Source: a virus (taxonomy: Duplodnaviria; Heunggongvirae; Uroviricota; Caudoviricetes). Taken from it: a DNA stretch of 34,209 nt. Position 1 is the first letter of the stretch; each line of letters opens with the position of its first letter. The stretch lies in the IMG/VR virus record IMGVR_UViG_2648501321_000004, one strand, 5' to 3'. The notes under the pieces were generated by a model that was given only the letters and a program-made list of their open reading frames with translations, was not told where the DNA came from and made no database searches. Of this stretch, positions 1-34,209 are shown one piece after another. Made by a program: the position numbers and the translations under genes.

Positions 1-798
1 TGGCTTAAACGTTCCATCCCAGATACCGCTGTATTGCCGCGTCTGCGGATTATAGTTCGACGGCACCTGCAGAATGCGCCCGCGCAGATGATAATTACGG
101 CTCACCTGCTGGCTGCCGAACTGCTCCGAATCCACCTGTACGCCGACGAGTGCCGTGTTCGGGTAGCACTGTTTCACATCGATGATTTCGGTGTATGACG
201 ACCAGAGCGTTTTGTTCTGCAGCTGGTCTGTGCTGCTGTCCGGCGTCATCCTGCGCATCCGGATATTAAACGGGCGCGGCGGCAGGTTATCCACCACCAC
301 CGAGGCCAGATACTGCGACGTGGTTTTGCCCTTAATGGTGATGTCTTTTTCCGTCACCCAGCCACCGTTACGTTGTATCTGAACCAGCAGGCGGACTTCC
401 GACGGATTCCTGTCTCCCTTTGAGGTGGTTTCCACCAGTGCCTGCACACCGAAGGTAAAGCGCAGACGGTCGATGTTTGCCGACGTGATGGTCCGGGTGA
501 TCGGCGTGTCGTATTTCACTTCCGTACCCAGCACAGTCTCGGAGCCGGAGGATTCAAAACCCTCCGGCGGTGTCTGCTCCTGCTCACCGGCCCGGAACAC
601 CACCGTGACGCCGGAGATATTGGTATTCCCCTCACTGTCCAGCACCGGCGTACTGTTCAGCAGCACGCTTTTTAAGCTATTCACCGGACCTTCAACCGGC
701 CCTTCGCTGATGGCATCAATCACACTCAGCAACTGCGTGGACTTCAGGTTATCTTTCGCTTCGCGCGGGGTATGCCCCTTACTGCTGCCTTTACCCAT
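1..798 (-). CDS. J: Tail tip/host-specificity protein J, N-terminal 266 codons only (truncated by window edge)
   Basis: Minus-strand ATG at 798 opens a frame with no stop to position 1; translation begins MGKGSSKGHTPREAKDNLKST, matching the lambda J N-terminus as I recall it. Not in the ORF track because it has no stop in the window. Confidence 0.8.
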   Translation of the reverse strand, partial: MGKGSSKGHTPREAKDNLKSTQLLSVIDAISEGPVEGPVNSLKSVLLNSTPVLDSEGNTNISGVTVVFRAGEQEQTPPEGFESSGSETVLGTEVKYDTPITRTITSANIDRLRFTFGVQALVETTSKGDRNPSEVRLLVQIQRNGGWVTEKDITIKGKTTSQYLASVVVDNLPPRPFNIRMRRMTPDSSTDQLQNKTLWSSYTEIIDVKQCYPNTALVGVQVDSEQFGSQQVSRNYHLRGRILQVPSNYNPQTRQYSGIWDGTFKP

Positions 799-820
799 TC
801 CTCACGCTCCATAAACGACA

Positions 821-846
821 AAACCGCCCGGAGGCGGTTTCACATA
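821..846 (-). terminator. Hairpin (AAACCGCC-loop-GGCGGTTT) plus T-rich tail between I and J; possible attenuator
   Basis: 8-bp inverted repeat at 821..840 followed on the minus strand by TTTTGTCGTTT. Confidence 0.3.
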
Positions 847-858
847 AAACATTTTGCA

Positions 859-1506
859 TCAGCGACCAATCACCACAACCTGACCACCATCCCCTTCGTC
901 TGCCGTGCTGATCTCCTGAGAAACCACCCGCGACCCCACGCGCATTTCACCGTACAGAACAGGCAAAACATTGCCCTGGGCAACCATGTTATCCAGTGAG
1001 GAGAAATAGGTGTTCTGTTTGCCGTTATCTGTACTGGCTGCCGTGGGCGTCCTGGCTTTCGGTGCCAGCATCTGCGCCACTCCGCCCAGGATCATACTGG
1101 CCCCTGCCGCATACATGCCCGATACAGCCGCGGCACCCAGCCAGCCCACAGGGTTCCACCATGCCACCGCAATCAGCGCCGCCCCAAGCACCACCTGAAA
1201 CACACCGCCACTTTTAGCTCCCGCCAGACGCGGCACGATGTGGATCACGGCACCATTTGCCAGCGGCTCATTAAGACGGGCAGATAATTCATTTTCGCCT
1301 GCATCACGCCCGGCAATGCGCACCTGATACCAGCCCTTATTCAGTTTCTGACGAAACGCCGGGAGCTGTGTGGCCAGCGCCCGGATGGCTTCGGCCCCCG
1401 TTTTCACACGAAGGTCGATGCGGCGGCCAAATCGTTGCAAATCCCCGTAAAGGCAGATGCGTGCCATGCCCGGTGACGCCAGAGGGAGTGTGTGCGTCGC
1501 TGCCAT
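859..1506 (-). CDS. I: Tail assembly protein I
   Basis: 215-aa ORF beginning MAATHTLPLASPGMARICLYGDLQRF and ending EISTADEGDGGQVVVIGR, near-identical to lambda gpI as recalled; sits between K and J as in lambda. Confidence 0.9.
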   Translation of the reverse strand: MAATHTLPLASPGMARICLYGDLQRFGRRIDLRVKTGAEAIRALATQLPAFRQKLNKGWYQVRIAGRDAGENELSARLNEPLANGAVIHIVPRLAGAKSGGVFQVVLGAALIAVAWWNPVGWLGAAAVSGMYAAGASMILGGVAQMLAPKARTPTAASTDNGKQNTYFSSLDNMVAQGNVLPVLYGEMRVGSRVVSQEISTADEGDGGQVVVIGR

Positions 1507-2147
1507 TTGTCGGTATACCTCTCTCGTTTGCTCAGTTGTTCAGGAATATGGTGCAGCAGCTCGCCGTCGCCGCAGTAAATGGCGGCATGATTCGGCACCG
1601 ATGAACCAAAACAGCACAGCAGCACATCGCCCGGCTGCGCCGCTGACAACGGCACCTGATACAGCCCTGTGGCCTCCAGATTATCCAGATAGAGATTCTG
1701 ACCGTTACGCCACCAGTCATCCCCGCGATGAAAATCCGGCATCTCAATCCCCGCCAGATGGTAAGCATCCCGGAACAGCGTGTAACAGTCCGTCACCCCG
1801 TGCTCAAAGCGCCGCCCGGTGAGATGCGGCACACAGCGGAATTTATGAATCTCACCCCGGCAGACCAGCCACCACGGCAAATCACTCTGCACCTGCAGCC
1901 GCCGGTCAGCCTCACTCAGCCAGGGCAGACCACCGGGGTGGCTGTGGACCAGCGCCACAATCTCACCCTGCATTTCTGCACTCAGCCAGTCCTCCGGCGA
2001 CATCCGGAAATACGCCTCCGGCTCACCAGAGATATTCACGCAGGGAAAATATCTTTCCCCCTCCGGTGTTCTCACCACGAAGCCGCACGACTCCGCTGGC
2101 GCACATCGCCGGGCGTGCGCCAGAATCGCTGATTCTGTCTCTGTCAT
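1404..2147 (-). CDS. K: Tail tip assembly protein K (JAMM/MPN plus NlpC/P60-like domains)
   Basis: Translation MTETESAILAHARRCAP... contains a JAMM motif (HSHPGGLPWLSEAD) and a Cys/His NlpC-like region. Track ORF starts at a GTG at 2156; ATG at 2147 preferred. Overlaps I by 103 nt. Confidence 0.85.
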   Translation of the reverse strand: MTETESAILAHARRCAPAESCGFVVRTPEGERYFPCVNISGEPEAYFRMSPEDWLSAEMQGEIVALVHSHPGGLPWLSEADRRLQVQSDLPWWLVCRGEIHKFRCVPHLTGRRFEHGVTDCYTLFRDAYHLAGIEMPDFHRGDDWWRNGQNLYLDNLEATGLYQVPLSAAQPGDVLLCCFGSSVPNHAAIYCGDGELLHHIPEQLSKRERYTDKWQRRTHSLWRHRAWHASAFTGICNDLAAASTFV

Positions 2148-2152
2148 GGGAT

Positions 2153-2851
2153 TCACTGCGAAAGTTTGTTAATGGAAAGGAAGCCGCCAAAGTTGCCGAC
2201 GTTATTGCGAAACTTACAGCCGCTCAGGCATTTGCTGCATTTATCCTTCGTGATATCGGACGTCGGCTGATCATATTCATCCGCGACCGCCGGACCGTGA
2301 TAACCGCACTCGTCACCGCGATAGGTCCAGGTGCAGGTGTTGGCCAGCATGATGCGCCCCGGAAAAACGGCACCGTCCGTTTCCGTCGGCGTGGACAGTA
2401 CAAAAGAGGCACTCACCGCGCTCAGTTCGCTGCACTGCTCGATGCGCCAGCAGCTGATCACCTCCTGCTCCGGATCGGCGTCACTGTTTCCGTTGACGAA
2501 GTTCACCGCATCCAGAAAACGGGCGTAAACCTTACGCCTGACCACCGTTCCGCCGACCAGACTCTGCAGATCTTCCGCCATCCCGGTGACCATGCCGTGC
2601 AGGTTAGAAACCGTCAGTGTCGGACGGGCAGCACTGCCCTTGCCATTCAGTTCAAATCCCGTCCCCTGAATGGGGTATGCCTGATACTGCCGCCCCTGCC
2701 AGGTAACCGGCTCACCTTTTTCGTTCTGCTCATTACAGAAAAAATAACGTTCACCACCGACCTCTGTCAGATCGATTTCCCAGAGCACCACCTGGGCTGA
2801 CTGAGTGAGGCGTGTCGTCTCATGATGTGTTTCCTGTGGAATATCCTGCAT
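2153..2851 (-). CDS. L: Tail tip protein L
   Basis: 232-aa ORF, MQDIPQETHHETTRLTQSAQVVLWEIDL..., with C-terminal cysteine cluster (CSKCLSGCKFRNN) as in lambda gpL. Confidence 0.9.
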   Translation of the reverse strand: MQDIPQETHHETTRLTQSAQVVLWEIDLTEVGGERYFFCNEQNEKGEPVTWQGRQYQAYPIQGTGFELNGKGSAARPTLTVSNLHGMVTGMAEDLQSLVGGTVVRRKVYARFLDAVNFVNGNSDADPEQEVISCWRIEQCSELSAVSASFVLSTPTETDGAVFPGRIMLANTCTWTYRGDECGYHGPAVADEYDQPTSDITKDKCSKCLSGCKFRNNVGNFGGFLSINKLSQ

Positions 2852-2860
2852 CAGAGCCTC

Positions 2861-3190
2861 CTATGCCACGACCTGTTCAAAATCTGCCGTTATGGTTATC
2901 CACAGCGCCCCCACGCTTGCCGACCATTTACGACAAACCACCCTGATCGGCTTCCAGTCATAAGGTGGCGTCCACTGAAATGCGCGGACGCCACCGTGCC
3001 GTTCCAGAAAGGCTTTTAAAGATGGGTGTTCACATTTACGAACACGTATCGTCACGCTGTAAGTCGACAACTGGTTATTCAGTCCCGCCGCACGACGCTG
3101 TTCATAACCATCGCCCAGCTTCACTGTCACCACTTTCGGCTCTGATACCACATTCATATCCGGGCGCACTTTCCAGTGAAACGTCTCCAT
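2861..3190 (-). CDS. M: Tail tip protein M
   Basis: 109-aa ORF METFHWKVRPDMNVVSEPKVVTVKLGDGYEQRRAAG..., lambda gpM-like; its ATG overlaps the H stop (TAATG). Confidence 0.9.
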   Translation of the reverse strand: METFHWKVRPDMNVVSEPKVVTVKLGDGYEQRRAAGLNNQLSTYSVTIRVRKCEHPSLKAFLERHGGVRAFQWTPPYDWKPIRVVCRKWSASVGALWITITADFEQVVA

Positions 3191-6100
3191 TACCGATATG
3201 CTCCACTTAACCGACCACCATCACGGGCCTGCTGTTGCATAAAGTCCGCTGCCGCTTTTTTCCCGAGGTCATAAACCACCTTCAGGGCAGCCGGACCTAT
3301 CTGCCCGTTCGTGCCATCGTTATTGATCTCGATGTTGTACTGCGGGGCAAACATCGCCATACCTGAACCACCAATATCCGCCACAACCCCCAGCTTACCG
3401 TCAGCACCACGACGCAGTGGCAGAATGGCTTCAGGTCCCGCTTCCCCCATCACACCCGCGCCTTTTGCAAAAGCAAAAAACGTCGGACGGTTAACCACCG
3501 TGCCACTGTAACGACTCAAATCAGCAGACTGATAAATCCCCCCATTGGCATTCAGGGAAAGGCTGCTGAGATCAAATCCCAGTACACTGCCAATCCCTTT
3601 TATCGATTTCATCATGGTTGCCTGCGCCAGGATTTTCGCCATATCTGACAGCACAGAAGAGGTGAAGGATTTGAAATTGAGTTTGCCGGTAGTGACAAAA
3701 GTTGCCAGGCCATTTCCCATGTTGCTGAAGGCTGACGAGAACACCTGTTCTGCTGTTCCTGCCGTATTATCTGCATCCACGGTAAAATCCTGAAATGCAC
3801 GCAGGACTCCGTTTTTCCAGTTACCCTGCACAACTTCAAGCTGTTGCCAGTAACGGCGATTCTCATTCAGTTGTCGGTTCAGGCTCTCCGTCAGCGCCTG
3901 CTCGGCCTTTCTGTAGTCATCCGTGTTATATGTCCCTTTCTGCTCACTATCCCGCCTCAACTGCTCCAGCTGTTGCTGGTATTTCTGGCGAAGACTCAGT
4001 TGTACCTGATATCGCTGCCGCTGCTGATCACCCATACCCACCGTGGCGATATCCAGGTCATGTTGCTGACGCTGAGCGCGCTCTTCTTCAGCCAGTTGAC
4101 TGGTCAGCTGAATTGTTTTTTTCTTCAGCTCGTTGAGTGCCGTCTGTTTCTGAAGCTCCTGCTGTTTTACATCCAGCAGCGTCAGTGCCTGAATCAGTTC
4201 ATCTTTACGGGCCAGCACACTCTTTTCATCTGCCGTCAGTTTTTTCCCGTCCAGGTCGCTGATGCGCTGCTGCAGAGCCAGAAGCTGTTTATGCGCTTCT
4301 GTCATCCTTTCCGTGGCAATGCCTGCTGACTGTCTGGCAGCAGCAATCTGTCCTTCCACCTGTGCCTGTTGCTGACTGTACTGCAGCAATAACCGGGTGG
4401 CCTCATCATTACGGGTTTCGCGTGTTTTTTTCTTACCGGATGCCTGGGCTTTCTCGTAACGTTCATTTTCACGTTGTATCGCCGCATCCCTGACAGCCTG
4501 ATCGGCGTACTGCATGGCATTAATACGCGCAATTTCACGCTGATGTCGTGCTGCTTCCGTTTCATTCATCCGGTTCAGTGCAGCATTTTCAGCATTACGG
4601 CGTTTCTGTTGCTCCTGATAATTCCGCTCTGCCTGCTCTTTTGCATCCTGCAAATCCTTCTGGCGTTTTTTCTCCTGAAGATCGTTAAGACGCTGCTGAT
4701 CGTATTCAACCTGAGAAGATGATGCCGTCCAGGGGAGTCTTTTCGCCCGCGACACTTTCTCCTGCAAAGTGGCAATCTGCGCATCCAGCGAATCTTCACG
4801 ACCAATATTCATGGCCGCATCCCAGAACTGCTTCCACCAGTCAGACAAAGTTTGCAGCGTACTGCCCAGCGCATTGAGGTTATTATCAATATCCGCAGTA
4901 CGCCGACCGGTTTCCTCTGCCAGTGCAGACATGGCTATCCGTGCCGCATCACTGGACCGCCCCTGCTCTCCAAGGACGCGTATCTGCTCAAGCTGAGTGG
5001 CAGTAAGAAAATGCAGCTCATTGTCCAGAGACTTCGCGGCATTTACAGGATCATCCTTCAGCCGCTTAAACTGATTTATGGTATCGCTGACCGACTGGCC
5101 AACCGATCGCTCCATCTGTGCGGCAGCTCTCGCCACCATACCGATATCGTTTCCACGAAATGCACCACTCCCCACCACCTGAGCCAGCGCACCGGCTGCA
5201 GCATGTTGCGTGATACCATTCCCGGAAATAGCACGACTGAGCGTCCACAGCTGCCCGGCAGTGACTCCGGCATAATGCCCCGTCAGCGACAGCTGGCGGT
5301 TAAATTCTTCCCCCTCCTTCTGACCGTCATACCAGGCTTTACCCAGGCCATAGACAGCCGCGGCAATACCGCCAATAACCCCGCCAAGCATCATGCCTTT
5401 CGGTGACATCAATGTGTCTATCCACCCGGCACGGTTAGCCAGCGTTATTCCGGATCCCCTCAGCGCCCCTAAATTGCCGCGGGCCAGTTCACCTATCAGA
5501 ACGCCTATCTCCTGACGGGCCGCTGCACTTTTCAGCCCCAGCGAATGCGTGGCTTTTCCTGCCTGCTCCATTTTGCGGATATACACTTCTGCAGCACTGC
5601 TTACCCCCAGCTGGGCAGCCTTAGCACGAAGCAACTCAGAAGAAGAAAGATTCTGGCGGGTTGCCTGCTCTTTAAGCTGACGGATAAACGCCACTTTCTG
5701 TCGGGTAGCCTCTTCCTCAGCCTGTGTAAGAACACGGGTTTTCGCCGTAACCTCAGAAATCAGCGCCAGATAATCCTGCTGACCAATCCCGCCACTGTTT
5801 CTGGCCTGTCGGATCTGCTGCTGAATACGCTGTAATTCCTGCAGACCCGCACTGGCCTGTTTCACACTGTCAATCTGACGATAAAACGCAGCAGCCGCTT
5901 TATCCTGAGCCTCCGCCAGAGCCATGGCCTGCGCCTGTTCCTCGCGCATTTTCTGGCTCAGCGCCTCCATACGCTGGCGGGTTTTCTCCACCTCGCGGGC
6001 CATGCGTTCATGAGCCTGTGCGTTCTTCTCCACCGTCTGCGCATGGACGGATGCGGCTGTTGCAGCCGAAGACGCCGCCTGCGTTGTCTGCCGGGCGGCC

Positions 6101-6255
6101 TGAGTCTGACGCTCCATAAAACGCTGCATACGGGCAGAAGACCGTTCTGCATCGCTGGCTGCACCATTCAGAAGGTTTTTGATACGGGGGATTTCATTTT
6201 TAAACTCTGCCGCATCAATCCCCAAATCAATGACCAGGTTGGCTATCTGGTCCAT
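3190..6255 (-). CDS. H: Tail tape measure protein H (about 1021 aa, longer than lambda H)
   Basis: Long Gln/Glu/Ala-rich coiled-coil ORF whose C-terminus (NIEINNDGTNGQIGPAALKVVYDLGKK...DGGRLSGAYR) matches lambda gpH. Track start at 6285 is a TTG; ATG at 6255 has a GGAGGTG Shine-Dalgarno 8 nt upstream. Confidence 0.85.
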   Translation of the reverse strand: MDQIANLVIDLGIDAAEFKNEIPRIKNLLNGAASDAERSSARMQRFMERQTQAARQTTQAASSAATAASVHAQTVEKNAQAHERMAREVEKTRQRMEALSQKMREEQAQAMALAEAQDKAAAAFYRQIDSVKQASAGLQELQRIQQQIRQARNSGGIGQQDYLALISEVTAKTRVLTQAEEEATRQKVAFIRQLKEQATRQNLSSSELLRAKAAQLGVSSAAEVYIRKMEQAGKATHSLGLKSAAARQEIGVLIGELARGNLGALRGSGITLANRAGWIDTLMSPKGMMLGGVIGGIAAAVYGLGKAWYDGQKEGEEFNRQLSLTGHYAGVTAGQLWTLSRAISGNGITQHAAAGALAQVVGSGAFRGNDIGMVARAAAQMERSVGQSVSDTINQFKRLKDDPVNAAKSLDNELHFLTATQLEQIRVLGEQGRSSDAARIAMSALAEETGRRTADIDNNLNALGSTLQTLSDWWKQFWDAAMNIGREDSLDAQIATLQEKVSRAKRLPWTASSSQVEYDQQRLNDLQEKKRQKDLQDAKEQAERNYQEQQKRRNAENAALNRMNETEAARHQREIARINAMQYADQAVRDAAIQRENERYEKAQASGKKKTRETRNDEATRLLLQYSQQQAQVEGQIAAARQSAGIATERMTEAHKQLLALQQRISDLDGKKLTADEKSVLARKDELIQALTLLDVKQQELQKQTALNELKKKTIQLTSQLAEEERAQRQQHDLDIATVGMGDQQRQRYQVQLSLRQKYQQQLEQLRRDSEQKGTYNTDDYRKAEQALTESLNRQLNENRRYWQQLEVVQGNWKNGVLRAFQDFTVDADNTAGTAEQVFSSAFSNMGNGLATFVTTGKLNFKSFTSSVLSDMAKILAQATMMKSIKGIGSVLGFDLSSLSLNANGGIYQSADLSRYSGTVVNRPTFFAFAKGAGVMGEAGPEAILPLRRGADGKLGVVADIGGSGMAMFAPQYNIEINNDGTNGQIGPAALKVVYDLGKKAAADFMQQQARDGGRLSGAYR

Positions 6256-6577
6256 AACGCACACCTCCGGAAATACCTTCCCCAAGATGCATCAGTTCTT
6301 CGTCCGTTCGCTCCGGTATCCCGTTCTCTTCCGGTAAAAGGCTGAAATCAGCCACCGCAGCATCACTGCTGCCGGACACCATTCTCACGATCAATGCCTT
6401 CAGCGAGGCAAACTGCGCATCCATCCACACATCACTGAAGCTCTGCATCCGGAAATAATCGCCCCACTCACCAAGCTCAGTGGCCGACATTTCCGACAGC
6501 ATCCGCCGCCAGTCTGCCCGCCGGAACTCCCGGGCAAGCCGCATGACAAACTGCATTTCCCGCGTCAGGACTTTTCC
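6227..6577 (-). CDS. T: T-frame segment of tail assembly chaperone G-T (reached by -1 frameshift from G)
   Basis: ORF in the -1 frame relative to G, open from 6589 to 6227, overlapping the G 3-prime end; a GGAAAAG slip site lies at 6571..6577. Position between V and H matches lambda G/G-T. Confidence 0.6.
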   Translation of the reverse strand, partial: GKVLTREMQFVMRLAREFRRADWRRMLSEMSATELGEWGDYFRMQSFSDVWMDAQFASLKALIVRMVSGSSDAAVADFSLLPEENGIPERTDEELMHLGEGISGGVRYGPDSQPGH

Positions 6578-6954
6578 GGCGTCAGCGCCTCATGCTCATC
6601 ATCCCCGGCATTATCAATGGCCCCCATACCGCTCAGCGACAGAACCATCTCCGCCCCCGCACCCAGGGCATCATACGACCATGTTGTAATAACGGATGCG
6701 CAAAGCGTCTCTACATCCTTAGACTGATCCGCATTCCACAGTGAGCGGGAAACCAGCCAGGCATTGATATCCATCCCCATCCGCAGAAAAGCAATCTGTC
6801 GTTCAGCCTCCGGCAGTTCTCCCTCACCGGCATCAAACTTTGCCGTTCGCTGCTGAACAAACGCCAGATATTCAATTCTCTGCAACCCGGACAGCTCACT
6901 GAGCACCACGGACTGTTTTTCATAATTAAACGTGCCCTGTTTCAGAAACATCAT
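6565..6954 (-). CDS. G: Tail assembly chaperone G
   Basis: Translation MMFLKQGTFNYEKQSVVLSELSGLQRIEYLAF... resembles lambda gpG. Start chosen at the ATG-ATG preceded by GGTGGAG; the track start at 6993 falls inside a hairpin. Confidence 0.75.
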   Translation of the reverse strand: MMFLKQGTFNYEKQSVVLSELSGLQRIEYLAFVQQRTAKFDAGEGELPEAERQIAFLRMGMDINAWLVSRSLWNADQSKDVETLCASVITTWSYDALGAGAEMVLSLSGMGAIDNAGDDEHEALTPEKS

Positions 6955-6965
6955 ATTCTCCACCT

Positions 6966-6991
6966 GCAAAAAAGCCCCGAATAACCGGGGC
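6966..6991 (-). terminator. Hairpin plus T-run just after the major tail gene V (possible attenuator before G)
   Basis: Minus strand reads GCCCCGG-TTATT-CGGGGC followed by TTTTTTG. Confidence 0.4.
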
Positions 6992-7011
6992 AAATGATGA
7001 GTATCATCCTG

Positions 7012-7755
7012 TTAACCTGCGGCGCTGACAGCCACCGTAGCCACTGCCACAAAATCGCCGTCAGAAGTCATGCCCACAATGCTGACACTGCCCTGCTTCA
7101 CGCCTTTCACCGTGGCCACAAGTCCGTTCAGGGTAACCGTGGCAGTCTGTGGATCTGACGAATGCACACTGATCGCTTTGTCACTGGCTCCGTCAGGTTT
7201 TACTGTAAAGGTCAGCGTGGTGGTTGCTCCCACTTTTACACTGGCAGACGCCGGTGATACTGTCAGCCCGGTAACGCTCACGGTTTCAGTGCCTTCCTCT
7301 GCCAGATACGGACGCCCCACACCGCTGATTTTCACAGTGCGGGTCATCACGTCTTTTGAGGCAATGGTTTTACCCAGTGAGCTCAGCCAGCCACGGAAAA
7401 CATCAACAGTGCCGTTGGGATATTTGATACGAAACGCGCAGACTTCACCGGAGTCGAACAACTGAACCAGTTTTTTCTGCCCGCTGTCACCCGGACGCCA
7501 GGCCAGCGTCGCCGAAGTATCACCGACGGATTTCTGCCCCTGGGTTGTCGTTTTCCAGTCTGCATCTTCATCATCGAGATAAGTGTCATCTTCTGCATCA
7601 GCGGTCATTTCGCCAGGTTGCAGATCCTTCACCATCGCAAGACGCAGCCAGTCAGTGTCCGATAAAGGGTTCGCAAACGCATCGCCCTTGCCGGTGTACA
7701 TCCAGAACGTCGTTCCCGCACCTTTCGTTTTTGCCAGTGGATTTGGTGTGGTCAT
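7012..7755 (-). CDS. V: Major tail protein V with C-terminal Ig-like domain
   Basis: Translation MTTPNPLAKTKGAGTTFWMYTGKGDAFANPLSDTDW... resembles lambda gpV. ATG at 7755 has an AGGAGGTG Shine-Dalgarno; track start at 7761 is a GTG. Confidence 0.85.
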   Translation of the reverse strand: MTTPNPLAKTKGAGTTFWMYTGKGDAFANPLSDTDWLRLAMVKDLQPGEMTADAEDDTYLDDEDADWKTTTQGQKSVGDTSATLAWRPGDSGQKKLVQLFDSGEVCAFRIKYPNGTVDVFRGWLSSLGKTIASKDVMTRTVKISGVGRPYLAEEGTETVSVTGLTVSPASASVKVGATTTLTFTVKPDGASDKAISVHSSDPQTATVTLNGLVATVKGVKQGSVSIVGMTSDGDFVAVATVAVSAAG

Positions 7756-7766
7756 TGCCACCTCCT

Positions 7767-8168
7767 TTAATTCGTGTACGTGATCTGGTACGTGATTTCC
7801 GCCATCGCCCAGGTGGCCATCTCATTATCACGTTGATAGTTAAAACCGAGAGGGATCAGGGTGTCGATGAGTCCGGAAAGTGCCGGTATATCATTCAGGG
7901 CCGGGAAAATGGTGCTCTCCATCCACATATCCAGCTCTGAATCCGGTGCCTGTGCCCGGATGAAGACAGCAATATGCAGAACAGCCTGCCAGTCATCTTC
8001 ATCCGTCATTTTTCCGGTGTACTGAGCATCACTCAGCCACACCGCCACGGCAGGCAGTTCCTGCGCATCAATAAATGCCGGAAGCCCGTCAAAAAACGTG
8101 GCGCTGTCTCCACACTGTTCCCGAAGGCGTGCCAGTACGGCCTGGCGGATTTGTGTATGTCGGTTCAT
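7767..8168 (-). CDS. U: Tail terminator protein U
   Basis: MNRHTQIRQAVLARLREQCGDSATFFDG... aligns with lambda gpU (MKHTELRAAVLDALEKHDTGATFFDG). ATG at 8168 overlaps the Z stop (ATGA). Confidence 0.85.
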   Translation of the reverse strand: MNRHTQIRQAVLARLREQCGDSATFFDGLPAFIDAQELPAVAVWLSDAQYTGKMTDEDDWQAVLHIAVFIRAQAPDSELDMWMESTIFPALNDIPALSGLIDTLIPLGFNYQRDNEMATWAMAEITYQITYTN

Positions 8169-8743
8169 CGGGTCAGCCATAACCTCAGTTGTTGTTTCAG
8201 TGCATACCCCAGCTGTTTCGGCATTTCCGCAGCAATAATGCGGTCGCGGGCATCTTCAAATGCCTGTGTCAGCGGTCCGGACAGCGGGACTTTCACCACA
8301 TCAATGGGGTAACGATTTTTGCCATCAATACGCCGCATCACATGCCAGCGACCATTCGCCAGTTGCTGAATAAACGCATCCCGGAAAAGATATTTACCCA
8401 CCTTCAGCACACTGCCACGGTACTGCAGTTTTCCACCACGCCGGGCCAGTCTGACCCGGGCTGTCCCCAGCTTAATAGCGGGCAGATTGCCCCGGTTAAC
8501 GCGGATCCTGGCCGTCATTTTTCCTGACGGACTGGCTTTAAACACCCGGACACGCTGACGTACCAGTTTCAGGGGGATCCCTTTCACCTGGTTATCTCCC
8601 GCAACGGTATTCCCGGCAACCTGCCGGGTGGCGACCGAGACCGCTTTCTGTGCCACACGGTTTATCGCCCATGCGCTGGCCTGTGGCACCATACGGGTAT
8701 CAAGGCTGTTCAGATTACGGATGGCATTCTCAAGCCCCTTCAT
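8165..8743 (-). CDS. Z: Tail completion protein Z
   Basis: 192-aa ORF with FIQQLANGRWHVMRRIDGKNRYPIDVVKVPLSGPLT and PKQLGYALKQQLR motifs as in lambda gpZ; GAGGTG Shine-Dalgarno. Confidence 0.85.
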   Translation of the reverse strand: MKGLENAIRNLNSLDTRMVPQASAWAINRVAQKAVSVATRQVAGNTVAGDNQVKGIPLKLVRQRVRVFKASPSGKMTARIRVNRGNLPAIKLGTARVRLARRGGKLQYRGSVLKVGKYLFRDAFIQQLANGRWHVMRRIDGKNRYPIDVVKVPLSGPLTQAFEDARDRIIAAEMPKQLGYALKQQLRLWLTR

Positions 8744-8754
8744 CCCACACCTCT

Positions 8755-9030
8755 TTACTCAATAAAGATCATTGGCTTACCGTTAAAACGTTCATGCCGT
8801 GTGACCGTCCATTGTTGTCCGTCATAAACAACGCGATCCCCGCGCCGTGGGCGGTATCCCGAAGAAAACACCACCAGAGAGACCGCAGGTCCGGACAGAG
8901 CATTCAGCTCTGCCAGTGTTTCTCCCGGGATCACAGTTATATCGACATCATTAATCGAGGCTGTCTTTCCCATCTTTCTAACCGTGATAGCATCCATACG
9001 CGCTGCCAGCCGGGAAAAGGGATCAGACAT
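8755..9030 (-). CDS. Head-tail joining protein (FII-like small connector, family uncertain)
   Basis: 91-aa ORF between the capsid-side genes and Z, where lambda has FII; assignment is by position and size only. Confidence 0.5.
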   Translation of the reverse strand: MSDPFSRLAARMDAITVRKMGKTASINDVDITVIPGETLAELNALSGPAVSLVVFSSGYRPRRGDRVVYDGQQWTVTRHERFNGKPMIFIE

Positions 9031-9346
9031 TGAGTTTTACCGGCACTTCTTCTGCACTGGTTCCGGCATCTGCCCAGACAACCCCGACCAGCGGATCAGA
9101 GCCGCTGTTAGTCAGCTGAACTTTTCCGGACTTCAGATAAACCTTCTTACCCGTTTTCATGTCATCCGTTTTCAGCTTAGGCAGCATAAACACACCTTCG
9201 GTCATGCCGTCGCCTGTTTCACCCTGTGGAATATCGGTCAGCGCCACCGCAAAAACATCGCCCACCTGCACCAGATCTCCGCTGCTGATGGCTGCACTGG
9301 CAACAATCGCCACCGTTTTTCCTTCTTCTACAAAATTCTTTGCCAT
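9023..9346 (-). CDS. Small head-associated protein (DUF2190-like, MAKNFVEEGK... N-terminus)
   Basis: About 107 aa from the ATG at 9346 (GGAG Shine-Dalgarno 8 nt upstream); lies directly downstream of the capsid gene. Family call is from memory and uncertain. Confidence 0.5.
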   Translation of the reverse strand: MAKNFVEEGKTVAIVASAAISSGDLVQVGDVFAVALTDIPQGETGDGMTEGVFMLPKLKTDDMKTGKKVYLKSGKVQLTNSGSDPLVGVVWADAGTSAEEVPVKLNV

Positions 9347-9389
9347 AACTGTCTCCGCACAGCCCCGTTCAGGGGCTGATTTCAGGTAC

Positions 9390-9410
9390 AAAAAAAGCCC
9401 TTACGGGCCA
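9390..9410 (-). terminator. Hairpin plus T7 run immediately after the capsid gene
   Basis: Minus strand reads GCCC-GTAA-GGGC followed by TTTTTTT; a second hairpin (CAGCCCC-TGAAC-GGGGCTG) follows. Confidence 0.4.
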
Positions 9411-9432
9411 TCAGAGTTGTTGTCTGCGACGT

Positions 9433-11391
9433 TTACGCCGTACATTTCACCAGACCGCGGTGATCAACTGGCGCGACACCGGCGTCAATACGCACTTTCG
9501 TTGTCACGCCATCCACACTGAAGCCCTCCATCTGATCAATATATGGCGTATCCACACCGTTGAGATAAGCCACTTCAATCGTATCGGAGCCTTTGGACGC
9601 AGCCAGGTAGAAGGTGGTCTGGCTGTTATCATCAAGACGAGGCTCTGCAATAACGGTCGCAAAATCTTTCACCGGGTTAATAATACCGGCGTTAATGTCA
9701 GCCCCCTTGACACTTGAGGAGCGAATGACCTGGTTAGCAACAGACTCCATCGCCGTCGGTACCAGTACGAACGCAGGACGAATATTCAGATGACGCTCAC
9801 CCTCTTTCTGAACGCGCATCAACTGGCGGGCTTTATCCAGCGATGCCACGTCCATTGCCGCGCTCTCCAGTACGTTTGCATGTTTCGCTTTATCGAACAG
9901 ACTTACATTATCTGTGGAGATTTTCGGGTTAGACGTCAGAATGGCATAAACCAGATCGGCAATAGTGGATTTCGCCGCACGGCCCAGCTTCATCGGGACA
10001 TCGGTCAGCATATTCAGATCATCATTGATAATGGCCTGACGGGTGATACTGAACAGCTCGCCATAGGTCGCCAGTGCAATAGTGGCCTGTTTATCTCCGG
10101 TGGTGACGTATTTATATTCTGCCCCTTCACGCACCTGACGCAGAGCACTGAAGCCCCCCATACCCACACGATGGGCAATTTTAAAATCAGACAACTGACC
10201 TTTCCGCGTCCACTGTTCATAGGTTTCAGGGGCATCTTCCCAGCCCTGCAGAATGGCTTTGTTCGCAACATCCAGCAGAATATTACCGAAGTCAGACGTA
10301 CTGTGTGTGAACGCCGCACCGACCATCTGCATCGGGTTATAACTGGAAACACCAATACCCCGTTCAGTCAGTGACATACGGGCATATTCACGCAGGGTCA
10401 TCCCGTTGTAGACATTATCACGTTCAGTTTTTTCAAACCCGGCGCGCGCCATCAGCGCCTGGCGGATCCCGTCCCCCACAAAATTACCGTTACCGGCATA
10501 AATATGAGCCGGGGTATTTTTATTGGATGGAGTGGATTCGCGCCCCATCTCGTTCAACAGCTTTTCGCGGGCCTGCTCCAGCGAACATTCAGGATCGGCA
10601 AGACACTGAGCCTGCAGCGTCTGATAACGCCCGCCAAACATGGCAAACAGATCATTAATACCGTTTACACGCGCTTTTTGCTCTGCCAGTACCTGCGCAC
10701 GGATACTGTTTTCATCCACCACGGGTGCTGCTGCCTGCACTGGCGTCCGGGAGGCTGCAGGTTCATCATCCTGTACGCGTGGAGCACTGTTGCGTGGCGG
10801 AGTAATCATGTTTCGAATGGATTCCGGCATCTTTTTAAATTCCTCTGTACGTTTTGACTGAATACATGCCATTGCCTTAACGGCTGGCGTCACCTGATCA
10901 GCAAATCCATGTGCCAGACATTCGGCACCGGACATCCAGGTCTCATCCGCCAGCATGGCAGCAATTTCATCGGTGGTTTTCCCGGTTTTCTGTGCATAAG
11001 CGGGTAACAGAACCGCCTCAACTTTATCGAGCAGGTCGGCATAGGTGCGCATGTCCTCCGCATCACCGCCCGTAAAGCCAAATGGTTTATGAATCATCAT
11101 GAAGGTGTTTTCCGGCATAATGACCGGGTTTCCCACCATCGCAATGACCGACGCCATTGATGCCGCCACACCGTCGACATAAACGGTAATGGACGCACCA
11201 TGTGTTTTCAGCGCATTAAAAATGGCGATGCCTTCAAAGACATCGCCACCCGGTGAATTGATATGGAGATTAATGTGGGTGATATCGCCCAGTGCATTCA
11301 GATCACTGATAAACTGCTTCGCCGTAACACCCCAGAAACCAATCTCGTCATAAATATAAATATCCGCGTCACTCTGGTGACCAGCCTGCAT
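9433..11391 (-). CDS. ClpP-like prohead protease fused to major capsid protein
   Basis: N-terminal ClpP/S14-like region (GGDVFEGIAIFNALK, ASMASVIAMVG, FMMIHKP) followed by a long capsid-like C-terminal domain. Track ORF extends upstream to 11652 overlapping the portal gene; ATG at 11391 (MQAGHQSDADIYIYDEIGFWG) preferred. Confidence 0.8.
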   Translation of the reverse strand: MQAGHQSDADIYIYDEIGFWGVTAKQFISDLNALGDITHINLHINSPGGDVFEGIAIFNALKTHGASITVYVDGVAASMASVIAMVGNPVIMPENTFMMIHKPFGFTGGDAEDMRTYADLLDKVEAVLLPAYAQKTGKTTDEIAAMLADETWMSGAECLAHGFADQVTPAVKAMACIQSKRTEEFKKMPESIRNMITPPRNSAPRVQDDEPAASRTPVQAAAPVVDENSIRAQVLAEQKARVNGINDLFAMFGGRYQTLQAQCLADPECSLEQAREKLLNEMGRESTPSNKNTPAHIYAGNGNFVGDGIRQALMARAGFEKTERDNVYNGMTLREYARMSLTERGIGVSSYNPMQMVGAAFTHSTSDFGNILLDVANKAILQGWEDAPETYEQWTRKGQLSDFKIAHRVGMGGFSALRQVREGAEYKYVTTGDKQATIALATYGELFSITRQAIINDDLNMLTDVPMKLGRAAKSTIADLVYAILTSNPKISTDNVSLFDKAKHANVLESAAMDVASLDKARQLMRVQKEGERHLNIRPAFVLVPTAMESVANQVIRSSSVKGADINAGIINPVKDFATVIAEPRLDDNSQTTFYLAASKGSDTIEVAYLNGVDTPYIDQMEGFSVDGVTTKVRIDAGVAPVDHRGLVKCTA

Positions 11392-11437
11392 CCTGAACCA
11401 GGAATTATTCTTCGGACTGGTCGTCGGTGTACTGCGG

Positions 11438-12913
11438 CTACTGTCGTTTCGTTGCGGCACTGCTGCCTCCTTTATCACTGGCCGGATCGGTATCAAATAC
11501 CAGGTCCAGCTTGCGGTTTTCATCAATTTCGGCCTTGCGCCGACGTTTGACATCATCCGGATTACGACCACCTGCACGTACCCAGTCTGATTCTGTCGCC
11601 GCTCCACCACGAATCTGGATTTTCCAGGCCTCAGCCTCCTTAACAGGGTCAATCCACGGCATCACCGGTCCGGAATACACCGCGGTATACAGTGAAGAAC
11701 GGTCAAGATCGCGGGGTAGCCTGATAACACCGGATGCCACAGCCTGTTTCAGCCAGGCACGATACATCGGGCGGGTGACGGCACCAATAAACCAGTCCTG
11801 CAGGATCAGGTAGCCATCAGTGGATTCAACCAGCTCCTGACGCTGGGCGCTGTAAGTGCCGTTATAGTTGCGCGCTGTACTGGAAAAACTCAGACGACTG
11901 CCCGCCGCCACGGCACGCAACTGAGCATTACGAAAAGTTTCAAGGTTAGGATTTGGGCGATCCGACTTCACCATTCCGATTTCTTCGCCGGGTTTCAGAT
12001 CGTCGTAAATAATGCCTGGCTGAATGGTAAGCTCGCGTTCATTCTCCTTGCTGTCATTACCATCCGTTTCATAGCTCTGTCCGTCGCCTTTCCGGATGTA
12101 CATCCCCAGAGCAGCGGCGACCCTTGCTGCAGTCAGCTCAGAATCTTCATACTCTTTCAGGGCGCTGAGGCGGATCAGCACACCGGACAATAAAGACGTC
12201 CCGCGCATCTGGTGCAGACGGCGAACAAATTTAAGATGCAGCATTCGCTCTGCATCCACTTCTTTGGTTTCCATCTGCCGTCCGGATACAGGACGACTTT
12301 TATACACCAGATATTTTTCGGGACGCCCCCAGTCATCAACAAACACGCCCTGATTCAGCCTGTTGCTCTCATCACTGGTCATGGGAATAAAGTCCGGCTC
12401 GAGCGCCTCCAGCCAGAAATGAACACCGGCAGAAGGCGTCAGGCTGTTTATGCGCCCGGAAACCATCTGGGCAAACACCTCACCATCGCGCAGCCAGGTA
12501 CGCAGCATCAGACGTTCCAGCATCGGACGGGTAAACTGCCCGGTGACCTCCGGACTGACAGACCATTCACTCCATCGGGTACGTATCTCCGCAGCCAGGT
12601 CACGGGCAATGGCCCCATTGCGTAATACCGGATGTGGCTCGACAATAATCCCGTTTTTCCCCACCACCCGTTCTTCCAGCTTGTCAAATACACCAATGAC
12701 CAGATCGTGGTTGTTATCAAGGTAACGGGCCTGCTCACGTAACGACACGGCCCCGTACTGGCTTAACTGGTCGGCAGTTCGGTTCTCCCGTCGGGCTTTG
12801 TGTGTCCGCGTCGTTTTTACGGCCTCATAAGCCTGGATCACCGCACGGGAACGCAGCCTTGCCGCTTTCCATCCTGGTGAAAAAACGCCAATCACATCAT
12901 CAAGAATTGCCAT
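11438..12913 (-). CDS. Portal protein
   Basis: About 491 aa directly downstream of W and upstream of the protease/capsid gene. ATG at 12913 overlaps the W stop (TGATG); the track start at 12985 would overlap W. Confidence 0.85.
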   Translation of the reverse strand: MAILDDVIGVFSPGWKAARLRSRAVIQAYEAVKTTRTHKARRENRTADQLSQYGAVSLREQARYLDNNHDLVIGVFDKLEERVVGKNGIIVEPHPVLRNGAIARDLAAEIRTRWSEWSVSPEVTGQFTRPMLERLMLRTWLRDGEVFAQMVSGRINSLTPSAGVHFWLEALEPDFIPMTSDESNRLNQGVFVDDWGRPEKYLVYKSRPVSGRQMETKEVDAERMLHLKFVRRLHQMRGTSLLSGVLIRLSALKEYEDSELTAARVAAALGMYIRKGDGQSYETDGNDSKENERELTIQPGIIYDDLKPGEEIGMVKSDRPNPNLETFRNAQLRAVAAGSRLSFSSTARNYNGTYSAQRQELVESTDGYLILQDWFIGAVTRPMYRAWLKQAVASGVIRLPRDLDRSSLYTAVYSGPVMPWIDPVKEAEAWKIQIRGGAATESDWVRAGGRNPDDVKRRRKAEIDENRKLDLVFDTDPASDKGGSSAATKRQ

Positions 12914-13125
12914 CAGAACCTCGCCAGCCGGTACCCGGGATGCCCACGTCGTCGTGTAATCAGAGCCGCAAGGCGGCGCTCCCACTCCTGCCGCCCCTGC
13001 CGGATCTCAGATAAGTTTTCCATGGTCATCTGCTGACCATTAAAAGTGACGGATTTTCCGTCCAGCACCGCCATTTCAGCTTCCGTATAACGCTGAATCA
13101 TGGCTTCAATATCATTCTGATTCAT
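12913..13125 (-). CDS. W: Head-tail joining protein W
   Basis: 70 aa, MNQNDIEAMIQRYTEAEMAVLDGKSVTFNGQQMTMENLSEI..RRRGHPGYRLARF, resembling lambda gpW (68 aa). ATG at 13125 overlaps the terminase stop (ATGA) with GGAGG upstream. Confidence 0.75.
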   Translation of the reverse strand: MNQNDIEAMIQRYTEAEMAVLDGKSVTFNGQQMTMENLSEIRQGRQEWERRLAALITRRRGHPGYRLARF

Positions 13126-15221
13126 AACCATCCTCCGGAAGTCAGCCAGGGGTTAACATCGTCAGTTACTGTTTTCTTCCGTTTTTGTTTTTTAACAGGC
13201 GTGGATACCGGTTCCGGTGAGGGTGACGGTTCGGTACTGTCCGGGACACACTCCAGCCAGGTTTCCCGGCTCGCCCACTCCGGTGCATCCGGCCAGCGGA
13301 TCTTTTCGTATCCATGCAGAATGACCAGAGCCTCGGCATACACCATCAGGTCAAAAGCTTCGTTGGCACCGCGACCCGGCTTACTCCATTTCCCGTCACT
13401 GCTCCGCTCTTCATACGTCAGTTCGTCGTAAAACCAGCTCCCCAGCCAGTCAGGGAAATGCACATAGCCGGGACCTGGCGAGTTACGCCATAACGCGTTA
13501 TTCACCCGGTCTTTCAGGGCATCCGTCTGAAGAAGCCAGAGCGGCACATCACCTGCGGCCTGCGCCCGTCGGCCCGTTCGTCCGGTGTTATCAGGGAATG
13601 TACGGCTGATCAGTTTTGCGCGCCGGATGCTGTCGCCCTTAAACAGGTAAATACGTTTACCAAGGCCATCACGACGGCAACGACGCCAGAATTTATAGGC
13701 ATTATCAGTGACCCCGTCTTCACCGCCGGAGTCCACCGCCATTGCCATAAGTCGCATTTGTTGAGAAGGATCGGAGGCCAGCGGCCAGCTTTTATGAAAA
13801 ACATCCGTCAGCAGGACATCCCAGTCTTCCGGATAGCTGGCCGGATCAATTCGCTGGCTCTCCCCGTCGCAGTCACTGCGCAATGACTGCGTGATGTTGT
13901 AACGATCAATAATCCAGCGTTCGCCACGACTGCCATAGCCTGTTACCTGAACCACAAAACGGCGATGACGTCCCGCCTGCACATCCACTGTCGCCACAAG
14001 GAAATTAACGCCATCCGGCACACTGCGGGAAGGAACTGGCTCTGCCCGCTGCTCAAGCAGTTCACTTTTTCGTTGCTCCATGTTGGCACGAGGAAGATAA
14101 GGCAATCCCCAGTCGGTGTTGATAACCGCCCTGAGTGTTTCTTCGCTTCCTGTCGCTTCATACTCCTGTTCTGCAGTCAGTAATTTGTAAACCAGTTGCG
14201 CCCAGGTCTGATACGCAGCAGCTGGCCCTTCCATCCAGAAACTGGCGATACGGGAGCGGCGCGGTTCACCGGAAACGTTGCCGTTACGATCAATGACCTG
14301 ACCTTCACGCAACCAGACTCCTGCACTATTGAGCTCACGCTTTTTCTCCGCAGTGATAATGCCGCTGCAGTGCGGGCAAAGTAGATACGCCGCCTCACTG
14401 GCTTTAAAGGGATCCGGTTCATTACGGTAGCCGGTCATGGCATCCATGGCTGGCTGAAAATATTCACCGCAGTGCGGACATGGCCAGTACCAGCGGCGGC
14501 GGTCACCACGATTGTAAAGGGAAAGAATACCAGTCGTCGGTGGCGCTTCATGAGGCGACTTACGTCGCCATTTGCTGTCGCAGATGTCACGTCCCGGCGA
14601 GCTCTCCACCAGAGTCATCCCGGCGGACATAAATGTGGTGGTACGTTTTGAGGCCAGGGAGAAACCATCACCCTCGCTGTCGATATTCTCCGGAAAACGG
14701 TCGTAATCGGTTAAGGCGACAAACCGGTAATCCGACGACGACATAATGTTGACCGAGGGCCAACCAATTTTAAGGAACGAGCCATCCCTGAACGTCTTAT
14801 CATGAACATTATTGTCGTTACGACGTGGACTCATTCTTTTCTTTACCGCCGCACTGCTTCTGAACGTTCTGTCGAGGCGCTTTTTAGAATGCTCGCGGGC
14901 CTTATCTTCGGTCATCTGCACAACGAGCATGTCCGAAGGATCGCAAACGATGGTATAGACAATCCATCCATCGATCAGACCAATGGTCTTCCCTGTTCGC
15001 GCAGGACCAACAAAAATCACCGCATCGTATTCACGCGATGCCAGGCAGTTCATGGGCTCAATGATGTAGGGTGTCAGTTCAGGATCCCATGGCACCGAGT
15101 TACCAGCCCCCTTGGGAACACGCATGAATTTTTTAACAGCCTCCGAAATCGGCATGCGACGTGGTGGGGAAAATCCTGCCGATATGTCCCTTCCCAAATT
15201 TCGGGCTGATGAAAAACCCAT
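13122..15221 (-). CDS. A: Terminase large subunit (lambda gpA family)
   Basis: 699-aa ORF directly after Nu1, with a strong AGGAGG Shine-Dalgarno 6 nt upstream of the ATG; size and position match lambda gpA. Confidence 0.9.
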   Translation of the reverse strand: MGFSSARNLGRDISAGFSPPRRMPISEAVKKFMRVPKGAGNSVPWDPELTPYIIEPMNCLASREYDAVIFVGPARTGKTIGLIDGWIVYTIVCDPSDMLVVQMTEDKAREHSKKRLDRTFRSSAAVKKRMSPRRNDNNVHDKTFRDGSFLKIGWPSVNIMSSSDYRFVALTDYDRFPENIDSEGDGFSLASKRTTTFMSAGMTLVESSPGRDICDSKWRRKSPHEAPPTTGILSLYNRGDRRRWYWPCPHCGEYFQPAMDAMTGYRNEPDPFKASEAAYLLCPHCSGIITAEKKRELNSAGVWLREGQVIDRNGNVSGEPRRSRIASFWMEGPAAAYQTWAQLVYKLLTAEQEYEATGSEETLRAVINTDWGLPYLPRANMEQRKSELLEQRAEPVPSRSVPDGVNFLVATVDVQAGRHRRFVVQVTGYGSRGERWIIDRYNITQSLRSDCDGESQRIDPASYPEDWDVLLTDVFHKSWPLASDPSQQMRLMAMAVDSGGEDGVTDNAYKFWRRCRRDGLGKRIYLFKGDSIRRAKLISRTFPDNTGRTGRRAQAAGDVPLWLLQTDALKDRVNNALWRNSPGPGYVHFPDWLGSWFYDELTYEERSSDGKWSKPGRGANEAFDLMVYAEALVILHGYEKIRWPDAPEWASRETWLECVPDSTEPSPSPEPVSTPVKKQKRKKTVTDDVNPWLTSGGWL

Positions 15222-15229
15222 TATTCCTC

Positions 15230-15757
15230 CTAGAGACTCTCTCCTTCCTCATCAGGAATTAATTCAGCAGCACAAGCCTCGTAGGATTTTTCCTGAAGAG
15301 TGTATCGCAGGTCATCAATGGCCTGCTGTACAACGCCGACGGCCTGAGGAGTCAGGGCGCAATCGCGTTCAAGAACATCCGGAATTGTCTCCAGAACCTG
15401 GACGACAGCCTTTCTCATGGACGAATAGACGATGACTACTTCATCAACGGGGATGAGTTTTCGCTGCTCCTTTTCCAGCTTGATCCTTTCATTTTCAGAC
15501 TGGTACCAATCCTTTCTCTCTTTCGGCTCCATACGGGATGGATCATGAACAGAGTCTGCTGCCTCATGCTTCACACTAAACAGGGCAGGCCCGACATGCT
15601 GCAGGGCGTAAACGGGGTTCCCCCTGACAGTCGCTGCCACAGGAGTGTTGGCCGCGAGGAGCCGTTTTTTTACTGTGTCCCGGTGAAGCCCAAAGGCCTC
15701 GGCGATTTTAAAAACACTCCAGTAATAAGCATCACCGATCCCGCTCACATTTGACAT
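15230..15757 (-). CDS. nu1: Terminase small subunit (Nu1-like)
   Basis: N-terminal HTH-like segment (FKIAEAFGLHRDTVKKRL) and C-terminal ELIP motif as in lambda Nu1; lies about 190 bp from the cosN-like sequence. ATG at 15757 preferred over 15769. Confidence 0.75.
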   Translation of the reverse strand: MSNVSGIGDAYYWSVFKIAEAFGLHRDTVKKRLLAANTPVAATVRGNPVYALQHVGPALFSVKHEAADSVHDPSRMEPKERKDWYQSENERIKLEKEQRKLIPVDEVVIVYSSMRKAVVQVLETIPDVLERDCALTPQAVGVVQQAIDDLRYTLQEKSYEACAAELIPDEEGESL

Positions 15758-15769
15758 AAGCAACTCCAT

Positions 15770-15990
15770 CTGGCAGGTGAAAATCAGGTTTATTTATATA
15801 TTTCAATTAATTGCAAACTGGTCTAATGACAGGGAGAATAAAATATTGTACAGGTGAAAAGAGAAATAACTTTTAATTATCAATAAATTACCTAACATGC
15901 TGCCGCCGCCATGGAAATGCAAAAACTAGCCTTTTTCCGCGACGCTCCCGCCCCGTGAGAGCTCAGGTCATCAGAAGGACCCACATTAAA
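15770..15990. other. Cohesive-end site (cos); cosN-like 12-mer at 15942..15953
   Basis: Minus strand reads CACG-GGGCGGGAGCGT-CGCGG, closely resembling the lambda junction ACG-GGGCGGCGACCT-CGCGGG, with lambda-like spacing to Nu1 and an AT-rich cosB-like region in between. Confidence 0.55.
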
Positions 15991-16101
15991 GGCAGAATAT
16001 TCACTCTGATATTACGCATTGTTTTGCTTTTGTAGATTCGCAATTTACGGTAAAAATACTTTTGCTATTTCTTCGTACCATAAATGCACAGGAGTATCTT
16101 C

Positions 16102-16422
16102 ATGTCCATAAAGGTATTCAGAAGTGACCTTCAGACTGAGAGTGAATCAGACTATCGTAATTGGCTTGGCGATAATCCAGACGGATATGTTGTCAATGCA
16201 TTGAAGCGAACCAGAGGTAAAGGTAATAAATCTGACGAACGCTTTACCAGAATCCATAGAGCATCTTGCAAAACGATTAATCCCTTGAAACGCAAGATCG
16301 ATAAAACAGGATTCACAACTGGAGATTATCAAAAAATATGCTCAACCAACTTCATCAATGTTGAAAATGAAGCAAAGAAAATGACAGGTCTGACAAGCAT
16401 CATCAAATGTCGATGCATCTAA
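16102..16422 (+). CDS. Hypothetical protein (106 aa, basic, no signal peptide), moron at the position lambda uses for bor
   Basis: ATG at 16102 with AGGAG 7 nt upstream; AT-rich; opposite strand to the late operon. No family recognised. Confidence 0.5.
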   Translation: MSIKVFRSDLQTESESDYRNWLGDNPDGYVVNALKRTRGKGNKSDERFTRIHRASCKTINPLKRKIDKTGFTTGDYQKICSTNFINVENEAKKMTGLTSIIKCRCI

Positions 16423-16639
16423 AGCGTCATGTAATTAACATGTTCACAACACTCTCCGGGTGACCGCTAATGCTGTTGTCAGCCAAAAACTCTACGTTTC
16501 GATTATGCCAATTTTGCACCGCCCGATGCCGATAAATGCGAAAATCCGGCGACTATGTAGCGTAATCAAATCAACGAGATACCACTTTCATGAAATAATT
16601 ATCATCTGTCAGTTCAATATCAATGTTGAGAGAGAATAA

Positions 16640-16792
16640 ATGAGAGGAATGCCAAGAGGAAGTCGAGGACAGAGGGCTGTCCAATCAACTGCAAGAAGAG
16701 CAAGACGATCAAATGCCAGCCATTCTGACCAATTAGGATGCCTGGCACTAATCATCGTTGGCCTGATATTTATCTATTTCATGGCTAATTAG
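16640..16792 (+). CDS. Small 50-aa protein with Arg-rich N-terminus and C-terminal transmembrane helix (below ORF-track cutoff)
   Basis: atg aga gga atg cca aga ... gct aat tag, translating to MRGMPRGSRGQRAVQSTARRARRSNASHSDQLGCLALIIVGLIFIYFMAN; GAGAG upstream of the ATG. Confidence 0.4.
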   Translation: MRGMPRGSRGQRAVQSTARRARRSNASHSDQLGCLALIIVGLIFIYFMAN

Positions 16793-16802
16793 CAAAGATT
16801 GC

Positions 16803-17246
16803 TCATCTTACACACTGCGTGCGAATGTATTGCTGCAAGCCTCGGATCATTTTATCACTGGTTTCAATCCGCTTTCTAAGGGTGAAATAATCCCGTTGAG
16901 CGGTGTCAGTAAGTCTGGGGCTGGTGCCATCATCCACGCCGGAGGCGGCGGTGATTTTATGCATGTCTGGACAGACAGCTTTGACGCGCAGCCACTTACG
17001 CCCAGCAGAAACATCAGCACGAAGACTTTCGATAGTCGCGTTAGCATCAGCAAGCTCCTTTGTGTATCTGGCGTCGAGTTCTGCTACATCACGTTGACGC
17101 TTCTGCATATCAGCGATAGTGGATGCGGCTTTGTCGCGCTGCTCTTTGTAGGCGATGGCGTTATCACGGTAATGATTAACAGCCCATAACAGGCAGACGA
17201 TGATGCAGATAATCAGAGCGGAGATAATCGCGGTTACTCTGCTCAT
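16803..17246 (-). CDS. Rz: Spanin inner-membrane subunit Rz
   Basis: [34 protein letters not shown]... matches lambda Rz closely; ATG at 17246 overlaps the R stop (ATGA). Confidence 0.85.
16847..17047 (-). CDS. Rz1: Spanin outer-membrane lipoprotein Rz1, embedded in Rz in another frame
   Basis: [23 protein letters not shown]... has a lipobox (LLGVSGC) and a PPPPAW proline-rich segment like lambda Rz1; AGGAG upstream of the ATG at 17047. Confidence 0.8.
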
Positions 17247-17740
17247 TGCTGCCCCCACAAACAGACTTCACGCTCAATCTCACGACGAGTCATCAGGCCT
17301 TTCCATTGCTTACCGCCAGCGTATATCCAGCGACGTAGCTGGTCACATGCGCCTTTGATATCGCCCTGGTTTATTTTGCGAAGAAGCGTCGATGTTCTGA
17401 AATTGCCAGCACCCACGTTGTAGACGAACGAGTAAAGAGCGCCGCGCGTTGTTTCCGGTATATCGACTTTGATGTACGGGTTAATTTGTCTGGCAACCGT
17501 GGCAAGGTCTTTATTCAGGAGGGCTTTGCATTCTGCTTCGGTATACGTTTTACCGAGCATGATGTCTTTTCCGGTGTGTCCGTGACATACAGTCCATACG
17601 CCAACGATATCTTTGTATGGTATGTAGCTGACACCTTCCAGGCCATCGTCACCACTTGGGCCAGTGATTAACACTGATGCTATAGCAATTGCTCCGCCAC
17701 CAATAGCAGCAGCAACAGCTTTTCGTAATGATGGAGGCAT
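17243..17740 (-). CDS. R: SAR endolysin (phage-21 R21-type lysozyme)
   Basis: 165 aa with a Gly/Ala-rich N-terminal signal-anchor-release segment ([20 protein letters not shown]); near-identical to phage 21 R as recalled. ATG overlaps the holin stop. Confidence 0.9.
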
Positions 17741-17955
17741 TATCCACCTCTCGCAGCCTTGCGCTTATCTTCTTTAATCTTGAAATAAAGGTTTGTCAGG
17801 TACGTCAGCAGGCCAAATACCAGACTACCCAGCACACCTATTGCCGCCCACTGTGAGGGCGTGACTTTATCGAGCAACTGTAAAAACCAGTACCCGGCAC
17901 TACCTGCTGAGGTGCCATAGGCGACACCCGTTGTTAACTTATCCATGGATTTCAT
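17740..17955 (-). CDS. S: Pinholin S (phage-21 type) with dual-start motif MKSMDK
   Basis: From ATG 17955: [71 protein letters not shown], two TM segments; second start at 17946 would give the shorter holin form. GAGGTGG Shine-Dalgarno. Confidence 0.85.
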
Positions 17956-18022
17956 AACCCCACCTCGCAGATGCGGGTGCTGTGTAATGGAAATAAAAAG
18001 GCCACCTGACGTGGCCACCAGA

Positions 18023-19075
18023 TTATTTCCCCACCAGCTCGTTTATCTCTTTCACTGTCTGGTTAAACCGCTCTGACTCAAGCTCAACACCTAAGGCCCG
18101 ACGCCCCAGCGCCATTGCTGCTTTTATTGTGGAACCGGATCCCATAAAAAAATCAGCAACCAGATCACCAGGTCGACTACTGGCATTGATTATTTGCCTG
18201 AGCATATCCGCCGGTTTCTCACACGGATGTTTACCCGGGTAGAACTGAACGGGTTTATGCATCCAGACATCGGTATAAGGCACGGAGACTGATACGGAGA
18301 AATAGCGCCGGAGAGATTTAAACTCATCCAGCAATTCAGAATATTTGCGATTCAGTGAATCATAAGATGCCACCAGCTGGTGGTGTGGTTGTTCCAGTTG
18401 TTGTTCCTGAAACTTCTCTGCCGCTATACGGGAAAACAGTGCCTGTAACTTCCGATAGTCAGCCTCATTCGGCAACTGCCACTGACTGGCACCAAACCAG
18501 TGGGAAACCATATTTTTCTTACCTGTGGCTTCGGCAATTTGTTTTGCCGTTATACCCAGTTCGGCACGAGCATCCCTGAAATACGATATCAGCGGTGCCA
18601 TTATGTGCTGTTTGAGTTCCCTTTCTTTTGCCGCATAGCCGTCACTTTTGCCGCGATATGGCCCCTGGTAATGTTCAGCAAACAGAACGCGCTCTGTGGC
18701 AGGAAAATATGCGCGCAGACTTTCTTTATTACACCCATTCCAACGTCCGGACGGCTTCGCCCAGATGATATGGTTAAGCACGTTGAAACGTTCACGCATC
18801 ATGATCTCAATATCAGATGCCAGGCGATGCCCACAGAACAGGTAAAGGCTTCCGGCAGGTTTTAACACCCGCCAGAACTGGGCCAGACAGTGGTCCAGCC
18901 ACTTAAGGTAATCTTCGTCCCCTTTCCACTGATTGTCCCAGCCGTTGGGTTTCACCTTGAAGTACGGCGGATCGGTAACAATCAGGTCAATGGAATCATC
19001 AGGCAGGGACTGAATAAAATGCAGGCAATCAGCGTTGATTAAATCAACACTGTTTATTTTTACAGTATTTTTCAT
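18023..19075 (-). CDS. DNA N6-adenine methyltransferase (DPPY motif), orphan
   Basis: 350 aa with a DPPY catalytic motif (LIVTDPPYF) and SAM-binding-like segments; no adjacent restriction endonuclease gene. Confidence 0.8.
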
Positions 19076-19224
19076 GGATCAGTAAGCGTAACTCTGGTAG
19101 GCTCACTCTGCTTTTGCGCTAAAGCAGTGGGCCGTGGTTCGCTTGTGACCAGTAAGCATGAGCGAATGGCTGGCAGGTGCTACCAACACCCACCAGCCGC
19201 CCATTTTCACAAATTAAAAGTCCT

Positions 19225-19443
19225 TCATAGCTGAAGGCGTCTGTAACAGCCGAACTGGTAATCTGCCAGCCCCGCCATAACCAACTGGGTCAGTATTAAC
19301 TGACAGCGTTCGCGTGAAAGATATGTGTTTTGTGCAATCTCCCCGACTGTTGCCGGTTCGATGCTTAATTCATTAAAAACAACTTTCGCCGTTTCTGTCA
19401 TATCTTGCTGTTTTAGCATGTCTTTTTTCCTTCTGGTTAACAT
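19225..19443 (-). CDS. Small hypothetical protein, possibly winged-helix DNA-binding
   Basis: 72-aa ORF at the head of the late operon; start uncertain (ATGs at 19443, 19419, 19401). A hairpin CCTTCA-TAGC-TGAAGG overlaps its stop. Confidence 0.4.
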   Translation of the reverse strand: MLTRRKKDMLKQQDMTETAKVVFNELSIEPATVGEIAQNTYLSRERCQLILTQLVMAGLADYQFGCYRRLQL

Positions 19444-19540
19444 GACATACCAATAACTCTTGTCTAAAAAGCCAGCAAGATAAAAAGCCAGTATTCACGA
19501 CCACCAGCGTGTTTACTGTACTGCACAAGGTTTACAGGTA

Positions 19541-19563
19541 CAAAAAAACCGCTCAGCGGCGGG
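19541..19563 (-). terminator. Candidate tR-prime-like terminator at the start of the late operon
   Basis: Minus strand reads CCCGCCGCTGAGCGG followed by TTTTTTT; short GC stem, so marginal. Confidence 0.35.
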
Positions 19564-19684
19564 TTTAAGTTGTGTGGCGAAGTAACCACTCTTAACACGA
19601 TATAATACTTTTTGCGTACGCGTTAGGATTTTTATAAACTATGCGTCCCCATTCTCGCTATCTTTAGTCGGTCCTGGAATACAC

Positions 19685-20611
19685 ATGAAAGTTAGAAGCA
19701 TAGGATTTACAATAAATAACAATAACAAAAATATTAATACCGTTGACGTAATGAATGCTTTTATCAACGCATCAAACAGAGAACACAGTCGCACAGACTA
19801 TACTCGTAAAATTCTCATTTCGGATGTGAATGATTTCTATTATGGATTAGTTGTCACATTCAGAAACCAAAAAAAGAACTGTAAGTCGCAATTTGTTGAT
19901 GGTAAATTCCAGCTTAAAATTGAAGATCTTCAAGGAAGTGACAAACTTGCTAATTTCAACTTTTTCTTAATTAAAAAATCTAATCTTTCTGGTCTCTATA
20001 TGTATCACCACGGTTCATGCAGTCTGAACACTCTCTTTTCTCATTTAGAAACAATAAGTAATGAATTTATCAGAAATCAAAATAAAGAAGAAATAAAAAA
20101 ACTTGGTGATAAACCAAAACAAAAAGAAGTAACTGCAATAAATAAAAAATACAAAGAAAGACTGACTTTCAGCCTTATGACAAATAAAAACAACATTCAG
20201 AGTGTTTTATGTCAATTCAAAGAGATTAAAAGCACAAGCTTTAAATTTAATTATATAGATTTTAAAGGTGGACCAATGACTGCGCTTGAACAATTTGTTA
20301 ACACCACCACAATAGATATGAATTTTAATTCTAGCGACAGAACAAAAGTGCAACAACTATCTCAGAATCTTTCAAATATTTATAATTCTATGAGTGGAGT
20401 TACTAAAGCACAGGTTATTGCAGTAAACCATGCAGGAATAGAAAAAACCATTGATTTTATGAACTGCCCTGTTTTTTTTGAAACATACGATTTCGATATA
20501 ATTGCCGATAAAGTCAATGGATTGACAAACGATAATTATACAACAAACTCTGTTTTTGATATGATAAAAGAAGAAATGCTGAACGGGACGAATAAAAATG
20601 CCTTTATATGA
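19685..20611 (+). CDS. Cassette gene A: 308-aa soluble Asn/Lys-rich protein of unknown function (candidate sensor/effector of a defence-like module)
   Basis: Long ORF in a strongly AT-rich island on the strand opposite all flanking phage genes; no TM segment; no family recognised. Confidence 0.7.
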   Translation: MKVRSIGFTINNNNKNINTVDVMNAFINASNREHSRTDYTRKILISDVNDFYYGLVVTFRNQKKNCKSQFVDGKFQLKIEDLQGSDKLANFNFFLIKKSNLSGLYMYHHGSCSLNTLFSHLETISNEFIRNQNKEEIKKLGDKPKQKEVTAINKKYKERLTFSLMTNKNNIQSVLCQFKEIKSTSFKFNYIDFKGGPMTALEQFVNTTTIDMNFNSSDRTKVQQLSQNLSNIYNSMSGVTKAQVIAVNHAGIEKTIDFMNCPVFFETYDFDIIADKVNGLTNDNYTTNSVFDMIKEEMLNGTNKNAFI

Positions 20612-21146
20612 ATGGCTAATAAATAAAAGATTGAGGTATCAGTACCTTACACTGCTTGCATTCTCGATCCTGGCATTGCTTGCACTTTACCTATTGTACA
20701 GAAACACACCTAAAGTAAGTGTTAACTTTTTTGATTTTTATCATAAAAACTTACGAGGCTATCTCTTCTCCGGTTTTATTTCCGTGGGCTCATTTTTATT
20801 GAGCCTGCATACCTTTGTCATAATAAATTTACGCGATAAGGTTTTTGCAACTCAGGAATATAAGGAAATTTATAGCATTGCCACTGGTATACCTATTGAC
20901 AAAATCAATGATAGTGTACTTTATAAACCTTTAGACAATTTATCCTCATTTATTAATACATCAATATTATGTTCTATCACAACAGCAATTGCACAATTCA
21001 CTATTGGACTTTCAACTAATTTATATGCATGCTTATTTTGCGTATGGCTTGCAATACTAACGGTATTTCTTTTATTACATTGCCTCATCATAATCAGACA
21101 AAATATTAAAATCTTATTAAAGCAACAGAGAAAAAAAGGGGGGTAA
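20598..21146 (+). CDS. Cassette gene B: 182-aa integral membrane protein with about four TM helices (candidate membrane effector)
   Basis: Hydrophobic segments YLTLLAFSILALLALYLLY, LFSGFISVGSFLLSLHTFVIINL, ILCSITTAIAQFTIGL and LYACLFCVWLAILTVFLLLHCLIII; start overlaps the gene A stop by 14 nt. Confidence 0.7.
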   Translation: MPLYEWLINKRLRYQYLTLLAFSILALLALYLLYRNTPKVSVNFFDFYHKNLRGYLFSGFISVGSFLLSLHTFVIINLRDKVFATQEYKEIYSIATGIPIDKINDSVLYKPLDNLSSFINTSILCSITTAIAQFTIGLSTNLYACLFCVWLAILTVFLLLHCLIIIRQNIKILLKQQRKKGG

Positions 21147-21153
21147 TTCCCCC
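21131..21153 (-). terminator. Rho-independent terminator after Q, shared by the convergent cassette
   Basis: GGGGGG-TAATT-CCCCC hairpin; on the minus strand it is followed by TTTTTTT directly after the Q stop. The cassette gene B stop lies inside the loop. Confidence 0.6.
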
Positions 21154-21158
21154 TAATA

Positions 21159-21500
21159 TTACAACATTGAAAGCACACCATCCAGAAAACCAAGAGCTGT
21201 TTGCAACTCTTTTCTTATTGTCCCATCAGAACACTTCTGCTTCTTTGCAATAGTTCTTAGTGAGATGCCGATAACAAAATGAGCAATAACCAACTCATAC
21301 TCTTCGGGCTTATATTTCCGCAATCGCGCAACACAGCTGTCAATCATGATTCCTTCATCATCATCGCATTGTTGGCGTGTTTTCTTTCCATGAGGTAGTA
21401 AACCTTTAAACCCTGCAGCAACAGGCTGCCAGTCCACACCACTGTTATCTGCTGCAGCCCATGCACCCCAGCGGTCCAATACTTCATACATATCACGCAT
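21159..21500 (-). CDS. Q: Late-gene antiterminator Q (short Q family)
   Basis: MRDMYEVLDRWGAWAAADNSGVDWQPVAAGFKGL...QCDDD...CSDG... matches the conserved pattern of short Q proteins of lambdoid prophages. ATG at 21500 has GGAG 9 nt upstream; track start at 21515 is a GTG. Confidence 0.75.
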   Translation of the reverse strand: MRDMYEVLDRWGAWAAADNSGVDWQPVAAGFKGLLPHGKKTRQQCDDDEGIMIDSCVARLRKYKPEEYELVIAHFVIGISLRTIAKKQKCSDGTIRKELQTALGFLDGVLSML

Positions 21501-21517
21501 CAACTTTCTCCACAAAA

Positions 21518-22513
21518 TCAGGCCAGCACGCCAATTGCCAGTGCACGATCGATAAAACGAAATATCAGCTCCAGCTGGGAGCCATACTTCTCTTCAAATG
21601 CCACGGTATCCGCATGCAGCTCGTCGTGATGCTTTCTGCACAAAGGCAACACAAAGAGGTCATGCGCTTTTGTAGCCATTCCACCCTGACCGTGACCTAT
21701 CAGGTGGTGGGGATCATCAGCAGGTTTTCCACAACATGCGCACGGCTGCGTCTTAACCCATCGCGTGTACTTTTCATTAACCCAGCGGCGACGTTTGGGG
21801 CGTAACATAAAAGACTCCGGCGACTCCGGCTCCACTTTCAGCGCCAGCACCTTTTTCGCCTTATCCTGGATGATGCTGGTGGCAGGAACCGAAGGCACAA
21901 GGTCACTTTCCCGGGTAACAGACGGCACAACAGGCTTCGGTAATCTCAGTGCCTTACGGGCTGCACTTTCCGGTAAGGCATCCGCCAGATCATTACGAAT
22001 CAGCCACCAGCACAGTTCCGGCATTGTCACAACATGACTGTCATCAAAACCGAGATCCCGACGCACAACAGACAACACCCAGCGGGCACTGTTATCCGTT
22101 GCCATTGATTCCAGCCGTTCCGTGAACTGATCGCGCAGCTGGTTATCGCAGTGCCAGCACAAACGGATTGCGCCCGGAGCGTGTCGCATTGTTGTCATGT
22201 TCTCGCTGTGCCAGTCGGTATGAGGCCACTGGCAGCCCTTTTCACGAAGTAACCAGCTTTCAAGACATTCCACGCCACCAGCACGACGGATCACTGCCTC
22301 ATTGCGGAACACGGCCCGAACGGCAGGATCATCCGCCAGCGGTTGTGATGCCGCCGGAACGGCGCCACTGGCGAAAGATGAATAACTTTCCGGCTCAGGC
22401 TCCAGCAGGACACGCCCCTGCATAAACAGGGGCATCAGCTCTGAACCAGGCCTGAACAATACGATCCCCATACGCGGGGCAATTTCAGGGGTCAGTAGTG
22501 CTCTCACGGTCAC
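21518..22513 (-). CDS. DUF968-like nin-region protein with C-terminal Cys/His (HNH-like) motif
   Basis: 331 aa ending in CACCGKPADDPHHLIGHGQGG...CRKHHDELH; typical position upstream of Q. Start is a GTG (alternative ATG at 22471). Confidence 0.65.
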   Translation of the reverse strand: MTVRALLTPEIAPRMGIVLFRPGSELMPLFMQGRVLLEPEPESYSSFASGAVPAASQPLADDPAVRAVFRNEAVIRRAGGVECLESWLLREKGCQWPHTDWHSENMTTMRHAPGAIRLCWHCDNQLRDQFTERLESMATDNSARWVLSVVRRDLGFDDSHVVTMPELCWWLIRNDLADALPESAARKALRLPKPVVPSVTRESDLVPSVPATSIIQDKAKKVLALKVEPESPESFMLRPKRRRWVNEKYTRWVKTQPCACCGKPADDPHHLIGHGQGGMATKAHDLFVLPLCRKHHDELHADTVAFEEKYGSQLELIFRFIDRALAIGVLA

Positions 22514-22514
22514 C

Positions 22515-23324
22515 TCAATGAACGGTATCGAGCAGCTTTAACAGCTCAGTGAATCGGGATTCGAAGAAATGCGGCTGCGTCTCGCGCGGATTTGCAGGAC
22601 TGGTGATGTTCTTGCCGAACATGCAGCCTTTCGCCGTCAGCGACCAGAATTTTTTGATGTTGTTAATCGCTGTACGGCTGTATCGTTCGCGCTGTTCGAC
22701 GATCCCCAGCTTCGCCATCTGGTGATATGCCTGATTAGCCGTCAGGCGGATACCATACTGCTTCAGCAGTGCACTCAGTGACAGCGTGGGGCGGCTTGAG
22801 CCATCAGGCGCGTCAGCAGGAGCATCAATGGCATAACGCGGTGCCAGATTCGGTAAGCCAACAGCCTCCTGGAGTTTCTGACAGGCCCCAAGCACAGATG
22901 AGTTAGACAGATTTAACTCCCGGCGCATAAAGTCCAGCAGAATCACGCCAGCCTGCATCTTGTCAGCAGCCTGTCCGGATAACTTTTCCGGCGCGCTGGT
23001 TACCATATCGAAAGTACGGATCACCTTCAGATGGAATGACGGGCTGATCCACATTGCATAGGCATACACCAGTTCCTTACAGACATACGTTCCCCGTTCA
23101 TTTCCCCCATGAATCACACTCACCGGGTCAACACCCAAATTCTGGGTGTTGATTAATTCATGAACAAGATCAATAGTTTGTTGGCTGGAAAGAAACTTTC
23201 CTGGCTCCTTGGTTCTGGCATTTGCACCAGATGCTACTGCTGCGCGATGCAGATCGTTCAGGCTGTAACGCTCATAAGCATCACGACGAACTTCAATACC
23301 ATCAATGACCATCAGATTATTCAT
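22515..23324 (-). CDS. KilA-N domain protein (antirepressor/Roi-like)
   Basis: N-terminus MNNLMVIDGIEVRRDAYERYSLNDLHRAAVASG fits the KilA-N pattern; GAGGAG Shine-Dalgarno upstream. Confidence 0.7.
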   Translation of the reverse strand: MNNLMVIDGIEVRRDAYERYSLNDLHRAAVASGANARTKEPGKFLSSQQTIDLVHELINTQNLGVDPVSVIHGGNERGTYVCKELVYAYAMWISPSFHLKVIRTFDMVTSAPEKLSGQAADKMQAGVILLDFMRRELNLSNSSVLGACQKLQEAVGLPNLAPRYAIDAPADAPDGSSRPTLSLSALLKQYGIRLTANQAYHQMAKLGIVEQRERYSRTAINNIKKFWSLTAKGCMFGKNITSPANPRETQPHFFESRFTELLKLLDTVH

Positions 23325-23343
23325 ACTTCGTTTCTCCTCTTAA

Positions 23344-23733
23344 TCAGGCAGCTGCACCCGCCGTTTTCTCGTACTTACTGATAGTGATCTCGACCTTCCC
23401 TTCCGGGATAACCGGTCCCCACTCCACCAGCATTCTTTTCACCTGACTGTCGTCTTCCCACACCCCCGCGTGGGTCAGGGCGTCAAACAGCGCCTTGTTA
23501 TAGTTGTCCAGATCGCGGATCCTGTTATCCGGAGGAAACAACACGATCTCCACTGAAGCAGGTGCCGACGTTGGTTTCGGCAGACGACGTAACTGCTCAA
23601 CTATTGCTGCGCACGCCGCGCTCTGGAATTTTCGCCCCGCCGCGCTTATCAGGCTCTTACCAGCAAACGCCCCTTTGTTGGGGTGTCGCCAGTACGTGTT
23701 CACGCTGGGCGGAAAAGGCAGGATCAGCTTCAT
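23344..23733 (-). CDS. rusA: Holliday junction resolvase RusA
   Basis: 129 aa with RusA-like motifs (LPFPPSVNTYWRH..., RDLDNYNKALFDALTHAGVWEDDSQV). Confidence 0.85.
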   Translation of the reverse strand: MKLILPFPPSVNTYWRHPNKGAFAGKSLISAAGRKFQSAACAAIVEQLRRLPKPTSAPASVEIVLFPPDNRIRDLDNYNKALFDALTHAGVWEDDSQVKRMLVEWGPVIPEGKVEITISKYEKTAGAAA

Positions 23734-24056
23734 ACTTTCAGGCCCCTCTCATGTAACCAGTGGGTTGCACGCAGCCTTGCGTTTTCCTCACCGGCAAGCA
23801 GTGAGCGGATAATCCCGACCGCCTCGCTGTCGTCGTCCTTCACCGCGGTATGAAGCGTGATGCCCCGGGCCACGCCACGCTTTATCGTGATGACGCCTTT
23901 TTTCTCCAGTGCGCGAAGATGCTCCACCGCTGCATTCACTGAACGGTATCCCAGCATGGTTGCCACCTCCTGATTGGTTGGCGGGAAGCCACGTTCTTTC
24001 TGATAAGAAATCAGCATATCCAGCACCTGCTGCTGGCATTGAGTTAACGTCGTCAT
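23730..24056 (-). CDS. LexA N-terminal DNA-binding-domain protein lacking the S24 peptidase domain
   Basis: GFPPTNQEVATMLGYRSVNAAVEHLRALEKKGVITIKRGVARGITL resembles the LexA winged-HTH; only 108 aa. Start overlaps the RusA gene (ATGA) and the upstream stop. Confidence 0.6.
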   Translation of the reverse strand: MTTLTQCQQQVLDMLISYQKERGFPPTNQEVATMLGYRSVNAAVEHLRALEKKGVITIKRGVARGITLHTAVKDDDSEAVGIIRSLLAGEENARLRATHWLHERGLKV

Positions 24057-24706
24057 GCCGCCATCTCCCTGACCAGTTTTTCTGCCTGCTGGCGAACCTG
24101 CGCCAGAAAGGCCTCACCACATGCCTCAAGTTCATAGCGCCCGATGTAGCTGATTGCCGGTCCCTTCCAGGTCTTGTCGAAAACAGCAATAGCACCAGCG
24201 AAGAAAGCGCCTGTCGGCACCTGCTTCTCATCCTTCGGGATAAACCAGGCAGGCAGTTCAAAACCAATACGCCCGCGAATAAAAGCAATATGATCTGCAT
24301 CTTCCGGCCACCACACTTCGCTGGTGGCAGCTTTGATCAGGAAAACATAGCGCCCGCCTTTATCACGCATGGCACTGGCATGCTTCATGATGTAACGCAT
24401 GCCGGTGATGTATTGCCCCTCATGCTGACTGGCGCGGCTGTATGGGGGATTACCAAAGGCAGCACCTTTAAGCTCCGCAAGGCGTTCTGACCAGTCATGC
24501 GCCAGCGCGTTGTCTTCCGCCGTGTAATACGCAGCACATTTGGCGTTATCACCGTCAGTAAACAGATCCAGAACAAACGGGCCAAACAGAGTGTTAATTC
24601 CCCAGAAAATGTTGTCCGGCGTGCGCCACTGATCGCCCACTTCCTTCAGTTCATGGGCTGGTTTGTTCCGCAGTTCCGCCAGCGCCTGGCAATATTTATT
24701 ACTCAT
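24053..24706 (-). CDS. Phage Dam-like DNA N6-adenine methyltransferase (NPPY motif), orphan
   Basis: GNPPYS motif; ATG at 24706 overlaps the upstream stop (TAATG). No cognate nuclease nearby. Confidence 0.75.
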   Translation of the reverse strand: MSNKYCQALAELRNKPAHELKEVGDQWRTPDNIFWGINTLFGPFVLDLFTDGDNAKCAAYYTAEDNALAHDWSERLAELKGAAFGNPPYSRASQHEGQYITGMRYIMKHASAMRDKGGRYVFLIKAATSEVWWPEDADHIAFIRGRIGFELPAWFIPKDEKQVPTGAFFAGAIAVFDKTWKGPAISYIGRYELEACGEAFLAQVRQQAEKLVREMAA

Positions 24707-25194
24707 TAAGCCCCCACGTAATTCCCTGAGAGATACCACTCTTCACCTGATGCAGCCCGCTTACTGCTTTTCCGTAAACACCGTTCACGACGCGCCAGAA
24801 AATTGTTTCGTTCTGGCTGGGAGTGGCTTTCACGGAATGCCGCCATCCACACCGTTGCAGCACGACGGTATAAGCCCCTGGACTCCAGTTCTTCCGCCTG
24901 GCGGGTCAGGCACAAAATCACCCGCGAGTCGTTAGTGCCGACATAGAAATTGCGCACAGGTCTGGTTTCACGAACTGGTTGTGGTTCCGGATCCTGCGCT
25001 CTCTCAGTCAGGCGCGGGAAATGTCTGTGTGTATCTCCTTCACAACGGTGAGCCACACGCCCACTCTGACGTAACTTGCTTGCTGACTGCAGAACGCGCT
25101 GCCGTGAGTAACCTGCAAAAGCATCCGCAATGTCTCCGGAAGTACAGCCCGGATGGGCTTCAATGAATTTCTGAACGTCATTCAAAAGACTCAT
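24706..25194 (-). CDS. PerC-family-like transcriptional regulator (tentative)
   Basis: Motif AEELESRGLYRRAATVWMAAF resembles the PerC/Pch signature; ATG at 25194 preceded by GGGGGTG. Confidence 0.45.
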   Translation of the reverse strand: MSLLNDVQKFIEAHPGCTSGDIADAFAGYSRQRVLQSASKLRQSGRVAHRCEGDTHRHFPRLTERAQDPEPQPVRETRPVRNFYVGTNDSRVILCLTRQAEELESRGLYRRAATVWMAAFRESHSQPERNNFLARRERCLRKSSKRAASGEEWYLSGNYVGA

Positions 25195-25196
25195 GA

Positions 25197-26138
25197 TCAC
25201 CCCCTGAATCCTGCCGGGATCTGGCTGTAGTCCACGTTGTCGTAACTGGCTTTGAAGTACGGGTCTTCACGTTTTTCTGTGTGCGTGCTGACGGACGGCG
25301 ATAAGCGCAGGGAAAGCTCATCCCATTTTTCCCGCAACTTCGACGGGCTGAGCACGTTACGGCACCAGAACGGATCGCGGCTGACGCGGCTGTACATCTC
25401 GCAGATTTGTTTGTGAGTACGACCATCCTGCACACACATCAGGCGAATTTCGTTTGCCCATGCTGTCCAGTTCGGTTCTTTGGGACGAACCACCTCGCCG
25501 TCACATTCGGCGGCCTGCTCGTACAGGGCAATGATTTTTTTCCAGAGCCACTGTGCGCAGGTCAAATCATCCTGCGTTCCCCACTGGCGCTTTTTAGGGC
25601 TGAATACAACCGCATCAGGATGGCGAGTTAAAAAATCCTGTTCAGCCGTCTGCGTGTCCGGTTGCGAAGCGTCCGGACGAGAAGGTTTTTTATCTGACGG
25701 ATCATGTTTTGATTTTACTGACGGATCCCCGCCAGATTCTGACGGGTGAAAACCCGCTTTTTTGCCAGATTTCGACGCATCAAATTTTGACGTGTCAGAT
25801 TTTGATGCGTCAGATTTTGACGGGTCAGAATCTGACAGTTGAGAAAATGCCGCTGCCTGAAGCTTCGCAACGTTAAGCTGATAAACATTCGACGCATTGC
25901 GGTTACCCTGGCGACGCGCCTTACGCGTTAACCAGCCTTCTGCTTCCAGCCGTGCGATAGCCGTTCTGACGGTACTCATCCCCGCGCCAATCTGACGGGC
26001 AATAGTTTCAATTGATGGCCAGCACACACCTTCGTCATTACTGAAATCAGCCAGGCGGGCCATAATTGCCACGCTGGATAATTTCATGCCTGACGCAGCG
26101 CAACCATCCCATACATAGCCGGTTAATTTAGTGCTCAT
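25197..26138 (-). CDS. Replication initiation protein (O-like, N-terminal HTH) containing internal iterons
   Basis: 313 aa with an N-terminal HTH-like region and a central SDPSKSDASKSDTSKFDASKSG repeat encoded by the iteron array; GAGGT Shine-Dalgarno. Confidence 0.7.
   Translation of the reverse strand: MSTKLTGYVWDGCAASGMKLSSVAIMARLADFSNDEGVCWPSIETIARQIGAGMSTVRTAIARLEAEGWLTRKARRQGNRNASNVYQLNVAKLQAAAFSQLSDSDPSKSDASKSDTSKFDASKSGKKAGFHPSESGGDPSVKSKHDPSDKKPSRPDASQPDTQTAEQDFLTRHPDAVVFSPKKRQWGTQDDLTCAQWLWKKIIALYEQAAECDGEVVRPKEPNWTAWANEIRLMCVQDGRTHKQICEMYSRVSRDPFWCRNVLSPSKLREKWDELSLRLSPSVSTHTEKREDPYFKASYDNVDYSQIPAGFRG
25686..25841. repeat. Iteron array, about 8 direct copies of a 15-bp unit (consensus AGATTTTGACGNGTC); candidate replication origin
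   Basis: Four exactly 15-bp-periodic copies at 25767..25826 flanked by degenerate copies; lies inside the replication gene as lambda ori lies inside O. Confidence 0.65.
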
Positions 26139-26147
26139 GACCGACCT

Positions 26148-26486
26148 CTATTTCCCTGAATTTACGACGAAACTGTTCGAGCGGGCTGAAGCACTCATGC
26201 TCATAGCCTTCACGGAGGTAGATAACCCGTTGTGTTTCCGGCTCCCAACGAATGACTCTGACGGGCACTCCGTAGTGATCTTTGAACCAGCGGTTAACTT
26301 GTCGCAAAGGACTGTCTCCTTCTGCCGGTTGAAATCCCCCACAGCCCACTCAGCAAAGCTGTGGGTTACAATTTCCCTGTCACCTGGTACATTTACTGCA
26401 TAGCAATACTCCACCTTCGCTTTTCCACCCGGTACAGGAAGCGCAATCAGTTGCGAGCGACGGTAGTGTGTTGTTAAACTGTTCAT
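26148..26486 (-). CDS. Hypothetical protein; probably frameshifted relative to overlapping ORF 26128..26349
   Basis: N-terminal half ([40 protein letters not shown]...) looks protein-like, but the 3-prime half is low-complexity while the other frame encodes a protein-like C-terminus. Confidence 0.4.
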
Positions 26487-27040
26487 GCGTTAGTTTCTCC
26501 ACAACCAGAAGCAATCGACGCCACGACGCCCGGAGCTGCACACTCGCGGGCGTCATTACTTTCTGAAACGCAAAAAATTTTGTAGACAAGTGCTGCATGC
26601 TCCTGCAGCTTCGAAATTGAGAGGTACAGCTCGTCGTTAATTGCTGTCTTCTCATGCGGTTCCACTACACCGTCTTCGATTGCCGAACGAATCTGTTTTG
26701 AATAACTGCCGATCTGTTCAATGACTTCCAGTAAACGCTGGTTAATATCGGCATTGTCCACATCCTCGACGTCAGGAAGAGACACAAAGACGCCATTTGC
26801 AGACTGCGCCACAGCGTCGGCAATGAAGTGAGTGCCACCAGCACGTTGTAAAATCATTGCCCATCCCAGCGGGAAAATCTGATCGCCATCGGCACGAAGG
26901 CGGTTAAATAATGCGTTCTCTGTTACATCCAGCCACTCAGCAGCTTCAGCGTAACCCCCCGGCAACGCCGCGATAGTTTTTCTGACAGCTTTCACGTACC
27001 ACTCAGGCTGTTTTTCCACTTTCCAGTGATGATTACCCAC
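26483..27040 (-). CDS. CII-like / YdaT-family regulatory protein (tentative)
   Basis: 185-aa ORF immediately downstream of cro and overlapping it by 8 nt; GTG start with AGGAGG 6 nt upstream. Family assignment is from memory. Confidence 0.45.
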
Positions 27041-27293
27041 GGCTTACCTCCTGTTCCTGTGGTTTAAACCCATTCTGGTTTTGGCTAGATTGAAAACGTG
27101 CCGGATAAAGAATCTGCATTTCGCTGATTTCATCCTTAAAAAAATTGGCCAGACGTTCTGCAAGATCGATAGATGGAATTTGTTCCAGTCTTTCAATACG
27201 ACTCAGCGTCGCTGGATTGACCTGAACGCCAGCAGCAACATGCTGCAAAGTAAATCCGTGCGCCTTACGCACATTCCGTAATGGTGATTGCAT
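27033..27293 (-). CDS. cro: Cro-like HTH repressor
   Basis: 86 aa, HTH segment GFTLQHVAAGVQVNPATLSRIE; divergent from cI across a 97-bp operator region; GGAGG Shine-Dalgarno. Confidence 0.75.
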   Translation of the reverse strand: MQSPLRNVRKAHGFTLQHVAAGVQVNPATLSRIERLEQIPSIDLAERLANFFKDEISEMQILYPARFQSSQNQNGFKPQEQEVSRG

Positions 27294-27390
27294 ATTACCT
27301 CCACATATTGCGTGATAAGCATATTATTTCACGCAAATATTTTGCGCAAGTTGATTTGCTTAACGCGCAATAAAGAAATGTAATAAACGC
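27294..27390. promoter_or_regulatory. OR-like operator/promoter region between cro and cI (pR, pRM)
   Basis: Repeated palindromic TTGCG(T/C)...CGCAA half-sites; pR-like -35 TTGCGC and -10 TAATAT on the minus strand; cI ATG has no Shine-Dalgarno, consistent with a leaderless pRM transcript. Confidence 0.6.
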
Positions 27391-28083
27391 ATGAACATAG
27401 GAAACCGAGTCAGACAACTTCGCCAGGCGAAGAACATGAAAATCGCCGATCTCGCTGAAGCAATAGGAGTGGATGCGGCGAATATCTCACGCCTGGAAAC
27501 AGGTAAGCAGAAACAATTCACTGAACAAGCCCTGAGTAATATTGCCAGGAGCTTAGGTGTTGATATTGCTGATCTCTTTACCTCAGACGTCAAAAGTAAT
27601 ACTGTATGTAAAAACAGTATTAGTGAGGATGTTGCGCAGGTGAAGGATGTATTCCGTATTGAAATGCTGGATGTCAGTGCCAGTGCGGGAAATGGCCTTA
27701 TCCAGGGCGGTGATGTCATTGATGTGATTCATGCCATTGAATACAGAACTGATAATGCTGTATCGATGTTTGGCGGACGGCCAGCCAATCACATTAAAGT
27801 TATCAACGTTCGTGGGGACAGTATGTGTCCAACCATTGAGCCAGGAGATCTCATCTTCGTTGATGTCAGTATCAATCAGTTTGATGGAGATGGTATCTAT
27901 GTATTTGGTTTTGATGATAAAATTTATGTCAAACGACTGCAAATGATACCTGACAAACTACTGGTGATTTCTGATAACCAGATTTACCGTGAATGGGGAA
28001 TTACCAGCGAAAATGAACACCGGTTTATGGTCTTTGGAAAGGTCTTAATCAGCCAGTCACAAACCCTTAAGCGACACAATTAA
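27391..28083 (+). CDS. cI: CI-type prophage repressor (HTH plus S24 LexA-like peptidase domain)
   Basis: N-terminal HTH (MKIADLAEAIGVDAANISRLETGKQ) and C-terminal autocleavage domain with GDSM serine motif and VKR lysine motif. Confidence 0.9.
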   Translation: MNIGNRVRQLRQAKNMKIADLAEAIGVDAANISRLETGKQKQFTEQALSNIARSLGVDIADLFTSDVKSNTVCKNSISEDVAQVKDVFRIEMLDVSASAGNGLIQGGDVIDVIHAIEYRTDNAVSMFGGRPANHIKVINVRGDSMCPTIEPGDLIFVDVSINQFDGDGIYVFGFDDKIYVKRLQMIPDKLLVISDNQIYREWGITSENEHRFMVFGKVLISQSQTLKRHN

Positions 28084-28103
28084 CCCTTACCTCCTCATCA
28101 ATT

Positions 28104-28127
28104 AGCCACCCAAAGGTGGCTTTTCAT
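28104..28127 (+). terminator. Rho-independent terminator after cI
   Basis: AGCCACC-CAAA-GGTGGCT hairpin followed by TTTTC. Confidence 0.6.
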
Positions 28128-28135
28128 TACCCTTT

Positions 28136-28200
28136 AAATTGCATATCTCGCAACAAAAACACTTGCATAATACGCAACTTCATTTTATCTTTCTTTCCAG
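28136..28200 (+). promoter_or_regulatory. Candidate OL/pL region
   Basis: Two 15-bp sites TTGCATATCTCGCAA and TTGCATAATACGCAA resembling the OR half-sites; possible -35 TTGCAT and -10 TATCTT. Confidence 0.35.
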
Positions 28201-28602
28201 ACAAACAAACAAGGTACTAACAAAATTTGGTTGTAACACGGCGTATGGCACATGCGTCGTTAGCGGTCTGGGGACGTTAAAGGGGACAATCCACTCCTTG
28301 CTCGGGCAAACAAACCAGGTAGCCGGAATGTGCAAGTCAATGATGATGCTGATAAGACGCCTAACCAGCGTGGCGATTCGGTTTGACGCCTGGGAAGAGA
28401 CCAGGGTGCAACGATGAGGGCATTTATGGAGCCGCGACAAAGTGTGGTGCCGTAACTGGCTAAGTGCTCTCAGCGTTGTGGTAATCCGCGAAATGGCGCG
28501 GCGGTAAGTATGGCGGGGTTACTATTTCCCCGTTGAGGACACCGGATTGTCAGGTTGACCATACGCCTGAGTGACAACCCCACCACAACAGCCACTGCTT
28601 TG

Positions 28603-28648
28603 GCGGTACCAGTTTGTACCCTTGCTTCCGGCTGGTACCGCTCTTTTT
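28603..28648 (+). terminator. Strong hairpin plus T-run inside the non-coding leader upstream of the early-left operon
   Basis: Perfect 10-bp stem GCGGTACCAG/CTGGTACCGC with a 19-nt loop followed by TCTTTTT; overlaps a boxA-like CGCTCTTTTTAC. Confidence 0.5.
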
Positions 28649-28785
28649 ACAAAACAGAGAAAAGCATCACCGGACGACGGGCTCATAACCCAATCCATCC
28701 GGGCGGCAGTCACCGCAGGTGTTCTTCTCTGTTTTGTGGAGAAACCAACCGACCTTGCAGGGTCGATATGATGAGGAGCAGCAAA

Positions 28786-29148
28786 ATGGCTAGCGAACGC
28801 AGTACTGATGTGCAGGCATTTATCGGGGAGCTGGACGGCGGCGTATTTGAAACCAAAATCGGCGCAGTTCTCAGTGAAGTCGCTTCAGGTGTGATGAACA
28901 CGAAAACCAAAGGTAAGGTCTCACTCAACCTGGAAATCGAACCATTTGATGAGAACCGTGTGAAAATCAAACACAAACTCTCATATGTTCGCCCGACTAA
29001 CCGCGGGAAAATTTCCGAAGAAGACACCACCGAAACGCCGATGTATGTCAATCGCGGTGGTCGCCTGACTATTCTGCAGGAAGACCAGGGACAATTACTG
29101 ACTCTTGCCGGTGAACCTGACGGAAAACTCCGCGCAGCAGGTCATTAA
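28786..29148 (+). CDS. yfdP: YfdP-like hypothetical protein (120 aa)
   Basis: ATG at 28786 with AGGAG upstream; first of five co-oriented genes whose lengths (120, 274, 178, 120, 101 aa) match the CPS-53 yfdP-yfdT series as recalled. Confidence 0.55.
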   Translation: MASERSTDVQAFIGELDGGVFETKIGAVLSEVASGVMNTKTKGKVSLNLEIEPFDENRVKIKHKLSYVRPTNRGKISEEDTTETPMYVNRGGRLTILQEDQGQLLTLAGEPDGKLRAAGH

Positions 29149-29213
29149 TATCGTTCTTAATTAACCGATTATTTATCTCATCACTGAATATCTTTATATA
29201 GTGAGGACTTATT

Positions 29214-30038
29214 ATGTCTCAGAACTTAGACGCAACCGCAATTAATCAAATCCATGCCCTTATTTCTGCTCAGGGTGTTAATGAAATTATCAGTAAGATT
29301 GGTGCCGATGCTGTGGCATTGCCTGAGAATTTCCGCATTCATGATCTGGAAAAATTTAATTTAAATCGCTTCCGTTTCCGTGGTGCGCTTTCCACTGCCA
29401 GCATCGATGACTTTACCCGTTATTCTAAAGATCTTGCAGATGAAGGCACCCGCTGCTTTATCGATGCCGATAATATGCGAGCAGTCAGTGTGCTTAACCT
29501 GGGTACTATTGATGAACCAGGTCACGCAGATAACACCGCCACTCTCAAACTGAAAAAGACAGCACCGTTCTCTGCCCTGTTGTCTGTTAACAGCGAGCGT
29601 AACTCCCAGAAGTCACTGGCAGAATGGATTGAAGACTGGGCCGACTACCTTGTGGGCTTTGATGCTAATGGTGACGCTATTCAGGCAACAAAAGCGGCTG
29701 CGGCGGTCCGTAAAATCACGATTGAAGCAAACCAGACCGCTGATTTTGAAGATAATGACTTCAGCGGCAAACGCTCCCTGATGGAGTCTGTCGAAGCGAA
29801 GACCAAAGATATTATGCCAGTGGCATTTGAATTTAAATGCGTTCCGTTTGAAGGTCTGAAAGAACGTCCATTTAAATTACGCCTCAGCATTATCACTGGC
29901 GATCGTCCGGTACTGGTTCTGCGCATTATTCAGCTGGAAGCGGTGCAGGAAGATATGGCTAACGAATTTCGTGATCTGTTTGTTGAGAAATTCAAAGACA
30001 GCAAAGTAGAAACCTTTATTGGTACTTTCACCGCCTGA
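29214..30038 (+). CDS. yfdQ: YfdQ-like protein (DUF2303 family, 274 aa)
   Basis: 274-aa ORF with GAGGA Shine-Dalgarno; size and neighbourhood match YfdQ. Confidence 0.65.
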
Positions 30039-30166
30039 TTTCATTACTGCAAATGCCCCTGCGGGGGCATTTATGGAAACGTAATTGACTCAATAATCGC
30101 CGGATGGTGCGGGATTCCTTTTACCCGAATTCAGCGCGGTGCAGCGCATATAAAGTGGAGAACGAA

Positions 30167-30703
30167 ATGTCATTTATTAAAACTTTTTCCGGGAAGCATT
30201 TTTATTATGACAAGATAAATAAAGACGACATCGTTATTAACGATATCGCGGTTTCCCTTTCAAATATCTGTCGCTTTGCAGGACATCTTTCACACTTCTA
30301 CAGCGTCGCCCAACATGCGGTTCTTTGCAGCCAGCTGGTGCCGCATGAATTTGCTTTTGAAGCGTTAATGCATGATGCAACAGAAGCGTATTGCCAGGAC
30401 ATTCCCGCACCACTGAAACGACTTCTTCCTGACTATAAACGGATGGAAGAAAAAATAGACGCCGTAATCCGTGAGAAATACGGGTTACCTCCTGTTATGA
30501 GCACGCCAGTGAAATATGCCGATCTCATTATGCTGGCAACCGAACGCCGCGATCTCGGGCTTGATGATGGCTCTTTCTGGCCTGTGCTGGAAGGTATCCC
30601 GGCAACAGAGATGTTCAACGTGATTCCACTGGCTCCAGGCCATGCCTACGGGATGTTTATGGAACGCTTTAACGAATTATCGGAGTTACGCAAATGCGCA
30701 TGA
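30167..30703 (+). CDS. yfdR: HD-domain phosphohydrolase (YfdR-like 5-prime-deoxynucleotidase, 178 aa)
   Basis: HD-domain residues visible (VAQHAV..., ALMHDATEAYCQD); GTGGAG Shine-Dalgarno 6 nt before the ATG at 30167. Confidence 0.7.
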   Translation: MSFIKTFSGKHFYYDKINKDDIVINDIAVSLSNICRFAGHLSHFYSVAQHAVLCSQLVPHEFAFEALMHDATEAYCQDIPAPLKRLLPDYKRMEEKIDAVIREKYGLPPVMSTPVKYADLIMLATERRDLGLDDGSFWPVLEGIPATEMFNVIPLAPGHAYGMFMERFNELSELRKCA

Positions 30704-31056
30704 ATGTTTTCGAAATGGAAGGGTTTCTTCGTGGGAGATGTGTACCGCGAGATCTGAAAGTGAATGAAACGGATGCTGAATACCTGGTGCGTAAATTCGA
30801 TGCGCTTGAAGCTAAATGTGCAGCACAGGAAAACAAAGTAATACCAGTGTCAACTGAACTGCCACCAGCAAATGAAAGTGTTTTGTTATTCGATGCTAAC
30901 GGAGAAGGCTGGCTAATTGGCTGGCGTTCTCTCTGGTACACCTGGGGACAAAAAGAAACCGGAGAATGGCAGTGGACATTTCAGGTCGGGGACCTTGAAA
31001 ACGTCAATATCACTCACTGGGCAGTAATGCCAAAAGCACCGGAGGCTGGAGCATAA
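30694..31056 (+). CDS. yfdS: YfdS-like hypothetical protein (120 aa)
   Basis: Overlaps the yfdR stop by 10 nt; GGAG Shine-Dalgarno. Confidence 0.55.
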   Translation: MRMNVFEMEGFLRGRCVPRDLKVNETDAEYLVRKFDALEAKCAAQENKVIPVSTELPPANESVLLFDANGEGWLIGWRSLWYTWGQKETGEWQWTFQVGDLENVNITHWAVMPKAPEAGA

Positions 31057-31361
31057 TGACCACTTTTACCGACAAAGAACTGATTAAAGAAATTAAAGAA
31101 CGTATCAGCAGCCTTGACGTGCGAGACGATATTGAGCGCCGTGCTTATGAAATCGCACTCCTATCTCTGGAAGTAGAACCAGATGAACGCGAAGCTTATG
31201 AATTATTCATGGAAAAGCGTTTTGGTGACTTAGTAGATCGTCGGAGAGCAAAAAACGGCGATAACGAATACATGGCATGGGATATGACTCTCGGTTGGAT
31301 CGTCTGGCAGCAACGAGCTGGTATCCATTTCTCAACAATGTCACAGCAAGAGGTGAAATAA
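31056..31361 (+). CDS. yfdT: YfdT-like hypothetical protein (101 aa)
   Basis: Start overlaps the yfdS stop (TAATG); GGAG upstream. Confidence 0.55.
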   Translation: MTTFTDKELIKEIKERISSLDVRDDIERRAYEIALLSLEVEPDEREAYELFMEKRFGDLVDRRRAKNGDNEYMAWDMTLGWIVWQQRAGIHFSTMSQQEVK

Positions 31362-31711
31362 TGGAGCCATACAGCCTCACACTCGATGAGGCCTGTCATT
31401 TTCTCAAGATATCCAGACCGACTGCCATTAACTGGATACGCACAGGGCGTCTTCAGGCAACACGCAAAGATCCCACTAAGAATAAATCTCCTTACCTCAC
31501 AACACGACAAGCCTGCATTGCGGCTCTTCAGTCTCCGCTGCATACTGTCCAGGTGAGCGCGGGTGATGGCATAACAGAGGAAAGAAAATGTCACTCTTCC
31601 GCAGAGGTGAAATATGGTACGCCAGTTTCACATTGCCGAACGGTAAAAGATTTAAACAGTCTCTTGGAACAAAGGACAAAAGGCAGGCGACAGAACTCCA
31701 TGACAAGCTAA
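31361..31711 (+). CDS. xis: Excisionase (P22 Xis-like, 116 aa)
   Basis: 116-aa ORF ([31 protein letters not shown]...) immediately upstream of and overlapping int; start overlaps the yfdT stop (TAATG). Confidence 0.65.
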
Positions 31712-32751
31712 AGGCTGAAGCATGGCGGGTCAGCAAACTTGGTGAAATACCTGATATAACGTTCGAGGAAGCGTGTGTCAGGTGGCTTGAAGAGAAAGCA
31801 CATAAAAAATCACTGGACGATGACAAAAGCCGGATCGGATTCTGGCTTCAACATTTCGCAGGAATGCAACTAAGAGACATTACTGAATCAAAAATTTATT
31901 CAGCAATGCAGAAAATGACGAACCGGCGTCATGAGGAAAACTGGAAACTCAGGGCAGAAGCATGCAGAAAAAAAGGGAAACCTGTTCCAGAATACACGCC
32001 AAAACCAGCGTCCGTTGCAACGAAGGCTACGCATCTTTCATTTATAAAGGCCCTACTAAGAGCCGCAGAGCGTGAATGGAAAATGCTGGATAAGGCACCA
32101 ATTATTAAAGTGCCTCAACCAAAGAATAAACGGATCCGCTGGCTGGAGCCCCATGAAGCACAAAGGCTGATTGATGAATGTCCGGAGCCATTAAAGTCTG
32201 TTGTTGAATTTGCACTGGCAACAGGCTTAAGACGCTCGAACATCATCAACCTTGAATGGCAACAAATAGATATGCAGCGCCGGGTGGCATGGATAAACCC
32301 GGAAGAGAGTAAATCAAACCGCGCAATCGGCGTTGCGCTGAATGATACTGCATGTCGCGTTTTGAAAAAACAAATCGGGAATCATCACCGTTGGGTATTT
32401 GTGTACAAGGAAAGCTGTACCAAACCAGACGGAACGAAAGCGCCAACAGTAAGGAAGATGCGGTATGACGCAAACACAGCCTGGAAAGCGGCGCTGAGAC
32501 GGGCTGGTATTGATGATTTCAGATTTCACGACTTGAGACACACCTGGGCAAGTTGGCTGGTTCAAGCCGGAGTCCCGTTGTCAGTGTTACAGGAAATGGG
32601 AGGCTGGGAGTCTATCGAAATGGTTCGTCGATATGCTCACCTTGCACCTAATCACCTTACCGAACACGCACGGCAAATAGACTCGATCCTGAACCCATCG
32701 GTCCCAAATTTGTCCCAGTCAAAAAATAAGGAAGGTACTAATGATGTGTAA
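31588..32751 (+). CDS. int: Tyrosine integrase (P22 Int type)
   Basis: 387 aa with catalytic-region motifs ([15 protein letters not shown]..., EMVRRYAHL); ends 14 nt from the tRNA. Confidence 0.9.
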
Positions 32752-32765
32752 CTTATTGATTTAAA

Positions 32766-32841
32766 TGGTGCCGATAATAGGAGTCGAACCTACGACCTTC
32801 GCATTACGAATGCGCTGCTCTACCAACTGAGCTATATCGGC
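32766..32841 (-). tRNA. thrW: tRNA-Thr (anticodon CGU), thrW-like; prophage attachment site
   Basis: Minus strand reads GCCGATATAGCTCAGTTGGTAGAGCAGCGCATTCGTAATGCGAAGGTCGTAGGTTCGACTCCTATTATCGGCACCA: 76 nt cloverleaf with CGT anticodon, GTTCGA T-loop and CCA end. Confidence 0.9.
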
Positions 32842-32955
32842 CCTGAAAGGACATGTTCACGAACGTGAATCACGGTGGACAAGGTTAAAACTAACCGGGC
32901 GATGCGTCAATGGCCTTGTGAATCAAATGGCTACTTTTGCATCACCCGGTTTTAT

Positions 32956-34209
32956 TTACGCACGAATGGTGTAATCACCAATGCCGATCCACTTGTAAGT
33001 GGTCAGTGCTTCCAGCCCCATTGGGCCACGCGCGTGGAGTTTTTGTGTGCTTACCGCCACTTCCGCACCCAGACCAAACTGGCCGCCGTCGGTAAAACGC
33101 GTAGAGGCGTTAACGTAAACAGCGGACGAATCCACTTCGTTAACAAAACGCTGGGCGTTGCGCATATCGCGGGTCAGGATCGCATCGGAGTGTTGTGTGC
33201 CGTGTTCACGAATATGGGCGATGGCATCGTCAAGATCGCTGACGATTTTGACGTTCAAATCTAATGACAGAAACTCATCGTCATACTCTTCGGCTTTAAC
33301 AGCAACCACCTTCGCAGGGCCTGCCTGCAACTGCGCCAGTGCAGCTGCATCTGCGTGTAATGTCACGCCGCTTTCCGCCATTTGTTTGCTTAATGCGGGC
33401 AGGAAGCTATCGGCGATGTTTTTATTCACCAGCAACGTTTCAACCGTATTACATGTGCTCGGACGCTGAGTTTTCGCGTTGACGATCACTTTTAATGCTT
33501 CAGCGATCTCTACACTTTCATCAACGTAAATATGGCATACGCCTATACCACCTGTGATCACCGGGATTGTCGACTGTTCACGGCACAGTTTATGCAAACC
33601 AGCGCCACCACGCGGGATCAGCATGTCGATGTATTTATCCATACGCAGCATTTCACTGACCAGCGCACGGTCAGGATTATCAATCGCCTGCACGGCACCC
33701 GCCGGTAAGCCGCAGGATTTCAGGGCGTCCTGAATCACCGCCACCGTTGCAGCGTTAGTGCGACACGTTTCTTTGCCACCGCGCAGGATCACCGCATTAC
33801 CGGTTTTCAGGCACAGCGAAGCGACATCAACCGTCACGTTCGGGCGCGCTTCATAAATCACGCCAATAACCCCCAGCGGTACGCGACGACGCTCAAGACG
33901 CAGGCCGCTGTCCAGTACGCTGCCATCGATTACCTGCCCCACCGGATCGGCGAGGTTACACACCTGGCGCACATCATCGGCAATGCCTTTCAGCCGTGCG
34001 GGCGTCAGTGCCAGACGGTCAAGCATCGCTTCGCCAAGGCCATTGGCACGCGCGTCAGCAACATCCTGGGCGTTAGCGTTGAGGATGATTTCGCTTTGTG
34101 CTTCCAGTTCATCGGCGATTTTTTCCAGCACGCGATTTTTTTCGCGGCTGGAGAGTTGCGCTAATTTATACGAGGCTTGCTTCGCGGCAATGCCCATTTG
34201 TTCCAGCAT
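32956..34209 (-). CDS. proA: Gamma-glutamyl phosphate reductase ProA (host gene)
   Basis: 417-aa [41 protein letters not shown]..., matching enterobacterial ProA; the start codon is at the window edge. Confidence 0.95.

Follow-up and report, generated by a model that had tools for sequence, protein, structure and literature searches.

In bacteriophage lambda, the bor gene, a cargo gene expressed in the lysogen, lies between Rz and cos and is antisense to the late operon. In lambda-like phages, the stretch that separates the lysis genes from cos or the terminase genes is a known place for lysogen-expressed cargo. The morons of HK97 and the lambdoid phages sit as insertions between conserved genes; each is a self-contained transcription unit with its own promoter and terminator. 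Among the proteins of the E. coli host, ElaB, YqjD and YgaM are tail-anchored in the inner membrane by one C-terminal segment, their N-terminal part being cytoplasmic.

Here we analysed a stretch of 34,209 nucleotides (IMG/VR record IMGVR_UViG_2648501321_000004), hereafter the window, which is identified by its gene content as a lambda-like E. coli prophage. As the best explanation, held with moderate confidence, we propose that positions 15954-16802 constitute a moron block holding two unrelated genes, one for a 106-aa protein and the other for a 50-aa peptide (pep50), to which the roles discussed below may be assigned. What is new here is modest, namely a nuclease-linked domain family without a name and a probable small membrane protein, so far unannotated, that has population-level support; neither finding overturns established knowledge.

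The cargo slot between Rz and cos

The late operon of the prophage, including the lysis and terminase genes, occupies the minus strand of the window, so that both plus-strand ORFs of the block are antisense to it, just as bor is in lambda. On its left side, the block is bordered by a cos-like sequence reading GGGCGGGAGCGT on the minus strand, which equals the lambda cohesive end (GGGCGGCGACCT) in 9 of 12 bases and is regarded here as a candidate cos end, a close variant of that of lambda. The Tritos and cdtI phage records both start at window position 15953, at this cos-like end, which puts the block, flanked by Rz and cos, at the right end of the phage genome. The Tritos record also contains a homologue of the DUF1441-type protein, annotated there as the small terminase subunit. 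These data bear out the first-pass annotation, which had put the two genes between Rz and cos in the very slot used by lambda for bor, i.e., in a cargo (“moron”) slot. The strand contrast with bor implied there turned out to be an artefact of the orientation in which the window is written, the relative orientation being the same in both phages. The AT-richness ascribed to the two genes was also found: the GC content is 37-42% across 15800-16900 vs. about 50% in the flanks.

The slot is filled otherwise in sibling phages that share the cos and the small terminase: phage cdtI carries orf60 there, while the Tritos cargo comprises csp genes, ynfN, gnsB, ybcV and ybcW. The block under study is present in 54 of 5426 complete E. 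coli genomes, where it is found beside varying terminase and lysis alleles. Between prophages differing in these alleles it is at least 97.6% identical and moves as one unit.

Table 1. Coordinates of the cargo block, of its neighbours and of other landmark genes in the window
Feature	Position	Strand	Remarks
gpA-type large terminase	13122-15221	-	
Small terminase subunit (DUF1441 type)	15230-15769	-	first late gene past cos; Pfam DUF1441, E = 2e-44
Cos-like cohesive-end sequence (candidate)	15942-15953	-	left border of the cargo module
AT-rich cargo module, ~850 bp	15954-16802		between cos and the Rz stop; right end of the phage genome
Possible weak promoter of the 106-aa gene	16024-16057	+	TTGTAG, 15-16 nt, TAAAAAT; read from sequence
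Shine-Dalgarno sequence AGGAG	16090-16094	+	7 nt ahead of the ATG of the 106-aa gene
106-aa basic protein, His/Cys (putative zinc) domain	16102-16422	+	RefSeq WP_000025003, hypothetical protein
Spacer between both genes, 217 nt	16423-16639		no terminator, no notable RNA structure, no coding signal
48-aa ORF on the late-operon strand (probable by-product)	16609-16755	-	rival to pep50; wobble positions aligned with those of pep50
pep50, 50-aa peptide (probable gene)	16640-16792	+	Arg-rich N-terminus of ~30 residues, single predicted C-terminal TM helix
Rz (i-spanin)	16803-17258	-	right border of the cargo module; Pfam Phage_lysis, E = 6e-39; RefSeq “lysis protein” at 16803-17246
Rz1	16847-17053	-	embedded in Rz; lipobox LLGVSGC read in the ORF translation
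Lysozyme	17243-17740	-	Pfam Phage_lysozyme
Holin	17740-18018	-	P21 holin match in Pfam
DNA methylase	18023-19075	-	
Q	21159-21515	-	
CI-type repressor	27391-28083	+	
Integrase	31588-32751	+	

The 106-aa protein and its domain family

Both ORFs listed in the first-pass annotation exist exactly as they were described there. The longer one encodes a basic protein (pI 9.66; 21 Lys and Arg residues vs. 12 Asp and Glu) whose N-terminus is not hydrophobic, in agreement with its earlier description as basic and devoid of a signal peptide. The RefSeq protein differs from the window copy by one residue (I85L). The start codon at 16102 is backed by the AGGAG sequence, by the RefSeq call and by the conserved N-terminus of the homologues. 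A search of 5.8 billion proteins yielded 24 clusters of homologues. Those of full length share 58-69% identity with the window protein, are mostly exactly 106 aa long, and belong to at least seven enterobacterial genera (Escherichia/Shigella, Pseudescherichia, Leclercia, Klebsiella, Citrobacter, Raoultella and Cedecea). In the alignment of these close homologues, F6, Y18, W21, H52, C56, C80, C103 and C105 are invariant, along with other residues. The 106-aa gene is certainly real and under purifying selection.

In every locus examined, across four terminase types, the homologue resides in the same slot. In the Raoultella, Citrobacter and Cedecea prophages, where the terminase systems are Terminase_2, Terminase_4 plus HNH, or Nu1/gpA, it lies antisense, with a lysis gene of the Rz type on one side and the small terminase gene on the other; in a Raoultella prophage it adjoins a Tad2-like (anti-Thoeris-like) gene. 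The Raoultella and Citrobacter copies bear an extended -10 box (TGTTATAAT; TGnTATAAT) about 27 nt before the ATG and a hairpin with a T-run directly 3′ of the stop codon; judged by these signals, they are self-contained transcription units of the classic moron type. For the window copy, a canonical promoter or terminator was not found; its weak candidate promoter (Table 1) was not picked up by the consensus promoter scan.

The protein had been called unrecognised in the first-pass annotation, and our homology and structure searches agree with this. No match was obtained in Pfam, PHROGs, PADLOC or NCBIfam, and the family profile matched none of the PDB sequences. Neither the solved structures nor the viral models contained a significant neighbour of the AlphaFold2 model (pLDDT 85; layout beta-alpha-beta-alpha-beta-beta-alpha), and a literature search for the RefSeq accessions found no published mention.

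A much wider family emerged when the profile of close homologues was run against 1.84 billion cluster representatives (E ≤ 1e-3). It matched 244 protein clusters over positions ~12-105 of the 106-aa protein, most of these relatives being stand-alone proteins of 90-110 aa. The family spans at least six phyla, including Planctomycetes, Actinomycetota, Chloroflexi and Acidobacteria. Among 36 distant members, Y18, W21, G28, H52, C56, K78 and C103 are invariant, C80 is kept in at least 90%, and the second C-terminal Cys is nearly invariant. The 106-aa protein carries the whole family signature (Y..W...G, H-x3-C, K-x-C and a C-terminal C-x(1,2)-C), and can be described as an unnamed alpha/beta His/Cys domain that stands alone, in which the invariant His, together with three or four conserved Cys, would make up a putative zinc site.

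Thirty longer, multidomain members of the family, in which fusion to nucleases of the HNH or PD-(D/E)xK type is frequent, were scanned for partner domains with Pfam. In 13 of them the family domain is N-terminal to an HNH nuclease. NOV_C, a restriction-endonuclease-like domain, is the partner in two; DUF6998, a helix-turn-helix, a protein kinase and an AAA-type ATPase region occur once each, and 11 members have no significant Pfam partner. In PADLOC, the HNH parts of the fusions gave matches to the models for methyl-directed restriction enzymes of type IV, and the AAA-type member gave one to PDC-S02, a candidate defence family. About half of the multidomain partners are without a known domain, and the step from nuclease fusion to nucleic-acid binding is an indirect one.

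The family is also found on plasmids. The 4.6-kb Col156 MOBQ plasmids of Salmonella and E. coli have two cargo genes, one of which is a stand-alone copy with 48% identity. A Vibrio plasmid carries an HNH fusion in what looks like an integron cassette array, its neighbours there being DUF3265, a GNAT acetyltransferase and a toxin/antitoxin pair.

Being carried alone on mobile elements and at the N-terminus of nucleases, the domain may serve as a recognition module. Tentatively, we suggest that its ligand is most likely nucleic acid and that the prophage copy, putatively zinc-binding and made in the lysogen, would bind rather than catalyse: where mobile elements are in conflict, it would act as a binder/decoy or an exclusion factor, not as an enzyme. 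An unnamed domain that stands alone on prophages and mobilisable plasmids and is fused to nucleases elsewhere is a reasonable candidate for defence/counter-defence screens.

Pep50 and the ORF on the opposite strand

The features of pep50 reported earlier, an Arg-rich N-terminus and one C-terminal TM helix, are evident from its sequence: 8 Arg fall within the first 23 residues, and there is a single hydrophobic segment, LGCLALIIVGLIFIYFM, with a mean Kyte-Doolittle hydropathy of 2.77. A lipoprotein reading of the “QLGC” motif was rejected, since Cys34 follows 30 polar residues and the hydrophobic region comes only after it.

Like its neighbour, pep50 was confirmed as unrecognised by Pfam, PHROGs, PADLOC and NCBIfam. 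It is absent from a collection of 15 billion proteins, a search of 5.8 billion proteins gave no homologue, and neither tblastn against phage records nor a scan of one genome per species produced a hit. A metagenome scan with a wobble-degenerate pep50 pattern returned four near-identical copies only. In these searches, homologues were found only in DNA of at least about 97% identity in E. coli-type prophages, and RefSeq leaves pep50 unannotated in all 54 E. coli genomes carrying the block.

Other ORFs as long as pep50 occur in the same AT-rich stretch, so that a length of 50 codons is no evidence of a gene; the evidence comes from the comparison of haplotypes, of which we distinguished 15 among 33 copies of the block. 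Within pep50 there are 13 variable sites, nine synonymous (all in codon position 3) and four non-synonymous, the latter being V40F, inside the helix, and D30G, L32S and F44I, all in one lineage. One lineage (L031/L032) differs from the window copy at four residues of pep50, and three of these differences occur in no other lineage. The resulting pN/pS of 0.14 indicates purifying selection; the synonymous excess is supported by a binomial p of 0.0008 for the named frame and of about 0.03 when any phase is allowed. The ORF is intact in 14 of the 15 haplotypes, the exception being one short low-quality contig. In the adjoining spacer, the variable sites show no codon-phase preference, and two haplotypes bear a 1-nt deletion; for these reasons, a plus-strand ORF at 16460-16639, in frame with pep50, was discarded as non-coding. 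From this comparison we conclude with fair assurance that pep50 is probably a real plus-strand gene. Its product would be a tail-anchored inner-membrane peptide with the polybasic N-terminus facing the cytoplasm, and it may have joined the block in the E. coli lineage only.

The coding signal at 16609-16792 might instead belong to the 48-aa ORF on the minus strand, pep50 being its by-product. Situated 48 nt past Rz, this ORF would be a small late-operon gene, automatically co-transcribed with the operon. It is chosen by gene callers on at least 417 contigs, whereas pep50 never is. The wobble positions of both frames coincide, so that seven of the nine silent sites in pep50 are silent in the minus frame too, and it is pep50 that is rich in codons rare in E. 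coli (AGA, AGG, CGA, CTA, ATA). The Shine-Dalgarno sequences are weak for both ORFs. A search with the minus ORF returned only near-identical, truncated or frameshifted copies and left no deeper phylogenetic test possible.

The haplotypes, however, argue for the plus strand. The C>T change at 16729, which is silent in pep50 (Asp30), converts codon 9 of the minus ORF from TGG to TGA (Trp9 to stop); it occurs in two complete E. coli genomes, EC27 and EN-1077, with distinct haplotypes, so that it can be neither a sequencing error nor of very recent origin. Where the minus ORF extends beyond pep50, non-synonymous changes only are seen (I46L, N48S), and the pN/pS of this ORF is 0.24, in addition to the nonsense mutation, vs. 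0.14 for pep50. The 48-aa product has no TM segment or any other recognisable feature. In simulations where the pep50 protein was kept and its codons were resampled, an antisense ORF of at least 48 aa arose in 19% of cases; when the minus protein was kept, a plus ORF of at least 50 aa arose in 3.8%, and one with a TM-grade segment in only 0.1%. All this makes a minus-strand gene improbable. The 48-aa ORF is probably a by-product, as judged from variation and simulation, and the gene callers probably pick the wrong strand at this site. Pep50 is thus a case where the comparison of haplotypes reveals an unannotated small protein that automatic annotation passes over.

Nor did the region show signs of a structured RNA: the fold z-score of the spacer is -0.41, no better than that of shuffled sequence, the same holds for the region after pep50, and Rfam gave a sub-threshold chance match only. 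It is rather improbable that the 106-aa gene alone is real, with pep50 and the antisense ORF both non-coding and the phase bias due to chance or an RNA-level constraint: the whole case for pep50 consists of 13 variable sites with an any-phase p of only about 0.03, homologues and RefSeq annotation are missing as described above, and its synonymous diversity is oddly high compared with neighbouring sequence, but the synonymous excess in the named frame, the intactness of the ORF next to a spacer that tolerates an indel, the coherent design of the product (a positive-inside basic tail plus one strong TM helix) and the lack of a stable RNA structure in our folding and Rfam searches speak for a gene.

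Relation of the two genes and comparison with known systems

The first-pass annotation had suggested that the two genes form a toxin/antitoxin-like or small-effector module. Its description of two unrecognised cargo genes stands, both being probably real, but the proposed pairing is not supported, given the 217-nt gap and the lack of conservation. In such a module, pep50 would be a type I-like toxin controlled by antisense late RNA or else neutralised by the 106-aa protein. Pep50 is indeed similar to type I toxins in size and hydrophobicity. It converges on Rz with a gap of 10 nt, so late transcripts are necessarily antisense to it, and a promoter-like site at 16878-16849 (minus strand) could give rise to an antisense RNA; promoter-like sites, however, are no more numerous here than in shuffled sequence. 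The two genes co-occur in 54 of the 54 E. coli genomes carrying the block, but this constancy follows from the movement of the 850-bp block as one nearly identical unit. Outside the E. coli prophages the pairing is absent from all other genera and from the plasmids that carry a homologue of the 106-aa protein: no peptide gene adjoins it in the Raoultella, Citrobacter and Cedecea prophages, and the Col156-plasmid homologue adjoins an unrelated 111-aa ORF. Thus, neither the tight operon nor the conserved pairing of type II toxin/antitoxin systems is seen, the two genes being separated by the spacer and not overlapping. The toxin/antitoxin families of Pfam and NCBIfam gave no match to either product, nor did any PADLOC defence model, and the domain family of the 106-aa protein is linked to nucleases, not to antitoxins. 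The layout of pep50, with its long basic N-terminus and C-terminal helix, is the reverse of that of toxins of the Hok, Ldr and TisB type. Hence a toxin/antitoxin module is very doubtful, and we conclude that the two genes are unrelated and represent ordinary phage cargo. They could be co-transcribed, as no terminator is present between them, and pep50 could be harmful when overproduced.

A more far-reaching version of our favoured reading, a moron block with two unrelated genes, may also be put forward, though we regard it as unlikely. It would make the 106-aa protein the founding phage/plasmid member of an undescribed zinc-dependent domain that serves single-chain HNH and PD-(D/E)xK nucleases as a sensor and is carried alone as a decoy or blocker, and pep50 a true small membrane protein for which automatic annotation took the wrong strand in hundreds of assemblies. 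If this were true, the sensor-alone copies would constitute a new counter-defence (or exclusion) family.

Among the known systems, lambda bor (Bor/Iss) shares the slot and the orientation with the cargo of the window, which differs in having two genes in an AT-rich block. Homology to bor or another lipoprotein, the alternative named in the first-pass annotation, was not detected, as neither product has a match in Pfam, NCBIfam or PHROGs. The Bor lipoprotein has a signal peptide and a lipobox Cys, and neither product has these in the right context. With the morons of HK97 and the lambdoid phages, the block has in common a GC content off that of the flanks and a presence/absence pattern among sibling phages; the moron-type promoter and terminator are seen in the Raoultella and Citrobacter copies, while the window copy has weak candidates only, and two genes share the block here.

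Pep50 resembles the type I toxins (Hok, Ldr, TisB, Ibs) in being small and hydrophobic and in having an overlapping antisense transcript; it differs from them in showing no homology, in its long Arg-rich N-terminal tail followed by a C-terminal helix, and in that no dedicated antisense RNA is evident. Its predicted topology is like that of ElaB, YqjD and YgaM, but these proteins have about 100 aa and a DUF883 domain, against 50 aa and no detectable domain in pep50, so that the likeness, read from sequence, is architectural only. As for the 106-aa protein, its nearest counterparts are the N-terminal recognition domains of single-chain HNH (type IV-like) restriction nucleases: this N-terminal position is held by the same domain in nearly half of the multidomain relatives scanned (13 of 30).

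Diversity and possible decay of the small-peptide reading frame

The reading frame of the 50-aa peptide (16640-16792, plus strand) differs at 9 of its approximately 36 synonymous sites, a synonymous diversity several times higher than the diversity of about 3% found in each of the adjacent spacer and the 106-aa gene. Recombination between older alleles is a possible source of this excess, as is constraint on the neighbouring sequence. On the opposite strand, at least 417 public contigs carry a 48-aa ORF that automatic gene callers label a "hypothetical protein", and our analysis suggests that this call is on the wrong strand. Within the Rz coding region, about 145 nt past the peptide stop, the plus strand shows a consensus match to a terminator, a hairpin and then a T-run, at which the plus-strand cargo transcripts could end.

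On one short metagenomic contig (Logan contig SRR22784957_5984), the copy of the block has lost 1 nt from the 106-aa gene and 2 nt from the peptide frame; either this copy is decaying or the deletions are assembly errors.

Features within and outside the window
Feature	Sequence	Position	Strand	Remark
111-aa ORF	L044 (NC_011093.1)	1596-1931	+	4.6-kb Col156 plasmids
Terminator-like hairpin, then T-run	window	16937-16953	+	consensus match only
48-aa ORF, "hypothetical protein"	window	16609-16755	-	automatic gene callers
Tad2-like gene (PF11195, anti-Thoeris family)	L003-L005	6769-7044	-	Raoultella prophages
Two ORFs, 308 aa and 182 aa	window	19685-21146	+	between Q and DNA methylase
Integrase	window	31588-32751	+	prophage gene
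Host aldehyde-dehydrogenase-family gene	window	32956-34209	-	next after integrase

Companions of the 106-aa protein in other replicons

In the Raoultella prophages, the Tad2-like gene has Rz on one side and the 106-aa homologue on the other, and therefore the slot holds counter-defence cargo in relatives. In the Cedecea prophage L009, the homologue of the 106-aa gene is preceded, at a distance of approximately 100 nt, by about six GGCGTT units in tandem (about 5880-5915). The small Col156 plasmids carry, beside their homologue of the 106-aa protein, the 111-aa ORF as the sole other cargo gene; its product has a signal-like sequence at the N-terminus (MKRIVFSILLPLSFHANA...) and is unrelated to the 50-aa peptide.

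The prophage end and a second cargo module

The transition from the integrase to the host gene, which we take to be proA-like, marks one end of the prophage (31588-34209). Between Q and the DNA methylase, the 308-aa and 182-aa ORFs overlap by 14 nt and run antisense to the late operon, and the Pfam and PADLOC scans gave no match for either of them. They constitute a second cargo module, which exceeds in size the one between Rz and cos. The sibling phage cdtI carries two antisense ORFs at the corresponding slot.

Follow-up and report, generated by a model that had tools for sequence, protein, structure and literature searches.

Two orphan methyltransferases in a lambdoid prophage

Why does a temperate phage carry two DNA adenine methyltransferase genes in two different operons, what does each enzyme modify, and how might a harmful one be kept under control? 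This question is raised by a viral DNA sequence of 34,209 nucleotides (Caudoviricetes; IMG/VR record IMGVR_UViG_2648501321_000004), hereafter the window. By sequence comparison, the window is a lambdoid prophage with the same orphan adenine methyltransferase pair as phage SfV. According to our joint reading, to which we give a probability of about 0.78, the late gene (A) would encode a motif-less M.EcoGII-type methylase acting against restriction, and the early gene (B) a phage Dam whose target is likely GATC. The pair is ordinary and already known from SfV, and the one new thing at this locus is a conserved folded leader RNA in front of A.

The coordinates of the relevant features are shown in Table 1. 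Both open reading frames, which had been proposed in an initial annotation of the window, were found intact and with N6-adenine methyltransferase domains, and the DPPY and NPPY motifs pointed out there occupy residues 35-38 of A and residues 86-89 of B. Gene order upheld the assignment of A to the late operon and of B to the early-right operon: A ends 67 nt from essD, just upstream of the holin as claimed, and B lies between the replication genes and RusA/Q, that is, in the nin-equivalent region. A DUF968/HNH gene, of a kind that is common in nin regions, is situated 2.4 kb from A and 1.5 kb from B. The orphan status of both methylases was also borne out, as no restriction endonuclease partner was found among the neighbors (holin, small ORF, PerC-like yfdN and a LexA-N-like protein) and no restriction-endonuclease domain in these or the other scanned ORFs of the window. 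Membership of A or B in a type II restriction-modification system was rejected because no cognate endonuclease gene adjoins either of them.

Table 1 Features around the two methylase genes (positions in the window)
Feature	Position	Strand	Basis and remarks
Holin gene essD, which opens the lysis cassette on the downstream side of A	17740..17955	(-)	RefSeq annotation, 99.8%-identical E. coli 042 locus
Terminator-like hairpin between A and the holin gene	18000..18016	(-)	Terminator scan; same site annotated as terminator in SfV
Late methylase A	18023..19075	(-)	350 aa; M.EcoGII-family beta-class N6-adenine methyltransferase; PF01555 N6_N4_Mtase, E 2.2e-42
Structured 5' leader RNA, 136 nt	19076..19211	(-)	Helices P0, P1, P2, P3 and P4; P0 x P2 pseudoknot; covariation
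Hairpin and T-rich run where the small ORF ends, immediately 5' of the leader	19222..19237	(-)	Terminator-like in scan
Small ORF like SfV orf47	19225..19443 (RefSeq start 19419)	(-)	phrog_331, E 2e-35
Second hairpin near tR'	19487..19508	(-)	Terminator scan
Putative intrinsic terminator tR' (GCCGCTGAGCGG then T run)	19542..19560	(-)	Scan; terminator annotated in SfV
Putative late promoter pR' and Q-utilization block	19572..19625	(-)	Conservation with phages of the same Q type; predicted function
Antiterminator Q	21159..21500	(-)	PF06530, E 2.5e-45; RefSeq annotation
Early methylase B	24053..24706	(-)	SfV-type phage Dam, 217 aa; PF05869 Dam, E 5e-45; TIGR01712
PerC-family yfdN, upstream of B	24706..25200	(-)	RefSeq annotation; stop overlaps start of B (ATGA)

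The late operon has the order pR', tR', small ORF, methylase A, terminator and holin, where the promoter and terminator calls are pattern matches combined with comparison, and hairpin terminators stand on both sides of the small-ORF/methylase module. The same late gene order occurs in SfV, mEp460 and 569R4; the order is Q, small ORF, methylase, tRNAs and stx2AB in Stx2_EH2246, and methylase, ORF18, endolysin and terminase in Vibrio phage VHML. Among 80 genome loci, a homolog of the small ORF was located upstream of the methylase in 52, and essD-like holin genes were located downstream of it in 17, with small membrane-type ORFs in many others. The small-ORF protein has a weak winged-helix resemblance, its weak matches to DprA_WH and TrmB both falling under the Pfam cutoff. 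Homology with SfV starts exactly at the tR' hairpin. The pR' block is not shared by SfV, whose Q differs; it is kept in Y. ruckeri and in Stx2_EH2246, where a Q gene of 58% identity lies immediately beside it.

Predicted specificity and timing

The motif order of A is that of the beta class, in which the recognition region lies between the catalytic DPPY and the SAM-binding FMGSG (residues 310-314), and solved beta-class enzymes align to residues 9-115 and 282-335 of A, not to the protein centre. A is 81% identical to M.EcoGII over the full length and 77% identical in the recognition region (residues 160-237), the comparison sequence being a machine-read supplement with a few reading errors. 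Its identity is 89% to the ancestral variant Anc291, 98% to SfV orf48 and 100% to the methylase of phage cdtI. [quoted passage not shown] M.EcoGII methylates adenine in any context and is not expressed in the lysogen, and attempts at its constitutive expression harmed cells (PMC5778455); it is likewise described as toxic when artificially expressed (EcoSal review, PMC12707154). In EC958, a 99%-identical M.EcoGI homolog gave no methylation signal and was apparently inactive by RT-PCR (PMC4659465). Thus, by homology, A most likely has no target motif and would methylate adenine in any sequence context, and it is most likely silent in the lysogen.

Methylase B scored 153.6 bits against PF05869 (cutoff 28.1) and 252.9 bits against TIGR01712 phage_N6A_met (cutoff 97.05). 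Its open frame extends to a GTG at 24739, and RefSeq and SfV both start the gene at ATG position 24706. The SfV gene that carries the annotation 'dam: DNA adenine methylase' has 98% identity to B, and a member of the same family, M.EcoVT2Dam, has been reported to target GATC (PMC6602927). The target of B is most likely GATC as well, as for the host Dam. GATC sites in the window (133 observed, 132.5 expected) showed neither avoidance nor enrichment, and composition is therefore uninformative about B. A consensus scan upstream of B found no dedicated promoter; SfV annotates -35/-10 signals inside orf40, a region that is 96% conserved here. In an Atlantibacter prophage, a non-homologous Dam-type gene (PF02086) takes the slot of B.

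Taken together, gene order and homology suggest the following scheme. B would be made from the early-right operon, with its translation apparently coupled to the upstream PerC-like gene, and might top up or replace host Dam during phage DNA replication. A, situated between pR'/tR' and the holin gene, would belong to the late transcript that Q antiterminates; for this reason its expression should be confined to late lytic growth, with none in the lysogen. Late A could then methylate replicated phage DNA heavily ahead of packaging, so that progeny genomes entering their next host would be protected against many adenine-sensitive restriction systems. Protection from restriction, which the initial annotation had put forward for the pair, is the accepted reading for the family of A (Murray 2018, PMC5778455; PMC12707154), and the benefit to the present phage is predicted on that basis.

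Because the M.EcoGII family methylates adenine in any context, seeking a target motif for A is the wrong experiment. The finding of no new methylated motif, which had been offered as a refutation, would mislead: M.EcoGI and M.EcoGII homologs are silent in lysogens and B likely writes GATC, as host Dam already does, so that such a result would be a false negative. Methylome screens of lysogens will miss both A and B, and therefore 'no motif' should not be read as 'inactive'.

A conserved leader RNA upstream of methylase A

No Shine-Dalgarno sequence precedes the ATG of methylase A. The gene is preceded by the structured leader listed in Table 1. When 41 distinct leaders were aligned with MAFFT, 91% of cells were paired, compared with 27-40% in slid controls; 15 pairs changed on both sides, and none of 500 shuffles matched the observed values. 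A covariance model (R1) matched the window at 19064..19211 with 165.7 bits, and its matches were found once per locus, always abutting the methylase. The leader is tied only to the methylase family of A, as far as Vibrio phage VHML, and an equivalent of the hairpin at its 5' side precedes it in most related loci. A scan of viral contigs of close relatives returned only 99-100% identical copies, which are uninformative for covariation.

Several other explanations of this region were considered and rejected or weakened. It is not a known RNA family, as no Rfam 15 family matched the leader at the gathering threshold, and a search at E up to 5 gave only chance matches elsewhere in the scanned stretch (Vault, E 0.73; sR16, E 3). 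A text search of the literature with the leader core sequence returned nothing relevant. A small protein-coding ORF was rejected because one-base loop indels shift the frame between loci. The GATC that invariably stands before the ATG is more readily accounted for by RNA pairing than as a Dam regulatory site; in helix P4, the pair is G-U, A-U or, in a Klebsiella phage, G-C.

The leader probably limits or times the translation of toxic methylase A. We see an even chance that it represents an undescribed class of cis-regulatory RNA gating translation of a toxic, motif-less methylase, which might bind the enzyme (autoregulation) or sense SAM/SAH; autoregulatory binding is conceivable because the methylase acts on RNA. 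If functional, the leader would offer a direct handle on the question left open by the authors of M.EcoGII, namely the natural control of so harmful an enzyme. The late methylase is present in about 21% and the early methylase in 32-39% of complete E. coli genomes, and leader gating, if true, would explain why such genes are harmless in the roughly one in five of these genomes that carry the former.

Alternative explanations for the two enzymes

In the initial annotation, A was taken for a conventional type II orphan methylase that recognizes a defined sequence motif. PADLOC and PHROGs do class it merely as a type II or DNA methyltransferase. A few substitutions in a recognition domain can alter the specificity of a methylase, and A, whose activity is predicted, differs from M.EcoGII at 19% of residues overall and 23% of positions in the recognition region. 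However, its full-length identities to M.EcoGII and Anc291, both described as largely non-sequence-specific, and the listing as non-specific of homologs about 93% similar to M.EcoGI/GII in a study of O111 STEC make a motif-specific A quite improbable. A different possibility, that A mainly targets RNA and serves to place m6A on RNAs of the host or the phage late in infection, not to protect DNA, would fit the elaborate RNA leader of the gene itself, the in vitro methylation of RNA and DNA:RNA hybrids by M.EcoGII and the higher RNA activity of related ancestral variants. It is highly improbable given that M.EcoGII starts about 90 times faster on DNA than on RNA (initial rates 11.12 versus 0.12, Table S3) and that fully methylated DNA withstands many restriction enzymes.

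A specificity of B other than GATC, or a relaxed one, appears unlikely, although B has only 31% identity to M.EcoVT2Dam, for which a GATC target is documented, and has no solved structure. Its AlphaFold model is poor (pLDDT 39.5) because no retrievable relative falls below 77% identity. Among other phage methylases, those of the Hia5 family, which take the place of Mom, are nearly non-specific, but they form a separate, classical-Dam-like lineage outside PF05869, and a Hia5/Hin1523-type assignment of B was rejected. The near identity of B to SfV dam also argues for GATC, the SfV enzyme having reportedly been confirmed by experiment as a Dam methylase in work by Allison and colleagues in 2002. 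Finally, the initial annotation had raised possible epigenetic control; regulation by A and B of genes in the host or the prophage during lysogeny is very unlikely. Gene regulation by orphan methylases is known, Dam and CcrM being examples, and a prophage methylase in S. aureus has been reported to drive adaptation. However, both operons should be off in the lysogen, the late one behind tR' and the early-right one behind the repressor, and this suggestion is further opposed by the lysogen silence of M.EcoGI and M.EcoGII homologs and by the toxicity of M.EcoGII described above.

Comparison with known systems

The closest characterized relatives of A are M.EcoGII and M.EcoGI from prophages of E. 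coli O104:H4 C227-11 (PMC5778455), which share with it the beta class, an N-terminal DPPY, a C-terminal FxGxG, a length of about 350 aa and a prophage location. In Stx2_EH2246, this conserved leader is also found in front of a 94%-identical homolog. The arrangement is not new: in SfV (GenBank U82619), orf48 and dam (orf41) fill these two slots, the flanking terminators are the same and both proteins are 98% identical; the same pair is also found in mEp460, cdtI and vB_EcoS-569R4. The present prophage departs from SfV in its Q and pR' module and in carrying two additional genes, a cassette that lies between Q and pR'. As first written, the finding of the gene pair matters little. The pair came with the report of phage SfV, and the enzyme family of A is already marketed as a laboratory reagent.

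For B, M.EcoVT2Dam (VT2-Sakai orf32) and other PF05869 phage Dams share the Pfam family, the NPPY motif, the nin-region location and the orphan status, whereas B is 42 residues longer than M.EcoVT2Dam. A broader analogy can be drawn between A and Mu Mom, which is controlled by Com and Dam, and the Hia5/Hin1523 methylases that take Mom's place in Mu-like prophages: in these systems a late, toxic and nearly sequence-independent adenine modification is silent in the lysogen and protects progeny DNA, and Mom is also under special translational control. However, the proteins are unrelated to A, Mom having an acyltransferase fold and Hia5 being classical-Dam-like. In addition, unlike in Mu Com/Mom, 26 of 80 loci lack either type of small upstream ORF and most of these keep the leader, which weakened a Com/Mom-style activation through the leader by a small upstream ORF.

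M.EcoGII-type genes share a Q-dependent transcript with lysis genes and, in some phages, with Shiga toxin, and therefore induction should give globally adenine-methylated virion DNA. Such DNA would bear on host range and on defense systems that target m6A.

A gene cassette between Q and pR'

A low-GC cassette of two genes (19685..21146) was observed between Q and pR'. In lambda Rex-type systems, a soluble protein of the RexA/RdgC fold is encoded beside a small partner that resembles RexB and crosses the membrane about four times. Regarding a RexA/RdgC fold of the 308-aa cassette protein, TM-scores were only 0.26-0.32, and a comparison of this protein with the RexA profile was negative. The cassette is not next to cI. 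Its second protein has three hydrophobic stretches in a hydropathy scan, one of which is long enough for two spans, and the cassette is possibly Rex-like.

A structured leader RNA upstream of the late methylase gene

The methylase pair in the window is ordinary and already known: the record of phage SfV annotates the same genes at the same positions and even the same flanking terminators; the one item worth further work is a structured leader of 136 nt immediately upstream of the late methylase gene (A), whose ATG is not preceded by a Shine-Dalgarno sequence. By scanning one genome per species with a five-member family alignment, we collected 80 Enterobacterales loci with methylases 63-93% identical to A. 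The ~136 nt before the ATG were conserved in most of these loci, with obvious compensatory changes. Nested helices were predicted by RNAalifold from a structure-blind MAFFT alignment of 41 distinct leaders, and a five-helix model was then tested on this alignment: P0 (columns 8-11 with 53-56), P1 (14-24 with 36-46), P2 (48-52 with 74-78, crossing P0 as a pseudoknot), P3 (84-96 with 104-119) and P4 (66-70 with 139-143, ending two bases before the ATG).

Standard pairs occupied 91.2% of the cells, compared with 27-40% when the partners were slid by 1-3 columns. Changes on both sides were found in 15 pairs (4-9 in the slid controls) and 55 cells (4-19), and for all five measures 0 of 500 shuffles matched the observed value. 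Nine of the ten P1 pairs covaried, and one P2 pair occurred as C-G, A-U, U-A and U-G in 24, 5, 5 and 2 sequences, respectively; the G-U pairs indicate that the structure lies on the methylase sense strand. In a model-fitted alignment of 65 distinct sequences, which leans to the structure of the model by construction, 17 of 27 pairs changed on both sides. The window copy folded at -56.9 kcal/mol (z = -3.1 versus shuffles). We take the structure as real. Together with this fold, two further checks support the leader as a previously undescribed non-coding RNA: the reading frames differ among loci, which rules out a coding sequence, and no matching family was found in Rfam 15.

A covariance model of the leader (R1) gave exactly one match per locus, always abutting the methylase start codon; the window match (19064..19211) scored 165.7 bits. 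Sequences left out of model building were also matched: Stx2_EH2246 at 124.6 bits (a phage with a methylase 94% identical to M.EcoGII), Yersinia ruckeri at 108.8 bits, Klebsiella phage 48ST307 at 67.8 bits and Vibrio phage VHML at 55.6 bits (E 4e-12); in VHML the P1 sequence is entirely different yet paired. The leader ranges from E. coli to VHML upstream of the methylase family of A, and the searched sequence held it in no other setting. When viral contigs were searched with the 23-nt leader core alone, 78 of 80 loci proved to have a methylase start 30-120 nt further downstream. One exception was at a contig end; the other (L192, 7612..9895) retained the small ORF together with the 5' portion of the leader and had a 682-aa esterase-like ORF where the methylase, apparently replaced by recombination, would stand. 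The methylase CDS of 48ST307 (L006, 2363..3562) was annotated ~140 nt too early and spans the leader (model match 2367..2512); its true start is probably near 2501.

As P4 occludes the bases beside the ATG and a ribosome-binding sequence is absent, the leader is most economically read as a putative translational control on a harmful enzyme. A different scheme, in which the small upstream ORF activates the leader in the style of Mu Com/Mom, is unlikely as a general rule, since neither type of small ORF was detectable in 26 of the 80 loci and most of those still carry the leader.

The late methylase and its likely specificity

The initial annotation had described two N6-adenine methylases with DPPY and NPPY motifs, both lacking a cognate restriction enzyme, and both points were borne out. 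The two genes were recovered by matches to PF01555, PF05869 and TIGR01712, and restriction-type domains were absent from the ORFs adjoining A (holin essD and a 72-aa ORF) and B (the early methylase; a PerC-family gene and a LexA-N-terminal-like gene) and from the other scanned ORFs of the window. Both A and B are common among complete E. coli genomes: at least 80% query coverage was reached by A plus leader in 1161 of 5426 genomes (up to eight copies per genome) and by B in 1725.

A (350 aa) matched PF01555 (N6_N4_Mtase; E 2.2e-42), with DPPY at residues 35-38 and FMGSG at 310-314. Phage cdtI encodes an identical protein (100%; 'putative DNA methylase'), and SfV orf48 was 98% identical. Identity to M.EcoGII was 81% over the full length; by region it fell from 89% in the N-terminal catalytic part to 77% in the helix-turn-helix recognition domain (residues 160-237) and 76% in the C-terminal part. 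Anc291, an ancestral reconstruction whose purified protein had been tested on both DNA and RNA, was 89% identical. The true values are slightly higher because both sequences came from machine-read text of Supplementary Table S1 with a few reading errors (PMC11551740). M.EcoGII methylates adenine in any context in dsDNA, ssDNA and RNA; it is not expressed in its own lysogen, and attempts at constitutive expression damaged cells (PMC5778455; PMC12707154). In strain EC958, a 99% identical homologue of M.EcoGI left no signal of methylation, and RT-PCR indicated that the gene was inactive (PMC4659465). On the basis of this relationship and the published behaviour of M.EcoGII and M.EcoGI, A should be read as a predicted motif-less adenine methylase, not a motif-specific one, and its family is already characterised biochemically. 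The earlier interpretation, protection of phage DNA and possibly epigenetic control, was partly right and overlooked this property; with a motif-less late enzyme, the proposed assignment of target motifs by methylome sequencing would be misleading.

With regard to function, A, predicted to be produced late alongside lysis and structural genes, would most likely methylate adenines throughout concatemeric DNA before packaging, and progeny DNA would reach the next host with prior protection from many enzymes of types I, II and III. DNA treated with M.EcoGII resisted all 12 restriction enzymes tested (PMC5778455), and a recent review treats M.EcoGII together with Mu Mom where it discusses the modifying enzymes that temperate phages express on induction (PMC12707154). 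The anti-restriction benefit to this phage is what we infer.

The early methylase

B (217 aa) matched PF05869 (Dam; E 5e-45) and the NCBI equivalog TIGR01712, 'phage N-6-adenine-methyltransferase' (252.9 bits; cutoff 97), with NPPY at residues 86-89. The SfV gene annotated 'dam: DNA adenine methylase' was 98% identical. Experiments in the SfV genome paper of Allison et al. 2002 (J Bacteriol 184:1974) reportedly confirmed that this dam gene encodes a Dam methylase. M.EcoVT2Dam (orf32 of VT2-Sakai), a PF05869 protein only 31% identical to B, targets GATC (PMC6602927). The nearly non-specific enzymes Hia5/Hin1523 belong to a separate, classical-Dam-like lineage and so offer no precedent for B. 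Since the B start overlaps the stop codon of the PerC-like gene (ATGA) and a consensus scan revealed no promoter of its own, the early-right transcript is the most likely source of B. An Atlantibacter prophage carries a non-homologous Dam-type gene of PF02086 (L012, 9802..10626) in the corresponding slot, between the PerC-like and LexA-N-like genes and with RusA beyond; this looks like a functional replacement and suggests selection for early Dam-type activity as such. Acting early, B would most likely hold GATC sites methylated on fast-replicating phage DNA or provide Dam activity where the host has none. GATC frequency in the window was exactly as expected.

RefSeq phage records (mEp460, L004, NC_019716 7408..8061; SfV; cdtI) call B homologues 'phosphoadenosine phosphosulfate reductase', a name that appears to stem from phrog_33262, a PHROG of fused proteins, and to have spread as an annotation error.

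Prophage setting and the late operon

The window carries a lambdoid prophage on its minus strand (see table). An E. coli 042 prophage matched 17130..27065 at 99.4% and 28600..31044 at 96.7%, the latter offset by ~670 bp in the record of 042; the structural genes (1..17129) and the rest of the integration end (27066..34209) differed, so the prophage is a mosaic. CTAG was strongly depleted (5 observed, 132 expected). Nothing marks the DUF968 gene, a common nin-region gene, as a restriction partner.

Features of the prophage and the late region in the window
Feature	Position	Strand	Remark
Large terminase gene	13122..15221		
Hairpin with T run	18016..18000	-	after A, before holin gene
Late methylase gene A	18023..19075	-	
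Leader	19076..19211	-	helices P0-P4
Small ORF	19443..19225	-	SfV orf47-like; hairpin at its end
Second hairpin	19508..19487	-	
Hairpin with T run	19560..19542	-	first terminator
Conserved block	19625..19572	-	putative pR'/qut
308-aa protein gene	19685..20611	+	cassette
182-aa membrane protein gene	20598..21146	+	cassette; 14-nt overlap with 308-aa gene
Strong hairpin	21154..21137	-	after Q
Q antiterminator gene	21500..21159	-	first in minus-strand order
DUF968 gene	21518..22513	-	adjoins Q; weak HNH-nuclease signature
Early methylase gene B	24053..24706	-	
cI-like repressor gene	27391..28083		
Integrase gene	31588..32751		adjoins tRNA-Thr
tRNA-Thr	32766..32841		beside integrase gene

Terminator-like sites were enriched in the late stretch (17 found, 3.9 expected). 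The putative pR'/qut block, recognized by comparison with phages of the same Q type, is common to Stx2_EH2246, where it begins ~10 nt past a 58%-identical Q gene, and is kept in the Y. ruckeri prophage; it is not conserved in SfV, whose Q is unrelated and whose homology starts precisely at the first terminator. Such a pattern would be expected of a pR'/qut region that moves together with its own Q, ahead of a distinct, exchangeable module comprising tR', the small ORF, the methylase and a terminator. The module order recurs in SfV, mEp460 and vB_EcoS-569R4; Stx2_EH2246 has Q, small ORF, methylase, three tRNAs and stx2AB, and VHML has a 48%-identical methylase, ORF18, endolysin gene and terminase genes. 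Given this layout and its recurrence across phages, the predicted late Q-dependent expression of A is well supported by anatomy.

The plus-strand cassette inserted between Q and pR' has a G+C content of 30-32%, and neither protein had a match in Pfam, NCBIfam or PADLOC. The pair, including its overlap, is conserved across several genera: Yersinia and Atlantibacter prophages have it at the site seen here, and Pectobacterium has it in a different element. A role as methylase partner was ruled out because SfV, mEp460 and cdtI lack the cassette. An AlphaFold model of the 308-aa protein (pLDDT 75.8) gave RdgC, lambda RexA and CENP-N, the human counterpart of CHL4, as best PDB matches, all with low TM-scores (0.26-0.32). 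RdgC, RexA and the yeast kinetochore proteins IML3/CHL4 belong to one fold class (PMC11077077, the RexA paper). Profile comparison with RexA was negative, and the chance that the cassette is a Rex-like exclusion pair appears roughly even. As regards the small ORF, that of Y. ruckeri (L009, ~4420..4660) and of another locus (L107) is Cys-rich and zinc-ribbon-like, not of the winged-helix-like orf47 type, and may be seen as reminiscent of Mu Com.

Follow-up and report, generated by a model that had tools for sequence, protein, structure and literature searches.

What does a temperate phage gain from five small genes set between its immunity region and its excision and integration genes? We addressed this question in the 34,209-nucleotide stretch of Caudoviricetes DNA recorded as IMGVR_UViG_2648501321_000004 in IMG/VR, referred to here in its entirety as the window, where a first-pass annotation had described five co-oriented, tightly coupled genes with lengths matching the yfdP-yfdT set of the K-12 element CPS-53 and had considered host takeover or anti-defence as possible roles. 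All coordinates are window positions on the + strand unless stated otherwise.

Identity and context of the cluster

Judged by sequence comparison, the five same-strand open reading frames at 28786-31361 constitute a cluster already known by name, yfdP-yfdQ-yfdR-yfdS-yfdT, here carried by an SfV-like prophage of E. coli. Their lengths equal those of K-12 YfdP-T, as the first-pass annotation had claimed, and amino acid identity to the K-12 proteins is 99.2, 98.9, 98.9, 95.8 and 96.0% for YfdP, YfdQ, YfdR, YfdS and YfdT, with a DNA alignment of 96.8% identity across 28767-31414. Identity to the products of orf32-orf28 of Shigella flexneri phage SfV is 100, 98.2, 97.2, 100 and 100% in the same order, and the comparison thus finds the genes related to YfdP-T in both elements (96-99% to K-12, 97-100% to SfV). 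E. coli AF16 carries the same DNA, for which RefSeq uses the names yfdP, yfdQ, yfdR, yfdS and yfdT. Because the cluster had already been named and its K-12 copies already studied, the original observation is correct but not new.

The placement proposed for the genes, between the immunity region and xis/int, was borne out by their neighbors. Upstream lies the immunity gene, encoding a CI-type repressor with helix-turn-helix (HTH) and S24 peptidase domains (27391-28083; Pfam Peptidase_S24 at 6e-19 plus HTH families; phrog_4, CI-like). Downstream lie xis, encoding an excisionase-type HTH protein (31277-31711; HTH_17 at 2.9e-8, phrog_2907 excisionase at 1e-50), whose reading frame overlaps both the 3' end of yfdT and the 5' end of int, and a tyrosine integrase gene (31588-32751; Phage_integrase at 3e-48), for which RefSeq places the start later. 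The attachment site is the thrW tRNA gene adjoining proA (32769-32841, - strand; Rfam tRNA at 71.8 bits, and a tRNA-Thr in the identical AF16 context). Other genes of the prophage include lambda-like tail genes (J, Lom), one for an HK97-type capsid fusion protein and one for an O-like initiator, which comes with iterons. The interval from cI to xis holds yfdP-T only, none of which matches the Exo, Bet/Erf/Sak4 or Gam/Abc2 families of a Rec module, and the prophage falls in the lambdoid type lacking such a module that has been described previously (PMC12315714). The element that carries the cluster appears to be a complete prophage of lambdoid type, inserted at thrW and having an SfV-type early-left/int arm.

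The described tight coupling applies to part of the cluster. It holds for yfdR and yfdS, which overlap by 10 nt, and for yfdS and yfdT, which overlap by 1 nt, but not for yfdP and yfdQ, separated by 65 nt, nor for yfdQ and yfdR, where a gap of 128 nt contains a stable hairpin. This perfect 9-bp hairpin, AAATGCCCC-TGCG-GGGGCATTT (30051-30072; -17 kcal/mol, z -3.05), lies just 3' of the yfdQ stop codon and is consistent with "yfdPQ" being listed in K-12 as a separate operon (SrsR paper).

Of 5426 complete E. coli genomes, 3919 (72%) contain DNA similar to the cluster, which is also found in Stx-converting phages and in phages that convert Shigella serotype. CPS-53 (KpLE1) of K-12 matches the cluster in gene content, order and lengths but is a decayed remnant at argW that lacks cI and differs in its integrase (intS) and its recombination directionality factor (torI). 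Homology to CPS-53 begins just 19 nt 5' of the yfdP ATG, and upstream of yfdP that element has the yfdO/yfdP spacer and its SrsR boxes in place of the leader found here. SfV and SfIV resemble the present prophage more extensively, sharing the cluster's position between cI and xis/int, the integrase type, the thrW/proA attachment site and the leader from window position 28601 on. SfV differs in its immunity region, has orf33 in addition and carries gtr O-antigen genes, and the tail and capsid genes noted above set the present prophage apart from it.

The yfdP-yfdQ pair

Comparison across genomes shows that yfdP and yfdQ form an obligate pair and that the five-gene "operon" is a composite. In all 63 assessable genome loci, and in 7 of 7 diverse phages, yfdP lies directly upstream of yfdQ on the same strand. 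The yfdP product (28786-29148; 120 aa) matches phrog_204 at 1.2e-49 over residues 1-119 and belongs to a family in which PF27127 is found on all homologues; its predicted model combines a long helix with a sheet of three strands and has a tail that is disordered but conserved. The yfdQ product (29214-30038; 274 aa, DUF2303) matches Pfam PF10065 at 2.6e-91 and 306 bits (cut-off 26.6) across residues 7-272, and its family comprises 1768 clusters at 50% identity. A search with the YfdQ model returned no significant fold neighbor in a PDB fold library from which entry 9o7m is absent. That entry, which is unpublished and for which we found no associated paper, holds 36 chains of a Xanthomonas-phage YfdQ and is the sole solved relative of the protein. 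PDB searches with the YfdP of that Xanthomonas phage, with a single query made of 19 neighboring phage proteins, and with joined virion proteins (capsid, portal, connector, nozzle and others) placed none of them in 9o7m, and the entry is thus unlikely to be a virion reconstruction or a YfdP-YfdQ complex.

The company kept by the pair fits a role in DNA metabolism. In Vibrio and Thalassomonas phages, yfdP-yfdQ lies between a gene for a RecE-like or DnaQ-like exonuclease and one for single-stranded DNA-binding protein (SSB), beside an Erf-type annealing protein; in Xanthomonas phage Bolivar, a phage without an annotated integrase, it lies beside recombinase, exonuclease and SSB genes; and helicase genes are found near it in Vibrio D82 and Acinetobacter fJoAci01. 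A scan of IMG/VR with the YfdQ alignment returned 99%-identical loci only, which were of no use for synteny. The pair occurs without yfdR in 29 of 66 loci, as well as in Pseudomonas, Vibrio, Xanthomonas and Acinetobacter phages, and for this reason inhibition of E. coli DnaA cannot be its general function.

YfdR, YfdS and YfdT

The third gene, yfdR, follows yfdP-yfdQ in the other 37 of the 66 loci. A longer reading frame begins at 30104, but a GGAG motif sits 7 nt 5' of the ATG at 30167, giving a product of 178 aa (30167-30703). That this gene encodes an HD-domain phosphohydrolase was read correctly by the first-pass annotation: the HD motif is present by Pfam, by a match to the HD protein of PDB 2gz4 (1.3e-13) and by alignment with E. 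coli YfbR, whose HD...E...D metal/catalytic motif aligns with YfdR H69, D70, E73, D78 and D119. The metal/catalytic residues of the HD fold present in YfdR also include H50, and 36-37 of 37 homologues keep each of these six and R36, at identities as low as 34%. YfdR matches phrog_318 ("deoxyribonucleoside 5' monophosphate phosphatase") at 4e-111, and its weak scores against the two curated YfbR-type models fall below cut-off (PF12917, 23.4 versus 25.9 bits; the NCBIfam equivalog PRK03826, 19.6 versus 122). At 18% identity, YfdR is by these profile comparisons a distant relative of YfbR and not a YfbR equivalog; it further differs in its lower nucleotide affinities, as relayed in the published account of the K-12 protein, and in binding DnaA. 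Deoxynucleotidase activity and DnaA binding are predicted for the YfdR of the window from those reported for the 98.9% identical K-12 protein.

The last two genes are confined to E. coli/Shigella loci. YfdS (30694-31056; 120 aa) has a mosaic N-terminus and a C-terminal DUF551 region, the latter a borderline match to PF04448 (22.2 bits against a cut-off of 22.0, residues 50-117), and its N- and C-terminal halves match different PHROGs. YfdT (31056-31361; 101 aa) is without a defined domain, matches phrog_660 at 7e-31 and has an N-terminal 50 residues common to other PHROGs. Small mosaic early-left proteins like YfdS are found as Ea22 in lambda and Stx phages, where variant V2 shares the DUF551 signature, although YfdS is without the Ead/Ea22 coiled-coil region.

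Upstream region and leader RNA

A repressor homologue precedes the yfdP-yfdQ pair in 44 of the 66 genome loci. In the window, a terminator-like hairpin with a T-run stands directly 3' of cI (28104-28121; -11.8 kcal/mol, z -4.15) and is followed by two operator-like palindromes, TTGCATANNNCGCAA, 24 bp apart (28139-28177), which share a TTGC-N7-GCAA motif with two sites in the cI-cro spacer (27308-27322 and 27356-27370). The count of this pattern over the whole window is not above chance, so that the operator assignment derives from placement only. As candidate oL sites, the palindromes would mark the early-left promoter region. Gene order and orientation fit a lambdoid early-left (pL) operon, and no promoter passed a consensus scan of 28084-28785.

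Nearer to yfdP lies a structured leader. It includes T1 (28602-28648), a terminator-like, GC-rich hairpin formed by GGCGGTACCAG / CTGGTACCGC and followed by a U-run, recognized by sequence and fold. Approximately half of the 22 loci that were folded have a GC hairpin and U-run like T1 before the long stem, and several further loci among them retain just the 3' half, GCCGC-N-CUUUUUU. We considered CGCUCUUUUUACAA at T1 as a boxA/nut site and rejected it, as the CUC core is not kept in relatives (CCC, CAC, UCC). The leader proper (28641-28748), described by covariance model R1, is dominated by a long stem of ~25 bp whose 5' arm includes the T1 U-run and whose 3' arm ends in UGUGGAGAAAC; in close relatives the stem encloses an invariant GGCUCAUAACCCAAUCC. 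A small folded hairpin (28750-28765) separates it from the yfdP ribosome-binding site, and in most related loci a GC hairpin occupies the same place.

The long stem is supported by covariation. R1 gave 19 + strand matches (18 related loci and the window), within ~600 nt upstream of yfdP, and when 23 more distant loci were then searched, 18 of 19 matches were on the + strand and ~600 nt or less upstream of yfdP; + strand scores were 92-127 bits, against 25-33 bits on the - strand. In the long stem 25 of 25 pairs change on both sides, a count taken, with the known bias of such an alignment, from the covariance-model alignment, which was chosen because MAFFT shifted the register of the 5' arm in distant leader sequences. 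Cells of the long stem are paired in 92% of cases, against 37-51% for the whole structure with partners slid, and its covariation score of 0.537 (against at most 0.128) was reached by 0 of 500 shuffles. Rfam yielded no match at E<=1 in 28084-28800, and at gathering score its only match in the whole window was the tRNA. In many Enterobacterales the stem is found 5' of yfdP, immediately following a terminator-like hairpin. A search for the K-12 SrsR boxes upstream of yfdP found them absent, the only matches in the window being the ori iterons inside the replication gene.

Function of the cluster

The first-pass annotation stated that none of the five genes has an established phage role. This is fair, but it missed published work on the 96-99% identical K-12 proteins. 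There, YfdR binds DnaA domain I through Phe46 in competition with DiaA and DnaB (Noguchi & Katayama 2016, PMC4776307). Multicopy yfdQ and yfdR together with either yfdS or yfdT inhibit initiation at oriC, yfdP is not needed for this block, and inhibition was also reported in vitro (PMC4776307). Neither YfdR nor DnaA brought down YfdQ, YfdS or YfdT on purification, deletion of yfdQRST gave no initiation phenotype, and the authors themselves allow for an artefact (PMC4776307). [quoted passage not shown] For these near-identical proteins, then, DnaA binding, a block of initiation on overexpression and a weak nucleotidase activity are experimental results. Searches on YfdQ, DUF2303, YfdP, YfdS, YfdT and DUF551 found only this 2016 paper, a 2025 survey of lambdoid phages, the SrsR paper and papers on Ea22; they turned up no experimental study of the module in a viable phage.

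The function that we consider most likely, at about an even chance, is the redirection of host DNA replication and deoxynucleotide metabolism to the phage. The module would form the first coding block of a predicted CI-repressed early-left transcription unit and, as such, would be expected to be expressed after induction or infection, before xis and int. It would combine three parts: yfdP-yfdQ with their own structured leader, the deoxynucleotidase-type HD enzyme YfdR, and the small mosaic proteins YfdS (DUF551) and YfdT. By occupying DnaA domain I at Phe46 in competition with DiaA and DnaB, YfdR, together with YfdQ and either YfdS or YfdT, would stop new rounds of initiation at oriC while the O-like initiator of the phage went on working. 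The conserved active site of YfdR suggests a further enzymatic role on dNMPs, and YfdP-YfdQ probably form a large oligomeric assembly acting on DNA or on replication/recombination proteins. We infer both the block at natural expression during the phage cycle and everything said here of YfdP-YfdQ. This takeover of replication is consistent with the order cI, terminator, palindromes common to the cI-cro spacer, leader and yfdP through int; with an O-like initiator and iterons in a prophage that carries no exo/bet/gam module; and with an invariant yfdP-yfdQ pair among replication/recombination genes in unrelated phages and the 36-chain YfdQ entry. Against it stand the observation of the replication block with multicopy plasmids only (PMC4776307) and the dispensability of yfdP for a block to which its constant partner yfdQ contributes, along with the results given above on the yfdQRST deletion, on co-purification, on nucleotide affinities and on loci that have yfdP-yfdQ but no yfdR.

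Such a strategy would have parallels. The lambda P protein, Bacillus subtilis SirA and E. coli Dps, like YfdR, bind DnaA and block chromosomal initiation; SirA and Dps likewise target domain I, SirA requiring the Phe equivalent to Phe46, whereas lambda P binds domain III (PMC4776307). None of the three has sequence or fold kinship with YfdR, which is an HD hydrolase and in vivo needs YfdQ and either YfdS or YfdT.

A possible but rather doubtful alternative is that YfdP-YfdQ is an accessory of recombination or repair, a large oligomer on DNA ends, single-stranded DNA or host recombination proteins that helps or protects phage replication intermediates, with YfdR only trimming the dNMP pool and the DnaA effect a side effect of overexpression. 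The exonuclease, SSB, Erf and recombinase genes beside the pair in Vibrio and Thalassomonas phages and in Bolivar would fit, as would the lack of an exo/bet/gam module here and the sensitivity to MMS and H2O2 reported for a yfdQ deletion in work known to us as cited in PMC4776307. Speculatively, the labelling of an example chain of 9o7m as C would also fit two non-protein chains, such as DNA strands, beside the 36 chains of YfdQ.

It is unlikely that the cluster instead serves the lysogen, being expressed from the prophage and helping the cell to tolerate acid, oxidants or damage to its DNA, perhaps through slower replication initiation under such stress. Deletion of CPS-53, yfdQ or yfdS is said to raise sensitivity to H2O2 (for yfdQ and yfdS, the report is of H2O2 or MMS) and multicopy yfdQRST to raise resistance to hydroxyurea, as relayed in PMC4776307; in K-12 a yfdPQ transcript is detectable under the stationary-phase regulator SrsR (SrsR paper); and the cluster is kept in nearly three quarters of complete E. 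coli genomes, the decayed CPS-53 included. The deletion phenotypes are weak, however, the K-12 SrsR boxes have no counterpart upstream of yfdP here, and yfdP-yfdQ also occurs in a phage without an annotated integrase. The genes lie behind the cI terminator, the operator-like sites and the terminator-like hairpin of the leader, an arrangement that speaks for their repression in a lysogen.

Accessory early-left regions of temperate phages often carry anti-defence genes, and the HD superfamily includes cyclic-nucleotide phosphodiesterases. That the HD enzyme degrades immune signaling nucleotides or counters nucleotide depletion, with the other proteins inhibiting other defences, is nevertheless very unlikely and found no support. 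Mosaic structure and variability, both common in counter-defence genes, are seen in YfdS and YfdT. Against the idea, the closest characterized relatives of YfdR are monophosphate phosphatases (YfbR-like, and the PHROG dNMP phosphatase) and not cyclic-nucleotide phosphodiesterases, assays of the K-12 enzyme showed a weak 5'-deoxynucleotidase (as cited in PMC4776307), dNMP hydrolysis would give no relief from dNTP depletion, the PADLOC library, which holds defence rather than anti-defence proteins, returned no family at E<=0.01 for any of the five proteins, no paper linking yfdP-T to defence systems was found, and an invariant, widely conserved yfdP-yfdQ pair among replication and recombination genes fits a core role in DNA metabolism better.

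Implications

As it stands, the finding re-identifies an annotated and partly studied module, to which the present analysis adds its composite nature, the conservation of the YfdR residues, a YfdQ without a fold neighbor in the PDB library and a covarying leader stem. The cluster is among the commonest prophage gene sets in E. coli. If it does block host initiation through DnaA, temperate phages would have a second route, other than that of lambda P, to silence the host chromosome, and the cluster would be a natural source of inhibitors of DnaA domain I. The parts still able to teach something new are the yfdP-yfdQ pair and its conserved leader RNA. We tentatively propose that these may make up a self-contained and widespread cassette of a new kind, present in phages of Enterobacterales, Pseudomonas, Vibrio, Xanthomonas and Acinetobacter, whose products might have a fold without a PDB neighbor and build a very large homo-oligomer on the replication/recombination machinery or on DNA, and whose leader might be a new cis-regulatory RNA that gates their expression.

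Identity and composition of the yfd cluster

The segment at 28786-31361 holds five plus-strand genes of 120, 274, 178, 120, and 101 codons: yfdP (28786-29148), yfdQ (29214-30038), yfdR (30167-30703), yfdS (30694-31056), and yfdT (31056-31361). In protein comparisons, their products are 99.2, 98.9, 98.9, 95.8, and 96.0% identical to E. coli K-12 YfdP, YfdQ, YfdR, YfdS, and YfdT, respectively, and 97-100% identical to the orf32-orf28 products of Shigella phage SfV. RefSeq uses the names yfdP, yfdQ, yfdR (5'-deoxynucleotidase), yfdS, and yfdT in E. coli AF16, where the DNA is 99.9% identical. Of 5426 complete E. coli genomes, 3919 contain similar DNA, as do 176 phage records, among them SfV, SfIV, mEp460, cdtI, and many Stx2-converting phages. 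These are real, correctly identified, and widespread genes; because they have already been named and partly studied, the cluster counts as already known. The first-pass annotation of five tightly coupled genes holds in every particular but the coupling: yfdR, yfdS, and yfdT alone overlap, while 65 nt separate yfdP from yfdQ and 128 nt, with a stable hairpin inside, separate yfdQ from yfdR. This perfect 9-bp hairpin (30051-30072; AAATGCCCC-TGCG-GGGGCATTT; z -3.05) lies directly 3' of the yfdQ stop codon, has no U-run, and may separate yfdPQ from yfdRST expression or stabilize the yfdPQ message.

The “operon” is composite. Among 66 gamma- and betaproteobacterial genome loci encoding a YfdQ relative, all 63 that were assessable have a YfdP-family gene directly upstream of yfdQ, and 37 of the 66 have a YfdR-type HD gene within 3 kb downstream; yfdS and yfdT are restricted to E. 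coli/Shigella loci.

Prophage context

The lambdoid prophage that makes up the window appears complete: it carries genes for terminase, portal, and a capsid-protease fusion; lambda-like tail genes, J and Lom among them; a lysis cassette and RusA; an O-like initiator containing iterons; and the regulators cro, cI, and a cII-like gene. It is integrated beside tRNA-Thr (thrW) and proA. The window's G+C minimum (0.31-0.40, at 19000-21000) coincides, by mapping onto the AF16 annotation, with the holin/endolysin lysis genes and a neighboring hypothetical gene. The cI gene (27391-28083) shares the orientation of yfdP-T, xis, and int and is followed by a terminator-like hairpin. Four TTGC-N7-GCAA palindromes, at 27308-27322 and 27356-27370 in the cI-cro spacer and at 28139-28153 and 28163-28177 just past the cI terminator, are candidate CI operators (oR in the spacer, oL at 28139-28177); only their placement is suggestive, because over the full window the motif is no more frequent than chance predicts. 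A promoter consensus scan of the candidate oL region found none. Were these palindromes oL operators, the five genes would open a CI-repressed early-left transcription unit. The prophage lacks an exo/bet/gam module, which places it in the “no Rec module” group of a 2025 lambdoid-phage survey that also reports the yfdP/yfdQ/HD trio as a frequent component of early-left operons.

The ~470 nt that lead from the cI terminator to the yfdP leader (28130-28600) contain no convincing ORF and are kept at 97-99% in mEp460, cdtI, Ayreon, Stx2c phages, and PhiR47_1; SfV differs in sequence across the equivalent region and carries orf33 there. At the other end of the cluster, an excisionase-type ORF (31277-31711) shares 85 nt with the 3' end of yfdT and 124 nt with a long integrase ORF; the starts assigned to xis and int differ between RefSeq and the SfV record. 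Five to six copies of a 15-bp iteron, GTCAGATTTTGACG, at 25763-25845 within the minus-strand replication gene (25197-26138) presumably mark the phage origin. In K-12, yfdPQ is treated as a separate operon under control of the stationary-phase regulator SrsR, and the “SrsR box” TCAGATTTTGC, footprinted there in the spacer between yfdO and yfdP, matches the iterons; the strongest K-12 SrsR site may therefore be a leftover phage ori.

A structured leader upstream of yfdP

The ~190 nt preceding yfdP, starting near 28600, accompany the gene regardless of immunity region. The predicted leader (28602-28765) comprises a GC-rich terminator-like hairpin with a U-run (28602-28648), a long stem of ~25 bp (28644-28742), its 5' arm opening with this U-run and its 3' arm terminating in UGUGGAGAAAC, and a small hairpin before the yfdP ribosome-binding site. 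Folded as one piece, 28190-28785 beats shuffled sequence (z -3.3). A covariance model built from nine Enterobacteriaceae copies matches the plus strand within ~600 nt upstream of yfdP at Yersinia, Serratia, Providencia, Proteus, Morganella, Xenorhabdus, Rahnella, and Sodalis loci, and of the 19 matches obtained from 23 more distant loci, 18 had this strand and position. Pair counts are biased, the alignment being fitted to the model. In the independent distant set, 25 of 25 long-stem pairs vary on both sides (92% of cells paired), and 91.5% of cells pair across the whole structure versus 37-51% with partners slid. The covariation score is 0.537, versus at most 0.128 in the comparison; none of 500 shuffles reached 0.537. 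We argue that the long stem is real, given the loss of pairing when partners are slid and the consistent position of the element. Two features point to an RNA on the coding strand: plus-strand scores lie far above those of the minus strand, and the stem alternates between G.U and G-C pairs. An Rfam search returned nothing similar, and the leader may be a new cis-regulatory RNA. Taking the lambda N leader as an analogy, we guess that it could be an RNase III or translation-control element within a terminator-gated leader.

Functional readings of the module

The best-supported reading, which we hold at about even confidence, is host takeover of replication. [quoted passage not shown] Extra copies inhibited initiation in wild type and several regulatory mutants, and extracts oversupplying the four proteins inhibited oriC replication in vitro; gene deletion gave no initiation phenotype, and the authors concede a possible overexpression artefact (PMC4776307). 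As cited there, YfdR is structurally homologous to YfbR, a 5'-deoxynucleotidase, and its nucleotide affinities are far lower (Zimmerman et al. 2008). Residues R36, H50, H69, D70, E73, D78, and D119 align with YfbR and are retained in 36-37 of 37 YfdR homologues, down to 34% identity; by this comparison, the predicted active site is under selection. Assignment of YfdR as a YfbR equivalog was rejected, both curated models scoring under their cut-offs. Upon induction, the early-left transcript would supply YfdR, which binds DnaA domain I and, with YfdQ and YfdS or YfdT, would halt further rounds of host initiation as the O-like initiator of the phage continues to operate. Conservation of the HD site implies further action on deoxynucleotides. 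Our literature search found no demonstrated phage-cycle role for the module.

Host takeover leaves unexplained the inseparability of yfdP and yfdQ, and the pair's presence without yfdR in phages of distant hosts. A natural rival or complement, though a rather unlikely one, is that the pair acts directly on DNA or on replication/recombination proteins. The usual prophage order is cI, yfdP, yfdQ, (yfdR), ..., int, and the pair also occurs in Vibrio, Thalassomonas, Xanthomonas, Pseudomonas, and Acinetobacter phages. In Vibrio and Thalassomonas podophages the genes run Erf, RecE-like exonuclease, (DnaQ-like exonuclease), YfdP, YfdQ, and the Vibrio phage has an annotated SSB immediately afterwards; in Xanthomonas phage Bolivar, with no annotated integrase, the pair heads an operon continuing with recombinase, exonuclease, and SSB genes. 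PDB entry 9o7m contains 36 chains named “YfdQ Protein” (match E 7e-43; example chain C), 96-99% identical to YfdQ from the Xanthomonas/Xylella phage group of Bolivar and MET23-P3. PDB sequence searches found no cognate YfdP, genomic neighbors, or virion proteins in this entry, and a literature search found no publication describing it; it suggests YfdQ as a very large homo-oligomer and nothing beyond that. A low-confidence model of YfdP predicts a long helix, a three-stranded sheet, and a conserved yet disordered tail, and a structure search gave no fold match.

A role in lysogen fitness is suggested by K-12 phenotypes but fits poorly with the repressed position in this prophage, and we consider it improbable; deletions of yfdQ and yfdS are reported to confer H2O2 and MMS sensitivity (Wang et al. 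2010, Rooney et al. 2009, as cited in PMC4776307). Least probable is the anti-defence role suggested at first pass, which found no positive evidence: the cluster has no match in the PADLOC defence-protein models, and the relatives of YfdR are monophosphatases. None of these readings excludes the others.
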